A DNA stretch of 64,000 nucleotides from Candidatus Zhuqueibacterota bacterium (GCA_049322915.1 JBMOPW010000032.1:32001-96000); one strand, 5' to 3'; shown: positions 1 through 64,000, counted from the first letter of the stretch. The notes: generated by a model not told the origin, from the sequence alone. Made by a program: numbers and translations.

Positions 1-3000
1 AATTGTAATGTGAATGGCTTCACTGTGGGGGATGAGTTCGCAAATGAAACGGATAAGTGGTTGGTTCAAACGCCGCCAGCGTTCAGATTCCTGCGCGTCA
101 CTGCCGGGGAGGATACCGTCATTCAGGGGACAAATACGATAGTGAAGGCCACAATCAAAAATGACGGAGATGCAACGGCGCTCATTGATTCGGTGAGATT
201 CATGTATTCAAACCTGACGCCGCCCATCCTGGATGTGACAGATGACTATGCGCTCGCGCCCTATCCAACGAATCCCGCTTCGATTGAGGGGCACAGCCTT
301 GATAGCCTCTTTTTTACGGTCACCGTGGGTTCCAATGCGGCCGTCGACGACATTGGCATCGATGGCAAAATATTTGGAAGAGATCAAAATTCCGGTTTAG
401 CTTATTCGGATATAAATGCAGATACCACGGATAGCTGGCATGTGAAACAAGCGTCGGATTTGGAGATCGTCGCTTTCAATCCCAGCCAGCGGACCGTAAC
501 CAGCGGGCAGGTAGAGAATTGGTTTTTGGACATGGTGATTGACAACAATGGCGGGGCCAACTTGCGGCTGGATAGCGTCAGAGTTGATTTTACCTATGGC
601 GGCGCTGATATTTCCAGTGAATACGCAACCGTATATCCTGATATATTTCAGACCAGTGGTGATAACTTGTTGAGAGCCGGGGCGATCGATACGCTCCGAA
701 TTACCATTGATAAGACAGGGACCACAATCGGGGCGGTTACTGTCGGCGGGACAGTTTATCTGAATGACATGATCAGCGGACAGTTAATTAAAAGCAAACT
801 CACCGGCGTCACGGTACAGGCGCCCGGCGCATTGACTATAAAATATATCAGATCGTCGCAGCCTGAAGTGACCACCGGCCAGACGCAGGACTGGAGCGTC
901 AGTCTGGCGCTCACGAACAATGGCGGCGGGGACATTGCGATTGACACAACGCGTCTGGCTGATTTCTTCAATTTTGGCGCAGACCCGAACTACACAGTTC
1001 AACCGCCAGCATCGTTTGCCCATAGTGGAAATTTCGTGCTCGTGGCCGGGGCAACGGATAGTCTGATTTTTACCATTGATTCCACGGGTACCATAGCCGG
1101 TATGCGGTCGGTGAATGTTTCGGTCTTTGCAGAGGAAATAAACAGCCATGATCCAATCTCCATTGCCGGCGTCATGACGATTGAAGTTGAAATCCCGGCC
1201 AATATCCGAATTCTGAAGACAGTCAGTCTGGCGCCAAATGCGCCGTATGTGGATAACAATCAACTGTTCCAGATTGCGGTGCTGGTGCAGAACCAGGGTG
1301 GTGATGCCGCCAAAAATATTGAAATGTCGCTCGTACGGGATAGCACATCGACGATCTTGAATCCACAGGACACGCTCCCCATTGTTCAGGGAATGAGCAT
1401 CGATACGTTGAAATTCAATGTGCAGGCTTCCTCCAACTGGATCTGGGATGAAATTTTCACAGCGACGATCGATACTGCCACAGCAGAAAATACACTCGAA
1501 TCTGATAAAATAATCTTCAGTTCGCCAGTGGATTCTGTGGATACAACTGTGGTTCAGCGCCCGGCAAAATTTAAAATTGTTACTATTTCACCATCGCAGG
1601 ACACGGTGCGGGCATTGAGTCCTTACGAATGGCAAATCACTGTGGCGGTGGAAGACAGCGGCGCCGGTTACCTTCGGCTGAATCCGCCGGACGAGGAAGA
1701 TGTTACCATTTCCATCAATGGCCAAGCGCAGGACGATTACACGATTGTTCCGCCCAATGCTTTCGAGGTTCATCCTGATTTAATGTTATCGTGGCATGAA
1801 ACGGATGCGCTGGTTTATCGCGTGACAAGCACCGGCGTTTTAGGCGGATCGGCGCGAATAAAAATCAATTTGAGTGGACGTTATCTGAATTCGGATACTC
1901 CATTTCAGGTGATGGATTCCACGTGGATTTATATCCGACCATCGGCTGATGTATTTATCGACAAAACCGAGCCAGTCTGCCGAAACATCAATCAATATGG
2001 CATTGGTCAGGTGAACACCAGCCAGAGTTTTTCAGTGAAATCGAAAATCCGAAATACCGGCGGCGAGCAGGTGGACGATGTCGTCGTCAGTCTCACCGCG
2101 CCGGGCTACTCCATTCCGCCGGCGACGATAGATTACATTTTACCGTCCGGCGAGGCGCTAGCAACTTTCACTTTCAATGCGCAGGCAGTGGCTTCAGAAC
2201 AGGTGAAATTCACTGCGACAATTCTTTCCGCTGTTTCGCACGGCAGCGGTCTATCGGCCATTATTGGAGCCGCTTCAGATTCCACCGCGCTAGTCAGGGT
2301 GCATACGCCGGCGCTCATGCGGCTTTCCATTCTGACTGAAAACACAATTTTTTCGGTTGGACAGAGCGCCCCGTTCCAGGTCGAAGTCGAAAACTTAGGG
2401 ACTGCAGAAGCGGATGCCAGTGGCGAACTGGCGGTATTTATGCCTCAGGATTATTTCGTCTTAGCGAATGAAGTGCAGAAAGTATCCGATACCACATCGT
2501 TTGAAATTAATGAAACGATCACCTGGGAGGTTTTGCCTCCTTCGACCGAATCCATCGGTGACACGATTATAGTTAAAATTACGAAGCCGCCAGTGGATAA
2601 AAACACCGGCCTATTCGCATTAATAGAAAATACGGATCCGTTCGACTCCCTGGTCGTGAGAACGGTTCCCCTGGAACTCAGTCTGAATTCATTTGAAATT
2701 ACCTCGCCGGCCGGAGCGACGGATGATACATTATCGACGCTTCAAAATTTCTATGCCCAGGTCAATTTCACAAAGTCTGAAAATATCAGCAGCGTCACAG
2801 CGCGGCTGAAGGTGCCGAATGGATACACATTCGCTACTGGAACGGATTCCGTGAAGGCAAATATTACAGACTACGCCACATGGCGGCTCATTGCGCCTGA
2901 GGATGCTCGTTCGAATGAGGAGTTGATACGCGTGGAGGTGTCTGGCTATGTCGGAGCGGACTATGTCACTGCGAAGGATAGCATCTCGGTGGTCGTGGAA

Positions 3001-4905
3001 AACCGGGCTACATTACTGATTGATCGCCTGTGGATTTCCTGGCCGTCAACGGATAGCACGCTATCAATGAGCCAGGAATTTGATTTGAGCGCTATTGTCA
3101 TCAATTCCGGCGATGCGAAAATTGATGGTCAGACCAATTTGAAAATTGATTTTGGCGCAACCGGAGTCACAACCAGCGATGATGCCATAAAGGCTGCAAC
3201 TCCTGATATGCCTGTGACGTGGCGATTGCGCGCTCCGGCAGAGGAAAAATTGAAAGCGCCGATTGTTGTTTCCATTGAAACAATTCCCAGAGACGTGAAC
3301 ACAAATGAAAAAGCAGTGGTGACGACCCGCTCCAAATATTTCTATGTTCAGACACAGCAATCGGCGACGGCATCGATTGAAAACCTGAGAATAATTTCGC
3401 CGTCAGGAGCGATCGATAAAGTGTTCTCCACCTATCAAACCTTCCAGATTGAAGCGGATGTGAACTGGTACAACTGCACAACAGCGCCGTCTGTGCAGCT
3501 TCAGTTGGAAGGCGGCTTCACGACGCCTGAATCGTATCCAAAAGTTCCGAATGGTGTCGATGGCCAGGGAACCGTCAATTGGACAATCACAGCGCCGGGC
3601 AACTCCATTACAGACCAGAACATCTGGCTGAAGTTGACGGCTCAGGATGCTAACAGTCGCATTACATTTACGCGCACTTCGGACTCACTCGAAGTGGACG
3701 TGCTTCGGCGCGCGACGATTCAATTGAACGGAAAAATTAATTCACCAAAAAGCGCGCTGGATGGAATTGTCTCGACCAACCAAAATTTCGTGGTCTGCGC
3801 GAATTTATCCCGGTTCGGCGACGCTAATATTTTGGGCAATTTCAGCGCGACTCTGAAATTACCCAGTGGCCTGGGTTATTCAACGGCTCAGAATTTGACA
3901 CTATCAACAACGCACAGCGATTCTCTGTTCTGGACAATTACAGCGCCGGCCTCCGAACGTGTTCCCGACAATATTACTGTCACGCTCATTAGCTGGCCTG
4001 AAGATGAAAACACAAATCTCTCCATTGCAGCCGAAGCGGTGCTGTTAAAAAATGTCTATATTCCGGTTTCGACGGAAGAGAAAAGCGTGACAGTAGAGAT
4101 GCTGCCTCCGCCTTTGAAAAATACAATAGCCAGGGGAGACACCATGGTGTCTATGCTGGGGCTTGAATTGCTGGCCTCAGGCGATTCTTTTTCGAACAAT
4201 ATTCTGTTTACGGGCGTTAAAATTAGGCTGAAAGATCGCACGGGCGCCCTTATTTCAAATCCGGCGAAGGTGATTTCGCGGATACGAGTCGTGAATAATC
4301 AACAGAACTCTCAGATTTACGGACAGGTCACTTCGATCCCGACGAGCAATCCAGTTGAAATTCTGTTCACGCAGGTGGATACGCTGAAACCAGAAATTGA
4401 AAACCAGGTTCAGTTCAAAGTCGATATTGCTGCAAATTCGGAAATAAGCGATTTCCGGATGGCGATTGATTCTGTGACTTCACTCTATCTTTTTGATGAG
4501 GAATCCGGCCAGACACCGAAGCTGAAAAATGCGAGTGGCCAATCCCTGGAACTTCTCAATTTTGAATCTGAGCCGTCCGTGATCATTGAATCGAATTTCG
4601 ATAAAGCATTCAGCAATTACCCAAACCCCTTTGGCGAAATAAACCGGCCGGTGACAAACTTTGTTTATTATCTGGATGAAGATACTGATGTAAAAATCCA
4701 GATTTACACATTGATCGGAGAATTGGTGTGGGAGCGAACTTACACAGAGGCTGAATCCCAGGGTCGCGAGGGACTGCATGATTCGGATATAATCTGGGAT
4801 GGAAGAAATGGGCAGGGACATAAAGTTTTAAACGGTGTGTATGTCGCCAGAATTTCTACGGGCTATGGCAAAGCCGCTCTTAGAAAAATAGCAGTGATAA
4901 AATAG
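1..4905 (+). CDS. Giant secreted/surface protein with tandem CARDB/Ig-like repeats and C-terminal FlgD/T9SS-like sorting domain (5' truncated)
   Basis: Frame open from base 1 (aat tgt aat gtg). Repeated ~120-130 aa beta-rich units (VTSGQVENW..NNGG, VTTGQTQDW..NNGG, VNTSQSF..NTGG, LSMSQEF..NSG). C-terminus NYPNPF..YYLDEDTDVKIQIYTLIGELV..IIWDGRNGQGHKVLNGVYV. Confidence 0.85.
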   Translation, partial: NCNVNGFTVGDEFANETDKWLVQTPPAFRFLRVTAGEDTVIQGTNTIVKATIKNDGDATALIDSVRFMYSNLTPPILDVTDDYALAPYPTNPASIEGHSLDSLFFTVTVGSNAAVDDIGIDGKIFGRDQNSGLAYSDINADTTDSWHVKQASDLEIVAFNPSQRTVTSGQVENWFLDMVIDNNGGANLRLDSVRVDFTYGGADISSEYATVYPDIFQTSGDNLLRAGAIDTLRITIDKTGTTIGAVTVGGTVYLNDMISGQLIKSKLTGVTVQAPGALTIKYIRSSQPEVTTGQTQDWSVSLALTNNGGGDIAIDTTRLADFFNFGADPNYTVQPPASFAHSGNFVLVAGATDSLIFTIDSTGTIAGMRSVNVSVFAEEINSHDPISIAGVMTIEVEIPANIRILKTVSLAPNAPYVDNNQLFQIAVLVQNQGGDAAKNIEMSLVRDSTSTILNPQDTLPIVQGMSIDTLKFNVQASSNWIWDEIFTATIDTATAENTLESDKIIFSSPVDSVDTTVVQRPAKFKIVTISPSQDTVRALSPYEWQITVAVEDSGAGYLRLNPPDEEDVTISINGQAQDDYTIVPPNAFEVHPDLMLSWHETDALVYRVTSTGVLGGSARIKINLSGRYLNSDTPFQVMDSTWIYIRPSADVFIDKTEPVCRNINQYGIGQVNTSQSFSVKSKIRNTGGEQVDDVVVSLTAPGYSIPPATIDYILPSGEALATFTFNAQAVASEQVKFTATILSAVSHGSGLSAIIGAASDSTALVRVHTPALMRLSILTENTIFSVGQSAPFQVEVENLGTAEADASGELAVFMPQDYFVLANEVQKVSDTTSFEINETITWEVLPPSTESIGDTIIVKITKPPVDKNTGLFALIENTDPFDSLVVRTVPLELSLNSFEITSPAGATDDTLSTLQNFYAQVNFTKSENISSVTARLKVPNGYTFATGTDSVKANITDYATWRLIAPEDARSNEELIRVEVSGYVGADYVTAKDSISVVVENRATLLIDRLWISWPSTDSTLSMSQEFDLSAIVINSGDAKIDGQTNLKIDFGATGVTTSDDAIKAATPDMPVTWRLRAPAEEKLKAPIVVSIETIPRDVNTNEKAVVTTRSKYFYVQTQQSATASIENLRIISPSGAIDKVFSTYQTFQIEADVNWYNCTTAPSVQLQLEGGFTTPESYPKVPNGVDGQGTVNWTITAPGNSITDQNIWLKLTAQDANSRITFTRTSDSLEVDVLRRATIQLNGKINSPKSALDGIVSTNQNFVVCANLSRFGDANILGNFSATLKLPSGLGYSTAQNLTLSTTHSDSLFWTITAPASERVPDNITVTLISWPEDENTNLSIAAEAVLLKNVYIPVSTEEKSVTVEMLPPPLKNTIARGDTMVSMLGLELLASGDSFSNNILFTGVKIRLKDRTGALISNPAKVISRIRVVNNQQNSQIYGQVTSIPTSNPVEILFTQVDTLKPEIENQVQFKVDIAANSEISDFRMAIDSVTSLYLFDEESGQTPKLKNASGQSLELLNFESEPSVIIESNFDKAFSNYPNPFGEINRPVTNFVYYLDEDTDVKIQIYTLIGELVWERTYTEAESQGREGLHDSDIIWDGRNGQGHKVLNGVYVARISTGYGKAALRKIAVIK

Positions 4906-4922
4906 CAAATAGGATTTGAGAG

Positions 4923-6845
4923 ATGAGAATATCAAATTTCTTCATTGGAGTCTTCAGTTTTTTTCTGACATTTGGTTTGTTTGTCGGTATAGCTAATGGA
5001 GATGAAGGTTTTGCAGGGACGCAAAGCAATTTCAATCTCGGGGTCGGTGCCAGGGCTCTCGCATTGGGAAATGCCTATGTTGCTATGCCGTTCGATGCAA
5101 CCGCCGTTTATTGGAATCCTGCCGGACTGGATTACATTCAGAGAAAAAATGTGAGTCTGTTTTATACCAATTTATTAGCAGGCGCCAAATACTTTTATTT
5201 CGGCTATGCGCATCCAACAATAAATTTTGGTTCTTTTGGATTCGGCGTAATTAGTAGTGGCGTTGGTGATATTCAAGAAACGGATAGCTCCGCTCCCATT
5301 GAATTGGGGACATTTTCTTACTCTCAGCAGGAGTTTCTTCTGTCTTATGGAAAGCAGCTTCCCTGGAATATTGCGTTAGGCGTCAATTTAAAAATTGATC
5401 ATCAAAGTATACATGGACTTACAGATACAGGCGTCGGAGCAGATTTTGGATTTTTGTATCGGCCGAATTTTACAAATTTTCTTTTGAGCGGAGTGTCCGT
5501 AGGGTTGACTGCGCAAAATTTATTCGGACCGAGACTTAAACAGATTTCTGAAACTGACATTAGTCCAATAAATATCAGGATGGGATTTGCGAAACCAATT
5601 TTAACAAATGAATGGGGAAATCAATTCACGATTTTTATGGATTTTGAACAAAGTGAGTACGAGCCATTCAAGTTCCACACCGGCACCGAATATGTTTTCA
5701 ATAATTTTGCCATGCTTCGGGTTGGGTTGAATAACAATCAAATCGCGTTTGGGGCGGGTGCAGCGATCAGCATGTTCCAGATCGATTATATGTATGGCAA
5801 ATTTTCTGATAATCCATTTGACACAAATCATCGCATTTCCTTTAGCGTAACGTTCGGGAAGTCCAAAGATGAGCTGGTGAAAATTGCTGAGCAGCGCCGA
5901 CTGGAAGAGATTCAGCGAAAAGTCGAACAGCAAAGGATTTGGGAGCGCGATGAGAAAATTTCCGAGAGCATGGATCGAGGTAAGCAATATCTCGAAATTG
6001 AAGATTATGAACGGGCATTGCGCGAGTTTAATTTCATAACAAATTATGAAAGTGAAATGCCGAATTCAACGGTGATTGCTGAAGCTCGTAAATTGTCGGA
6101 GGAGACAACTCAAAGGAGAGACGATAAGCTTAAAAAGTCTTTCGATGAAATTCGAAGCCGGAATGAAGCGGAGAAAGAGCGGAAGGAATTAGACATCTTC
6201 CTCGACCGGCAATTCGATTTAGGGCTGTCTCATTATGAAGTCGAAGAATATGAAAAAGCCATTGCCGAATGGCAAAAAATGTTGGATCGCGATCCGAATA
6301 ATGTGCTGGCCAAAGAGTGGATTCCCAAGGCTCAGGCGGATTACGAAAAGAAAATATTGTCATTGATTAACCAGGCTGATAATTTCGCACGTAAGGGCCG
6401 GTACCTGGAAGCGATCAGCGTTTTGAATAATGCCCGGATGTTGAATCCGGACGAAAAGCAGATCAATGTCATCGACTCCCGCAGTAATTCCTACAAACAG
6501 CAAATGCAATTCGATGAGCTGTTTCAGCAGGGATATCGATATTACATCACCAAAGATTATGTCAATGCTATGAATTCGTTCCAGGAAGCGCTCAAGCACC
6601 GTCCTAACAATGAACAGGTGAAAAAGTTATATACCGATGCCGAGGCACGTGCCAATGCGAAGAAAATGCGTATGACGCCGGAGATGGCTAAAAAATATGA
6701 TCGGGGGATTAATTTGTACACGGCGGGAAAATATGAGGAGGCCATTCAGATTTGGGAAGAATTGTTATTGATTCAACCCTACAACAAAGAGATTTTAGAT
6801 ACCATCGACGGGGCCAAAGAACGAAGCCGACAGCAGAAGAAATAG
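4923..6845 (+). CDS. PorV/PorQ (UPF0164)-family outer-membrane beta-barrel fused to coiled coil and TPR repeats
   Basis: Signal peptide; GVGARALALGNAYVA..DATAVYWNPAGL signature; barrel ends NHRISFSVTFG; then helical TPRs (YEKAIAEWQKMLDRDPNN, YEEAIQIWEELLLIQPYN). Confidence 0.85.
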   Translation: MRISNFFIGVFSFFLTFGLFVGIANGDEGFAGTQSNFNLGVGARALALGNAYVAMPFDATAVYWNPAGLDYIQRKNVSLFYTNLLAGAKYFYFGYAHPTINFGSFGFGVISSGVGDIQETDSSAPIELGTFSYSQQEFLLSYGKQLPWNIALGVNLKIDHQSIHGLTDTGVGADFGFLYRPNFTNFLLSGVSVGLTAQNLFGPRLKQISETDISPINIRMGFAKPILTNEWGNQFTIFMDFEQSEYEPFKFHTGTEYVFNNFAMLRVGLNNNQIAFGAGAAISMFQIDYMYGKFSDNPFDTNHRISFSVTFGKSKDELVKIAEQRRLEEIQRKVEQQRIWERDEKISESMDRGKQYLEIEDYERALREFNFITNYESEMPNSTVIAEARKLSEETTQRRDDKLKKSFDEIRSRNEAEKERKELDIFLDRQFDLGLSHYEVEEYEKAIAEWQKMLDRDPNNVLAKEWIPKAQADYEKKILSLINQADNFARKGRYLEAISVLNNARMLNPDEKQINVIDSRSNSYKQQMQFDELFQQGYRYYITKDYVNAMNSFQEALKHRPNNEQVKKLYTDAEARANAKKMRMTPEMAKKYDRGINLYTAGKYEEAIQIWEELLLIQPYNKEILDTIDGAKERSRQQKK

Positions 6846-6875
6846 GTGATTTTCGGAAGAGAGGATTTGTACGCT

Positions 6876-9800
6876 TTGAAAGCAGCAATTAAAGAAGAAA
6901 TAAAAGTTCCCGCGCACATAGATTACCTGGGCGAGTTACGTAACTTTGTAACAAAGACAGGTCGCAAACACAGTTTTCCGGATACGGTTGTAAATGCATT
7001 CAAACTGTGTATCGATGAGGCGGCGACAAACATCATCAAACATGCGTATCGCGACCATGATGGCATGATTACTATGCGCGTCATCGTTAAAAAAAACAGC
7101 ATGACAGTGGTGTTGGTTGACCAGGGAAAATATTTCGATCCGTCTCGTGTCGCAGATCCCGATTTGAAGCGATATATCGATATCGGCAAAAAAGGCGGCC
7201 TCGGTATTTTTATCATGCGCAAGCTGCTTGATGAAATTGAATATCATCATACCGAAGAGGGCAATGAACTCCGGCTGACGAAATACCGCGACAGTTCGTT
7301 TCGTAAGAAAAAAGAAATTCAGGCGCCATCGCTTGCTGTTAGCCTGAAGATGAGATATTCAATTATTTCAGCGGTTATTCTTTTTGTTGCCATCGCCATA
7401 GGTTACTTCTTCTATTTCTTCAAGCATGGAAATCAGGTATTGGATGAATTTGTCGCCATTGAAAGCCCGTACTGCCAGAACATCGCGCGAGCTATCATTG
7501 ACGATAATGATGAAGATCTGAAACGATTTTACGTGGCCCTGAAAGTCAATGAATTCAAGGAATCGCGCAGCGATATTTTCAGAATTTCTGTGACTGATAC
7601 AACCAATTACATCATTCATTCAACGGATGAAGTTTTATCCGGCCAGGAATTTAAAATACCCGCTGACCATTCAAAACCACGTCCCAATCTATATCAGTAT
7701 AAAACCTCCAAGGGAATTGAAGTATACAGTTTCAAGAGCAATGTGAATAACACTGCCGATCAAAAAGTTGGAAATATCTATTTAGAATTTCAAACCGATC
7801 TAGTGAGTCGAAAAGTCGCAGCGGTGCGAATCCGCGACCTTCTCACTGCGATCATGATTTTGCTCCTGAGCTATATGGGCGTGGCCGTTCTGATTTACCT
7901 CATCATGAATCCGTTTCGTAAGCTTTCGACCTGGGTGCGCGAATTGGGACACGGCGGCGACGTTAAAGATGAGATTGATTTTGACTCTGGTGATGAAGTC
8001 GGAGAGATCGCAAAGGCGTTCAGCGACATCACCGATAAATTTCGTCAGTCGCAGAAAAACCTGGCTGAACAGGAACGTATTCAAAAAGAGATGCAACTGG
8101 CTCAGGATATTCAGCAGACACTGCTTCCGTCGGAAACGCCAGTCCTGGAGGGGTATGAAATTGCATCCCACTATGAATCTGCCAAAGAGGTTGGCGGGGA
8201 TTATTTTGATTTCATTGAAGTGGATAAAGATACGCTTGGCATAGTAGTGGCGGACGTTTCCGGGAAAGGCGTCCCCGGCTCACTCATTATGACAATGATC
8301 AGAACGGCTTTGCGTACCGAGGCGCGTTCGATTCGGTCGGCTTCGGAGGTGTTGGCGCGGGTCAATGAGTTTGTCGTGAACGATATGAAAAAGGGCATGT
8401 TTGTCACTTTGTTTTATGTCATTATCGACTCAAAAAAGAGGCGGATCAACTACGCCAGCGCCGGTCACAACCCCATGATTCTGTACCGTCAGGGATCGAA
8501 AAAGACATATTACCTGAATCCGCGTGGATTTCCTGTGGGCATTTCCTTGCCGGATACTGAATTATTCAAACGATCAATTGAATCAGATACAATTCAATTG
8601 GCCGAAGATGACATCCTGATAATTTACACAGATGGCATTACCGAGGCGATGAATGGCCGGCGAGAGATGTTCAGCGAGGAGCGGCTGCAGGACGTGATTC
8701 GTAAGTCTGGTCACCTGCGGGCCAATGCATTTATTGATAAGCTCCGCGATGAAATACACTCGTTTACTGAGGGGTACGAACAGAGCGACGACATCACGGT
8801 TGTTGCAATTAAGGAGCAGAGCACGCCGGAAAAAATTGAATTGAATCGGGCTCAAAATGCTCATAAAGCAATTCTGGCCGGGAAAAATATCCGTGAAGCA
8901 TGCGAAGAATCGGGCATCACCACGTACGCTTATTACAATAAATATAAAAAAATCTTTGAAGAGGAAGGCATCGATGCCTATTCCATTGATGAAACAATTT
9001 CTGTTGAAGCAAAGCATCTGAGCATCGAAGAAAAGACCAAGATTTACGACATTATAAAAAAGCATCCTGAATTCGGCGCAAAAAGAATCAGCGAAGAATT
9101 AAATATTGAACTCTATGGTTTTACAGAAATAAACGAAAGCAGGATTTATGATGAGCTGGTCCGAAGTCGGTTAAATACGCGACAATTGCGGGAGGCCTAT
9201 ATTTCCCGTTCAGGAAAGAAGAAGAGGTTGAAGCCGCCCGGTACACCAATGTTAACATTGGATGGAAAAATTATTCTCAATCGCAATTATGAAGAGCCAT
9301 CTGCACCGACGCAACAGGAGGTGCCAAAACGAGTTCAATCCGAAGAAAAGAAAGAACCGTCGGCGGACCAGGTGCAAAAGGTCAGGAAGGTCAAGCAGGT
9401 TCGAGTACCCCGAGACCCGGATGACAATTTCTACCTCGAGAGTCTCATGACCATGCCAATCGAAGACCTGCTTAAAAAGGAACGGGATATGGAAGAGGTC
9501 GAGGAATCTGATACGGGATTGCAGGCCTCAGCCTTTACAGAAAAGAAGGGGGGTGTTGCGACAGAAAGCAAAATGCGGGAAGAATCAGCTGAAGAGACAC
9601 ACAACGACCTCTTTTTTGATGATGAAAAATCAGAGGAATCTTCCGATGATATAGATGTTGATTTCGATGATGAAACAGTGGAATATCAGCGGAAAGAACC
9701 TGCGCAACATGATGATGAAGGGCTGGAACATGATTTCAGCTTCAAAGATATCTGGGATGAACAGGGCGATGAGATTGAAGAACAAAGCCTTGATTCCGGC

Positions 9801-10772
9801 GACACGAAAAGACCGGCGGAGCAGGGAGCAGACTCCGATCTCAGTCCTGACAAAATAGAACTACCGGAGATGTCAATAGAGGACAATCGTGTTTCCAGAC
9901 GCGGGATCGATATCGAGGATTTGCTCGAAGAGCCGGACGATGCAAAGGCTCCCGATGAGTTAGGATTTGAAACGCTGATTGAGGAAGCGAGTTTTAAAAA
10001 CGATATTTTTCAGGTGGAACACACCGAGGAAAATGGCAATGGAAAATTAGAACTAAATGAACATACTTCCGGCGCCGAAGACGATGCTCTGCATGAGTTG
10101 GAAGCGCCAAGTTTTTTGAATGAGATTGAAGAAATTTCAATGGCCGATGAGGATGATATCCTTTCCGAGACTGAAATCGCAAGTGATGATTTCTCCTTCA
10201 ATGACCTGTTGGATGCAATTGAATCGGATATTTCTTTCTTTGAAAAAGGCGAAGCTCATGAGGACGAAGCCGAACTGGTTCTTGAAGGAAAACCGAAAAA
10301 TGCAGAGGCAAAACGAGCGTCTGAAGAAAAAGATTTTGGCGATTTTGTAGATCATGTGGCCGTTAAAAATACGGAGGACGTCAGACCCTTTCCTACGAAG
10401 CAGGATCCATTGCGCGAAAAGCATCTCATTCTGGGACTGAAATTCTATAACGAAAGAAATTATACCCAGGCGGTTGAGCAGTTCCTTCAGGTCACGAAAA
10501 TGTATCCTGATTTTAAGGAAGCGTTCAGTATTTTAGGCAATTCTTACTATCGCTCTAATCAATATGAGCATGCTGTAACAGCCTACAAACGCGTAAAGGA
10601 ACTGGATCCGAACGATACGGATGCCTACGAAAACACCGGGGTGATTTATGCAAACAATGGTAAATTCCGAGAAGCAATCAGAGAGTGGAAGCGGCTGATT
10701 GAAATCGATCCGGGTCGGGAAGATATTTTAAATCATATTACGAAGGCAGAAGAATTAATGAAAAAACTATAG
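6876..10772 (+). CDS. Multidomain membrane partner-switching protein: RsbW-like HATPase_c, 2 TM, HAMP, SpoIIE/PP2C phosphatase, HTH, acidic linker, TPR
   Basis: IDEAATNIIKHAY..DQG..GGLGIFIM (anti-sigma kinase); two TM helices; HAMP DEVGEIAKAF; PP2C motifs EVGGDYFDF, ADVSGKG, ASAGHNP, YTDGITEA, SDDIT; C-terminal TPRs. TTG start at 6876 chosen after GAGGA (track start 6846). Confidence 0.9.
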   Translation: MKAAIKEEIKVPAHIDYLGELRNFVTKTGRKHSFPDTVVNAFKLCIDEAATNIIKHAYRDHDGMITMRVIVKKNSMTVVLVDQGKYFDPSRVADPDLKRYIDIGKKGGLGIFIMRKLLDEIEYHHTEEGNELRLTKYRDSSFRKKKEIQAPSLAVSLKMRYSIISAVILFVAIAIGYFFYFFKHGNQVLDEFVAIESPYCQNIARAIIDDNDEDLKRFYVALKVNEFKESRSDIFRISVTDTTNYIIHSTDEVLSGQEFKIPADHSKPRPNLYQYKTSKGIEVYSFKSNVNNTADQKVGNIYLEFQTDLVSRKVAAVRIRDLLTAIMILLLSYMGVAVLIYLIMNPFRKLSTWVRELGHGGDVKDEIDFDSGDEVGEIAKAFSDITDKFRQSQKNLAEQERIQKEMQLAQDIQQTLLPSETPVLEGYEIASHYESAKEVGGDYFDFIEVDKDTLGIVVADVSGKGVPGSLIMTMIRTALRTEARSIRSASEVLARVNEFVVNDMKKGMFVTLFYVIIDSKKRRINYASAGHNPMILYRQGSKKTYYLNPRGFPVGISLPDTELFKRSIESDTIQLAEDDILIIYTDGITEAMNGRREMFSEERLQDVIRKSGHLRANAFIDKLRDEIHSFTEGYEQSDDITVVAIKEQSTPEKIELNRAQNAHKAILAGKNIREACEESGITTYAYYNKYKKIFEEEGIDAYSIDETISVEAKHLSIEEKTKIYDIIKKHPEFGAKRISEELNIELYGFTEINESRIYDELVRSRLNTRQLREAYISRSGKKKRLKPPGTPMLTLDGKIILNRNYEEPSAPTQQEVPKRVQSEEKKEPSADQVQKVRKVKQVRVPRDPDDNFYLESLMTMPIEDLLKKERDMEEVEESDTGLQASAFTEKKGGVATESKMREESAEETHNDLFFDDEKSEESSDDIDVDFDDETVEYQRKEPAQHDDEGLEHDFSFKDIWDEQGDEIEEQSLDSGDTKRPAEQGADSDLSPDKIELPEMSIEDNRVSRRGIDIEDLLEEPDDAKAPDELGFETLIEEASFKNDIFQVEHTEENGNGKLELNEHTSGAEDDALHELEAPSFLNEIEEISMADEDDILSETEIASDDFSFNDLLDAIESDISFFEKGEAHEDEAELVLEGKPKNAEAKRASEEKDFGDFVDHVAVKNTEDVRPFPTKQDPLREKHLILGLKFYNERNYTQAVEQFLQVTKMYPDFKEAFSILGNSYYRSNQYEHAVTAYKRVKELDPNDTDAYENTGVIYANNGKFREAIREWKRLIEIDPGREDILNHITKAEELMKKL

Positions 10773-10836
10773 GAAAAAAGTTGTAGAAATACTTCAGATT
10801 ATTAAAAAAACGAAAGATGTGATTCATATTTTTTTA

Positions 10837-10865
10837 TTGACTTTTAGTTATTTTTCAATTATATT
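10837..10865 (+). promoter_or_regulatory. sigma70-type promoter of STAS gene
   Basis: TTGACT-17 nt-TATATT. Confidence 0.6.
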
Positions 10866-10909
10866 TCGACTTAAGAAAATTTTGCGAATAATACATCTTG
10901 GAGTATTCG

Positions 10910-11623
10910 ATGGAAGGAATTCAATTGTCTGTTAAACAAACAGGAGTTGACAATAATATTTCTGTGATTAAAGTGGGTGGGTACATTGATACGACGACTT
11001 CCGCAGAACTGGAGCACTCGCTTGAAGCATTATTGGAAGCTAATAATTATAACATCATTATTGATTTGTCCAATGTTGATTATATTAGCAGCGCCGGCTG
11101 GGGGATTTTTATAAGTGAGATAAAAGGGATTCGGGAAAAAGGCGGTGATCTGAAACTAATCGGTATGATCCCTGATGTGTATGAAGTTTTTGAATTGCTG
11201 GAATTTCATTACATATTAAAAGCGTTTGATACGATCGAAGAGGCGGTCGCCGATTTTGATAAAACAAGACCGCGGGGCGAATATCGTCCTGTCGCTCAAA
11301 TGAATCGTGAAATGGAATCTCAGAAGCCAGAACCACCTCACATTTTGCGCCGCGGCGATGATAATCGGGAGAGTGAAGAATATCTGGAAAAGATGATGAA
11401 GCCGGATGCGAGCGACAAGAGTGTCGAGGCCAAAATCAAAAAGCTGGTCATCGAAAATCCTGAAAATGGCAGTATTAAAATAATGCGGGAATTGAACTCG
11501 CCGGCGTACGGAAATCTCAAGCTGAGCTGGTTTCAGGTAGTGCGGTATTTGAAACAGATGAATTTGAATTCAAAGAAGAAACGGGTTGAATTCTTCCAGA
11601 GAGAAACATTTAAACGTAGCTAA
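10910..11623 (+). CDS. STAS anti-sigma-factor antagonist (RsbV/SpoIIAA-like) with C-terminal HTH-like extension
   Basis: GYIDTTT..IIIDLSNVDYISSAGWG..VYEVFELL; ~115 aa extension after the STAS domain. ATG 10910 (track start TTG 10898). Confidence 0.9.
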   Translation: MEGIQLSVKQTGVDNNISVIKVGGYIDTTTSAELEHSLEALLEANNYNIIIDLSNVDYISSAGWGIFISEIKGIREKGGDLKLIGMIPDVYEVFELLEFHYILKAFDTIEEAVADFDKTRPRGEYRPVAQMNREMESQKPEPPHILRRGDDNRESEEYLEKMMKPDASDKSVEAKIKKLVIENPENGSIKIMRELNSPAYGNLKLSWFQVVRYLKQMNLNSKKKRVEFFQRETFKRS

Positions 11624-11657
11624 TAAAAATTAAATTTGAATAACATATAGAGAATTC

Positions 11658-11690
11658 AGGAGTTTGTTATTATCTACAAACTCCTTTTTT
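11658..11690 (+). terminator. Rho-independent terminator
   Basis: AGGAGTTTGT-loop-ACAAACTCCT followed by T run. Confidence 0.8.
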
Positions 11691-11777
11691 ATTATTGGAT
11701 GAAACTTCAAAGTATACTGATGATTGAAAAGATGTAAAGTGGATGTGTTGACAGGTGATATGGAAGAGGAGTGGACG

Positions 11778-14700
11778 ATGGATATTCGGGAAATGTTCGG
11801 AGACAGAATTGTGTTATTCGATGGCGCGATGGGCACTCAAATTCAGTTGCTCCAGCCATCGCTGGCTGAGTGGGATGGAAAAGTTGGATGCAGTGAGGTT
11901 TTGAATTTAACAGCTCCATCAAAGATACGAAAGATACATGAAAATTATTTGGAAGCCGGCGCGGAGGTAGTTGAGACCAATACATTCGGGGCCAATGAAA
12001 TTGTACTGGCTGAATATGGACTGCAACATCGCGTCGTGGAGATCAATCGTGAGGCGGCACAGATTGCACGCCAGGCCGTAGCTGAGTTCTCCGGGTCGAA
12101 AAAAAGGTACGTCGCTGGTTCAATTGGCCCGGGCACTAAATTGGTCACACTCGGCCAAACGGACTTTGATACCATGTATCGATCCTATCGTCAGCAGGCA
12201 AAAGGGCTGCTTGAGGGAGGAATCGATCTGGTCATCATTGAGACCTGTCAGGATTTATTGCAGATAAAAATAGCGCTTCTATCTGTGACGGACGAGATGG
12301 AAAAACAAGGGCGAAAAGCTCCGATCATTGTGTCCGTGACCGTAGAAGCGACGGGTACCCTGTTGTTGGGGAGTGAAATCGGCGCCGTCATGGCAGCGCT
12401 GGAACCTTTCGATATTGATGTCTTTGGCATGAACTGCGCGACTGGCCCGGAACAGATGCATCCCTACATAAAAAGGATTTGCCAGTATTTTGATGGACCG
12501 GTGATCTGTCAACCCAATGCAGGATTGCCTCAAAATATCGATGGCCAGATGGTTTACACATTGCCGATTGTGGATTTTGTGCATACGCTCTCTGGATTCA
12601 TCACGGAAGAGGGAGTCCGGTTCGTTGGTGGCTGCTGCGGAACAACGCCGGAATTTATCAAAGCCCTGTCGGATCGAATCGCTCATTTGAAAATTGGCGA
12701 GCGGACAATCGAGAAAGCGCCTTCGCTTTCTTCTTTGTTCAGCGAAAAAAAATTGCGCCAGGATCCGGCGCCATTCTTTGTAGGTGAGCGTACCAACACG
12801 AATGGCAGTAAAAAATTTCGGGAGTTTGTTCTGGAGGATGACTGGAGTGGCGTTGTCTCCGTCGCGCAGCAGCAGCAGGGTACAGGCGCTCATGGCCTGG
12901 ATTTGTGCATTGCTTTCACCGGCAGGAACGAATCATCGGACATGAAAGAAGCCATATCGCGGATTGTCAGGCAGGTGGACCTGCCTATATTCATCGATTC
13001 CACTGATAGCAACGTCATTGAAACTGCGCTGAAATTTATTGGTGGCAGAGCGGTTATTAATTCGATTAATCTGGAGGACGGGGAAGCTCGCACAGAGAAA
13101 ATCTGTAGTCTGGCCAAACGATTCGGCGCAGCGGTTATTGCGCTGACAATTGATGAAAGTGGGATGGCGCATGATGTCGATAAAAAGATCGCGATTGCCA
13201 GGCGAATTTTCGACATCGCAACAAAACGATTCGGACTCCGTTCCCAGGATCTGATATTCGATGCATTGACGTTCACGCTTGCCAGCGGCGAAAAGAGCTT
13301 AGCCGATTCGGCCCTGAATACCTTGGAAGGCATTCGTCGAATTAAGCGGGAATTGCCAGGCGTATATACAATTCTGGGCGTGAGCAATATTTCATTCGGA
13401 TTAAATCCCGAGACGCGTGAAGTGTTGAATTCAGTTTTTTTGGCGGAGGCAGTGAAAGCCGGGCTGGATCTTGCTATTGTGAACGTGAAGAAAATAATGC
13501 CGCTGTACCAGATGGACTCAGCCGATCGGGAACATTGCCTGAATTTGATCTATAATCAGGGCGGCCCGAATTCGTTATTTAGTTTCATAAAACATTTTGA
13601 TAAAAAATCTTCGTCGCTGAAAAAGAAAAGCATTGTCGAAGAGGATATTTCTCTTGAAGAGAAAATCAAACGTTACGTCATTGATGGTAAAAGTACAGGT
13701 CTCGATAAACTGCTGAAGCTGGCGCTGGAAAAAATGAAGCCACTGGAAATTGTCAACGAGTTGCTCATTCCGGCGATGAAAAAAGTCGGCGAATTGTTCG
13801 GCGCCGGGGAAATGCAGCTTCCTTTTGTGCTGCAATCGGCAGAGGTCATGAAATTTGCTGTCGATAAACTTCAGCCGTATATGGAAAAAACAGCGGATCA
13901 GTCGCAGAGGAGCATTGTGTTAGCCACCGTCCGCGGTGACGTTCATGATATTGGCAAAAATTTAGTGGACATCATTTTGACCAATAACGGCTATAAGGTG
14001 TACAATCTTGGCATTAAATGCGAAGTGGAAACCATCATTCAGAAGGCGCTCGAAGTGCGCGCTGATGCGATTGGCATGAGCGGTCTGCTGGTTAAATCCA
14101 CAGTGGTGATGAAGGAAAATCTGGATGAAATGAAACGGAGAAATGTCCAGATACCTGTGCTTTTGGGAGGCGCGGCGCTCACTCGGAGCTATGTTGAGGA
14201 TGTGTGTCAGCCTGTGATTGAAAAACCTGTTGTGTATTGTCCAGATGCTTTTTCAGGGCTGGCTGCCATGGAAAAAATTAAACTGGGAACGCTGACGATA
14301 ATGTCAGCATCCCCCAAGCGAGGCGATACGCACAAGGCCTTTGAACAAACCAGAACAGCACTCCCTGAAACTCAGATAAAAATTAATCGGGACATTGCCA
14401 TCCCAACTCCGCCCTTTTGGGGAGAGAAAATCATCAGAGATATCGAATTGGCCAGGGTCTTTGTTTACCTCAATGAGACGGTTTTATTTCGCGGACGATG
14501 GGGCTATCGCCGGGGGAAGCTGAGCGCTGAAGAGTTTGATAGCATGATCAAAAGAGAAGCGTTGCCGGCGCTGGAGGAATTCAAAATGCGCTGCATCAAT
14601 GAAAAACTCCTGGTCGCGGATCTGGTCTATGGGTATTACCCATGCAATAGCGAAGGCGAGCAGGTGGTTATTTATTCCCCGGAGACAAACAGGGAATGGG

Positions 14701-15194
14701 TGCGACTCACATTTCCCCGGCAGAAAAAATCGCCGTTTCAGAATATAGCGGATTTTTTCCTGCCCATTGAATCGGGCAAACGCGATATCATCGCGCTGCA
14801 AGTAGTCACCGTGGGCAGCCGGGCATCTGAGGAGTCCAGGCGCCTTTTTGAAACGAATCAGTACAAAAAGTACCTGCTATTTCATGGCCTCAGCGTGGAA
14901 TCGGCGGAGGCGCTGGCCGAATACTGGCATCAGCGCATTCGGGAGGAGTTACAAATAACCGAAGAAGACAGCCGCGATATCAACGACTTTGTAGTCCAGA
15001 AATATCGAGGCGCACGCTATTCATTCGGTTATCCGGCCTGCCCTGATCTGGCTCAAAACAGGAAAATTTTTGAGCTGCTCCGGCCTGAGCGAATTGGAGT
15101 GACTTTGACTGAGGAGGATCAAATGATACCGGAACAAACGACCTCAGCCTTTGTTGTGCATCATCCACAGGCCAAGTATTTCACAATTGAATGA
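11778..15194 (+). CDS. metH: Cobalamin-dependent methionine synthase
   Basis: FDGAMGT, GMNCATGP, GGCCGTTP (Hcy/Zn domain); GERTN pterin domain; GDVHDIGKNLV B12 motif; RYSFGYPACPDL activation domain. ATG 11778 after GAGGAG. Confidence 0.97.
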   Translation: MDIREMFGDRIVLFDGAMGTQIQLLQPSLAEWDGKVGCSEVLNLTAPSKIRKIHENYLEAGAEVVETNTFGANEIVLAEYGLQHRVVEINREAAQIARQAVAEFSGSKKRYVAGSIGPGTKLVTLGQTDFDTMYRSYRQQAKGLLEGGIDLVIIETCQDLLQIKIALLSVTDEMEKQGRKAPIIVSVTVEATGTLLLGSEIGAVMAALEPFDIDVFGMNCATGPEQMHPYIKRICQYFDGPVICQPNAGLPQNIDGQMVYTLPIVDFVHTLSGFITEEGVRFVGGCCGTTPEFIKALSDRIAHLKIGERTIEKAPSLSSLFSEKKLRQDPAPFFVGERTNTNGSKKFREFVLEDDWSGVVSVAQQQQGTGAHGLDLCIAFTGRNESSDMKEAISRIVRQVDLPIFIDSTDSNVIETALKFIGGRAVINSINLEDGEARTEKICSLAKRFGAAVIALTIDESGMAHDVDKKIAIARRIFDIATKRFGLRSQDLIFDALTFTLASGEKSLADSALNTLEGIRRIKRELPGVYTILGVSNISFGLNPETREVLNSVFLAEAVKAGLDLAIVNVKKIMPLYQMDSADREHCLNLIYNQGGPNSLFSFIKHFDKKSSSLKKKSIVEEDISLEEKIKRYVIDGKSTGLDKLLKLALEKMKPLEIVNELLIPAMKKVGELFGAGEMQLPFVLQSAEVMKFAVDKLQPYMEKTADQSQRSIVLATVRGDVHDIGKNLVDIILTNNGYKVYNLGIKCEVETIIQKALEVRADAIGMSGLLVKSTVVMKENLDEMKRRNVQIPVLLGGAALTRSYVEDVCQPVIEKPVVYCPDAFSGLAAMEKIKLGTLTIMSASPKRGDTHKAFEQTRTALPETQIKINRDIAIPTPPFWGEKIIRDIELARVFVYLNETVLFRGRWGYRRGKLSAEEFDSMIKREALPALEEFKMRCINEKLLVADLVYGYYPCNSEGEQVVIYSPETNREWVRLTFPRQKKSPFQNIADFFLPIESGKRDIIALQVVTVGSRASEESRRLFETNQYKKYLLFHGLSVESAEALAEYWHQRIREELQITEEDSRDINDFVVQKYRGARYSFGYPACPDLAQNRKIFELLRPERIGVTLTEEDQMIPEQTTSAFVVHHPQAKYFTIE

Positions 15195-15212
15195 AATGGA
15201 AAAGGAGAGATG

Positions 15213-15371
15213 ATGGAAAAGTACATTTGTACCAACTGCGGATATATCTATAATCCGTGGGAAGGCGATCCTAACAATGGAATCAGTCCTGGAACACCCT
15301 TTGATGCGTTACCCGATTCCTGGGTCTGTCCCGTCTGTTATGTTTCGAAGGACATGTTTGATCCATTTTAA
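15213..15371 (+). CDS. Rubredoxin (52 aa, absent from ORF track)
   Basis: [61 protein letters not shown]; two CxxC motifs. Confidence 0.95.
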
Positions 15372-15430
15372 CCAGGATGGCAATTTCACCAGCCTCGCTG
15401 AGAGGGTGAAAATTTGATTGAACGGAGCTT

Positions 15431-16630
15431 ATGAACAATTCTGAGAAAATAATTTTACTGATTCACTACAGCGAAATCGGCTTGAAAAAGGGAAATCGTG
15501 GCTATTTCGAAGCGAAGCTGAAAACTAATATTTTAGAAGCACTCCACGACATTCCTGAAAAGGAATTCAAGAATGATTACGGGAGGTTCATTCTCAAACT
15601 ACCCGGCACCGCCGTTCTGAAGCATGTGATTGAGCGATTGAAAGATGTCATCGGAATTGCCTATTTCTGCGTGGGTTATTCGGGTGATTCAAACGTGGAT
15701 GCGCTAAAGGAACAAATCTTCGAAAGATTGAAGAAGGAGGACTTTTCGACTTTCCGTATTCAGACGCGCCGCGCAGACAAGAGATATCCACTCACTTCGG
15801 TTGATGTGAATAAAATCGTTGGCGCGAAGATACACACGGATCTCAATAAACCGGTGAATCTAGAAAATCCTGATTTGACGTGCAATATTGAAATATTCAA
15901 TAAACAAATATTTTTCTATTTCGATCGGTACGACGGCATTCGCGGTCTGCCTGTTGGAAGCAGCGGTCGGGTTGTCAGCCTGCTATCCTCAGGAATCGAT
16001 TCTCCGGTCGCATCGTACCGCATGATGACCCGGGGATGTCGCATCATATTTGTGCATTTTCATAGTTTCCCGTTCACGGATAAAGCATCCTATCACAACG
16101 CGATTAAACTGACCACCCAATTGATGCGCTACCAGTCATCGATTCGCCTGTACCTCGTGCCGCTGGTGAAGGTGCAGGAAGCCATTATTATGCAGGCGCC
16201 GGCAAAACTCAGGCTGATTCTCTACCGGCGAATGATGTTTCGAATTGCAGAAATCATCGCAAAAAAGGAGAAAGCCAGTGCGCTGGTGACTGGCGAGAGC
16301 GTCGGTCAGGTGGCGTCCCAGACTCTGGAGAACATATTGGCGATAAATGAAGTTGTAACGCTGCCGGTGCTGCGACCATTGATTGGGCTGGATAAGGAAT
16401 CCATTATCGCACAGGCAAAAGAAATTGATACATTTAATATTTCGATTGAACCATACGATGATTGCTGCAGTTATCTTGTGCCCAAAAATCCCGAAACAAA
16501 AGCCAGGCTCGTTGAAGTTCATGCTGCTGAAAACGGGATAGAAAACTGGAGCCGACTGATCTCCGATGCGCTTCGGGAGGCAGAGATAAAACAGCTTCAA
16601 CGTGACGAACAAATCGTGCGCGAAGAGTGA
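15431..16630 (+). CDS. thiI: tRNA 4-thiouridine(8) synthase
   Basis: HYSEIGLKKGNR, THUMP domain, LLSSGIDSPVA PP-loop, TGESVGQVASQT, PYDDCC. Confidence 0.95.
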   Translation: MNNSEKIILLIHYSEIGLKKGNRGYFEAKLKTNILEALHDIPEKEFKNDYGRFILKLPGTAVLKHVIERLKDVIGIAYFCVGYSGDSNVDALKEQIFERLKKEDFSTFRIQTRRADKRYPLTSVDVNKIVGAKIHTDLNKPVNLENPDLTCNIEIFNKQIFFYFDRYDGIRGLPVGSSGRVVSLLSSGIDSPVASYRMMTRGCRIIFVHFHSFPFTDKASYHNAIKLTTQLMRYQSSIRLYLVPLVKVQEAIIMQAPAKLRLILYRRMMFRIAEIIAKKEKASALVTGESVGQVASQTLENILAINEVVTLPVLRPLIGLDKESIIAQAKEIDTFNISIEPYDDCCSYLVPKNPETKARLVEVHAAENGIENWSRLISDALREAEIKQLQRDEQIVREE

Positions 16631-16786
16631 TTAGAGAATCATCCTCCGGCATGTGCTGAACTGTAGAACTCTGTTCCACTTAGCAGCAATTAGCGCATCA
16701 TTAATCTTGCATTCCGGTCAGTCGTCGCGAGGCTGAAGATTATCGACACTATGTTCGAATCGATCTGTCATTACAGATTTTTGATA

Positions 16787-18202
16787 TTAAAGACCTTCCA
16801 TGGCGATAAAATAACCAAGCAATGCCATCGCAACAGCGCCCAATTCCAGTTCCCGCTCATTGACTGCTTCCAAAACATCGTTTGCAGAATGATGATAATC
16901 AAAATAGCGATGAAAATCCACCAGCAGCCCGATGGTGGTTGTTCCCAAGGGACGCAGGGGAGAGATGTCCGGTCCATCACCGCCTATCGTGAAATAATCA
17001 GCGCTGATATTTTCAAAAAGTGGCGCCAATTTTTTTACTTTCATATAGGTAGCAGAGTCGGCATTCATGGTGAAGCCCAGAGGTGTGAATCCGCCGCGAT
17101 CCGATTCAATGGCTGCAATATGACGGGGACCATGAAGTTTTACGCTATCAGCGTAGGCCGGCCCACCGCGCAGTCCAAATTCTTCGCACATAAAAAGCAC
17201 AGCCCGCAGCGTTCGTCTGGGTTTTAAATCCAGGGCTTTGATCAGCCGCAGCGCTTCGATAGCCTGAACGCAACCAGCGCCGTCATCGTGCGCGCCATGA
17301 CCAACGTCCCAGCTATCGAGATGTCCACCGACTGCAATGATTTCGTCGGGCAGTTCGCTTCCTTTAATTTCACCAATGACATTGTAGGAAATAACATCCG
17401 GTTTCGGTTCGCAGTCCAGAGCTATTCTCACAGTCACCTTTTTATCGGCACCAAGCGTTTGGCTCAATAAATTGGCATCCACAGTGCTGATAGCGGCAGC
17501 GGGAATTTTGGGAACGTGCTCGTCGTACTGCATCACCCCTGTGTGCGGAACCCTATCCAGCCGGGTTGTGACGGAACGCACCAATACTGCGACGGCCCCA
17601 ACCCTCGCTGCTTCGATGGCGCCTTGAGTTCTCTGGTCGACTGCTCCGCCGTATCCGCCGAATGTATTCATCAATCTGGGATCCATGGGGCGATTGTAAA
17701 ATACAATTTTACCCAGCGCATTTTTTCCAAGTTTTTTTACTTCTGCCAAACTCTTCACTTCCACGACCTCGGCAACGATTCCCGTTTTCGGAGTCCCCAC
17801 GCTATTGCCGAGGGCTTTTATGACAAGCGGGACCGTCCCAATGGAAGGCGAATTGATGATAGCTGCTTCCTCAACATGGCCGCGAATCCAGCGAGGCACC
17901 AGCACCGGCTGCAAATGCACATTATCAAAACCATAGTCGAGCATGACCTGTCTCGCCCATTCGACAGCCGCGGCAGCCTGGGGGGAGCCGCTCAATCGTG
18001 GACCGATCCGGGTGCATAATTCGGCCAGCATCGAATAAGCGTGACCATCCATCATGGCTGTATCGGTGATGGCCGCGGCGGTTTTCTGGTAACGATTCAT
18101 CAATCTGGCTTTAGAATATTCCTGGCAGGGAGAATGAGTCACAAACGTCATGAGGTAAAGAACTACAATGATTCCTGTAATGATGCTCTTGTGCGATTTC
18201 AT
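16787..18202 (-). CDS. Secreted M28 peptidase with PA domain (carboxypeptidase Q-like)
   Basis: Signal peptide; IGPRLSGS, GHLDSWD, GAHDDGAG, CEEFGL, IESDRG, YHHSAND. ATG 18202 after AAGGAG. Confidence 0.92.
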   Translation of the reverse strand: MKSHKSIITGIIVVLYLMTFVTHSPCQEYSKARLMNRYQKTAAAITDTAMMDGHAYSMLAELCTRIGPRLSGSPQAAAAVEWARQVMLDYGFDNVHLQPVLVPRWIRGHVEEAAIINSPSIGTVPLVIKALGNSVGTPKTGIVAEVVEVKSLAEVKKLGKNALGKIVFYNRPMDPRLMNTFGGYGGAVDQRTQGAIEAARVGAVAVLVRSVTTRLDRVPHTGVMQYDEHVPKIPAAAISTVDANLLSQTLGADKKVTVRIALDCEPKPDVISYNVIGEIKGSELPDEIIAVGGHLDSWDVGHGAHDDGAGCVQAIEALRLIKALDLKPRRTLRAVLFMCEEFGLRGGPAYADSVKLHGPRHIAAIESDRGGFTPLGFTMNADSATYMKVKKLAPLFENISADYFTIGGDGPDISPLRPLGTTTIGLLVDFHRYFDYHHSANDVLEAVNERELELGAVAMALLGYFIAMEGL

Positions 18203-18784
18203 ATCGACTCCTTTGGTGTGAAGTATCGAACAGATTTCATGCAACCATGTGGGCCAGCGGCGCTGGAAATATAGCGAAAAACGTCTATGAAAGCAAGTCA
18301 ATTATGGTAAGCGGAGTGAGCATCAAGACCTCCGGCAACAGACCGAAGAAATGCCTTCCATATCGAAAAAATTCTTGCATTACATTATTATTTTTTTCTA
18401 TAGTCCGAAACGTTAACTCATCTTCGACAGTGGTAGTGCAAATAAAATAGAGACAACTCTCTATAATATAATTAACTAAATCAGGTTGATGAAATGCAAA
18501 CGTGTTACTACAGAATCACTCAAGCTGTATTCCTACAACAGTGGATGGTTTTTTTACATCCAGTGCGGCAAAGATCGATTGTTGGGTTTTGGTCAATTCA
18601 GTCATGAGGCTGATCGTTTTCCCTGGTGGCGAAATTCACCGAAATAGATACGATTCATTTCGTCTCGTATTCTGGACCAACTTAAATTCGTTTTGCTTTC
18701 ACAAATTATGGTAAACCCTAACGCTAGAAAACACAGGAAAATGTGGCAGCGGATCCGATCATCGCGAATATGATAATTCGGTCA

Positions 18785-19005
18785 TAATTCCAGGATGGTG
18801 TCGGCACGGCCGGCTCTGCTAATATCGGCAAGCGATATGCCATGTTCGAGGCGATTCATGGAAGCGCGCCACGAATGATTCGCGAAGGCCGTGGTCAGTA
18901 CGCTGATGCCAGCAGCCTGGTTCGCGCCGGCGAAGGAATTCGGGGATTACCTGATGGAAACAACCAAGGATCCGAAGATAAAAAACAGATGGGAAAAATC
19001 TATTT
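18785..19005 (+). pseudogene. Remnant of isocitrate/isopropylmalate dehydrogenase family gene
   Basis: *FQDGVGTAGSANIGKRYAMFEAIHGSAPRMIREGRGQYADASSLVRA, then in a different frame KEFGDYLMETTKDPKIKNRWEK; the 5' part of the gene is missing. Confidence 0.8.
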
Positions 19006-19036
19006 TAATAGATGGACAAAGACTTTGCTTAATGAG

Positions 19037-19075
19037 AACGCAGATTAGAGACTTATTTTAATCTGCGTTTTTTTT
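19037..19075 (+). terminator. Rho-independent terminator after the dehydrogenase remnant
   Basis: AACGCAGATTA-loop-TAATCTGCGTT followed by T run. Confidence 0.8.
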
Positions 19076-19189
19076 GAACCAAAGCTGCTATATTCGATTG
19101 GATGTACCTTTATTAAAAACAACGTGATTGACTTCCAGCGAAATGCATTGAAATCACACTTTAAAATTAAAATGGCACAAGAAAAACAT

Positions 19190-19218
19190 TTGCATTTTTC
19201 AAAATAATGTAGTATAAT
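19190..19218 (+). promoter_or_regulatory. sigma70-type promoter of PFOR gene
   Basis: TTGCAT-17 nt-TATAAT. Confidence 0.65.
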
Positions 19219-19387
19219 AAGGACTTTAATTTGAAAATCTGGGGGAAAATAAATTACATATTTATCACAGATGTTGACTCAATAGATGTTACAATGAACA
19301 TCCTTTGAATGCTATACATGTAAGTGCATTGGATGAATGATCAATTTCAGAGGAATGTTTTGTGAATTAAACAAAAGGATGGATTTT

Positions 19388-22300
19388 ATGAAAAAGTTTG
19401 CAAAAGTGACAATGGATGGAAATACTGCTGCGACCCATGTTGCCTACGCGTTCAGTGAAGTTGCAGCGATTTATCCTATTACTCCTTCGTCTGTTATGGG
19501 TGAATTGGCCGACGCCTGGGCGGCTAACAAGCGTAAAAATATTTTTGGCCAGGTTGTGGATGTGATCGAAATGCAGTCAGAAGCCGGGGCGGCTGGTGCA
19601 GTCCACGGGTCGCTTTCTGCCGGCGCGCTGACCACAACATTCACGGCGTCTCAGGGCTTGATGCTCATGCTACCCAATATGCATAAAATCGCCGGCGAAA
19701 TGCTGCCCACTGTTTTTCACGTCTCGGCTCGCTCCCTTGCCTGCCAATCGTTATCGATTTTCGGCGATCATTCGGATGTGATGTCGGCTCGAAATACAGG
19801 GTACGCGCTGGTTGCCGCCAGTTCCGTGCAGGAAGTGATGGACCTGGCGGTCGTTTCACATTTAGCTACGTTAAAAACAAAAGTGCCTTTTCTCAATTTC
19901 TTCGATGGGTTCAGAACGTCGAGTGAAGTTCAGAAAATTGAGGAAATAGATTATGACACATTAGCTGAAATGCTGGACATGCAGTATGTTTTGGATTTCA
20001 GAGGCCGCGCATTGAATCCGGAAAATCCCAGGGTGAAAGTGGGCGCCCAAAATCCGGATGTCTATTTTCAAGGAAGAGAAACCGTGAATTCCTATTATAC
20101 CGCAACGCCGGGAATTGTCCAGGAATATATGGATTTGCTGGCGACAAAAATCGATCGGAAATATCATCTGTTCGATTATGTCGGTCATCCGGAGGCCGAC
20201 AGAATTATTATTGCCATGGGAAGCGGCTGCGATACGATTGAAGAGACAATAAATTACCTCAATAAAAACGGGCAGAAATTGGGGTTGATAAAAATTCGTT
20301 TGTTCCGTCCGTTCTCGATTGAACATTTCATCCAGGCCATTCCGGCTTCTGTGAAGAAAATCGCGGTGTTGGACCGAACAAAAGAGCCTGGTTCAATCGG
20401 AGAGCCGCTCTACATGGATGTGGTCACTGCACTGAAAGATAAAAAGAACATCTCCATCATCGGCGGTCGGTATGGGCTTTCTTCCAAAGAATTTACGCCA
20501 TCCATGGTGAAAGCAGTCTATGATCACCTGAACGGTAAAAATACTCATGGCTTCACCGTGGGAATTACAGATGATGTCACCCACACATCTCTGGAAATTA
20601 AGGAAAAGATCAACACCATTCCTGATGGAACCATTAGCTGTAAATTTTGGGGATTGGGTTCTGATGGTACGGTCGGTGCGAATAAAAACTCGATCAAAAT
20701 CATCGGCGATAACACCGAAATGTATGCGCAGGGTTATTTCCAATACGACTCCAAAAAATCGGGCGGCATCACGCGGAGCCATTTACGATTCGGGAAATCA
20801 CCAATTCAGTCACCGTACCTGGTTGAACACGCCGATTTTATCGCTTGCCACAATCCGGCGTTTGTCGGACGGTATGATTTATTAGAGGGGATTAAAGATA
20901 ATGGCATCTTCCTTCTGAACTCGTCCTGGTTGAAAGAGGAAGTCTTTGAAAATCTGACCAAAGACATGCAAGCAACCATTATCGAAAAGAAAATACGAGT
21001 GTATAATATCAATGCGCTGGAGATTGCCGAAAGCGTTGGGCTGGGCAATAGAATAAACTCGGTGATGCAGACAGCGTTCTTTTTAATTTCCGGCGTGCTG
21101 GAGCGAAAGCAGGCGATCCAAATGATCAAGGAAGCAATTAAAAAGACGTATGGAAAGCGCGGCGAAGAAATAGTAAAAATGAACTGGGACGCTGTTGATA
21201 AAACCGATGAAGCATTGGTGGAAGTGAATATCCCGGCCAAATTACCCGAGAAAAGTATGGTCGCCAAGAAGCTGGTTCCGGAAGATTCCGATGTCTTCAC
21301 GAAAAATGTCATCGAAAAAATCATGCGGGAAAAAGGAGACGAAATACCGGTCTCGCACATGCCGCTTGATGGGTATGTTCCAACAGGCACGGCTGCGCTG
21401 GAGAAGCGAGGTGTATCTCCAATTATTCCGCACTGGATATCTGAAAATTGTATTCAATGCAATCAATGTTCGTTTGTCTGTCCTCATGCAGCAATCCGCT
21501 CCAAGTTGATTGACAGAGACTTGCTGAAATCAGCCCCGAAATCCTTCACCACATTAAAGGCGCTGGGTAGAGATGGCGATAAATATAACTATAAAATTCA
21601 GGTCTACCCGGATGATTGTCAGGGATGCCAGGTATGCGTGAACGAATGTCCAAAGGGCGCTTTGGTAATGAAAAATGCCGAAGATGAAAAAGCTGCCGGT
21701 GAGGCGGATAACCAGAGATTCTTCGAATCCCTGCCCTACGATGTTCTCAGCGATATGGTGAAAGAAGCTTCGGTGAAGGGGAGCCAGTTCAAACAACCGC
21801 TGCTTGAGTTTTCAGGCGCATGCGCTGGTTGCGGTGAAACGCCTTATGTAAAGCTGATCACGCAGCTTTACGGTGATCGAATGATTATCGCCAATGCTAC
21901 TGGCTGTTCATCGATCTGGGGCGCGACTTTCCCGACGATTCCCTATACCAAAAATAAGGATGGACACGGACCGGCCTGGGCCAATTCATTGTTCGAAGAC
22001 AATGCCGAATACGGTTTCGGAATGCGTTTGGCCGTTGATTCAAATAGAAAACAGCTATTGATCAATGTGGATAAGGCGTTGGAATTGGGCGTGACTGGCG
22101 ATTTGAAAAGCGCTCTTGAAAAAGCGAAAACACTCTGGAAAGAAACGACTGGCGAAGCCAAAGCCAATTCTAAAAAGGTGAAAGAGCTGTTGCCTGGAGC
22201 AATTAAAAACGCGAATGCTGAGTTATTGAAGGCATTGAAAAACATCGAATCCCTGAGCAGCTATTTTATTGATAAAAGCGTCTGGTCTTTTGGCGGCGAT

Positions 22301-22915
22301 GGCTGGGCTTACGATATTGGCTACGGTGGTCTGGATCATGTGTTGGCGACTGGCCGCAATGTCAATATACTGGTGTTGGACACAGAGGTTTACTCCAATA
22401 CCGGCGGCCAGGCTTCGAAAGCAACGCCGTTGGGTTCTGTGGCGAAATTTGCTGAATCTGGTAAAAAGACCGGGAAAAAGGACCTTGGCTTGATGATGAT
22501 GAGCTATGGCTATATTTATGTTGCCTCCGTTTCTATGGGCGCTAATAAAAATCAGTTTGTGAAAGCGGTTGTCGAAGCGGAACAATACGAAGGCCCGTCG
22601 ATTATCATTGCGTACGCACCGTGTATCAATCATGGAATAAATATGGCGCACGCCGGGCTGGAGGAAAAGAAAGCGGTCGACAGCGGCTACTGGATGCTGT
22701 ACCGATATAATCCGCAGTTGAAAAAAGAAGGCAAGAATCCATTTACACTGGATTCCAAAGAACCTTCTGTCGCTGTCAAAGAATTCCTGAAGGGTGAAAA
22801 ACGATATACATCGTTGTATCAAACATTCCCTGAGATGGTCGATGGCTACTGGGAAGAGTTCGCTGCGATGGTGAAAAGTCGTTATGAATTCTATAAAAAA
22901 ATGGCTGAAAAGTAA
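19388..22915 (+). CDS. nifJ: Pyruvate:ferredoxin (flavodoxin) oxidoreductase, single-chain
   Basis: IYPITPSS, MQSEAGAAG, GLGSDGTVGANKN, two 4Fe-4S motifs (CIQCNQC..CP, CQGCQVC..CP), FSGACAGCGETPY, GGDGWAYDIG. Confidence 0.97.
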   Translation: MKKFAKVTMDGNTAATHVAYAFSEVAAIYPITPSSVMGELADAWAANKRKNIFGQVVDVIEMQSEAGAAGAVHGSLSAGALTTTFTASQGLMLMLPNMHKIAGEMLPTVFHVSARSLACQSLSIFGDHSDVMSARNTGYALVAASSVQEVMDLAVVSHLATLKTKVPFLNFFDGFRTSSEVQKIEEIDYDTLAEMLDMQYVLDFRGRALNPENPRVKVGAQNPDVYFQGRETVNSYYTATPGIVQEYMDLLATKIDRKYHLFDYVGHPEADRIIIAMGSGCDTIEETINYLNKNGQKLGLIKIRLFRPFSIEHFIQAIPASVKKIAVLDRTKEPGSIGEPLYMDVVTALKDKKNISIIGGRYGLSSKEFTPSMVKAVYDHLNGKNTHGFTVGITDDVTHTSLEIKEKINTIPDGTISCKFWGLGSDGTVGANKNSIKIIGDNTEMYAQGYFQYDSKKSGGITRSHLRFGKSPIQSPYLVEHADFIACHNPAFVGRYDLLEGIKDNGIFLLNSSWLKEEVFENLTKDMQATIIEKKIRVYNINALEIAESVGLGNRINSVMQTAFFLISGVLERKQAIQMIKEAIKKTYGKRGEEIVKMNWDAVDKTDEALVEVNIPAKLPEKSMVAKKLVPEDSDVFTKNVIEKIMREKGDEIPVSHMPLDGYVPTGTAALEKRGVSPIIPHWISENCIQCNQCSFVCPHAAIRSKLIDRDLLKSAPKSFTTLKALGRDGDKYNYKIQVYPDDCQGCQVCVNECPKGALVMKNAEDEKAAGEADNQRFFESLPYDVLSDMVKEASVKGSQFKQPLLEFSGACAGCGETPYVKLITQLYGDRMIIANATGCSSIWGATFPTIPYTKNKDGHGPAWANSLFEDNAEYGFGMRLAVDSNRKQLLINVDKALELGVTGDLKSALEKAKTLWKETTGEAKANSKKVKELLPGAIKNANAELLKALKNIESLSSYFIDKSVWSFGGDGWAYDIGYGGLDHVLATGRNVNILVLDTEVYSNTGGQASKATPLGSVAKFAESGKKTGKKDLGLMMMSYGYIYVASVSMGANKNQFVKAVVEAEQYEGPSIIIAYAPCINHGINMAHAGLEEKKAVDSGYWMLYRYNPQLKKEGKNPFTLDSKEPSVAVKEFLKGEKRYTSLYQTFPEMVDGYWEEFAAMVKSRYEFYKKMAEK

Positions 22916-22944
22916 ATCATGTTCGAAAAAGTAATTTGCAGTGA

Positions 22945-22975
22945 AAAAAAGGCAGAATATCTTTCTGCCTTTTTT
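22945..22975 (+). terminator. Rho-independent terminator after nifJ
   Basis: AAAAAAGGCAGAA-loop-TTCTGCCTTTTTT. Confidence 0.85.
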
Positions 22976-22976
22976 C

Positions 22977-23005
22977 TTGCTTAATTTGAAATTTTATTGT
23001 ATAAT
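22977..23005 (+). promoter_or_regulatory. sigma70-type promoter of obgE
   Basis: TTGCTT-17 nt-TATAAT. Confidence 0.65.
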
Positions 23006-23051
23006 ACCAGCCACTGTAATTTACGAACTGCGTCATGAATTGCTGAGGTGA

Positions 23052-24050
<999 letters not shown>

Positions 24051-24092
24051 CTCAGTCACTGTTGATATAAAAAAAATCGGAATGATTGAAGC

Positions 24093-25193
24093 ATGTTTAT
24101 TGATCTGGAATATTTGCTCAATTTATCTGCGGTGCCGGGAGTGGGCCCGACGCGAATTCGCGCGTTGGTGGCTCATTTTAAAAACGTGGAAGATATTTTT
24201 AAATCGTCCTCCAAAGTTTTGTGCGAAGTGGACGGCATTGATATCAAAACCGCGCATCATATTCGCGAGTATTCCGATTTTCAGTTCGGCGAGCAGCAGG
24301 TAAAAAAAGCAAGCCAGATCGACGTCGAAATCATCACCTTCTGGGACAGTCGCTTTCCAGAAAATTTGAAAAAGATTTATGACCCGCCTGCCTTTATTTT
24401 CGTAAAAGGCGAATTGACCGCCAACGACCGATTTGCCATCGGCATGGTAGGGACTCGGCTTCCCAGTTCATACGGGAAAATTATTGCGGAAAAATTTTCA
24501 AAGGAACTTGCGCAGAAAGGTCTGACCATTGTGAGCGGATTGGCCCGGGGAATTGATACGACCTGCCACTGGGCTGCGCTTCAATCAGGAGGAAGGACGT
24601 TTGCAGTGCTCGGTTCAGGTATTGATATGCTTTACCCTGCAGAAAATTCCAGATTGGCTGAAAAGATACCGTCGCAGGGTGCGTTGATTTCCGAGTTCTG
24701 TCTGGGCACAGGGCCGGATGCAGTGAATTTTCCAAGAAGGAATCGAATCATCGCCGGGCTGTCATTGGGGACTGTGGTGATTGAAGCCGGCATCCGAAGC
24801 GGCGCGTTGCTCACGGCAAATTACGCGCTGGAACAGAATCGTGAAATTTTTGCGGTGCCGGGTAATATCAATAGTCCCAAAAGTTACGGCGCGAATCAGC
24901 TCATCAAAGAGGGAGCAAAACTGGTCACGTCGATTGAGGATATCCTTGACGAGCTTGCGCCTCAACTGAAGCATTTGCTCAATAGAGGGGATGAGGATAG
25001 CCGGGAAAAATTAATCGATCTGTCTGAACCTGAAAGAACATTGTTAGGGTTATTGTCTCATGAGCCGATTCATATCGATAAATTATCGCAGCTCATGGGA
25101 AAGTCCACAGCAGAGACGTTATCGCTTTTGCTCCCCCTCGAATTCAAGGATTTGGTCAAGCAACTCCCAGGCAAAATGTTCGTCAAAGCGTGA
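24093..25193 (+). CDS. dprA: DNA-processing protein DprA
   Basis: VGTR, IVSGLARGID, FPRRNRIIAGL, SGALLTA, FAVPG; C-terminal winged helix. Confidence 0.95.
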   Translation: MFIDLEYLLNLSAVPGVGPTRIRALVAHFKNVEDIFKSSSKVLCEVDGIDIKTAHHIREYSDFQFGEQQVKKASQIDVEIITFWDSRFPENLKKIYDPPAFIFVKGELTANDRFAIGMVGTRLPSSYGKIIAEKFSKELAQKGLTIVSGLARGIDTTCHWAALQSGGRTFAVLGSGIDMLYPAENSRLAEKIPSQGALISEFCLGTGPDAVNFPRRNRIIAGLSLGTVVIEAGIRSGALLTANYALEQNREIFAVPGNINSPKSYGANQLIKEGAKLVTSIEDILDELAPQLKHLLNRGDEDSREKLIDLSEPERTLLGLLSHEPIHIDKLSQLMGKSTAETLSLLLPLEFKDLVKQLPGKMFVKA

Positions 25194-25205
25194 AAGCATG
25201 AAAAA

Positions 25206-26387
25206 TTGAAAAGCCCTTCGAATAATTCTGTCCAGAGGAATCCGAAAAAATCATCGCCGTCTCCGCATCCAGGCGTTGTTTCGTTGGTTGCATGCGACAC
25301 CTACGATGAGAAGACTATCGATGCCGCGGTGCAGGCTTCCCTGAAATATATTACCGTGCTGGAGCAATTGGTCGCGCCGGGGACTCGTGTCCATATTAAA
25401 CCGAATCTGCTCACAGCGAAAACGCCGGATAAAGCAGCGACAACGCATCCGACAATTGTCCGATCGATAGTGAATATCCTTCATTCATTGGGTGCAACGG
25501 TGACAATCGGAGATAGCCCGGCAGGCAAGTCGCGCCCAATTCAGGAATACTGGGAAAAGACAGGGATGGCTGAGATTGCAGAGCAGACCGGGGCAACGCT
25601 GATTCAGTTCGAAAAAAATGGGGTTCAGCAATTCGATGTAAATCGGCGTATGTATTTCATTGCAAAAGCGGTGGCAGATGCAGATGTGGTCGTCAATGTA
25701 AGCAAAATGAAAACGCACAATCTGACGCTCTTCACAGGTGCGATAAAAAATATGTTCGGTTCGATTCCGGGATTTCGAAAGAGCGAGTATCACAAACAGG
25801 CGCACAAAGCGCGGGATTTCTCCCGCATTATTGTTGATATCTTTAGTGCGATACGACCCCAAATAAATATTATGGACGCTGTCGATATTATGGAGGGAGC
25901 AGGTCCATCTGCGGGGACAGTCAATCACCTCGGTCTTATTTTAGCGAGCACGGATGCAGTTGCGCTGGACGCGGTCGCTGCCCATCTGATGGGATTTGAG
26001 GATGGCGAAATTTTTACAACACAATACGCCTATGAAGCAGGCCTGGGAGAGAAGAATCTCGAAAAGATAACCATCCAGGGCGAATCGTTGCAGAAATATT
26101 CTGGCCGGGTATTTGCTCTCCCTACCAATCGGTACACGAATTACGTGCCTTCGGTAGTAGTGAAGGTATTGGGAAAGTTGATCTGGGTGCGTCCCCGGCC
26201 GGATGAAAATAAATGTCAGCGTTGCGGCGCTTGTATTGCCATTTGTCCGACGCGAGCCATGTCATCTGACAGTGGGTTTCCAATCATCGATTACAAAAAA
26301 TGCATCAGTTGCTTTTGCTGTGATGAAGCCTGTCCCCACAATGCAATTGAACAGAGAGCGAGCTGGCTGGTTAGAAAAATCCAGTAG
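25206..26387 (+). CDS. DUF362 domain protein with 2x[4Fe-4S] ferredoxin domain
   Basis: IKPNLL, TTHP, KMKTH, GAIKNMFG, D.VALD; CQRCGACIAICP and CISCFCCDEACP. Confidence 0.88.
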   Translation: MKSPSNNSVQRNPKKSSPSPHPGVVSLVACDTYDEKTIDAAVQASLKYITVLEQLVAPGTRVHIKPNLLTAKTPDKAATTHPTIVRSIVNILHSLGATVTIGDSPAGKSRPIQEYWEKTGMAEIAEQTGATLIQFEKNGVQQFDVNRRMYFIAKAVADADVVVNVSKMKTHNLTLFTGAIKNMFGSIPGFRKSEYHKQAHKARDFSRIIVDIFSAIRPQINIMDAVDIMEGAGPSAGTVNHLGLILASTDAVALDAVAAHLMGFEDGEIFTTQYAYEAGLGEKNLEKITIQGESLQKYSGRVFALPTNRYTNYVPSVVVKVLGKLIWVRPRPDENKCQRCGACIAICPTRAMSSDSGFPIIDYKKCISCFCCDEACPHNAIEQRASWLVRKIQ

Positions 26388-26413
26388 ATAGAAAAAATTA
26401 GGCAAAAAAAATA

Positions 26414-26442
26414 TTGACTAAGATAGTAAAAATTTGTATATT
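26414..26442 (+). promoter_or_regulatory. sigma70-type promoter of tRNA/gltX cluster
   Basis: TTGACT-17 nt-TATATT, 9 nt before tRNA-Ser. Confidence 0.75.
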
Positions 26443-26451
26443 TGCATTCCC

Positions 26452-26535
26452 GGAGGACTAGACCTAATTGGCAAGGCAGCGGTCTTGAAAACCGCCGCGC
26501 GCAAGCGCATGGGGGTTCGAGTCCCTCGTCCTCCG
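26452..26535 (+). tRNA. tRNA-Ser(TGA)
   Basis: Acceptor GGAGGAC/GTCCTCC; anticodon arm GCGGT-CT TGA AA-ACCGC; long variable arm; GTTCGAGTCC. Confidence 0.93.
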
Positions 26536-26544
26536 CATGCAAAA

Positions 26545-26637
<93 letters not shown>

Positions 26638-26681
26638 GTGTCATACTGGCAATAACAGACTGCCATGAGAATTGTGAAAGT

Positions 26682-28115
26682 ATGTTAATTGAAAAGAATG
26701 ACGAAGTTCGGGTTCGATTTGCTCCAAGTCCGACCGGGTATCTTCACATTGGCGGCGCCAGGACTGCAATTTTTAACTGGCTGTATGCAAGACAGCGTCA
26801 CGGAAAATTCCTGCTTCGAATAGAAGATACTGATGCTGTTCGATCGAATAAAATAATGGTCACGGCCATTTTTGACGGATTGAAGTGGTTGGGAATTGAT
26901 TGGGACGAAGAACCTGTTTTTCAATCGCATCGATTCGAAAATTATCAGAAAATTTGCCGTGATCTGGTGGCGAGTGGGAAGGCTTACCACTGTTATTGTA
27001 CGCGGGAGGAGTTAGCAGCCCGACATCGGGATGCGTTTAAGTACGATGGTTTCTGCAGAAATCTCACAGCGGAAGAAATCGAGAAACATGAGCGCGAAAA
27101 CAGACCATATGTTGTTCGCTTCAAGGTTCAGGCAGGAAAAACATTTTTCAACGATATAGTACGCGGTTCTTTGACATTTGATAACGATGAAATTGATGAT
27201 TTTATCATTCTTCGATCCGATCTCAAACCGACTTATCATTTGGCCGTTGTTGCCGATGATTTTGATATGCGCATCAGCCATGTCATCCGTGGGGATGATC
27301 ATTTGACGAATACGCCAAAGCAGGTGCTATTATATCAGGCGCTTGGCTGGCCATTGCCAAAATTCGCACATGTCCCTTTGATTCTGGGGGCCGATAGAAA
27401 ACGGCTGAGCAAACGGCACGGTGCAACCGCAATTTCCGAGTACAGAACCGCGGGATACCTGTCCGAAGTGATGGTCAATTTTTTAGCGTTGCTGGGGTGG
27501 TCTCCCAAAGCAAATCAGGAAATTCTGCCGCGACAGAAATTGATCGAAAAATTTTCACTCAAAGCGATTTCCAGGAATAGCGCGATCTTTGACGAAGCGA
27601 AATTGAACTGGATGAATGGTCAGTATATCGGTCAAATGACTGATGAGGCGATTTTCCAGGCGCTGACGCCGGTGATAGAGAAAGTTGATTTTCTTGGATT
27701 AAAAAGAGATGATAAAAATTATATTCTGAAAATCATCTCGCTGTTAAAATCTCGGGTAAAGAATCTCAATGAATTTTTTACACTGGGTTACTATTTTTTT
27801 AAAGACCCGGAGATGTACGAGGACGCCGCTGTCCAAAAATATTGGAACGGCGCAGCGAGTGCGGCGAATTTAGTATCTGCAAAATCGGCCTTGTCAATGC
27901 TGGATAGCTTTGACGAGAAGCAAATCGAGAACGCGATCCGATCTCTTGCAGAGAACCAGCAAAAACAATCCGGTGAGTTCATCCATCCAATTCGTCTGGC
28001 GATAACGGGATTCGGAGTGAGTCCAGGATTATTTGAACTCATGGCATGTTTGGGCAAAGACGTTGTATTGCGAAGAATTCAGCGCGCGATAGCATGGCTG
28101 AATAATAAATCATGA
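26682..28115 (+). CDS. gltX: Glutamate--tRNA ligase
   Basis: VRVRFAPSPTGYLHIGG (HIGH), LRIEDTD, RLSKRHG (KMSKS). ATG 26682; the longer track ORF runs through two tRNA genes. Confidence 0.96.
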   Translation: MLIEKNDEVRVRFAPSPTGYLHIGGARTAIFNWLYARQRHGKFLLRIEDTDAVRSNKIMVTAIFDGLKWLGIDWDEEPVFQSHRFENYQKICRDLVASGKAYHCYCTREELAARHRDAFKYDGFCRNLTAEEIEKHERENRPYVVRFKVQAGKTFFNDIVRGSLTFDNDEIDDFIILRSDLKPTYHLAVVADDFDMRISHVIRGDDHLTNTPKQVLLYQALGWPLPKFAHVPLILGADRKRLSKRHGATAISEYRTAGYLSEVMVNFLALLGWSPKANQEILPRQKLIEKFSLKAISRNSAIFDEAKLNWMNGQYIGQMTDEAIFQALTPVIEKVDFLGLKRDDKNYILKIISLLKSRVKNLNEFFTLGYYFFKDPEMYEDAAVQKYWNGAASAANLVSAKSALSMLDSFDEKQIENAIRSLAENQQKQSGEFIHPIRLAITGFGVSPGLFELMACLGKDVVLRRIQRAIAWLNNKS

Positions 28116-28119
28116 TGAT

Positions 28120-28190
28120 TGGGGAGTCGTCCAGCGGCAGGACACGCGGCTCTGGACCGTGTAACCGGGGTTCGAATCCCTGCTCCCCAG
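28120..28190 (+). tRNA. tRNA-Gln(CTG)
   Basis: TGGGGAG/CTCCCCA; CGCGG-CT CTG GA-CCGTG; GTTCGAATCC. Confidence 0.95.
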
Positions 28191-28275
28191 CTATCTGGTG
28201 AAAAGTGAACGTACGAGCGATCGAGGGCATTCAACGAGATGCAATCTGCTCACTGAAACTCACGAATCACCAACT

Positions 28276-28349
28276 GCGCCCGTAGCTCAATTGGATAGAG
28301 CATCTGACTTCGGATCAGACGGTTGGGGGTTCAAGTCCCTCCGGGCGTA
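28276..28349 (+). tRNA. tRNA-Arg(TCG)
   Basis: GCGCCCG/CGGGCGT; TCTGA-CT TCG GA-TCAGA. Confidence 0.95.
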
Positions 28350-28368
28350 CTGCATCACCAAAGATAAT

Positions 28369-28441
28369 GGCGCGTTCGTCTAGTGGTCCAGGACGCTGGC
28401 CTCTCACGTCGGTAACACGGGTTCGACTCCCGTACGCGCTA
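28369..28441 (+). tRNA. tRNA-Glu(CTC)
   Basis: GGCGCGT/ACGCGCT; CTGGC-CT CTC AC-GTCGG; GTTCGACTCC. Confidence 0.93.
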
Positions 28442-28489
28442 CTACCTCGAGATCACAGAATACAACTTTCAAGGCCCAAACAGCACGAT

Positions 28490-28566
28490 GCGCCCGTAGC
28501 TCAATTGGATAGAGCGTTTGGCTACGGACCAAAAGGTTGGGGGTTCAATTCCCTCCGGGCGTACCA
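28490..28566 (+). tRNA. tRNA-Arg(ACG)
   Basis: GCGCCCG/CGGGCGT; TTTGG-CT ACG GA-CCAAA; encoded CCA. Confidence 0.95.
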
Positions 28567-28594
28567 ACAAACTGCAAAACAATCGCTGAAGATT

Positions 28595-29071
28595 ATGGTT
28601 GATGTTGAAAAATGGATGGAGCAGGCGCTTCTCGAGGCAGAAAAAGCATACCGAAAAAATGAAGTGCCTGTCGGTGCGGTGGTTGTTTACGAAAATAAAG
28701 TGATTGGGAGAGGGCATAATTTAATCGAGACGCTTCAGGACCCGACTGCCCATGCAGAAATTTTAGCGATCACTGCAGCGGCGAATTTTTTAGCTTCCTG
28801 GCGGTTAGATTCCGCCTCTCTTTATGTCACTCTCGAACCCTGTCCAATGTGCGCTGGCGCCATTGTGATTTCACGAATATCAGAAGTTGTTTTTGGCGCG
28901 TTTGATCCCAGGCTGGGGGCGTGTGGTTCCAGAATCAACATAGTGCAGGAAGCGAAATTGAATACCGGGGTTCACATTGTGCCCGGCATATTGCAGTTAA
29001 AATGTGAATCGATTTTAAAAGATTTCTTTAAAAGTCTGAGAACACGAAACGAAACGAATATAGCGATTTAA
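28595..29071 (+). CDS. tadA: tRNA adenosine(34) deaminase
   Basis: EVPVGAV, DPTAHAE, TLEPCPMCAGA. ATG 28595; the longer track ORF overlaps tRNAs. Confidence 0.95.
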   Translation: MVDVEKWMEQALLEAEKAYRKNEVPVGAVVVYENKVIGRGHNLIETLQDPTAHAEILAITAAANFLASWRLDSASLYVTLEPCPMCAGAIVISRISEVVFGAFDPRLGACGSRINIVQEAKLNTGVHIVPGILQLKCESILKDFFKSLRTRNETNIAI

Positions 29072-29075
29072 ACCA

Positions 29076-29162
<87 letters not shown>

Positions 29163-29211
29163 AGTGTTTTTTTTATTAACAATTGTCAATAGAAAATTGT
29201 TAATTAATAGA

Positions 29212-29302
29212 GGAGAGATGCCGGAGCTGGTCGAACGGGCACGATTGGAAATCGTGTGAGGGGTTTATAGCCCCTCCGAGGGTTCGAATCCCTCTCTCTC
29301 CG
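29212..29302 (+). tRNA. tRNA-Ser(GGA)
   Basis: GGAGAGA/TCTCTCC; CACGA-TT GGA AA-TCGTG; long variable arm. Confidence 0.95.
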
Positions 29303-29324
29303 CTTTTCATTTACAGACAAATAT

Positions 29325-29397
29325 GGGGCAGTAGCTCAGTTGGGAGAGCGCCAGAATCGCACTCTGGAGGCCGTGGGTTCGACCCCCATCTGCTCCA
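29325..29397 (+). tRNA. tRNA-Ala(CGC)
   Basis: GGGGCAG/CTGCTCC with G3.U70; CCAGA-AT CGC AC-TCTGG. Confidence 0.95.
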
Positions 29398-29400
29398 CTT

Positions 29401-29671
29401 GGCTGTGCTAGACGGGGAGCTAGCGGTGCCCTGTAACCTGCAATCCGCTATAGCAGGGTTGAAGTCCTCTTTGCGGTTTACTCGCTGGATAATATGGGTT
29501 AGTAAGCGGTGTTGATAGTTAAGTCCTGCGCAATGCAGTACTGCCGAACCCCGTCAGGACCGGAAGGTAGCAGCGGCAAGCAGGATCTTCATGTGCCGTA
29601 GGGTTGCTTGGCTGGAGCTGGCTGCTAAAACATACTACCCGGAAAGAGGAATCAAGGGGAGGTGCACAGCC
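29401..29671 (+). ncRNA. ffs: Signal recognition particle RNA, large (Alu-containing) bacterial type
   Basis: Helix-8 motif CCGTCAGGACCGGAAGGTAGCAGCGG; 5' Alu-like GTGCTAGACGGGGAGCTAGCGGTGCCCTGTAACCTGCAATCCGCTATAGCAGG; ends pair (GGCTGTGC/GCACAGCC); canonical position before dnaX. Confidence 0.93.
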
Positions 29672-29799
29672 TTATTTTTTGGGGATGATGAATTGGGGAC
29701 AATTCGATTAAATTGTCCCTTCATTTTATAAAGCAGTCACTGGTCACACCGTTTCAGTTTGTTCGTGTTGGCATTACTTGTCCATAGCAGAAGGCTCTC

Positions 29800-31551
29800 A
29801 TGGCTTACCTTGTCTTAGCCAGAAAATGGCGACCTCAAAAATTTGAAGATGTGGTCAATCAAAAACACGTTGTCACCACACTCCAAAACGCTTTGAAGAC
29901 GATGCGGCTGGCCAATGCCTATTTGTTTGCCGGCCCCAGAGGAATCGGTAAGACGACCATTGCGCGGATTCTGGCTAAGGCGATAAATTGTGAACAGGGG
30001 CCTGCACAGAATCCATGCAATACATGCAGTAGTTGCACCGATATTACCGAAGGTCGAAGCCTTGATGTGCTGGAAATCGATGGCGCCTCCAATCGTGGAA
30101 TTGACGAAGTCCGCAATTTAAGAGAAAGCCTCAAATACGCTCCCAATCCCGGCAAATATAAAATCTATATCATCGACGAAGTGCACATGCTCACCACAGA
30201 GGCATTCAACGCGCTGCTGAAAACGTTGGAAGAACCTCCCTCCCGTGTCATGTTTGTCTTCGCCACAACAGAACCGCACAAAGTGCCTGCTACCATTATT
30301 TCCCGCTGTCAACGCTTTGATTTCAAACGAATCACACTGGGCGAAATCATTGAACAACTGAAAAGCGTTTGCTCTCAGGAGAATATCTCGATTGATGATG
30401 ATTCGCTCCAGCTCATTGCTCGTAAGGCAGAGGGCAGTATGCGCGACAGTCAGAGCTTGCTGGATCAGGCGATTTCTTTTTGCGGCGACACCATCCATGC
30501 CAACGAAATCATGGATCTATTGGGAGTGATCAACTGGGAAATTTATTTCGATTTCACAAACCACATTGCAGCGCACGATTTGAAGGCTGGTTTCCAGTTA
30601 GTCGATAAAATATTTTACAATGGCTATGATCTGGTCGAATTCCTTTTGGGCGTCAATGAGCATTTACGTAATATACTCATCACAAAATCGGTTGGGTCCG
30701 TCGAACTCATTGAAGCTTCCGATTTATTCCGACAGCGATATCAGAAGATAGCCCCGCAATTTCAGGAGCAGGATCTCCTCCGCCTCATTCAAATGTCCTC
30801 GGATGCGCAGTACTCAATTAAACGAAGCGCCAATCCCAGAATCTTTTTAGAAATGGTCGTCATGAAAATGATTCAAATGGATAAGACCGAGAAGATTGAG
30901 GCGTTGATTAAAGGGATTGATAGACTCCGTGCGGATATACAAACCGGTGGGCGAACGATTCCTGCAACTGGATATTCCCAGGCGCAACGTCCGGCAAATC
31001 AGGCCAGGGCGTCCGAAAACACTGCGCCCGTTTCCCAGAGCGTTCAAGAAAGCAGCCCTCAGGCTGCTCCAGTGGTGAAAGACAATCCGGTCGAGAAAGC
31101 AAAAGCAGTTCCGGAGGAAGGGGCCGCTGAAGAAGCAGAAACCGATAGCGGTTCGGAGGCCTCCTCTCAACAAGCCAACGCCCAGCTAGAACAAATCAAG
31201 CAACAATGGCCGCAAATCATTGATGAAATCAAGAAACGGAAAATTGCACTGGGTTCATTTTTAGGCGAAGGTCACCCGGAAAAAATTACCGAAGACAATG
31301 TATTGATTATCGGATTCAATGCGGACAATGCATTCCACATGAATTCTGTCAATAAAAACAAGAAGAATATTGAGGAGATTTTTCAGGAAGTACTGGGACT
31401 CTCTCTTCGGATAAAATGTATACAGACAAAAATTCTGTCAGAAGCCACCGCGTCCACGCCGAATGGCAATACCTATATGGACAGGTTGACACAGAAAATA
31501 CCGCTGATCAAGACAATCGTCGATGAATTTGATGGAGAGTTGATTAAATAA
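29800..31551 (+). CDS. dnaX: DNA polymerase III subunit gamma/tau
   Basis: LARKWRPQKF, GPRGIGKTT, EIDGASNRG, IIDEVHML, SRCQRF. Confidence 0.97.
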   Translation: MAYLVLARKWRPQKFEDVVNQKHVVTTLQNALKTMRLANAYLFAGPRGIGKTTIARILAKAINCEQGPAQNPCNTCSSCTDITEGRSLDVLEIDGASNRGIDEVRNLRESLKYAPNPGKYKIYIIDEVHMLTTEAFNALLKTLEEPPSRVMFVFATTEPHKVPATIISRCQRFDFKRITLGEIIEQLKSVCSQENISIDDDSLQLIARKAEGSMRDSQSLLDQAISFCGDTIHANEIMDLLGVINWEIYFDFTNHIAAHDLKAGFQLVDKIFYNGYDLVEFLLGVNEHLRNILITKSVGSVELIEASDLFRQRYQKIAPQFQEQDLLRLIQMSSDAQYSIKRSANPRIFLEMVVMKMIQMDKTEKIEALIKGIDRLRADIQTGGRTIPATGYSQAQRPANQARASENTAPVSQSVQESSPQAAPVVKDNPVEKAKAVPEEGAAEEAETDSGSEASSQQANAQLEQIKQQWPQIIDEIKKRKIALGSFLGEGHPEKITEDNVLIIGFNADNAFHMNSVNKNKKNIEEIFQEVLGLSLRIKCIQTKILSEATASTPNGNTYMDRLTQKIPLIKTIVDEFDGELIK

Positions 31552-31671
31552 CGTTGGAACTTTATCATAAGGATAAAGTAACAGATTTTGTGTCCGAGCG
31601 AGGAGTAGTCTTTTATTTTAGCCAGAACTCGTGGAACCGAATTGAGTTGTGGGGGCAAAGGAGAAATTAAC

Positions 31672-32016
31672 ATGAAAAATCTGGGCATTGCAGGTATTTT
31701 GAAACAGGCCCAAAAAATACAGGATGAGATTTCAAGGATTAAGCAGGAATTGGTGGGCATGAAGGTGGTCGGTTCCGCTGGCGGAGGCATGGTGGAAGTG
31801 ACTGCTAACGGCAGGCAGCAAATCATCGAAATTAAGATAGAGCAGGGTCTGGTCAATTCCGAAGATGTGGAAATGCTGGAAGATCTGGTTGTCGCTGCCG
31901 TGAATCAGGCGCTGGAGAAGTCACAGGAATTGGCAACTGAGCATTTGAACAAAGCGACAGGAGGGATGTTGGGCAACCTGCCTGAAGGCCTGAAAATTCC
32001 TGGCTTTGGAACGTGA
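31672..32016 (+). CDS. ybaB: YbaB/EbfC nucleoid-associated protein
   Basis: KQAQKIQ, GSAGGGMVEVTANG, EMLEDLVVAAVNQA; located between dnaX and recR; RBS AAGGAG. Confidence 0.95.
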   Translation: MKNLGIAGILKQAQKIQDEISRIKQELVGMKVVGSAGGGMVEVTANGRQQIIEIKIEQGLVNSEDVEMLEDLVVAAVNQALEKSQELATEHLNKATGGMLGNLPEGLKIPGFGT

Positions 32017-32170
32017 TTTCTTTTTTTACATTGTAAAATAAAACAGTGGGCTCAGGCAGCAGATTTAATCACCGATTAAAATGTCGTTCGAACGGAATGG
32101 CATGGAAATTGGCGCCAAACGCCCGGGATGAGATACGTCGTGACTCGGGTCAATCAATAACTATCGGAAT

Positions 32171-32773
32171 ATGTCAACAGGTTATTTCTCAAATTCAATG
32201 CAGCGGGCAGTGGATGAGTTATCCAAATTGCCCGGGATCGGAAAAAAGTCGGCGCAACGCATCGTGTTTTTCTTGCTCAAAATACCGCGAGATGAGGTGG
32301 CTGCTCTGGCACAGGCGCTGACGAGTGTGAAGGATAGCGCCACATATTGTTCCATTTGTTTCAATATCACCGATACCAATCCCTGCGCCATTTGTACGAA
32401 TACGAAAAGAGACCAAACGACGATCTGCATTGTTGAAGAAGCGAACGATGTCCTCGCTTTTGAAAAGACAGGAGAATACAAAGGCCTTTATCACGTACTC
32501 GGCGGAGCGTTATCGCCTTTGGATGGCATCGGGCCGGATGATTTGAAAGTGAAAGAATTATTAGCGCGTCTCACTGACGATGTGAGGGAGGTCATCCTGG
32601 CGAATAATCCGAATGTCGAAGGAGAGGCAACGGCTCTTTATCTGGCAAAATTGATGAAGCCATTAGGATTGAAAATCACTCGAATTGCCCGCGGAATACC
32701 CGTGGGCACTGACATCGAGTATGCCGATGAAATCACGCTGGCAAAGGCGCTGGAAGGAAGAGTTTCGATATGA
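32171..32773 (+). CDS. recR: Recombination mediator RecR
   Basis: LPGIGKKSAQR, C4 zinc finger, YHVLGGALSPLDGIGP, EGEATA. Confidence 0.97.
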   Translation: MSTGYFSNSMQRAVDELSKLPGIGKKSAQRIVFFLLKIPRDEVAALAQALTSVKDSATYCSICFNITDTNPCAICTNTKRDQTTICIVEEANDVLAFEKTGEYKGLYHVLGGALSPLDGIGPDDLKVKELLARLTDDVREVILANNPNVEGEATALYLAKLMKPLGLKITRIARGIPVGTDIEYADEITLAKALEGRVSI

Positions 32774-32881
32774 AAAGTCACAGCGCTCTCCTTCCAAGGA
32801 ATGGATAAATCAGATTGACATGCAGCTTCATGAAATTCGTGATTAACCCGAAGATTATTTAGTATGTACCGGGGAGCAAGA

Positions 32882-33502
32882 ATGAATTTTCCCACGCAAT
32901 TAACAGTGCTTCGAATTATTCTTACACCGGTTTTCCTTTTCCTAATATTCATCCATGGATTCAATTTTAAATTACTTGCATTTCTCGTTTTCATCATCGC
33001 CAGCCTGACGGATTGGTACGATGGCTACTATGCAAGGAAATTCGGGACTGTTTCCAAATGGGGTAAATTTCTGGACCCGCTGGCGGATAAGATTTTAGTA
33101 TCCGCCGCTTTGTTTGCCTTTTATAGCCTCGGCTATATAAAACTGTGGGTTGTCATCATCATTGTCGCTCGCGATTTTTTAATAACCGGCCTGCGTTCGT
33201 ATGCCCTGTTTAAGCAGCGTCCCGTTGTCACTTCGCAATTAGCCCGCGTCAAAACCTTTGTACAGATGGGCTCGGTTTTTATCATCTTTATCTATATGAT
33301 GTTCGATCACCTTGCTTTATCCCGGGATTCGCAATTCCAGATGATTGAGTTATTAACGAAAATTCAGTTCATCGATCGGATGATGGTGTTTGTGGTTTTT
33401 CTCACGGTGTACACAGCCATCATGTATTTAATTGAAAACCGCAACCATGTCACCGATTTTTTGAAAGCATGTTTCAGCGTTTTTAAACCGTCAGGCCTGT
33501 GA
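32882..33502 (+). CDS. pgsA: CDP-diacylglycerol--glycerol-3-phosphate 3-phosphatidyltransferase
   Basis: PTQLTVLRI, TDWYDGYYARK..GKFLDPLADK CDP-alcohol motif. Confidence 0.92.
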   Translation: MNFPTQLTVLRIILTPVFLFLIFIHGFNFKLLAFLVFIIASLTDWYDGYYARKFGTVSKWGKFLDPLADKILVSAALFAFYSLGYIKLWVVIIIVARDFLITGLRSYALFKQRPVVTSQLARVKTFVQMGSVFIIFIYMMFDHLALSRDSQFQMIELLTKIQFIDRMMVFVVFLTVYTAIMYLIENRNHVTDFLKACFSVFKPSGL

Positions 33503-33622
33503 ACCCGAAAGATTCACGAAGCACCGGCTGAACGAACGTCTAAATCCATTTCCCTGATGAATTGCCGGGGACTGTGCCCTACGCCTCACCATGTCTCCCC
33601 TAAATCAAAGAAGGCTAAGCCG

Positions 33623-34090
33623 ATGATTTTCTTCTCGAGAGTGATCGCGACGTTTTTAGGCATTGGATACTCGCCTGTTGCACCAGGCACGATGGGCGCA
33701 CTGGCGCTGGCTGTTTTGTATTGGTTTCTCCCAACGTTAACGGCCTTGCAGTTGCTGGGGGTAATCTGCGTTGTGATTTTTTTCGGTGTGCACTGCTCGT
33801 CAGTCACAGAGAAAGCGACGCAGGAAAAGCTGGGGCATGAAAAAGGAAATGACCCCGGAATCATCGTCATTGATGAGGTTGCCGGTATGCTCATCGCCCT
33901 GATCGCTCTCCCCAAAACGCTGCCGTACGTCGCGGCTGCTTTTGTGCTATTCAGAGTATTCGATATTTTCAAGCCGTTCCCTGTCAGAAAATTTGAAAAG
34001 CTGCCAGCCGGTTGGGGGATCATGTTCGATGATGTAATGGCCGGGATTTATGCGAACCTGATTTTACAGATCGCCGTGTTCGTGCTTTGA
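33623..34090 (+). CDS. pgpA: Phosphatidylglycerophosphatase A
   Basis: GYSPVAPGTMG, DPGIIVIDEVAG, FRVFDIFKPFP, GIMFDD. Confidence 0.93.
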   Translation: MIFFSRVIATFLGIGYSPVAPGTMGALALAVLYWFLPTLTALQLLGVICVVIFFGVHCSSVTEKATQEKLGHEKGNDPGIIVIDEVAGMLIALIALPKTLPYVAAAFVLFRVFDIFKPFPVRKFEKLPAGWGIMFDDVMAGIYANLILQIAVFVL

Positions 34091-34193
34091 TGAGTGAATT
34101 GATCTTTTCCTCATGATTTTCATGAGTTGAAAAAGATTGACCACTATCGGGCGAGGTCCGGGAAGTTTGATGATTCACAATTCAAAAAAAATC

Positions 34194-34222
34194 TTGATTA
34201 ATAGATTTGTTTATTGTATATT
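34194..34222 (+). promoter_or_regulatory. sigma70-type promoter of thpR-recA
   Basis: TTGATT-17 nt-TATATT. Confidence 0.6.
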
Positions 34223-34284
34223 TTAATCAAGAATTTGCCGCATGTTATCTTGCTTTCAGCAGGCCAATGAGTCGGGGAAATGGA

Positions 34285-34854
34285 ATGTCGTTGATTCGTA
34301 CTTTTATTGCCATTCAAATTCCGGCGGAGATGAAGAAGGAGATCGGAACGCTTCAGGAAAAATTCAAATCTGTTGGAAAAAGTGTCAGTTGGGTGAGACC
34401 TGAAAATATCCATGTCACATTGAAATTTTTAGGTGACACGAATGAAGCGCGCATCGATGAGATTGAGGGGAAAATCAAACTGGCGGTCAGCGGCGTTCAA
34501 CCATTTCAGATTGAAGTCAAGGGCGTCGGCGCCTTTCCAAACTTACGGCGACCCAGGGTCATTTGGGTTGGCGCGGCGAGCGAACCTGCTATGCTGGAAA
34601 CAATCGTCGAGAAACTTGAGAAAAATTTGAAGGAGTTGGGTTTTAAACCGGAAGATCGGAAATTCACAGCACATCTGACAATAGGTCGGGTGAAAGACGC
34701 GCCGGATGGCGTCGCGCTGTCCGGGAAGGTTCAGGCGTTTGCCCAATTCAATGCCGGATCATTCGAGACTGCGTCCATTGAATTGATAAAAAGTGACCTG
34801 CTCCCGACGGGCGCAAGATATACCACGCTGAGAAAAATCGTGCTACTTAATTAG
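34285..34854 (+). CDS. thpR: RNA 2',3'-cyclic phosphodiesterase
   Basis: RTFIAI; two HxT motifs (HVTLKFLG, HLTIGR). Confidence 0.93.
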   Translation: MSLIRTFIAIQIPAEMKKEIGTLQEKFKSVGKSVSWVRPENIHVTLKFLGDTNEARIDEIEGKIKLAVSGVQPFQIEVKGVGAFPNLRRPRVIWVGAASEPAMLETIVEKLEKNLKELGFKPEDRKFTAHLTIGRVKDAPDGVALSGKVQAFAQFNAGSFETASIELIKSDLLPTGARYTTLRKIVLLN

Positions 34855-34894
34855 AAGCGTTGTTCAACAATTTACTTTATAACTGAGGTAAACT

Positions 34895-35941
34895 ATGTCC
34901 AATGATATGGAAGAACGAAAGAAAGCATTGGAACTTGCAATAACCCAAATCGACCGGCAGTTTGGCAAAGGCTCGGTGATGCGTCTGGGAGATGAGAAAG
35001 CGCGCGAGCGGGTGAAGGTGATCTCGACCGGCTCCATTTCTCTGGATGCCGCATTGGGCATTGGCGGCATTCCGCGCGGCCGCATCATCGAAATATTTGG
35101 CCCGGAATCTTCGGGCAAGACGACGCTGGCTCTGCATGTGATTGCAGAGTCGCAAAAGCTCGGCGGGTTGGCAGCTTTCATCGATGCGGAACATGCGCTG
35201 GATGCGGCTTATTCTAAAAATTTAGGGGTGGATACGGAGAACCTGCTCATCTCGCAACCGGATACCGGCGAACAGGCTTTGGAAATTACAGAGACCCTGG
35301 TGCGCAGCGGTGCGATTGATTTGATCGTCATCGATTCCGTGGCGGCATTGGTGCCTCGCGCTGAAATCGAAGGTGAAATGGGTGATGCACAGATGGGATT
35401 GCAGGCGCGACTGATGTCCCAGGCCATGCGAAAACTCTCCGGCGCCATCAGCAAATCCAATTCGTGCGTCATTTTCATCAATCAGATTCGGGAAAAAATT
35501 GGCGTGCTGTTCGGTAATCCGGAGACCACCACCGGCGGCCGGGCGCTGAAATTTTATGCATCAGTCAGAATTGATATTCGAAAGACGGCGTCGATCAAAG
35601 ATAAAGAAAATATCATCGGCAATCGGACAAAAGTGAAGGTGGTAAAAAATAAAATGGCGCCACCGTTTCGTGAAGCCGAGTTCGATATCATGTACGGGAC
35701 AGGCATCTCGCGTGAGGGCGATGTGATCGATCAGGCCGTGAACCACGAAATCATAGAGAAAAGCGGCACGTGGTTTTCGTTCGGCGATGTTCGCATGGGA
35801 CAGGGACGCGAGAATGTGAAACGATTCCTACTTGAAAATCCCGACATTTACAATGAAATCGAACTGAAGGTGCGAAAAGCGATGGGTATTCTATTCGATT
35901 CGAAAGAAGAAGAAAAACCCGCCGCAAAGCCACAGGCATAA
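34895..35941 (+). CDS. recA: Recombinase RecA
   Basis: [37 protein letters not shown]; no intein. Confidence 0.99.
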
Positions 35942-36028
35942 AAAATTTTCCCCAGTGGGATGGATATCAAAGTCGGGATATGCACCGTGTCATAATCTTG
36001 TAACCATTTTCATTCACGAAATAGTCAG

Positions 36029-36700
36029 ATGGTGACTAAAAAAATTACCCAGATTGTTATTCAGCAAAAACGAAAAAATCGGTGTTCAATATTTCTGGAT
36101 GATGAATTCGCTTTTGGGCTGAACGAGGATGTTGTTTTTCAATATGGATTAAAAAAGGGGGATGAATTAACAGAGAAACAGGTTGAAGAGATACTTGTTT
36201 CCGAAGAGAAGAAAGCGGCCAAAGAACGGGCATTGAATCTGTTATCGTTTCGCGACCGAAGCGAGAAGGAGCTACGGACAAAGCTGAAGCAGGCTGGTTT
36301 TCAGGAGGCTAACGTCGACAGCGCCATCGATGAACTGAAGCGCCTCCGCTTCATTGATGATAGAAAATTTGCAATGAATTTTGCTCAGAGTAAAATGATG
36401 GCAAAGCCCTTGGGCGAATTTCTGCTCCGACGGGAGTTGAAGCAGAAAGGGATCGATGAAGAAATCATCGAACAGGTAATTGAAAATATTTTTGGAGAAA
36501 CAGATCAGGTAGCGCTGGCACTTCGAATTGCCGGACAAAAATTGAGACAAATTAAGAACCTGGATGAAACGAAGAAGAAAAGACGCGTGAGCGATTTGCT
36601 GCTGCGTCGCGGATTTAATTGGGATGTGGTCTCACAGGTGTTGGACCAGTGGGACGACTTGGGTGCTACGGATGAAGGGCCCGATGCAAATGGTGGGTGA
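36029..36700 (+). CDS. recX: Regulatory protein RecX
   Basis: ALNLLSFRDRSEKELR.KL, IDDRKFA, ELKQKGI, LLRRGF; follows recA. Confidence 0.92.
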   Translation: MVTKKITQIVIQQKRKNRCSIFLDDEFAFGLNEDVVFQYGLKKGDELTEKQVEEILVSEEKKAAKERALNLLSFRDRSEKELRTKLKQAGFQEANVDSAIDELKRLRFIDDRKFAMNFAQSKMMAKPLGEFLLRRELKQKGIDEEIIEQVIENIFGETDQVALALRIAGQKLRQIKNLDETKKKRRVSDLLLRRGFNWDVVSQVLDQWDDLGATDEGPDANGG

Positions 36701-36861
36701 ATTTTGATACAATGTCATTCAAAATTTAGCATTTAACAATACGAGACACGTTCAAAAAGTAATTGCCCAATGTGGTTCCCCGAAGAAAATCTTCATTTCA
36801 ACCCGCTTCGCAGTGTAACAGACAGACGGTAATAATTCATTTCCAATGGAAAAGGTGTAAC

Positions 36862-39489
36862 ATGACATCGAAAGAGATACGCAGTTCGTTCATTAGATTT
36901 TTTGAAAAATACAATCACAAATTCGTCCCCAGTTCGCCGGTGGTTCCCATTGATGATGCCACATTGTTGTTTGCAAATGCAGGAATGAATCAGTTCAAAA
37001 ACATTTTCCTGGAACTCGAAAAACGCGACTATACGCGCGCGGTCAACTCACAGAAGTGCATTCGAGTGAGCGGAAAACACAACGATCTTGAAGAAGTCGG
37101 CAAGGATACTTATCATCATACGTTTTTCGAAATGCTGGGCAACTGGTCGTTTGGCGATTATTATAAAAAGGAAGCCATCGCGTGGGCATGGGAATTGCTG
37201 ACCGACGTCTGGAAATTGCCGAAAGATAAACTTTACGCAACGGTTTTCCGGGAAGATGATGAAGCAGAATCGCTGTGGTGGTCTGTCACGGATATTCAGA
37301 AAAATCATGTGTTGCGTTTCGATGAAAAGGATAATTTCTGGGAAATGGGCGAAATCGGTCCGTGCGGCCCCTGTTCTGAAATTCATATTGATCTGGGCCC
37401 GGGGGCTTGCGATAAAAAAAATGTACCTGGCCACACATGTCATGTAAACGGCGGTTGTGCCCGTTATATTGAACTGTGGAATCTTGTTTTCATTCAGTAC
37501 AATCGTGAGACAGACCATTCCCTCACCGAACTGCCAGCGAAGCATGTGGATACCGGCATGGGATTTGAGCGGGTCGTTTCGGTGCTGCAAGGAGTACCTT
37601 CAAATTACGACACGGATATTTTCAAACCCATCATCAATAAGATCGCCGAACTGACGGACAGTCCCTACGAACAGGGAACTGCGGGCATGGCGCATCGCGT
37701 GATTGCCGACCATGTACGCGCGTTGACATTTGCCATTGCTGATGGCGCCTTGCCTTCAAACGATGGGCGTGGCTATGTGCTGCGACGTATTTTGCGGCGG
37801 GCAGCGCGCTTTGCCCGGACGTTGAATGTGACGGACCCGGTCATCTACAAATTAGTTCCCACAGTGGTGGATGTCATGGGGCAGGCGTTCCATGAAATTA
37901 AAGATAAACATCAGTACGTCGCCATGGTGATCAAGTCCGAGGAGGAGAGCTTCAACAATACGCTGGATAGAGGCATCGAGCTTTTTGAAAAATTAGTGCT
38001 GGAATTGTCAGCTAAAAAAATCCGTGAGATACCCGGCGAGGAAGCATTTCGTCTGTATGACACGTACGGTTTCCCGCTGGACCTCACGCAGCTCATGGCA
38101 GAGGAAAAAAACATGACAGTCGATGAACGCGGATTTCAGGACGAAATGGAAAAACAACGAGAGCGCGCTCGGAAGGCTGGCAAATGGGATTACAATCTGG
38201 AAGTGAATTTTAATGATTGGGAAATAGTGAGTTCCGGCTCAGATTCTGAATTTCTGGGATATACTTCGCTGAATACACCGGCGCAAATTCGAATGATGAA
38301 GCGGGAGGCGGATCAACTCTACCTTGTTCTGGACAGGACTCCCTTTTATGCTGAATCCGGCGGGCAGGTCGGCGATCAGGGTGAGATTGAGGGGACTGGC
38401 GTACTTCTGGCCGTGACCAATACAATTCGAATTGGCGAAAAGATTGTTCACATCGCCAAAGGTGATTTGCCAGTAGCGCTGAAAAATCCCAATGTCACCG
38501 CCAGAGTGAAGCGGGATCAGCGGATGAGCACGGCGCGAAATCACACAGCCACTCATTTGCTTCAGGCCGCCTTACGACAGGTGCTGGGCGACCATGTTCA
38601 CCAATCCGGTTCGCTGGTAACTCCGTTTCGTTTGAGATTTGACCTGACTCATTTCGAACGTATTTCCAGCGAGCAGTTGGAAAAGATTGAGCAAATCGTC
38701 AATGAAAAAATATTGGAAAATATACAAGTTGATGTGCAGCATACGACCTACGACAAAGCCAGAGAAATGGGCGCCATGGCGCTGTTCGGTGAAAAATATG
38801 GGGACGAGGTTCGTGTGATTCAAATCGGCGAATACAGCATGGAGCTTTGCGGCGGGACTCATGCTTCGGCCACTGGCCAGATTGGGCTATTCCGTATTGT
38901 TTCCGAATCCAGCGTGGCGGCTGGAATTCGCCGCATCGAAGCCACCACCGGAGAAGAGTCCCTGCGTCGCGTTAACCAGGAGCGGGTTATTCTTTCTGCT
39001 GTCGCTGATTCGTTGAATACCCCGGTGGATGAAATTACGCAACGAATTCTTCATTTGCTGAATGAGAAAAAGGCGCTGGAAAAAGAGCTACAGAAATTAC
39101 GTATGCAGGACTCTGCTCAGGAAGTGTCGAAGTGGATAGAAAATGCGCTGCAGATCGATTCGTTCAAACTTGTGGTCAGCAAATTGCAGCCGGAGTCAGT
39201 GGATGAACTGAAGAAGATCGGCGATGAGCTTCGGAATCGACTGAAGTCCGGAATTGGGCTGATTGGCGCAATCATCGATGACAAGATCAATTTTCTGTGC
39301 GTGGTGACGGATGATCTGGTTGCGCAGAAAAATTTAAAAGCCGGGGACATCGTAAAATCAGTGGCGTCCATTGCTGGTGGAAGCGGAGGCGGTCGGCCGC
39401 AAATTGCGTTGGCCGGGGCAAAAGATCTGGCCAAATTCGATGCTGCGCTGGCTGAGACCGAGAAGATCGTGCGATCGAAATTGAATTGA
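36862..39489 (+). CDS. alaS: Alanine--tRNA ligase
   Basis: LLFANAGMNQFK, HHTFFEMLGNWSFG, DTGMGFER, editing HTATH..ELCGGTH, GGSGGG DHHA1 domain. Confidence 0.98.
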   Translation: MTSKEIRSSFIRFFEKYNHKFVPSSPVVPIDDATLLFANAGMNQFKNIFLELEKRDYTRAVNSQKCIRVSGKHNDLEEVGKDTYHHTFFEMLGNWSFGDYYKKEAIAWAWELLTDVWKLPKDKLYATVFREDDEAESLWWSVTDIQKNHVLRFDEKDNFWEMGEIGPCGPCSEIHIDLGPGACDKKNVPGHTCHVNGGCARYIELWNLVFIQYNRETDHSLTELPAKHVDTGMGFERVVSVLQGVPSNYDTDIFKPIINKIAELTDSPYEQGTAGMAHRVIADHVRALTFAIADGALPSNDGRGYVLRRILRRAARFARTLNVTDPVIYKLVPTVVDVMGQAFHEIKDKHQYVAMVIKSEEESFNNTLDRGIELFEKLVLELSAKKIREIPGEEAFRLYDTYGFPLDLTQLMAEEKNMTVDERGFQDEMEKQRERARKAGKWDYNLEVNFNDWEIVSSGSDSEFLGYTSLNTPAQIRMMKREADQLYLVLDRTPFYAESGGQVGDQGEIEGTGVLLAVTNTIRIGEKIVHIAKGDLPVALKNPNVTARVKRDQRMSTARNHTATHLLQAALRQVLGDHVHQSGSLVTPFRLRFDLTHFERISSEQLEKIEQIVNEKILENIQVDVQHTTYDKAREMGAMALFGEKYGDEVRVIQIGEYSMELCGGTHASATGQIGLFRIVSESSVAAGIRRIEATTGEESLRRVNQERVILSAVADSLNTPVDEITQRILHLLNEKKALEKELQKLRMQDSAQEVSKWIENALQIDSFKLVVSKLQPESVDELKKIGDELRNRLKSGIGLIGAIIDDKINFLCVVTDDLVAQKNLKAGDIVKSVASIAGGSGGGRPQIALAGAKDLAKFDAALAETEKIVRSKLN

Positions 39490-40247
39490 AAATGAGACCA
39501 AACATGAGTACCTGGGAAAAGTTGCTTGCCATTCAGAAACAATGGGGTACCGGCTATGTGGTGCTGATAGACCCTGATAAACAACCGCTGGAACATAGCG
39601 TGAAACTTGCCCTGCGCGCAGAGCAGGAAGGCGCAGATGTTATCTTCATCGGAGGGAGTTTGCTTTCCACACCGATATTTGATGAACTTGTGAAACAGAT
39701 CAAAGAAAGTGTGAAACTGCCGGTCATTATTTTTCCGGGCGGGGTCCAGCAAATTTCCCGACATGCAGATGCTATCTTGTTCATGTCCGTCATCAGTGGA
39801 AGGAATCCGGATTTATTGATCGGTCAGCACGTCATGGCTGCACCGATAATCAGGATGTTAAAAATCGAAGCTATCAGTATGGGCTATATGCTTATCGAAT
39901 CCGGTCGCGTCACTTCCGCCGAGTTCATGAGCAACACAAAACCAATTCCACGTGATAAGGCTGATATCGCTCTGGCCCATGCTCTGGCCGCAGAATACCT
40001 GGGGATGAAACTGATTTATCTTGAAGCGGGCAGCGGGGCGCTTGAGCCAGTGCCGGATGAGATGATTTCCGCAATTGCCAAAACATGCCGCCTGCCCATC
40101 ATTGTCGGCGGGGGAATCAGGACGCCGGAGATTGCCAGACAAAAAGCCGATGCCGGCGCGTCTTTCATCGTTATTGGCAATGTATTGGAGACTAATTCAG
40201 AGAGAGGGGCTATTTCTCAATTCTCTCACGCGATTCACCGACGTTAA
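39486..40247 (+). CDS. Geranylgeranylglyceryl/heptaprenylglyceryl phosphate synthase (group II-like)
   Basis: VLIDPDK, IFIGGS, IIFPG, SGRNP, GYMLIESG, YLEAGSGA, VGGGIR, VIGN. Start may be 39492 or 39504. Confidence 0.92.
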   Translation: MKMRPNMSTWEKLLAIQKQWGTGYVVLIDPDKQPLEHSVKLALRAEQEGADVIFIGGSLLSTPIFDELVKQIKESVKLPVIIFPGGVQQISRHADAILFMSVISGRNPDLLIGQHVMAAPIIRMLKIEAISMGYMLIESGRVTSAEFMSNTKPIPRDKADIALAHALAAEYLGMKLIYLEAGSGALEPVPDEMISAIAKTCRLPIIVGGGIRTPEIARQKADAGASFIVIGNVLETNSERGAISQFSHAIHRR

Positions 40248-40258
40248 AAAAAACTGAA

Positions 40259-41068
40259 ATGACTATGAGCCCGAAATTAATAGATATTCATTCCCATATT
40301 CTTCCCTTCATCGATGACGGTTCGGAAAACTGGGAAAGTTCCCTTAGCATGCTGCAGAATGGTGAGAAGGAAGGTATTGTTGCCATTGTTGCGACGCCCC
40401 ATGTGCTGAGCCAGACAGATTTTAAATCGGAACAAAAGATTATTGACGCCTATCTTGAACTGCAACGTCGGGCTGTTCAGGCCGGACTCAAAATAAAAAT
40501 TTATTTGGGATGTGAAATTTATGCTCAGCATGACACGTCCCTGAACTACCAGATCGCGACTTTGAATAACAATAAAAAGTACTTTCTGATGGAATTTCCG
40601 ATGAGCAGCATACCCCGTTTTGTCCCTGAGATGTTTTTCAAATTCATCGTGAATGAAAAAATTCCCATTGTGGCGCACCCGGAGCGGAATCTCGGTTTTC
40701 AAATGAAACCCATGCTTGTGTACGACTATGTGCAGCGCGGCGCGCTCATGCAAATCAACGAGGGCAGTTTACGGGGAAAATATGGCCAGCATGCTCAAAT
40801 GTTAGCCGTGAAAATGATCGAAAATAATCTGGCGCATTTTATCGCATCTGATGGTCACAAACCAGATGGCCGGACTGTGACGCTGTTGCAGAGTTACGAG
40901 GCCGTTGCAAAAAATTTCGGCAAAGACAAGGCAGAACTCCTGTTCTGCCTGAATCCCAAAAAGGCCATCAATGGCGAGCCCATTATCAACGACAATCCCC
41001 TTCCGATCGAGAGTGAATTGAAGCCAAAATTCTGGCAGAAGTTCAAGTGGTTCAAGAAAAGCATTTAA
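40259..41068 (+). CDS. PHP-family protein-tyrosine phosphatase (CpsB/CapC/YwqE-like)
   Basis: IDIHSHILPFIDDGS, ATPH, AHPERN, IASDGH. Confidence 0.9.
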   Translation: MTMSPKLIDIHSHILPFIDDGSENWESSLSMLQNGEKEGIVAIVATPHVLSQTDFKSEQKIIDAYLELQRRAVQAGLKIKIYLGCEIYAQHDTSLNYQIATLNNNKKYFLMEFPMSSIPRFVPEMFFKFIVNEKIPIVAHPERNLGFQMKPMLVYDYVQRGALMQINEGSLRGKYGQHAQMLAVKMIENNLAHFIASDGHKPDGRTVTLLQSYEAVAKNFGKDKAELLFCLNPKKAINGEPIINDNPLPIESELKPKFWQKFKWFKKSI

Positions 41069-41174
41069 TTTGACGATTGTGTTTACTGCGTTATTTTTTA
41101 CCACCGCCTTGATTTCACTGGTACGCTCATATTCCCGGCATCCTCAACGCAAGGGAAAATAAATTAAAATTTTC

Positions 41175-41202
41175 TTGATTATTTTGCAATTAATGTTATA
41201 TT
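41175..41202 (+). promoter_or_regulatory. sigma70-type (extended -10) promoter of sensor kinase
   Basis: TTGATT-16 nt-TATATT with TGn. Confidence 0.5.
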
Positions 41203-41287
41203 CCACATACACCAGACCTGATCATGGCCACGAGTCGGAAACAGGTATTTTACAGTAACGACAACGGTTAAAGTACGGGTATAGCCC

Positions 41288-43825
41288 ATGCTGAGACGAA
41301 TGCCACTTTTCCAGATAGCATTAATTTTTATCCTGCAAAATTTCTTCCTTCTGTCTCTGACTTATTCCGCAGACAATGAATTGTACTATCGATTGAAAGA
41401 GCGTTGGGTTCGTAATTTCGACAATGTCCTTCCCATTGATATTAATAATGATGGCATTGATGAGCTTGCCATTCAAAACGGAGGTCAGATAGACATCAAT
41501 GATATTGGCTTAAATAATTATGACAGAAGTTTTCGGATCGCAGCGCCGACACAATATCAAATTACTCCCCTTTTGACGGCAACGAAAAATTCGCTCCTGT
41601 TCTTGATGTCGTATTTGAATGAAGATTCCTGCGTGCATAAAGTTTTATTGCCCACCAATCTCACGCGTGGACAGAGCATCCCCATAGACTCGCTAAAACC
41701 ACTTATTTCATTTTATAGATCAGACAGCGCATCCCGGTTCGATTTCAGGGAATCTTTAGAGTTGTTAGGAAGCTATGCCACTAAATCCGGTGATAACATT
41801 ACGTTGTTTAATAAAATGACACCCTGGGATGCGAAAGGTACAAGAGGACTCATCGCTTATGATATTTATAAAGGTAGGGTGATTTGGCAGCGAGAGTCTG
41901 CTTCGGTCATTCATTGTTTTCAGTTGGATGATATCGATGGCGATGATGAAGTTGAAATAATTGTGGGTTCGTACGCCAACCGAAACGGAGTGAGGGGTGG
42001 CGGGATGACTGATGACAGCAGTTACGTGATTATCTACGAGGCAGATGGCACAGAAAAATGGCGGCGGGCAACAGGTCCGTATTGGACAGGGGCATGGACG
42101 GGTGCGGGTAATTTTAAAAATAATCAGCGGAAAAAATTGGTTATCCATCAATATAGCTTAAGAATTACCTCTGCCAACCAGGATGAAATTTATATCGTTG
42201 ATCCCCGGACAGGCGACATGATTGTACCTCCTAAAAGGATAGGAAATCAATTGACTCGTTCCGATAATACATTTTTAAATATCTGTCACGATTTTGACGG
42301 CGATGGTTCAGATGAAATTGTCATCGGCAGCACCGATGGCTTTGTTCGATTGCTCAATGGTGATTTGTCAGTAACACAAAATTCCGAATCATTTGAAAAA
42401 AAGTATGTCCAGATCAGTGCAGTTGAAGACCTGGATGGTGATGGATTATTGGAAGTTGTTTGCGTTATTCCAAACGAACGAATTATTATTCTGAATCATC
42501 AACTTAAAACTCTTTTTTCCTGGCCACTACCTGTTCCGACTAATGCTCGAGTAAAAGTTATTCATGGCGACAGAAAAGCTTACCTGCTTGTTTCTTTAAC
42601 TCAGGAGTCCCAAAGTGTATACCGTTTGTTCGAATTGCAGCGATCAATCTACCCTTTCGAGCAGGTTGAAAAAGTAAAAAGCCTTTCCCTCTGGGTGGTG
42701 GCAGCCTGTATACTCGTTCTCTTCATTATTTTAATTCGAAATCTTTTTTTTGGGACAAAGGCAAAAAAAATCCTTCCCGAATTGCTGGAACAGGCGAACC
42801 TGCTGGATCATTGCCTGCTGGTCACAAAAGCTGGCATGATGTATGAGGTTGGAAAATTATGGAAATCTCTATTCCAAATTCAGATCCTCAATCCCGGCGG
42901 GAAGCATTGGACTGAAATGTTCAAAGCAGATTCATTGAATCAGGTGAAGACTATTTTATCTGAATTTATCGAACACCGGTCCAATGAAAAATCGCTCATG
43001 ATATCGATCCGGGGTAATGGAGAGCAAATAGCGATTCGGTTGAAATCGCTGTATTTACCAAATGTTAAATCATTTTGCTTCATGATATTTGATATGTCCG
43101 AAGAAGCGCATGTTCGGCAGGTGAAGCACTGGGCTCAGGTGGCGCAACGGTTGGCTCATGGCATAAAAAATCCTCTTACCACTGTGAAGCTGAATGCTGA
43201 AGAGCTTCGACATGTGCTCAGAAAGAATTGCCGGGAAAAAATTCCGGATATCGATGATTATTTTGATGCCATGATCCACCAGGTAAATAAATTGAAAAAA
43301 ATGAGCGATGGCTTCATGCAATTTGTGGAATTTGAAAAGCCGAATTTACGAAGCGCCGATTTAAATGAAAAAATTAGTGAATTGGTGAATTTGTGGAAGC
43401 CGGAAAAATCAGCAGGAATAGAAATCGAGCTGGAGCTTGACGAAGGACTGGCCCCGACAATGCTCGACGTGCAGCAATTTGAATTCGCTCTGAAAAATGT
43501 CTTTTTTAATGCAATGGAAAGCATGCCAAACGGCGGGCGTATTTTAATTTCGACACGACGGGTCAGACTGTTGAACAGCGACAAAGGGCATTCGGCTAAA
43601 AATTATAATGAACTACAAATCAGGGATACCGGCTGCGGAATTCCGCCTGAGTTTCTGGAAAAAGTGACCCAGCCGTATTTCACCAGAAATAAAATTGAAG
43701 GCACCGGCCTGGGGCTGAGCATCGTTCAAAAAATTATGGATTCGCACGAAGGCCAACTGGAAATTTTTAGCGAGGTTGATTTCGGCACAACAGTCTCTCT
43801 TCGGTTCAGAATAAAGTCGGATTGA
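41288..43825 (+). CDS. Sensor histidine kinase with extracytoplasmic FG-GAP/VCBS beta-propeller
   Basis: Signal sequence; DINNDGIDE, DIDGDDEVEIIVG, DFDGDGSDEIVIG, DLDGDGLLEVV repeats; TM; H-box AQRLAHGIKNPL; NAMES, DTGCGIP, GTGLGLSI. Confidence 0.9.
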   Translation: MLRRMPLFQIALIFILQNFFLLSLTYSADNELYYRLKERWVRNFDNVLPIDINNDGIDELAIQNGGQIDINDIGLNNYDRSFRIAAPTQYQITPLLTATKNSLLFLMSYLNEDSCVHKVLLPTNLTRGQSIPIDSLKPLISFYRSDSASRFDFRESLELLGSYATKSGDNITLFNKMTPWDAKGTRGLIAYDIYKGRVIWQRESASVIHCFQLDDIDGDDEVEIIVGSYANRNGVRGGGMTDDSSYVIIYEADGTEKWRRATGPYWTGAWTGAGNFKNNQRKKLVIHQYSLRITSANQDEIYIVDPRTGDMIVPPKRIGNQLTRSDNTFLNICHDFDGDGSDEIVIGSTDGFVRLLNGDLSVTQNSESFEKKYVQISAVEDLDGDGLLEVVCVIPNERIIILNHQLKTLFSWPLPVPTNARVKVIHGDRKAYLLVSLTQESQSVYRLFELQRSIYPFEQVEKVKSLSLWVVAACILVLFIILIRNLFFGTKAKKILPELLEQANLLDHCLLVTKAGMMYEVGKLWKSLFQIQILNPGGKHWTEMFKADSLNQVKTILSEFIEHRSNEKSLMISIRGNGEQIAIRLKSLYLPNVKSFCFMIFDMSEEAHVRQVKHWAQVAQRLAHGIKNPLTTVKLNAEELRHVLRKNCREKIPDIDDYFDAMIHQVNKLKKMSDGFMQFVEFEKPNLRSADLNEKISELVNLWKPEKSAGIEIELELDEGLAPTMLDVQQFEFALKNVFFNAMESMPNGGRILISTRRVRLLNSDKGHSAKNYNELQIRDTGCGIPPEFLEKVTQPYFTRNKIEGTGLGLSIVQKIMDSHEGQLEIFSEVDFGTTVSLRFRIKSD

Positions 43826-43867
43826 AAAATCAGAAAATATTACATAAAAGTTGAAATGATGAGTCCC

Positions 43868-43883
43868 TGGCATACGGATTGCA
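43868..43883 (+). promoter_or_regulatory. sigma54 (-24/-12) promoter candidate
   Basis: TGGCAT-ACGGA-TTGCA with exact GG-N10-GC spacing, 60 nt upstream of the activator gene. Confidence 0.65.
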
Positions 43884-43943
43884 TATTTAGCTTTGCTTCA
43901 CGAAAGATAACTAAAAGATGAACCCCAACTACAGCCATATTCA

Positions 43944-45302
43944 ATGACGCCAGGAGCTAAAATACTAATTACTGATGATGATACTTCTATTTGCCAAATT
44001 CTCAATAAAATATTATCCGGTGAAAATTATAATGTTTGGGAAGCGCACTCCGGTGTTGAGGTGCTTCGAATGGTTTCTGAAAATGATTTCGATTTAATTC
44101 TACTCGATTTGCAAATGCCGAGCATGAGCGGAATTGAAGTCGCCCAAAGAGTCATTGCCGAACACCCCCAGATCCCCATTGTCCTCATTTCTGCCTATGG
44201 AACCGTTTCTAAAGCCGTGGAAGCGACAAAAATTGGTGTGTACGATTTTCTGGAGAAACCCCCGGATCGCGACCGGATTCTTGTCACCGTTCAGAATGCA
44301 CTTGCTCATGGTCAATTACAGAAGGAATTATCTCTTTACAAAAAGGATTATCTCGATCGGTTCAAGATGGTGGGGCAATCTCCCCAAATACAAGAAGTGT
44401 ACAGCCTCATCGAAAAAGTGGGACCGACCGAGTCTTCCATTCTCATTATGGGCGAAAATGGTTCGGGAAAAGAACTGGTAGCCCAGGCGATTCATCAATG
44501 CAGTGCACGGAAGGATCGGCCACTTGTGAAAATGAACTGCGCTGCTGTCCCTGATAACCTCTTGGAGAGCGAGCTATTTGGGCATACCAAAGGAGCATTC
44601 ACCGGCGCCTATTTTGCGAAAAAAGGCCGCATCCAGGCCGCCCATGGAGGAACTCTGCTCCTGGATGAAATAGGCGATATGAGTCCATCCGCTCAGGCAA
44701 AGGTGCTGCGCTTTTTAGAGAGCGGTGAAATTCAGCAGGTCGGGTCCACAGAAATCGCCACAGTGAATGTGCGCGTGGTCGCTGCCTCCAATAAAAATAT
44801 TCTAAAGATGGTTGAAGAAAAGTCGTTCCGTGAGGATTTATTTTATCGATTGAATGTTTTTTCAATTACCGTTCCCCCGCTCCGGGATCGGAAAGAGGAC
44901 ATCCCGCTGTTGCTGGATTATTTTATTGAAAGATGTTCGGATGCCAATGGCGTCAATCGGCCAAGGCTGTCTCCTTCAGCGCTGAATTATCTTCGTGGCT
45001 TTGACTGGCCTGGTAATGTTCGCCAACTCAGGAATTTTGTCGAGCGGTTGATGGTTATGAAAGAGGGAGATTTGATAGAGTTGAGCGCCGTGCGGCAACT
45101 GTTATCCCCAAGGGATAGACAATCGAATGTGCCGGATTCAATCCGCTCCCTCCATAATGCGCGCCAGGAATTCGAGCGCGACTATATTCTGAGTGTGCTG
45201 GAGTGCAATGAATGGCGCGTGGCGAAAGTGGCGGAAATTCTTGGCGTGGACAGAGTGAATCTATATCGAAAAATGAGGCAACTGGGAATAAGCGGGAAGT
45301 GA
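43944..45302 (+). CDS. sigma54-dependent response regulator (NtrC/AtoC/NtrX family)
   Basis: REC (ILLDLQMP); [39 protein letters not shown]; Fis-type HTH. Confidence 0.95.
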
Positions 45303-45372
45303 TTCTGAAAATGTAATAAAAATGAAACAAACGCTGTAGTATTTTTGACGACAGCGAAATATATTGAAAATT

Positions 45373-45402
45373 AAAGGGATGCCGGTGGGTATCCTTTTTT
45401 TT
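45373..45402 (+). terminator. Rho-independent terminator
   Basis: AAAGGGATGCC-loop-GGTATCCTTT followed by T run. Confidence 0.75.
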
Positions 45403-45423
45403 GTGGCAAAAGTGCCTGTTCAA

Positions 45424-45517
45424 GCGCCGCTCAAGGTCGATGTTTTATTGTATAGCGACATCAGTGACTATGAGTTGAAAAAAAGTCGATCAGGGAGTTG
45501 TGATTTATGAAAGATGA
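45424..45517 (+). pseudogene. 3' remnant of minimal nucleotidyltransferase (MNT) gene
   Basis: APLKVDVLLYSDISDYELKK, frameshift in A-run, VDQGVVIYER*; resembles MNT C-termini and overlaps the ATG of the HEPN remnant. Confidence 0.55.
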
Positions 45518-45761
45518 TGGGATGCAAAAGCTGCTTTCTGATTTTTCCTGGGCTTACAACCGGCTAAATGAAGGATAGAATTCAAATAGTCAGGAGAATC
45601 TCTTGATTGATGTCGCGGATCAAAGATTCGAATTTATATTTGAGTTAAGCAGGAAATTGATGAAGCGCTAATTGAATTATCAGGGCGTCGAGGTGAACAA
45701 TCCTCTTCTCAGGTCTTTATTAAAACTGATGGAACAGGATATTAAAAAAGAGATGGATTGA
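45507..45761 (+). pseudogene. HI0074-family HEPN (nucleotidyltransferase substrate-binding) pseudogene
   Basis: MKDDGMQKLLSDFSWAYNRLNEG*NSNSQENLLIDVADQRFEFIFELSRKLMKR*LNYQGVEVNNP; in-frame stops at 45576 and 45669. Confidence 0.75.
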
Positions 45762-45827
45762 AAATTGACTCCGCGTGTCAGAAAATCCAGCCTATAAACT
45801 TTCCTCACCCACCTTCCCAATTTTCTC

Positions 45828-45856
45828 TTGACTATTACCCCAATTTATGCTATATT
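45828..45856 (+). promoter_or_regulatory. sigma70-type extended -10 promoter
   Basis: TTGACT-17 nt-TATATT with TGn. Confidence 0.7.
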
Positions 45857-45925
45857 TTACCGCTTTTTTGTGACAGGTCCGAGCATTACATACACTCATT
45901 ATTTAAAATATCTGGAGGGGTTGGA

Positions 45926-46990
45926 TTGAAGACAGATTTCAACACAATTGATGATAGCTATGATTTAGTCATACATTTGTTGAGCTTCTCCTATTTCTTT
46001 GGTGATTATTCCGTTGTCTTTCATGTCATGAATACCAATTCGACGGTTCATCTCTCAATTAAAAAAGGAGATATTGCTGCGCTGCGGAAATTTGCAGTGC
46101 GTAACTGGGTAAATTTTGAAGCGATCCCGGCGGATCAGCGCCAGGAGTTGGATTCAATTTACTCTGAAATCACTTCTAAATACGGGCAGCAACTGAAAAA
46201 TCAGTTGGCGCCTCTGCCGACGGAATTTCTGACCGATCTGGGAAAACGCGCGCTTGGTTTTGGTCATTACAAAGATGCCTATGCGGCATTCAATGCGATC
46301 AAGGCGCATGATAAACAAGTCAATGAATCATTGGTTCAGGCCGGGGAATTATTGCAGTCGAAGGAGGTCAACAATCCATCAGCCGACGCTGAAACCAGCA
46401 AGGATTCCGCATTTTATGTGAAAGTCTCTCAGGCTGTTGATGCTGTGTATGAGGCTGTGAAATTGAAAAACCCCTTTGGCGGACAGTTTCAAGACCTGGG
46501 TCCGGATTTACACATGAAGGATACCGAGAGCATGCGGAAGTTCATCAAATATGTGGAATTGAATCTATTGAAAGAGCTCATCGAATTTTCCATCAGTTAT
46601 CTTCTCGATGATCGGCAAATTGCGGATCGAATCATCCCGGCTCTGTCCAGTGGGAAAGTTCGAAAAATTTTCCTGCGTCAGTTAGCAGCGAAATTTTCAC
46701 TCGGAGAAGAACGATATAGCCAATTTGTGGCGAACTATCAATCTGCTGTGGAAAAATTGAAGACCGCTAAAACCGAGGTCGATTATTTTATCGTTCAAAA
46801 GACGTTGCTCGGGAGAGGTACCGGTGAAAATGTGGCGCACCAATTTCTCAGGGAGCTTTGTTTGGAGCATCCAATCAGCGCGATGCTCGTATTGCGTCAG
46901 CCGACGCCGGGAGGGAACGTCATCATCGCGCCGATAATGCTCAAATCGGGCGTTTCGCTAATGGATTTTCTTGAACTGGGCAATGTGTGA
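45926..46990 (+). CDS. Hypothetical soluble, mostly alpha-helical protein
   Basis: Long ORF; TTG start after GGAGG; own promoter; no motif recognised. Confidence 0.75.
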   Translation: MKTDFNTIDDSYDLVIHLLSFSYFFGDYSVVFHVMNTNSTVHLSIKKGDIAALRKFAVRNWVNFEAIPADQRQELDSIYSEITSKYGQQLKNQLAPLPTEFLTDLGKRALGFGHYKDAYAAFNAIKAHDKQVNESLVQAGELLQSKEVNNPSADAETSKDSAFYVKVSQAVDAVYEAVKLKNPFGGQFQDLGPDLHMKDTESMRKFIKYVELNLLKELIEFSISYLLDDRQIADRIIPALSSGKVRKIFLRQLAAKFSLGEERYSQFVANYQSAVEKLKTAKTEVDYFIVQKTLLGRGTGENVAHQFLRELCLEHPISAMLVLRQPTPGGNVIIAPIMLKSGVSLMDFLELGNV

Positions 46991-47202
46991 TTGGACACTG
47001 CAGTTCCTGAATGTTTTTCGAGCAGAGTTTTTTTCCCGGGAGGTTTCTCAGAAAAACTCACTTCAAAATTCGGATACTTCAAAAATGAGTCCACTCTAAA
47101 GAGCCAATCTGCGGCAGTGTTTTTTCAGAGTGTACTTAAAAATAAAAAAAAGGAAATCGGCATTGGCTGTTTTCCTTTTTATTTATCGGAGGGAAGGTTT
47201 CT

Positions 47203-50200
47203 GTGTCATTTGAGGATAATCGATTTTATCTTGGAATTGATGTCGGTTCAGTGAGCATTAAATTGTGTCTTGTGAGCAGCGAAATCAACGGGTCAGTCTT
47301 ATCCGATATTTATCATTCGAATCCCACTCAATTTCACCCGCCGTTTTTTCATCAGATTCCCCAACAGGGCATGTATTCTTTTTTGCTGACAACCTACCAA
47401 CGGATCCAGGGTGAGCCACTCAAAGCCGCGGTGAATTTACTGTTGCCATTGCTATCCCTGCTGCCGGAAAAATTTGAGATTAATCTTTCAGCGACAGGAG
47501 CTGGCGGAAAAATCATTTCCCGGGTGCTGAATATTCCATACGAAAATGAGTTTCGGGCGATTGCCCGAGGGGTTGGTATTTTTCATCCCGAAGTCAGGAC
47601 GGTACTGGAAATTGGAGGCGACAGTTCGAAATACATTGTCCTGGACAAAATTGATTCCGAAACCACCGGCATTCTGGATTACGAAGTCAACGGCGAATGC
47701 GCTGCCGGAACCGGCTCGTTCATCGATCAGCAGGCGTCGCGGTTGTTGTATGCTGTGGAAGAAGTCGGCGGTATTGTGATGAGAGCCGGCAAGCCGGCGA
47801 ACATTGCCGGCCGTTGTTCGGTATTCGCGAAGTCCGACATGATTCATGCGCAGCAAAAAGGATTTCAGCCGCCGGAAATACTCAAAGGATTGTGCCAGGC
47901 GGTGGTCAGAAATTTCAAAGGGGCCATCATCAAGGGGAAGGAAGTGATCCCGCCTGTCGCGTTCATTGGCGGCGTGGCAGCAAATCGGGGAATCGTGGCG
48001 GCGGTGAAAGAGCTGTTTCAGTTGGAGGAAGACTCGCTGATTGTCCCGACGTATTATGCGTGGCTGGAATCGATTGGGACTGCGTTGCTCGCCGGCGGCC
48101 AGTCCGATTTTCGCTCCGTTGAAATTTTAAAAAATTCGCTGCAGCAATCCGGCAATCAATCCAAGCAATTTGATGTGATGGAGCCGATTCGCCGGGATAA
48201 ATTGCTGCTCATGCGGGAAAAAGAGATCCCGATTGAGTTGAAAAAGACATCGGAGAAACTATCCGTTTATATTGGCATTGATATTGGATCTGTCACCACC
48301 AAATTGGCGGTGATTGATGATTCCGGCAATCTGCTCAAAGGTATTTATACGAAAACCCAGGCCCGACCCATTGAAGTCGTGACAAAAGGTCTGGCTGAAA
48401 TCAGCCAGGAATTGGCTGAGCGAATTGATATCAAGGGCGTGGGAACCACCGGCTCCGGCCGCGAGTTAATCGGCGAACTCATCAGTGCGGACACGATCAA
48501 AGATGAGATCACTGCGCACAAAACAGGCGCCATGTACGTCAGCGAGACGATAACGCATATTGCGGTCGATACAATTTTCGATATTGGCGGACAGGATTCC
48601 AAATACATATCTCTTGAAGATGGCATTGTCGTTGATTTCACGATGAACGAAGCGTGCGCCGCCGGCACTGGGTCTTTTCTGGAGGAGCAGGCGGAAAAAT
48701 TGGGAATCAATATTCAGCGGGAATTTGCCGACCTCGCCTTTCAATCGACTCATCCCATTCGGCTGGGCGAGCGCTGTACTGTGTTCATGGAGAAAGAGAT
48801 CATCCCGTATCTGCAGCGAGGGGCGGAGAAAAAGGATATTGTCGCCGGACTGGCCTACTCCATTGTCACTAATTACCTCAATCGTGTTGTGGCCGGCCGG
48901 AGAATTGGAGATGTCATTTATTTTCAGGGCGGTACAGCCTACAATGACGCTGTGGCTGCTGCGTTCGCGACTGTTCTGAACAAGCAGGTGATTGTGCCTC
49001 CTTACAACGGAATTCTGGGCGCGATTGGCGCAGCGCTTCTCGCCCGCGAAAAGATGAAACGAACCGGAAAAACAACATTGTTTCGCGGATTCAATCTCGA
49101 ACACATCACCTATACCTTGCGTTCATTCACATGCAAGGGGTGCACCAATTTTTGTGATATTCAGGAATTCAATGTCGAAGGGAAAAAAACCTATTGGGGC
49201 GATAAATGCTCGGAGCGCTATCGGAAAGAAGTGAAGCTGGAACGGGAGCCGATTATTCCTGATTTATTGGCGGCAAAAGAGGCGCTGCTTCTGTCCGATT
49301 ATCGGGCGGAGGGTAGCCGCAAGCAGACGATCGGCATCCCACGAAGTATGTATTTTTATGACCAATTCCCGCTCTGGTACACCTATTTTCATGCGCTCGG
49401 TTTTCCAGTTGTAATTTCCGATGAAACAAACCGACAGATCGTCCACGCCGGCGTTGAAAGCAGGGTGGCGGAACCCTGCTTCCCGATTACTGTGGCGCAT
49501 GGGCATGTGACCAATCTGCTGCAAAAAAACGTGGACTTTGTCTTTGTCCCGAATGTCGTCGATGCCGAGACACAGTTCGGGAAGACCAATTCTTTCTTCT
49601 GTCCCTGGGGCCAGACCCTGTGTTACGTGCTTCGGGCGACGCCAGCCTTCATTCCGCATCGCGATAAAATTCTCTCTCCGACGATTCGCTACCGGCTTGG
49701 CATTGAAGAAGTAAAAAAGCAATTCAGCGAGATGGCGGAGCAGTTGGGGATTCGACGGCGCGATAGCGATCTGGCCATTGAAAAGGGCTACGCGCGCTGG
49801 CGCGAGGTGAATTCCAAACAGTTGCTCACTGGAAAAGAATCAGTGGAGAAAATTTTGCGCTCTGGTGCGCAGGCCATTGTGCTGCTCGGTCGCTCGTACA
49901 ACATCTACGATAAAATGGTGAACCTGAATGTCCCGGCCAAGCTGCACCAGTTTTACGGCATCAATATCATTCCATTGGATTACCTGGACATCGATTCGAT
50001 CGATATCTCTGATATCAATGACAACATGTACTGGAATTACGGGCGAAAGATTCTGCAGGTAGCGCGTTGGTCTTCTCAGTACGACTCGATTCATTTAATT
50101 TATATCACGAATTTCAAGTGCGGACCGGATTCCTATATCAAACATTATGTGCGCGAAGCGGCGAAAAAGCCCTATCTGACGATTCAGTTCGACGAGCACG

Positions 50201-50265
50201 GAAATGACGCCGGCATAATGACTCGCTGCGAGGCGTATCTCGATAGCAAAGGATTTTTACGGTAG
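47203..50265 (+). CDS. Acyl-CoA dehydratase activase (2x BadF/BadG/BcrA/BcrD ATPase + DUF2229-like)
   Basis: Two GIDxGSV..EIGG/DIGGQD..CAAGTGSF..RC domains; FTCKGCTNFC; EPCFP, FCPW, NFKCGPDS. Confidence 0.92.
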   Translation: MSFEDNRFYLGIDVGSVSIKLCLVSSEINGSVLSDIYHSNPTQFHPPFFHQIPQQGMYSFLLTTYQRIQGEPLKAAVNLLLPLLSLLPEKFEINLSATGAGGKIISRVLNIPYENEFRAIARGVGIFHPEVRTVLEIGGDSSKYIVLDKIDSETTGILDYEVNGECAAGTGSFIDQQASRLLYAVEEVGGIVMRAGKPANIAGRCSVFAKSDMIHAQQKGFQPPEILKGLCQAVVRNFKGAIIKGKEVIPPVAFIGGVAANRGIVAAVKELFQLEEDSLIVPTYYAWLESIGTALLAGGQSDFRSVEILKNSLQQSGNQSKQFDVMEPIRRDKLLLMREKEIPIELKKTSEKLSVYIGIDIGSVTTKLAVIDDSGNLLKGIYTKTQARPIEVVTKGLAEISQELAERIDIKGVGTTGSGRELIGELISADTIKDEITAHKTGAMYVSETITHIAVDTIFDIGGQDSKYISLEDGIVVDFTMNEACAAGTGSFLEEQAEKLGINIQREFADLAFQSTHPIRLGERCTVFMEKEIIPYLQRGAEKKDIVAGLAYSIVTNYLNRVVAGRRIGDVIYFQGGTAYNDAVAAAFATVLNKQVIVPPYNGILGAIGAALLAREKMKRTGKTTLFRGFNLEHITYTLRSFTCKGCTNFCDIQEFNVEGKKTYWGDKCSERYRKEVKLEREPIIPDLLAAKEALLLSDYRAEGSRKQTIGIPRSMYFYDQFPLWYTYFHALGFPVVISDETNRQIVHAGVESRVAEPCFPITVAHGHVTNLLQKNVDFVFVPNVVDAETQFGKTNSFFCPWGQTLCYVLRATPAFIPHRDKILSPTIRYRLGIEEVKKQFSEMAEQLGIRRRDSDLAIEKGYARWREVNSKQLLTGKESVEKILRSGAQAIVLLGRSYNIYDKMVNLNVPAKLHQFYGINIIPLDYLDIDSIDISDINDNMYWNYGRKILQVARWSSQYDSIHLIYITNFKCGPDSYIKHYVREAAKKPYLTIQFDEHGNDAGIMTRCEAYLDSKGFLR

Positions 50266-50363
50266 CCACTCTCTGAATCTGGAAAAACAGAAACCACGAT
50301 ATCGATAGTACTGTGTGGGTCAGGCTTTGGGACAAGTTCGCTTTCAGCGGGATGTTATGAGAT

Positions 50364-50402
50364 AAAATAAAAAGCCCCCGGGACACGGGGACTTTTTATT
50401 TT
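50364..50402. terminator. Bidirectional terminator between convergent units
   Basis: AAAATAAAAAGCCCCCG-loop-CGGGGACTTTTTATTTT. Confidence 0.8.
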
Positions 50403-50560
50403 GAGCGCATTGAAACGGAGGGTTATTTGATTCTTGAATGAAATCGCAATGGATTTTATCGTCAACATGTCAGAAATTCATCTCGATGGATCCCTCGTTT
50501 TGAAATGACGTCGATATTCCGGCGTCCCATAAATATGCACGAATCGACCCTGTTTACGCT

Positions 50561-51211
50561 TCATTTCGATGTAACAAAAACGCTATCCACGACTGTTTTC
50601 TCAAGGTAGATCAATTTCATCACTGGCACTTCTTCCGGCACTTTATTGACCGGCAGGGGATGGTATTCCATCAGGCCCTGTTTATATCCCCACATTTCAA
50701 CGGACGTCACGTCTTCTGTTTGTTCCAGATGCATTTTAATGGGAATCCCTTTGTAGTTTCTGCGCAGGCCGCGCAACAGGGAAGCGAAAATTGCGCCCAT
50801 GGCTCGCACAGAATCCGGAGCGCTTTCGAATCGCTCCGGAGAGTCGTTGGAGTTGGCCGTGAATTTAACATTGCCGCCAAAGCTCCACAGATTCATTATT
50901 TTTTGAGCCTTGCTGCTTGGCGTGAGCAGGTAAATCCTACCGCCGGGGAATGTCCTGGCAATATCCAGCTCTCCGAACCCGTCGCCGGATAAATCGTAAA
51001 TGACCATTTTATCAATCTTATCCTCCGGGATCATGAAATCTTCCGCAAAGAAGTCGATGAGTTTTTTGTTGGTCACCGTTGTGGTTTGAACAATGGCCTG
51101 ATCGATTTGAATTTCCTGACTCTGTCCGAAGGCCTCAGCACCGAGAAAGGTGAAGAAGGCGAAAGCTGAGAGTCGTATCGCGACTTTGAATGATGTATGT
51201 TCTCGTATCAT
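50561..51211 (-). CDS. Secreted hypothetical protein
   Basis: Signal peptide (..FTFLGAEAFG); ATGA overlap with upstream TPR gene; DLSGDG loop. Confidence 0.8.
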   Translation of the reverse strand: MIREHTSFKVAIRLSAFAFFTFLGAEAFGQSQEIQIDQAIVQTTTVTNKKLIDFFAEDFMIPEDKIDKMVIYDLSGDGFGELDIARTFPGGRIYLLTPSSKAQKIMNLWSFGGNVKFTANSNDSPERFESAPDSVRAMGAIFASLLRGLRRNYKGIPIKMHLEQTEDVTSVEMWGYKQGLMEYHPLPVNKVPEEVPVMKLIYLEKTVVDSVFVTSK

Positions 51212-52680
51212 TGCTTGCTCCTGGTTTGTTTCCATTTGTTGAAATATTCTCTGGCTTCATCGTAAAGCCCGGCGCTTTTATGAGCGCGCACCATTAAGGA
51301 CAGCAGTTCATTGGTCTCATCTTCGGACAGGCCATTGGAATCGGCCAATGCTTTCTTCCCGTGAAAGATGGCCTGGTCCGGGTCGTTCCACAACAACGAG
51401 ACCAGCTCAATGTGGGCTTTGGCCCCCTGATCCCATTTGAACGAGGCGGCTTTGGTGAAATAGGCCAGCGCCAATTTTTTCTCCTGTTTGTCCCTGGCTT
51501 CAATCCCTAACCGATACAGCATGGCGCCATAGCTATCGAAAAATGGCTGAATTTCTTTCGCGGTCATTCCAAAATTTTCATAGTCCAGGGTTTCGTAGAC
51601 CAGCTTCATCCGTTCAACGGCCTGGGCCTTCTTGCCCAGGATTTCAAATTCGACAACGGCCAGCTTGTGAAAGACACTCATTTTCGCTTTTCGAGTCTGA
51701 AGCATGTTCAACAGACTCTCGCATGCCTGCGCCATGGCGTCATAGTTCTTTTCAGATTCCAGAGCGAGAATTTTATCGAACAATTCCGAGGCGCGGATAT
51801 TGCCGTCATCCCATTGAATCCATTTCACGTAATTTTCCAGGTCGGTTTTCTCCTGCGGCGTTCGAACAAATGGCTCGGCGACTTGAAACGCTTTGAGCGA
51901 GCGAGTATCGTCGTACATTCGGGCGTAGGCGTCGCCCTGGGCGTACATGTAGTAAAATAATTTGGATGTGTCGGGCGGCGTCTCAAAACTTGTCTTGAGC
52001 AACACTTTTTGGGCTTGCTGGAAATTGAGAAGCGCTTGTTCAAAATTTTTCACGGCCAATTGATTTTCAGCCAACAGCCTGAACAGTTCGTGTTCGCCTT
52101 TTTCAATGCGAGTGAGCCGCTCCAAAATTTCGATGGCTTTCTCATAATTTTTTTCAATTCCAAAAATGTGCTGCAAATTGTAATAGGCAACAGCCAGCAG
52201 GACACGGGCATTTTTATCAAAGGGATTGATTTTCACGGCTGCTTCAAGATGCTGCTGTGCCTGTTGGCAATAGGTCAGGGCCTCTTTTGCGCGTAATTCC
52301 CTTGTCCCGTTATTGGTCAGCTTTTTCCACTGGGACAGGTTTTGCGAGCCCAGATTCATCTCACGATCGAACTGCTTTTTATCTGCCGATGAAAGGCTCT
52401 TTTGATTTTTGATATCCTGCTCAAGGAATGTGCAGAACTCATCGACCTGATCCAGCCGCTTCTTTCCTTTCTGGGAAAATACATTGGCCTCGCCTTCCTT
52501 CTGAGCCGAAACAAAATTATTGTTCGCGGTTTCGATGGACAGAACAACTGTCGTGCTGTCCAGACCAGGCGGAATACTCAATTTCTTCACATGATTTCCC
52601 CCGGTGGTTGCGCAGCCGGAAAGGCCAATCAGCCACGCTCCCAACAATAATCTAATAAAAATGGAAATTGTCTGTTTCAT
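51208..52680 (-). CDS. TPR-repeat lipoprotein
   Basis: Lipobox LSGC; TPRs (LEAAVKINPFDKNARVLLAVAYY, YEKAIEILERL, YDEAREYFNKW); RBS GGAGG. Confidence 0.88.
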   Translation of the reverse strand: MKQTISIFIRLLLGAWLIGLSGCATTGGNHVKKLSIPPGLDSTTVVLSIETANNNFVSAQKEGEANVFSQKGKKRLDQVDEFCTFLEQDIKNQKSLSSADKKQFDREMNLGSQNLSQWKKLTNNGTRELRAKEALTYCQQAQQHLEAAVKINPFDKNARVLLAVAYYNLQHIFGIEKNYEKAIEILERLTRIEKGEHELFRLLAENQLAVKNFEQALLNFQQAQKVLLKTSFETPPDTSKLFYYMYAQGDAYARMYDDTRSLKAFQVAEPFVRTPQEKTDLENYVKWIQWDDGNIRASELFDKILALESEKNYDAMAQACESLLNMLQTRKAKMSVFHKLAVVEFEILGKKAQAVERMKLVYETLDYENFGMTAKEIQPFFDSYGAMLYRLGIEARDKQEKKLALAYFTKAASFKWDQGAKAHIELVSLLWNDPDQAIFHGKKALADSNGLSEDETNELLSLMVRAHKSAGLYDEAREYFNKWKQTRSKQ

Positions 52681-52785
52681 TTTTATTATTCACCTCCACG
52701 TTTGTACCTGAAACTATTTCGTTCGAATGTTACTTTTGCATCGGATGCCATGCCATCCATCGTTGAAAGGATGGCCCAATCGTCC

Positions 52786-53934
52786 TTACTTTTTGGATTG
52801 TGTTCTCCACCATGACCAGAAAATCTGGTAAAATGAAGCGGCGCGATCACCAGGCGCAGAACGCGAACTGATCAGCGATTTCATTTCATTCGCTTCGCGG
52901 ACGACATTGCCAATGGTGAGGTAGTTGCTTTCTTCCCGAATTCCGTTATCTTTCAACATCGTGTAATCATCGCTTTCTACGAGGCACACCCGAAGAAGCA
53001 TTTCGATTTCATTGCACGACAGCAGGAAATGATAGTGACGGCCGCTATAGGTGAAAGGAACGGCGGAGGATAAATCGCCGCTCTGATGACCCATCTCATA
53101 CGCAATGAGTTTCGGAATGGGGCCGGGGTGGGCTTTCATCCACTTTATCAATTCATGCAGATCGAGCGTCGCTGTGCCACCGCCGGACCCGGAAGGAAGG
53201 GAAATGCCAGCGCCAGAATTCGCTCCACCGCCTCGGGTCGTTCGACCGCCGCCTGCCCCGGAAAGTCCGGTACCTCCTGCGCCGGAACCAATGCCAGCGC
53301 CAAATCCTGAACCCTGGCCAGAGCCGGCGCCGGCGCCTGAACCTGCGCCATAGCCAGTCCCTGAACCGCCTCCGCCAAGGGTGACTTTCGGCCCGCTGGA
53401 GGTTCCGCTGCCACCTGACCGTCGTGACGGCGCCATGGATGAATTGCGATTTGTAATTTCACTGGATATGTTCAGATCATCATAACTTCTGCTAGACCGG
53501 GAGACATTGGTGGAGATGTTTGACGATTCAGTCTGCGAGCCGCCAGAGCCTCCGCGCTTGCCGGCTTTAGCCTCGCGGGAGATGAAATTTTTCATATCAA
53601 ATCCCTGAACAATCGAAGCGACGCTGATTTCAGATTTTGACTTTTGAACGGACGGTGCATTGTGTTTGCTCTGGACTCTGGTAGAACCTGCCGATTGCTT
53701 GCTGATGCGGATTTCATTTCTCGTTGTCGTGAGCATTTTTGGCGGCGTGAAGGTCAATTTAATCAGTTCCTTCATCTCCAACTTCACATCATTCAATTTC
53801 TGCTTTTCCGGTAGCATGGTAAACGAAAATATCTGAGCCATCAAATAAAGGAGCGCCAAGACTGTCAGAGTGATCAGCCCTGACAGTACATGCAGATTTT
53901 CCTGCCGGTTGATGTAATTAATTATAACTTTCAT
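52786..53934 (-). CDS. TonB/TolA-like membrane-anchored protein with Gly/Ser-rich linker and unrecognised C-terminal domain
   Basis: Single N-terminal TM; long G/S/A-rich low-complexity stretch; ~125 aa C-terminal globular domain; overlaps exbD stop by 17 nt. Confidence 0.7.
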   Translation of the reverse strand: MKVIINYINRQENLHVLSGLITLTVLALLYLMAQIFSFTMLPEKQKLNDVKLEMKELIKLTFTPPKMLTTTRNEIRISKQSAGSTRVQSKHNAPSVQKSKSEISVASIVQGFDMKNFISREAKAGKRGGSGGSQTESSNISTNVSRSSRSYDDLNISSEITNRNSSMAPSRRSGGSGTSSGPKVTLGGGGSGTGYGAGSGAGAGSGQGSGFGAGIGSGAGGTGLSGAGGGRTTRGGGANSGAGISLPSGSGGGTATLDLHELIKWMKAHPGPIPKLIAYEMGHQSGDLSSAVPFTYSGRHYHFLLSCNEIEMLLRVCLVESDDYTMLKDNGIREESNYLTIGNVVREANEMKSLISSRSAPGDRAASFYQIFWSWWRTQSKK

Positions 53935-54316
53935 AGTTCAATGTCTTTTCTATTTTATTTCGATGACAAATATCAAACACATCGACTAATTTTTGCATGA
54001 TGCTTGATTTGTGCGGTTCAATGGTGATGATGAGTTTTTCATTGTACCTTTTGTAAAGATCGTTTTTGCTGACGAGCAGGTTTTCCAGATCTGATAAGGA
54101 TTGAACCTGAGTCGATTTGCCGCCGTCATCCAGCTTGAATGAGTTCTGGAAAATGGTGAGGCGGGCATCGTGGAACATGTATTTTACCGATTCATCCGAC
54201 ATGGCGGAGGACAGGTCCACGTAATCAGTTTTAAGCCGACTGATGTTGATGAAGCCCAACAGCACGATCAACGCCACATCGATGAGCCTGATCATCAGGC
54301 GCGTATTTGAATTCAT
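53918..54316 (-). CDS. ExbD/TolR-family protein 2
   Basis: IRLIDVALIVLLGF TM with conserved Asp; IITIEPHKSSIMQKLVDVFDIC. Confidence 0.85.
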   Translation of the reverse strand: MNSNTRLMIRLIDVALIVLLGFINISRLKTDYVDLSSAMSDESVKYMFHDARLTIFQNSFKLDDGGKSTQVQSLSDLENLLVSKNDLYKRYNEKLIITIEPHKSSIMQKLVDVFDICHRNKIEKTLNYESYN

Positions 54317-54326
54317 AACTCCCTCT

Positions 54327-54731
54327 TCATTCTGTCATTGACGTCATAACATCCAGGCCTTTGGCGAGACCCAAATCCCGGCACAACCTGACGACGGCCA
54401 GGCCCTGCTCGACCGGCGAATCCCAGTCTGCGCGTATTCTAACGCCTAACACAGCGCCCTTGCTCTCCGCCTGTCGCGCTTTCTCGAATAAATAGTTCTG
54501 AAGCTGTTCAATGCGCGTCATGGTGAGCATCCCGCCATCAGCGTGATAGGTGCCATCATTCTTTACCCCGATGACAATGGTGTTAGCGTTCTCCGGCGCG
54601 CCTTCTGAGGCTTCCGTGCTCCTGGGCGGATCGATCAGCGTTGTCGTGTCGATTTGAGAAATGGCGATGAACCCGAAAAGGAGGATGAAGACGACGTCGA
54701 TCATCCGAATCATTAATGAAGTTTTGCCCAT
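54327..54731 (-). CDS. ExbD/TolR-family protein 1
   Basis: IRMIDVVFILLFGF TM with conserved Asp; VRIRADWDSP..AVVRLCRDLG. Confidence 0.88.
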   Translation of the reverse strand: MGKTSLMIRMIDVVFILLFGFIAISQIDTTTLIDPPRSTEASEGAPENANTIVIGVKNDGTYHADGGMLTMTRIEQLQNYLFEKARQAESKGAVLGVRIRADWDSPVEQGLAVVRLCRDLGLAKGLDVMTSMTE

Positions 54732-54756
54732 AGAATGTGCCTTTTCATTTTTGTGC

Positions 54757-54799
54757 AAAAAAACGGCTCTCCCGAAAGTGGCATGCTTTCGGGAGAGTC
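54757..54799 (-). terminator. Intra-operon terminator-like hairpin
   Basis: Minus strand GACTCTCCCGAAAG-7 nt-CTTTCGGGAGAGCC followed by GTTTTTTT. Confidence 0.75.
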
Positions 54800-54811
54800 A
54801 GTCGAACGAAT

Positions 54812-56791
54812 TTACTTCAGGTACAGAATTCGTTTGCTTGCTTTGAAATTATCTGTGGTCATCCGATAGAGATAGATGCCGCTGCCCAAATCCTGTCCGG
54901 CGTCGTTGCTGCCATCCCAGGTAATTGTATGAGCGCCGGCGTTTTGAACTCCGGAAACCAGACTTTTCACTTTTTGACCCATCAAATTGTAGATATCAAT
55001 TGTCACATTTCCTGTGTGATTCATGAAATAGGCGATGTTGGCTTTCCCATTGAATGGATTGGGATAGGCCGCGCCCAGATTATGTCTCTCAGGAAGATTC
55101 TCGTCTTTGGAAAAATCAGAAACAGAGGTGCTCGATGCGATTGCAGTCAGCGGACCGTAGAAGCTGGCGGTGCTTCCTGTGATTTCCACATCAGCGATTT
55201 TATAATAATAGGTTTGGCCGGATTCAACATCGGCATCTGTGAATGAATAATGATGCATCGCGGATGAGTTGCCCGAAACCGGGATCACTTCGGGATTGAC
55301 TATTTTGTATTCACCGTCAGCAGCGTCGCTGCGGTAAATGTCGTATCCCATATTTTCGGTCTCGGATTGGCTGGTCCAGTCTAGCATGATTCCGCCAAAG
55401 TGGAACACATATTTGAAAGAATCAATTTCAACGGTGACAAGGGGTTCGCGATCGGTCACAATGAATCCAAAATCGACGTCCAGTCTGGCTTCGCATTCGG
55501 CCAGAACAATCGGCGCGCTCGGATCAATGCTGGTGGTCAATGCGACATTGGTCTCGCTCATGTACGGGTGATCAATGTCGACAAAGTAGGTGCCGGCATT
55601 CAGATTCTGGAACAGATAAAAACCGAGTCGGTTGGTGCGCACGCTGTCCATGAAGGTATCAGCATCCGGCTCATACATATTATTGTCATTATCCTTGTAC
55701 AGCGAGACTTTTACTGAGGGAAGTCCAGCTTCCATCATATCACGAAGCCCGTTGGAATTTTTGTCATAGAAAATTCTATCGCCAATGCTGGCGCAGCCGG
55801 TCGCTTCGAGCGGAAGTTTGAACGCGATCATATTCCAGACGCCGCTCAGCGCTGGCAGTTGCGGATTGTCCATTTGAGATTCCAACTGGAAAGAAGCCCA
55901 GTCCTCTTCAGAACGCACCGGGACAAGAAATTCAACCATGGACCAGCGATGCCGAATTCCGATACCATCGGAAAGCGGATTGGTATCGATGGCGGGATCT
56001 GAATTGGACGAATTGATGTAATCCACGGCGCCTTGTGTATCAGCGATATTATCATCCGGTGTTGCGCCGAAGCCCATTTTGTACCAGATGGCCGATGCGC
56101 TGGCTCGTTCGTAGACGCCGGCAAATATTTTCACCGAACCCCATCGCTCGAAGCGGTTGCCTTCAATCGGGAAGGTCACTGTTTTGGTCAATGGAGGCTG
56201 GCTGGCAGCATTGAAATAATCCAGGCCATCAGCGATCCAGATATTCGATTCAGGCAGATTGGGCAGGCTGTAAATCGCCACAAGTCCGCCGCCGTAGATA
56301 CCGCCGCTGGTGGGACGAACCGGGAGTTGAATGTCGTCCACTTTATAACGGTGGTCGCCGAGTACTAAAACATCGCTCGCATCAGCGCGATAGGTGAAAT
56401 TCAACGTGGTTGCTTCCTGCGAATAGCCAATGCACGTCGCATTTTTCGTCACGGTGAGGCCTTCATCGTTGCTCAACGTGATGATGATGTCCGTGAGTTG
56501 CGCCGGAGTCACATTGGAGAACGCACTGAAATACACGTAGCCGGCGACAATTTCAGCATCTTCAGGAATTTTCATTAATGCAGTGGCTTCCCCGCGGAGG
56601 CCAAGTGAACCAAGACTGGTGACGCCAACATCATATTTACCGGTAAATACCGGCAGCGTAATGTTCAATTGTTCATTGCCATCAGCGTAGCCCATTGATG
56701 CAACAAATGTCACTGACATGAGCAAGCCGATTAGCCCCATGGCCACTTTCCGGCGCCATTTTCCTTTTTGTAACGTGTTAGACTTTTTCAT
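54812..56791 (-). CDS. Secreted protein with SdrD B-like domain, FN3-like domain and type A T9SS/FlgD C-terminal domain
   Basis: Signal peptide; SIGDRIFYDKNSNG..EAGLPSVKVSLY..GFYLFQNL.AGTY..DVDFGF; WTSQSETENMGYDIYRS; AYPNPFN..IYNLMGQKV..WDGSNDAG..SGIYLYRM. Confidence 0.88.
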   Translation of the reverse strand: MKKSNTLQKGKWRRKVAMGLIGLLMSVTFVASMGYADGNEQLNITLPVFTGKYDVGVTSLGSLGLRGEATALMKIPEDAEIVAGYVYFSAFSNVTPAQLTDIIITLSNDEGLTVTKNATCIGYSQEATTLNFTYRADASDVLVLGDHRYKVDDIQLPVRPTSGGIYGGGLVAIYSLPNLPESNIWIADGLDYFNAASQPPLTKTVTFPIEGNRFERWGSVKIFAGVYERASASAIWYKMGFGATPDDNIADTQGAVDYINSSNSDPAIDTNPLSDGIGIRHRWSMVEFLVPVRSEEDWASFQLESQMDNPQLPALSGVWNMIAFKLPLEATGCASIGDRIFYDKNSNGLRDMMEAGLPSVKVSLYKDNDNNMYEPDADTFMDSVRTNRLGFYLFQNLNAGTYFVDIDHPYMSETNVALTTSIDPSAPIVLAECEARLDVDFGFIVTDREPLVTVEIDSFKYVFHFGGIMLDWTSQSETENMGYDIYRSDAADGEYKIVNPEVIPVSGNSSAMHHYSFTDADVESGQTYYYKIADVEITGSTASFYGPLTAIASSTSVSDFSKDENLPERHNLGAAYPNPFNGKANIAYFMNHTGNVTIDIYNLMGQKVKSLVSGVQNAGAHTITWDGSNDAGQDLGSGIYLYRMTTDNFKASKRILYLK

Positions 56792-56847
56792 GGTCCATCT
56801 CCTTAATTGTTAAAAGTGCGATTAGTTAGTATGTGCTGGTTGTATGT

Positions 56848-58215
56848 TTATCGAATCAGATTGAGCAAGCCCCGGTGAAGAACCTGATTTCCATCTGAAA
56901 TCATGAACAGGTAACATCCCGGCAGCATCAGGTTTCCTGCTTCATCGCGACCATTCCAGAATCGTTCGCCATTGGATAAATTTTTTATTTCAAGACCTGA
57001 CCTGTTCATAATCGAAATAACCCAGTTTGTTGGTGTTGTGTCGCCTTTTTTGAACTCGACCCAATCGTTGATCCCGTCGTCATTGGGCGTAAATGGATTC
57101 GGTGTGACTTCGATCTCCGGTTCATCCGGCGGTTCCTCCGGATCAATGGGTGGATCCGGTGGATCAGGCGGATCAGGTGGATCGACCGGCGGATCCACGG
57201 GCGGATCAATGGGAACAGTTTCGTACGGCGCGATGTAGCTGGATGTATCGGCGCTGGTGTTGGTGTTCACATTCACATCGATGCGAACGTAGCGTCGCTT
57301 ACCATCCTTTGCCGGATTGTGGGTCGAATAGGTGATCCGATAGCGATGGTGGAGGAGCTTGGAAATGGCTCGATAAATTTCCTCGAGATCGCTGGACGTG
57401 GGGCTGTAGTAATAAAGCCCACCGGATTGGTCAGCCAAATCTTTCAGAATATTTTCCTCCGGACTATTTGGATTCAAACCCAGTCCTATCGTGAAGACCC
57501 GAATCTCATGCGAAAGAATGGCAGTCAGCGCCTCGGCGTAGCTGTACTGGCTATCTTTGTCCGCGCCATCGGTCATCAAAATGATAGCTCTGTTTTTGAT
57601 GCTGCTGGTGAAAAGATAGACTGAATGGATCAGCGCATCGAATATGGCAGTCCCACCCATCGACTCCATCCGATTGATAGCCGCGTTGAGCGTATCTTTC
57701 ACGGTTGTAAAGTCACTGTCAGTCTGCGGCTGATGCGAGAAACTGACCAGGGCGGATTGGTCTTCACCCTGCATCAGATTCACGAACACGCTGGCGGCTT
57801 TCTTCGAATCTTCGATGGGCTGACCGCGCATACTGCCGCTTCGATCCAGCGTCAGAATCACGCTGAAGCCAATTTCATTCGACGTCAATTCTTCGACCAG
57901 AATGGGCAACTCCCGCGTATTGTCTTCCCTCACTTCAAAATTGTCTTCATCCAGTTCGCCGATGACAAAGCCGGCGTCGTTCGTGACAGTGACGAGGGAG
58001 ACGATTTTTGGGAATTCGGCGGCCGAAACCTCGTTATAGATTAACGTCAGACTATCCAGTTGAGTCGCCTGAATGATGCTGTCGTCCAGTTCAGCGCTCA
58101 CCGCCGGTGGGACCAGGTGTGTTTCGGTGATCCAGGCCGGGAAAAGCAGTATCACAACTGCCATTCCGATGAGGATAATCCGTCTGTTTTTGTATGTCCA
58201 ATATGTTGATTGCAT
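56848..58215 (-). CDS. VWA-domain protein with Pro/Asp linker and type B (gliding-motility-associated) C-terminal domain
   Basis: MIDAS LDRSGSM..GGTAIFDA..MTDG; PNPFTPNDDGINDW..IMNRSG..FWNGRDEAG..PGCYLF. Confidence 0.88.
   Translation of the reverse strand: MQSTYWTYKNRRIILIGMAVVILLFPAWITETHLVPPAVSAELDDSIIQATQLDSLTLIYNEVSAAEFPKIVSLVTVTNDAGFVIGELDEDNFEVREDNTRELPILVEELTSNEIGFSVILTLDRSGSMRGQPIEDSKKAASVFVNLMQGEDQSALVSFSHQPQTDSDFTTVKDTLNAAINRMESMGGTAIFDALIHSVYLFTSSIKNRAIILMTDGADKDSQYSYAEALTAILSHEIRVFTIGLGLNPNSPEENILKDLADQSGGLYYYSPTSSDLEEIYRAISKLLHHRYRITYSTHNPAKDGKRRYVRIDVNVNTNTSADTSSYIAPYETVPIDPPVDPPVDPPDPPDPPDPPIDPEEPPDEPEIEVTPNPFTPNDDGINDWVEFKKGDTTPTNWVISIMNRSGLEIKNLSNGERFWNGRDEAGNLMLPGCYLFMISDGNQVLHRGLLNLIR
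57119..57213 (-). repeat. Pro-Asp (DPP) tandem repeat linker
   Basis: Encodes PIDPPVDPPVDPPDPPDPPDPPIDPEEPPDEP; GGATC recurs at 9-12 nt spacing. Confidence 0.85.
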
Positions 58216-58264
58216 GATCACTGCACCTTTGTTTGCTGAAGGCAATTTTAAAAAAAGAGTTACA

Positions 58265-59197
58265 TTAATAATTCGTTTCATAAGCCATGCCCATCGAGCG
58301 ATCGACGCGCGGTTTCTTCTGTGTCTGATAGTTCATCTCAATGGTTTGAATTTCCATATCGCTTTCTTCCATTTGGCTGGATTGCGTCGATGGCCCTTTG
58401 TTTTCGTGTATCAGTAAAACCTGACGAATCGCTTCAGAGCGCTCGGATAGCTGATTGAGTTGAGCATTGAACATTGTGAAAAGATAGGTTGAGAAAAAGT
58501 TCAGCGCGATACTGATGACAATTCCGACCAGCGTGGTGACGAGAGCGATACTCATCCCCTGAAGAATTGTGGGGCCGTCCATTTTTCCCGAATGGAAGGT
58601 CAGGAATATCCCCCACACAGTACCTAACAAGCCCAAAGCTCCCGATGTATCGGAAAGATAATTGATGATCCGGTTGAACGATTCGAACGAGTCCCGTTCT
58701 GATGCCACAAATTTATTGACGTCATTTCCAATGGGTTCGGCGCGATGGGTTTTTTCGAATGTCACCAGTATCTGATGAAAAAGACGCCATGCCCGCGTGG
58801 GATTCTTGCCCTGACTCATGCGCAATATCCGTTTCAAATCGTTGAGTTTAATTTTTCCCTGCATCAGGACTTGTGAGCGGGATTTATCCCGATACTCGAA
58901 CAAAGCCCGGTAGCTAATGAGCATGATTCCGCCTGCCGTGATCAATACAAATGGCCAGAAGGTCCAGTCGCACCATTCAATTAGTTTCCAGGCAGTCAGT
59001 TTGGCGCCTTGTTCCGATTGGACTGTCGCAGTGCTGTTGACGGCTTTCTGAGCTTCGGCTGTGGTGCGGGTTGTTTGTTTTGCATTGGCCTGCATGGGAG
59101 TCAAACTGATGAGCAGTCCGCTCACTCCCAAAATCACGACGGACACAACCCATGTGAAGAATGACTTTCTGTTGTTGCTGCCTATGTGCTTTTCCAC
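58265..59197 (-). CDS. MotA/TolQ/ExbB proton channel family protein
   Basis: GALGLLGTVWGI and GMSIALVTTLVGIVISI helices; N-terminal signal-like extension. Confidence 0.92.
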   Translation of the reverse strand: MEKHIGSNNRKSFFTWVVSVVILGVSGLLISLTPMQANAKQTTRTTAEAQKAVNSTATVQSEQGAKLTAWKLIEWCDWTFWPFVLITAGGIMLISYRALFEYRDKSRSQVLMQGKIKLNDLKRILRMSQGKNPTRAWRLFHQILVTFEKTHRAEPIGNDVNKFVASERDSFESFNRIINYLSDTSGALGLLGTVWGIFLTFHSGKMDGPTILQGMSIALVTTLVGIVISIALNFFSTYLFTMFNAQLNQLSERSEAIRQVLLIHENKGPSTQSSQMEESDMEIQTIEMNYQTQKKPRVDRSMGMAYETNY

Positions 59198-59257
59198 GAT
59201 GTATCTCCTCTTTTTCAGAATGAATGAGTACTTTATATTAGCAAAAAAATTAATTTC

Positions 59258-60955
59258 TTATGGCGCCATTTTATTGACCTGTAAATTTTTCTCCTGCTTG
59301 AATTGGAGAACGACTGTCCGATTGATTCGCGTTACCGTCACTTTTTTCGATGGAGACGATTTGGCTTGGCCCCGCAATGATTTGATTGATAAGTCGCAGG
59401 TATACTCACCAGCGGGAACCAGTTCGCCCCAGTTGTCTTTCCAATCCCATAGCAGTTGCTCGGGCAGCTTCTCCGTTCCCCGAATTGTGCGAATGGTTTT
59501 ATTGTGACTGTTTTTAATTTCCAGGGTCCACTCTTTGACCTGCCGCACACGGCCGCTCACCATCGGTGAGATAGAAAGATGTTCGTGCGAACAGCGGGGC
59601 TTGCTGTGCGACTGATTCTCCTGGCCGGAGTAAAAGCCTGTCAGACTGACTGTCCCGGTGGAGTTGAGCGAGGCCACGCCAACCCGGTCGCCGGAGACGA
59701 TTCCGTTCTTTTGCAGATAAGATTTCAAAGCTCGCGCATCTTCCATTGAGGATTCTTCTGTTTGAAGAATGAGGCTCAGGCCGGGATGTTGTTTCAATTT
59801 ATTCCGAATTTCAATTCCTAATTTGACGTGTCGTTCCTGGCGAATTTTTAGAGTCTCGGAAGGACTCAATGGGCCGGTCGGGACGATGAGCAGATTTCGA
59901 AATGCGCCATCAGTTTTCAGATACTCCGGCGCTAACTCTGCAATGTGTTCTAATTGAGAAGGATACAGATCCGCCGGCATGCTTCGCACCACCTTCTCCT
60001 CGAAAATTTGCATGAACGGGGTCGAGAGAAGCAATTCCGGCTCACCGATATCCGGTCCCCGATCGAAGATATGCGTGTAAATGGCCTCGTGAGAACCCAT
60101 GGAAACAGCGGCCATATTCTGGCGGGGTAAATCTAAACCGTATTGAAGTTTGTTGTTTTCCGAAAGGCTGAACTGAATTTCCATTTTAAAGGGCATGGTA
60201 TTTTCAAATGACAATTGCACAAGTCCCCAGCCTTCGCGCTGGAGCGAAACAGCCAGACCATAATGCACATTCATTCCGTCATTTTGCAGAAGCACGGTCG
60301 GGGTAATATAACCGAAGCTGTAACCGACTGCTGCGGAGATTTCCCGCAGTAGCGGCGCCGCAGTCTGATAACCCATGTCCGGCTGATTTACATGGTTGAC
60401 GCCTATGCCGATGCTCCAATTGCCGGGATTCCAAAATGCGCCCATGCCGAAATTAAGGCCATTTTTACCCAGGCTGCCGGCGAGCAACGGATCGATTGCA
60501 TGCGCCTCGGAAAAATTGTCGCGGGAAAAACCAAATCTTACCAGACCAATTTTCAGTCCAACACCCAACTGGGATGCAATTTTCCGACTGACGAGAAGCG
60601 AGCTGTTCAATTCCGAATAAATGCCAGCCGAATAGTATCGCAGATCAGCGCCCAGCCCCAGTTCCAGCGGCAGTAAAAACGGAAAACTAACGCTGACATG
60701 ACTTTCGTTGATGCCGAAAGAGTTATCCGGCACAAAACCAATGTGAAATGAGCGTATTCCGAGAGAGACCTGACCATATTGAAATGAAACCATGGCCGGA
60801 TTCACTTCCGAAATCCAGGGATGGGATTTTCCAACGACATTGTTAATGTCGTAGGTTTGCGCATCGACAGCGGTGTTCAGGATTGCAGTGAGCATGAACA
60901 GAGCGAAGCATGCAACAAGGGCAAACTTTATCATTGTTAATTTCTTATTCAGCAT
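59258..60955 (-). CDS. PorP/SprF-like outer-membrane beta-barrel fused to C-terminal FlgD-like domain
   Basis: Signal peptide; VNPA motif; LNFGMG..SIGIGVNHVNQPD; SMGSHEAIY barrel end; C-terminal WTLEIKN..IRTIRG..LLWDWKDNWGELVPAGEY. Confidence 0.78.
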   Translation of the reverse strand: MLNKKLTMIKFALVACFALFMLTAILNTAVDAQTYDINNVVGKSHPWISEVNPAMVSFQYGQVSLGIRSFHIGFVPDNSFGINESHVSVSFPFLLPLELGLGADLRYYSAGIYSELNSSLLVSRKIASQLGVGLKIGLVRFGFSRDNFSEAHAIDPLLAGSLGKNGLNFGMGAFWNPGNWSIGIGVNHVNQPDMGYQTAAPLLREISAAVGYSFGYITPTVLLQNDGMNVHYGLAVSLQREGWGLVQLSFENTMPFKMEIQFSLSENNKLQYGLDLPRQNMAAVSMGSHEAIYTHIFDRGPDIGEPELLLSTPFMQIFEEKVVRSMPADLYPSQLEHIAELAPEYLKTDGAFRNLLIVPTGPLSPSETLKIRQERHVKLGIEIRNKLKQHPGLSLILQTEESSMEDARALKSYLQKNGIVSGDRVGVASLNSTGTVSLTGFYSGQENQSHSKPRCSHEHLSISPMVSGRVRQVKEWTLEIKNSHNKTIRTIRGTEKLPEQLLWDWKDNWGELVPAGEYTCDLSIKSLRGQAKSSPSKKVTVTRINRTVVLQFKQEKNLQVNKMAP

Positions 60956-61052
60956 GGTGGTCTCGTCGTTTTGGATGAAATCCCTGCATTTCTTCTTGTA
61001 CTTTCGAGCGGCTTGTTTCAGGGGAAGGCTCACTCGTTTTGGTACTGTCTCA

Positions 61053-61069
61053 GGCAAGAAGAATACCAG
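61053..61069 (-). promoter_or_regulatory. sigma54 promoter candidate upstream of the 9-gene cluster
   Basis: Minus strand CTGGTAT-TCTTC-TTGCC with GG-N10-GC spacing, ~100 nt before ATG 60955. Confidence 0.4.
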
Positions 61070-61462
61070 TTTATGCTGTTGTCTATTTAAGTATACAAAA
61101 TTTTTGCTGGTTGCCAGATTGGGATGTGGATTAAATCATCATTTTTAGTGAATTATGAACTGATAGAATTTTCAAGAAAAATGGAGGTCTGAATCAGCAT
61201 GAGGAAAAATAATCCGGGCTTGTGGTGTTCCAAAACCTATTTTGGTAAACAAGTTTGAAATTTGAATTACAAAAAAGGAAAAATATTGGGAGAGTTTTTG
61301 GTTGGAAAATAATTTATTGCGGACAAACCATAGTGAGAGCGACCTGAGTATGGGGAAGCGCTCCGTTCGAACAGCTTGAAAGCGTTTCTCCGCTGCTGGC
61401 AAAGACGCTGATTTGGCTAGTGAGAGTCCTGATTCGATGGGGTGCATCGAGGTTTCGCCGAT

Positions 61463-61501
61463 AAAAAAAACGCTCCCTGGTATTCGACCGGGAGCGTTTT
61501 T
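61463..61501. terminator. Terminator downstream of M14 peptidase genes
   Basis: AAAAAAAACGCTCCC-loop-GGGAGCGTTTTT. Confidence 0.8.
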
Positions 61502-61521
61502 GATACTATTAAGTTGGGCGA

Positions 61522-63333
61522 TTATTTCAACACAATCTCTTTTTGATGAACTCCGCCCTTTTGACAATCCAATTTCACCTGAACCTTTCCGCCGCCCTCG
61601 ACGAGAAATTCATACTGGACTTCGGCGTTGCCGGGTATGCCCCGTGTGAGCTTCAGGTTTTTCAGATCCTTTTGATCGATAAGGGTCACATCGCTATCCT
61701 CAGCTTCGAGAAAGTAACGCCGAAATTGAGCCGGTACACTGCTGAATCGCGAGGCCTTATTGAGGCCGGCGGCCATAACTTTCACGTTTCCATCGATGGA
61801 TAGCTGATCCGGTCGCTGCACTTTTCGCTCGATGGCGGCCGCGGACATGGTGGGCATGAGCCGCTCGTTGTAAATGCTCACGTTCAGTTTGAAAAGATTG
61901 TTCGCCAATTTTTCGTAACTCAATTCTTTGATAACTGGCAGAGGCATTTCATACGCATGCAGCAGGCAGAAAGCCATGTTGCGGTGGCATAGCTCCTCCA
62001 GCAGCCAGGTGGGCGGCACGCGACCGCTCAGCTTGGTCTCGTCGCGATCGATCGTCACTTTTCCTAACTGCGGGTGATTGATGTCGTGCATTGGAATAAA
62101 TATATTTTGCATGTCAATATATTTGTCGAAAAATTCTCGCTCCTCCTGAGTGTCCTCGCCATTGTTGTCGAAATCAGCGCGGGATGTCCACAACTCGTTG
62201 GAATAGGAATAAATGCCAAGCAGGTCATGGGTGAAATCAATGAATCCACCCCAGACGGAATAGAGTCCGCTCCAGATGACGATGTAGCGGTACTTGTCAA
62301 TAATTTTTTCACCCTTCTTGCCAATTTCATCATAGACTGAGACATCGGCGCGTTGATACTCGCCGTGCAATTCAACGCCCGGGCCTCGTAGAATCATCCC
62401 GCCGGAATTGTGAAACGCCTGCACCCCGGCGATGTTGGGATGCGAATACAGAAAATCGCGGGTGCGCTGCGATTCGATCCAGGTGAATGGATAATCACCG
62501 GCGCCTCCCTGAATCGATTTCGGTTGCCAGAATGAAGCGAAATCGCGATTGGGATCGTAACCGCCACCGCCATCTTCATTGTATCGCCCATCGCCATCGT
62601 TATCGATACCCTCGGAACCGATAAATTTGTAGTCGCCCACCTCATCTTTTTTACCTTCAATGTTTTTTTGAATGGGCACCAGCCGATCCCCAATATCGCT
62701 CAATCGATGCGTCCCTTGTCCGGGTTGAACCTTCATGAACATGGAGCCGACTTCTCCGTCGTTATCCAGATCCTCCGGGCCATCTTCGTCGTAGAGACCG
62801 TCGTCGTCGCTGTCATATGGATATTGCCCGGAACGCGCCGATGCGCCGTTGTGCAGCCACAGGTCTCTCCCATCGGGATTGACAGATGGAAAAATGTAAA
62901 ACACCCGCTGGTCGACCATCTTTTTCACGTATTCGTTATAGGGATAATTTTCCATCAGGTACCAGATGGTATAGAGACAGACCTCGCCGCCCTGAATTTC
63001 GTTGCCATGAATGTTGGCGTCGATGTACATGGCGCTCTTTTTCATTTCATCGCCTGTGTCCGGATTGTTGATGGTCATGTACCACATCTCCCGCCCCTGA
63101 AATGATGTGCCAATGGACCGCAGTTTGAGAAATTTGGGATAGGCCTGTTCCAGTTTTCGAAGCGCAGCTTCCATCTCTTTCCAATCATGATACCGATTGA
63201 ATTGAAGATCGACGTTTCGTGTTTTCCATGTGCGCGGAAGGTAGTCCTGAGCCGGCAGCGTGGCGGCGCTCATCATCGCCACCATAGCCAGGAGAAGAAT
63301 GCGATGTATAAGATGTGTTGTTTTTAATTTCAT
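61522..63333 (-). CDS. Secreted M14 zinc carboxypeptidase
   Basis: Signal peptide; NIHGNE (HxxE), NPDGR, DPNRDF, AFHNSG; Asp-rich DxDxDG insertions. Confidence 0.92.
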   Translation of the reverse strand: MKLKTTHLIHRILLLAMVAMMSAATLPAQDYLPRTWKTRNVDLQFNRYHDWKEMEAALRKLEQAYPKFLKLRSIGTSFQGREMWYMTINNPDTGDEMKKSAMYIDANIHGNEIQGGEVCLYTIWYLMENYPYNEYVKKMVDQRVFYIFPSVNPDGRDLWLHNGASARSGQYPYDSDDDGLYDEDGPEDLDNDGEVGSMFMKVQPGQGTHRLSDIGDRLVPIQKNIEGKKDEVGDYKFIGSEGIDNDGDGRYNEDGGGGYDPNRDFASFWQPKSIQGGAGDYPFTWIESQRTRDFLYSHPNIAGVQAFHNSGGMILRGPGVELHGEYQRADVSVYDEIGKKGEKIIDKYRYIVIWSGLYSVWGGFIDFTHDLLGIYSYSNELWTSRADFDNNGEDTQEEREFFDKYIDMQNIFIPMHDINHPQLGKVTIDRDETKLSGRVPPTWLLEELCHRNMAFCLLHAYEMPLPVIKELSYEKLANNLFKLNVSIYNERLMPTMSAAAIERKVQRPDQLSIDGNVKVMAAGLNKASRFSSVPAQFRRYFLEAEDSDVTLIDQKDLKNLKLTRGIPGNAEVQYEFLVEGGGKVQVKLDCQKGGVHQKEIVLK

Positions 63334-63398
63334 GTTATTATTCCTCCAGATGGTGTAGACAGATAAAAGTTACCGATGATTTTGACCCAACGGATTGG

Positions 63399-64000
63399 TT
63401 ATGGTAGCTTCACCGTTGTCTGAAATTCTCCGCCACCCTGGCGAGCCCAAAGCGCGATATCAACTTTCTGGCCCGGCGGAGAAATGATAATCCACGTGTA
63501 TTCTTTTTCAGCGCCGGCTTCCAGATTGTTCAGATCGTATCGTTTCTGGCCTCCGAAAAGTTTCATGTCCTTTTCGTTTTCGAATTTCAATCGGGTCACA
63601 ATCGGATACAGGTTTCGACTCTTCTGCCCCATCTCCGTCGCGTAAGGAAATTTTCCAGTGTTGCGAAGGGTGACCTTCACTTCGTACAGGTTAGTGGATA
63701 ATTTCCTGGTTTGCGGCGCATCCATTTTTATTTCAGCAAACTGGGATGCGAGATACAGCGCGAATTTGGTGTGACTCTGACAGAGGGAATCGATGAGAGC
63801 GGAAGGGGCGTTTGTTCGGATGTACGGATAGAACCCGCCAATTTCCACGTCGCCAAGCTGCTGATGCTGAAATGTTTTCCACGGCAGGAAGCCAATGCCA
63901 TTGTTCTTCTCATCGACCCATTTCAGCCATCGCTGGTCAGTTCCGCTCGCATCGGCTTTTTCGCCTTCCGCGCCGGCCGGGCGCGCGCCGGGGAAGGTGC
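63399..64000 (-). CDS. C-terminal part of a second M14 carboxypeptidase paralog (5' truncated)
   Basis: Frame open to window end (..FLPWKTFQHQQLGDVEIGG..); aligns with neighbour (HPQLGKV, final Ig-like domain ending GG..V.L). Confidence 0.8.
   Translation of the reverse strand, partial: TFPGARPAGAEGEKADASGTDQRWLKWVDEKNNGIGFLPWKTFQHQQLGDVEIGGFYPYIRTNAPSALIDSLCQSHTKFALYLASQFAEIKMDAPQTRKLSTNLYEVKVTLRNTGKFPYATEMGQKSRNLYPIVTRLKFENEKDMKLFGGQKRYDLNNLEAGAEKEYTWIIISPPGQKVDIALWARQGGGEFQTTVKLP

Follow-up and report, generated by a model that had tools for sequence, protein, structure and literature searches.

A KSB1 operon that links an ExbB/ExbD-family stator to a PorP/SprF-like barrel and predicted T9SS cargo: a candidate accessory envelope machine

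Introduction

The first gene of the T9SS operon porP-porK-porL-porM-porN encodes a PorP-type barrel. TonB operons of FCB bacteria and Vibrio commonly encode ExbB and a pair of ExbD proteins, together with an anchored protein of the periplasm and a protein with TPRs; TonB itself has an anchor with a conserved Ser/His (SHLS-type) motif, and a Pro-rich spacer. The genes of the Tol-Pal system are ordered tolQ-tolR-tolA-tolB-pal-cpoB. T9SS substrates whose C-terminal domain (CTD) is of type B are described as genetically linked to, and dependent on, cognate PorP/SprF-like shuttles (PMC12618676; PMC9143113), and the role given for the PorP/SprF family is that of carrying such proteins (PMC12618676). 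In the Agl-Glt system of Myxococcus xanthus, as described in PMC11761067 and PMC9946355, AglR, which is TolQ-like, works with a heterodimer of AglQ and AglS, which are TolR-like and differ from each other. The same two sources place the TPR protein GltC on that side of the GltABH outer-membrane barrels which faces the periplasm, give GltG and GltJ as membrane-anchored proteins with long disordered periplasmic segments, and identify CglB as a VWA-domain adhesin (PMC11761067; PMC9946355).

Here we describe a conserved operon of nine genes in which a proton motor of the ExbB/ExbD type is combined with an outer-membrane carrier barrel and sticky surface proteins, which it probably pulls, moves or loads. 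No description of such a cassette was found in the published literature searched.

Results

The window, that is, the whole stretch of 64,000 nt analysed (Candidatus Zhuqueibacterota bacterium, GCA_049322915.1 JBMOPW010000032.1:32001-96000), comes from an uncultured KSB1 bacterium whose genome is 96% complete. Positions 50561-60955 hold nine co-oriented genes on the minus strand, denoted g1 to g9. ORF listing and searches of Pfam and NCBIfam bore out the domains and gene order given in the first-pass annotation, as well as its 17-nt overlaps, which lie at 58265-58281 (g2/g3) and 53918-53934 (g6/g7). An ATGA overlap joins g8 and g9 at 51208-51211, provided that the ninth codon is the start of g9. 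On the upstream side we noticed a hairpin with a T-run that closes the M14 carboxypeptidase gene (61463..61496, minus strand; cgctcccgg...ccagggagcg, then eight T, read directly; the hairpin scan gives its plus-strand form only). This hairpin marks the operon's upstream edge. At 61054..61068 on the minus strand, and so ~100 nt ahead of the ATG of the barrel gene, lies a sigma-54-type -24/-12 element, TGGTATTCTTCTTGC. It is listed by a -24/-12 pattern with 2 mismatches, which occurs at chance level across the whole window. In its strict form, TGG[CT]A[CT]-N5-TTGC, the element is found upstream of the barrel gene in 19 of 21 loci, the window included.

The nine genes are a real operon. The same order was found in 20/20 orthologous loci from four KSB1 families (f1, f4, f8 and f10), amid flanking genes that vary or are unrelated from locus to locus. 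A diverged second copy (20-39% identity) on another contig of the same genome, C7, keeps the cargo, the barrel, ExbB, two ExbD, g7 and g9. Two genomes of the Balneolales-containing phylum, a Balneolales MAG and G187, also carry the cassette in the same order, including a g8-like TPR protein. A gene set not conserved together, named beforehand as what would refute the earlier proposal, was thus not what we observed: the set is kept in all the orthologous loci, the paralogous copy and two genomes of another phylum. The other refuting observation, homologues routinely beside TonB-dependent receptors or tolB-pal, was not made either: a receptor gene flanks 2 of the 19 flank-checked loci, both from one genus and with the receptor divergently oriented, and the 45 flanking ORFs of these 19 loci included no TolB, Pal or OmpA. 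Within the window, Pfam detected no Plug, TonB_dep_Rec, TolB or OmpA/Pal domain in the locus, as had been stated, and none in the other 27 large ORFs.

The first gene, g1 (59258..60955), has its ATG at 60955, and a longer TTG frame reaches 61057. Its product matches PorP_SprF (PF11751) with 48.8 bits against a gathering cut-off of 22.3, and scores 57.8 bits with TIGR03519, under the NCBIfam cut-off of 90.55. The barrel part spans approximately residues 50-295 and is followed by a conserved tail of ~270 residues, in which FlgD_ig gives a weak match (20.7 bits, below the cut-off of 27). Compared with the ESM Atlas, the tail yielded FlgD-Ig/OmpA-type clusters with scores of 0.77-0.81, a lead only, as the bar is 0.9. 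The homologues of g1 in KSB1 carry the names PorP/SprF, and its orthologues reach PF11751 at 34.1 and 48.6 bits; the Balneolales barrel has no Pfam match, yet is 23-26% identical over the full length. By these scores g1, present in all 20 orthologous loci, is a divergent member of the PorP/SprF family with an added tail.

The product of g3 (56848..58281) combines a VWA domain (70.5 bits), with a DRSGS MIDAS-type motif seen by eye, and a type-B CTD (CHU_C, PF13585, 39.5 bits against a cut-off of 27; TIGR04131, 35.6 against 35), and by its domain scores is a T9SS type-B substrate; we presume it to be the cargo of the g1 barrel. Since orthologues align from residues 19-72, its true start is probably internal to the called ORF. 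The product of g4 (54812..56791) contains DUF3344 (30.3 bits) and SdrD_B (52.3 bits) and ends in a type-A CTD (Por_Secre_tail, PF18962, 43.6 against 27; TIGR04183, 46.9 against 23), which on domain scores is that of a T9SS type-A substrate. An ORF with a type-B CTD and, at the g4 position, one with a type-A CTD occur in 20/20 orthologous loci. On C7, in the Balneolales MAG and in G187 the cassette lacks the type-A ORF, and the CHU_C type-B protein adjoins the barrel in 23/23 loci (the 20 orthologous loci and these three). The particular VWA and SdrD-B substrates named in the first-pass annotation are not fixed parts of the system: in other families we found a small protein with a type-B CTD and a VWA-cohesin(-dockerin) type-A protein.

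The stator is encoded by g2 (58265..59197), g5 (54327..54758) and g6 (53918..54316). The g2 product matches MotA_ExbB (PF01618) with 57.2 bits against a gathering score of 22.9, and is neither ExbB nor TolQ proper by NCBIfam, where all equivalog models score far below their cut-offs (TolQ TIGR02796, 31 against 221; ExbB TIGR02797, 16.2 against 206.2), making it a divergent ExbB/TolQ/MotA-family protein. The products of g5 and g6 are ExbD/TolR paralogues. The former matches ExbD (PF02472) with 48.1 bits. As residue 10 is where its orthologues begin, its start is probably ATG 54731, which lies 27 nt into the TTG frame. The latter scores 23.5 bits with the same model, slightly below the 25.4 cut-off, which its orthologues and paralogues pass (38.9 and 41.0 bits). 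An alignment demonstrated that both paralogues keep the membrane-helix Asp, in 15/15 validly called sequences, as does the canonical ExbD of the host. The host genome has a separate canonical ExbB-ExbD-TonB_C set, whose TonB matches TonB_C. With the PorP/SprF-like barrel, type-A and type-B CTDs, one ExbB and two ExbD with the membrane Asp, the earlier view that T9SS sorting parts are joined here to an Agl-like 1+2 stator is upheld. In two loci of the 20, both from one genus (G066, G031), a canonical-type ExbB replaces the stator, no ExbD is found in the locus and the N-terminus of g7 is different; the g7 C-domain, g8 and g9 are still 44-57% identical, as expected of an exchangeable motor and a system-specific output end.

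By eye, the g7 product (52786..53934) has a hydrophobic helix at its N-terminus and a stretch rich in Gly and Ser, a linker that is not Pro-rich. Neither Pfam nor NCBIfam assigns it to a family at E<=0.01, TonB_C (PF03544) included, and none of its 85 close homologues has a precomputed Pfam domain. Among 13 aligned sequences the transmembrane His is not conserved. Of the label 'TonB-like' the topology stands; judged by sequence, with the missing TonB_C match, the unconserved His and the Gly/Ser-rich spacer, g7 is not a detectable TonB. The AF2 model of the C-terminal domain is confident (pLDDT 86.6, pTM 0.83); it has no Foldseek match at E<=0.001, its best VIA Z (6.6, to TipC2) is within noise, and a single ESM Atlas TonB_C cluster appears at TM 0.40, below the bar. 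From its topology, g7 is a candidate force transducer.

The g8 product (51208..52680) is a TPR lipoprotein, with TPR families in Pfam and an LSGC lipobox seen by eye. It is conserved in 19 of the 20 orthologous loci, the remaining one being cut by a contig end, and is 29% identical to the Balneolales TPR protein over its full length. The secreted g9 product (50561..51235) matches no family in Pfam or NCBIfam. Its 113 close homologues are all unnamed or 'hypothetical', and 129 cluster representatives at E<=0.001 were found among 1.84 billion; g9 belongs to a small orphan family and ranks with the operon's best conserved proteins. For the g9 model (AF2, pLDDT 89.4), as for that of the g7 C-domain, no solved fold was close enough to suggest a function.

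Discussion

Like the SprB/SprF pair of Flavobacterium johnsoniae and the PG1035/PorP pair of Porphyromonas gingivalis, the operon has a PorP_SprF barrel adjoining a CHU_C/TIGR04131 protein, at every locus examined. In contrast to such Bacteroidota pairs, the barrel has the extra conserved tail, falls below the NCBIfam PorP cut-off and comes with genes for an ExbB/ExbD stator, g7, g8 and g9; in the literature searched, no such stator linkage was found described for Bacteroidota type-B/PorP pairs. With Ton systems, including exbB-exbD-exbD-tonB-TPR operons, it shares one protein of the ExbB family and two of the ExbD family that keep the Asp, an N-terminally anchored, possibly periplasm-spanning protein and a TPR protein downstream, whereas it has no TonB_C, Pro-rich spacer, conserved transmembrane His or TonB-dependent receptor, its g2 lies far below the ExbB/TolQ equivalog cut-offs and its outer-membrane partner is a T9SS carrier barrel. 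The 1+2 stator, barrel, TPR protein, anchored g7 and VWA protein resemble Agl-Glt in layout, the level at which the two were compared (PMC11761067). Agl-Glt differs in having at least 17 proteins, TonB-CTD-like domains on its spanning proteins and non-PorP barrels; its adhesin CglB is a lipoprotein rather than a T9SS substrate, and the system is coupled to cytoplasmic proteins. None of these features has a counterpart among the nine genes. In GldLM/PorLM, too, an inner-membrane motor driven by pmf has genetic ties to outer-membrane parts of the T9SS, and a PorP-type barrel comes first in the operon, but here the stator belongs to the ExbB/ExbD family, GldM domains are missing from g7 and the genome has no GldL/GldM match.

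We propose, with about an even chance of being right, that the operon encodes a machine which is powered by pmf and works on a PorP-type carrier together with the type-B-CTD adhesin of that carrier. The general T9SS would export the type-B-CTD protein, here the VWA adhesin, which the cognate g1 barrel would capture and keep on the cell surface, as in Bacteroidota pairs. ExbB and an ExbD1/ExbD2 heterodimer would form a 5:2-type proton-driven stator in the inner membrane, and g7, in which ~200 flexible linker residues join the membrane anchor to a new C-terminal domain, would relay the work of the motor across the periplasm. The 270-residue tail of the barrel, placed in the periplasm by assumption from PorP topology, would make up an outer-membrane platform together with the g8 lipoprotein and periplasmic g9. 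The output would be mechanical work on the carrier-adhesin complex, by which the adhesin would be pulled, moved laterally, unmasked or released, and the whole might be a compact functional counterpart of Agl-Glt/CglB in Myxococcus or of GldLM/SprB in Flavobacterium. The proposed physical link of motor and barrel is drawn from gene linkage. We hold with middling confidence that, judged by sequence, the operon is a sigma-54-controlled, accessory envelope-spanning machine serving particular cargo proteins.

The motor and g7 might instead energise the taking of type-B cargo and its shuttle off SprA, without a later role at the surface. Such a dedicated secretion or loading engine, which we consider unlikely, would, in lineages with no detectable GldLM, take the role that GldLM/PorLM is credited with in Bacteroidia. 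The search of the host genome suggested in the first-pass annotation found SprA and detected no GldK, L, M or N in this 96% complete genome, nor any match to the GldL/GldM models TIGR03513, TIGR03517, PF12081 and PF12080; PorV is present as well. Across the 151 KSB1 genomes SprA was found in 148 and GldM in none. The GldM models do match elsewhere, in 25/101 and 23/101 genomes of the phylum of genome G151, a positive control for GldM and not for GldL. In that phylum, the two genomes with the module each have SprA, and GldM was detected in neither. The order of barrel, stator, periplasm-spanning protein, lipoprotein and periplasmic protein also recalls the por operon. However, most genomes of both samples have no detectable GldM, so that its absence from module-bearing ones says little, with n=2 in the second phylum. 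The module itself is found in 55-62 of the 151 KSB1 genomes (55 g9-positive, all of them within the 62 barrel-positive by list comparison), and 89-96 have SprA and no module, so secretion there must run without it. Set against SprA in 148/151 and GldM in 0/151, this distribution indicates that the module is a cargo-dedicated accessory and not the general T9SS engine of KSB1, and the earlier suggestion that ExbBD powers the system instead of GldLM fails as a general replacement. Many module-bearing KSB1 genomes have 2-4 copies, each with its own type-B-CTD protein, which fits one machine per adhesin at least equally.

Ordinary Ton-type uptake, with the barrel as a gated import channel, VWA, cohesin and SdrD-type surface proteins capturing the substrate and the motor helping import, seems to us highly improbable. 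The layout of ExbB with a pair of ExbD, an anchored protein in the periplasm and one with TPRs is a common one among TonB operons, and a TonB-dependent receptor does lie near two flank-checked loci, but these share one genus and a divergent receptor gene; moreover, the locus has no Plug or receptor domain, g7 no TonB_C, the genome its own canonical ExbB-ExbD-TonB_C set, and the barrel belongs to a family described as type-B CTD carriers (PMC12618676). Equally improbable in our view is a Tol-Pal-like tether, through which pmf would hold or remodel the inner membrane-peptidoglycan-outer membrane link at the sites of bulky T9SS adhesins without moving the adhesin. The stator, anchored spanning protein, periplasmic protein and outer-membrane TPR lipoprotein parallel the tolQ-to-cpoB series, and the weak FlgD-Ig/OmpA-type leads of the barrel tail point the same way. 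Against this, no TolB, Pal or OmpA domain was detected in the locus, and a general tether leaves unexplained the strict linkage to type-B CTD cargo and a PorP-like barrel in 23/23 loci.

We also observed a 12-bp GC-rich hairpin with a T-run at 54757..54797 on the minus strand, between the cargo genes and exbD1. A similar hairpin, CCTCCCGA...TCGGGAGG, is present in five of six family-f1 loci, locus L048 has a different strong hairpin, and the CCTCCCGA...TCGGGAGG type was not seen in the loci compared from the other families. It is a possible attenuator or mRNA-stabilising element. Given its terminator-like form and its position in the window, the cargo half of the operon and the half from exbD1 onward may be unequally expressed.

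The locus combines Exb-type stator genes with putative type IX carrier and cargo genes

The host genome is 6.25 Mb in size and 96% complete, and the window forms part of its contig C32; close homologues of the locus proteins carry the label candidate division KSB1. The ORF listing of the window showed nine ORFs on the minus strand at 50561-60955. Searched against Pfam and NCBIfam, the first gene in transcription order (g1) encodes a barrel of the PorP_SprF family (48.8 bits) whose ~270-residue tail contains a weak match to FlgD-Ig, followed by g2 encoding a MotA_ExbB protein (57.2 bits). The next two genes encode proteins with C-terminal domains (CTDs) of type IX secretion (T9SS): g3 is a VWA protein with a type-B CTD (CHU_C 39.5 bits; TIGR04131 35.6 bits against a cut-off of 35) and g4 a DUF3344 and SdrD_B protein with a type-A CTD (TIGR04183, 46.9 bits). 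Two ExbD genes follow, g5 (exbD1, 48.1 bits) and g6 (exbD2, 23.5 bits). No family was found for g7 or g9, and between them g8 matches TPR families and carries an LSGC lipobox, read by eye. The first-pass annotation had reported this nine-gene locus as tightly spaced and free of a TonB-dependent receptor, TolB or Pal. Its observation is confirmed, since the ORFs and domains are present, two 17-nt overlaps and an ATGA overlap are found in the sequence, and none of the three proteins is encoded among the remaining window genes, which are housekeeping genes.

The gene set is conserved across KSB1 loci

The barrel protein was matched in 62 of 151 KSB1 genomes; among the 105 high-quality genomes the count is 48. 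The g9 profile matched 55 of the 151, all of them within the barrel-positive set and many with 2-4 copies. Among the genomes tallied, G144 and G088 are unpublished and positive; leaving them out gives 60 (barrel) and 53 (g9) of 149. The other findings do not depend on these two genomes.

We collected 20 loci around full-length barrel orthologues, representing four families, and counted genes by tblastn and blastp. The barrel, a type-B CTD ORF, a VWA protein, a type-A CTD and the g7 C-terminal domain are present in 20/20 loci; g8 and g9 are present in 19/20 each, both missing from the same locus, which ends at a contig end. exbB lies immediately 3' of the barrel gene in 18/20 loci, and both exbD genes are likewise found in 18. 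The exceptions are two loci of one genus (L063 and L064, from genomes G066 and G031), in which a canonical-type ExbB (121 bits) is positioned 3' of the cargo and the locus has no ExbD. The N-terminal 300 residues of g7 are unrelated in these two genomes, while its C-terminal domain, g8 and g9 are still 44-57% identical. This exchange of the motor end with retention of the output end supports a reading of g7 as a modular transducer.

The cargo differs between families. Loci of the host's family encode a VWA domain joined to the type-B CTD, present as one to three tandem copies, and have the type-A CTD on the DUF3344/SdrD_B protein. In the remaining families the type-B CTD belongs to a small protein, and the gene after it encodes a VWA-cohesin(-dockerin) protein of 830-970 residues that bears the type-A CTD. 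The flanks also vary between loci. One 641-aa flank ORF (L064:2126-4051, in G031) matches Thiol_cytolysin (109.6 bits) and has no relation to the operon.

Related modules occur within the host and in a second phylum

A diverged second module is located on host contig C7, in the order 1527-residue type-B CTD protein, 590-residue PorP_SprF barrel, 525-residue ExbB ending in a Big_1 domain, two ExbDs, g7-like and g9-like protein. A secretin gene lies 5' of this module, and 3' of it are genes for a cyanophycin-synthase-N-like protein and two Response_reg+DUF4388 proteins (C7:290000-308000, L078). Elsewhere in the host, three g8-like TPR genes stand in tandem at C20:239283-243286.

The g9 family is small: the profile search gave 129 matches at E<=0.001 among 1.84 billion cluster representatives. 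Cluster look-up of 20 g9-family representatives named KSB1 and Balneolales sources only; one of the 129 comes from a Balneolales MAG. There the gene order is TPR protein, FG-GAP type-B cargo, barrel, ExbB with Big_1, ExbD, ExbD, g7-like, g8-like TPR and g9-like protein. The search for related Balneolales loci used a single Balneolales protein as query. Among 101 sampled genomes of the phylum containing Balneolales, the g9 profile matched two, the second of which (G187) has a gene order identical to that of the MAG.

The host carries SprA and many CTD proteins, with no GldLMN detected

In the host genome SprA is found with a summed score of 893.6 bits, together with one PorV above the cut-off, ~30 PorV-like paralogues below it, and very numerous type-A CTD matches (~200 tblastn rows, an inexact count). 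Profile searches of the same genome gave zero matches to GldL, GldM (three models) and GldN, and for GldK only generic FGE-sulfatase matches, the best scoring 128 bits against a cut-off of 350. Across KSB1, SprA is present in 148/151 genomes and GldM (TIGR03517) in 0/151. As a positive control, the GldM models were run on the other phylum and matched 25 (TIGR03517) and 23 of its 101 sampled genomes; this control covers GldM, not GldL.

We considered two candidates for a separate power source and rejected both. The GldK-like gene on contig C34, which scored 128 bits, might have headed a hidden gldLMN; its neighbours encode a CsgG/TPR protein and a giant CTD protein. At C4:92551-101577 (L076), host sprA is followed by an M28 peptidase gene and a canonical ExbB-ExbD-TonB set, which might have powered SprA. 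Such a set follows sprA in 0/16 other KSB1 genomes (L085-L100), 10 of which have the M28 peptidase gene directly 3' of sprA.

Of the 151 KSB1 genomes, nearly all of which have SprA, 89-96 lack the module. Because so many genomes do without it despite SprA, and because it occurs in multiple copies that are each paired with a separate type-B cargo, we take the module to be an accessory dedicated to particular cargo, not the general T9SS motor of KSB1.

At window positions 1-6845, a gene running past the window start encodes at least 1631 aa of a giant protein with a C-terminal type-A CTD. Next come genes for a 640-aa TPR protein whose N-terminal part matches a PorV-like barrel, for a SpoIIE/HATPase_c_2/TPR protein and for a STAS protein.

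Structure predictions for g7 and g9 and the ExbD pair

The C-terminal 142 residues of g7 gave a confident model (pLDDT 86.6, pTM 0.83, from 30 aligned sequences) consisting of two helices, a six-stranded antiparallel sheet and a last helix. Foldseek against the PDB returned no match at E<=0.001 for this domain, and the best hit of a wide VIA search, TipC2 (Z 6.6, rmsd 3.8 A, 117 residues aligned), lies inside the tool's stated noise range. The g9 model (pLDDT 89.4) was also without a Foldseek match; its VIA list was filled by N-terminal-helix matches (best Z 4.7), with the globular part scarcely covered. Searches of the ESM Atlas with the g7 C-terminal domain and the barrel tail gave scores all below 0.9, which serve as leads only. 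A complex prediction combining the barrel tail (residues 296-565), mature g9 and the g7 C-terminal domain, run without controls, scored 0.02 against a mark of 0.32, which favours neither binding nor its absence.

In both ExbD paralogues the membrane Asp is kept, in 15/15 validly called sequences. Such retention fits a working heterodimeric axle of the AglQ/AglS kind (PMC11761067).

A candidate proton-driven machine acting on a type IX carrier

To our knowledge, all known 5:2 envelope proton motors join a stator in the inner membrane to a particular output, namely Ton, Tol, Mot, Agl and GldLM. What is known in the present locus is the 5:2 family of envelope motors; what would be new is the putative transducer and the outer-membrane target. 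By analogy, g1 and the type-B protein are a putative carrier-cargo pair, since type-B CTD substrates depend on cognate PorP/SprF-like shuttles encoded adjacently (PMC12618676, PMC9143113). The new element is that this pair is invariably linked with a stator and with g7, g8 and g9. We suggest that the stator would act, by way of g7, on a platform at the outer membrane comprising the barrel tail together with g8 and g9, and that this platform would pass the stator's work to the adhesin.

Our tentative proposal, to which we give somewhat less than an even chance, is that the cassette represents a new class of proton-driven envelope-spanning machine in FCB-group bacteria that have a T9SS translocon and no detectable GldLM. 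An Exb-type 5:2 stator would act upon PorP-type carriers via a new transducer family (g7, aided by g8 and g9) and so move, tension or load surface adhesins. If true, this would be a minimal, modular engine with one motor per adhesin, and possibly a case of adhesin-based surface motility of independent origin.

Three alternatives have to be weighed against this proposal. The locus might encode a Ton-type importer, and g7 had earlier been called TonB-like; Pfam and NCBIfam detected no TonB_C in its sequence, and the membrane-helix His that is a motif of TonB and TolA is not conserved in g7. A scan of the flanks at 19 loci covered 45 of the ~58 listed ORFs of at least 150 residues; TonB-dependent receptors accounted for two of the 45, in one genus and in divergent orientation. 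For a Tol-like tether, the same scan gave 0/45 for TolB, Pal and OmpA. The remaining alternative is a loading or secretion engine. The cassette also bears on what energises type IX export in KSB1, where SprA and very many CTD proteins are found with GldM undetected.

A full-text literature search, judged mostly on titles and abstract openings, found no published description of such a cassette, and full-text search found no paper that names both T9SS and KSB1. The proposed machine would add a new output to the 5:2 motors, a T9SS carrier barrel with its adhesin, and a new protein family replacing TonB/TolA. Its nine-gene compactness would suit the study of force transfer to a surface protein, and it is amenable to testing in any cultivable relative that carries it.

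Operon limits and regulation

Upstream of the operon, at window positions 61522-63998, are two M14-type carboxypeptidase-like genes, the first of them kept in the same genus only. The M14 peptidase gene upstream of the operon terminates in a hairpin and T-run, as read from the sequence. The sequence TGGTATTCTTCTTGC sits ~100 nt 5' of the barrel ATG. With two mismatches allowed, the sigma-54-type pattern has 58 matches in the window, where 61 are expected, and TGGTATTCTTCTTGC taken alone is not significant. In 19/21 loci, the window counted, the strict form TGG[CT]A[CT]-N5-TTGC occurs no more than 400 nt 5' of the barrel gene; of the other two loci, one carries a near form and the other lacks the element altogether. 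By our arithmetic the chance expectation of the strict form is ~0.002 per 460-nt stretch, and such recurrence makes a sigma-54 promoter upstream of the barrel gene likely.

Between g4, encoding the type-A cargo, and exbD1 lies a GC-rich 12-bp hairpin (CCTCCCGA...TCGGGAGG) followed by a T-run (window 54757-54797). A related hairpin is kept in 5/6 loci of the host's family only (L047-L051), the other families being without it. This element may adjust how much cargo is made relative to motor.

Some 5 kb away from the operon end, at 41288-45302, lie genes for a histidine kinase and for a sigma-54-dependent response regulator (Sigma54_activat, 227 bits). It is possible that this response regulator is the activator of the operon; the flanks are not kept in other genomes. 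A one-mismatch sigma-54 site at 43868-43882 lies directly 5' of the response-regulator gene itself.
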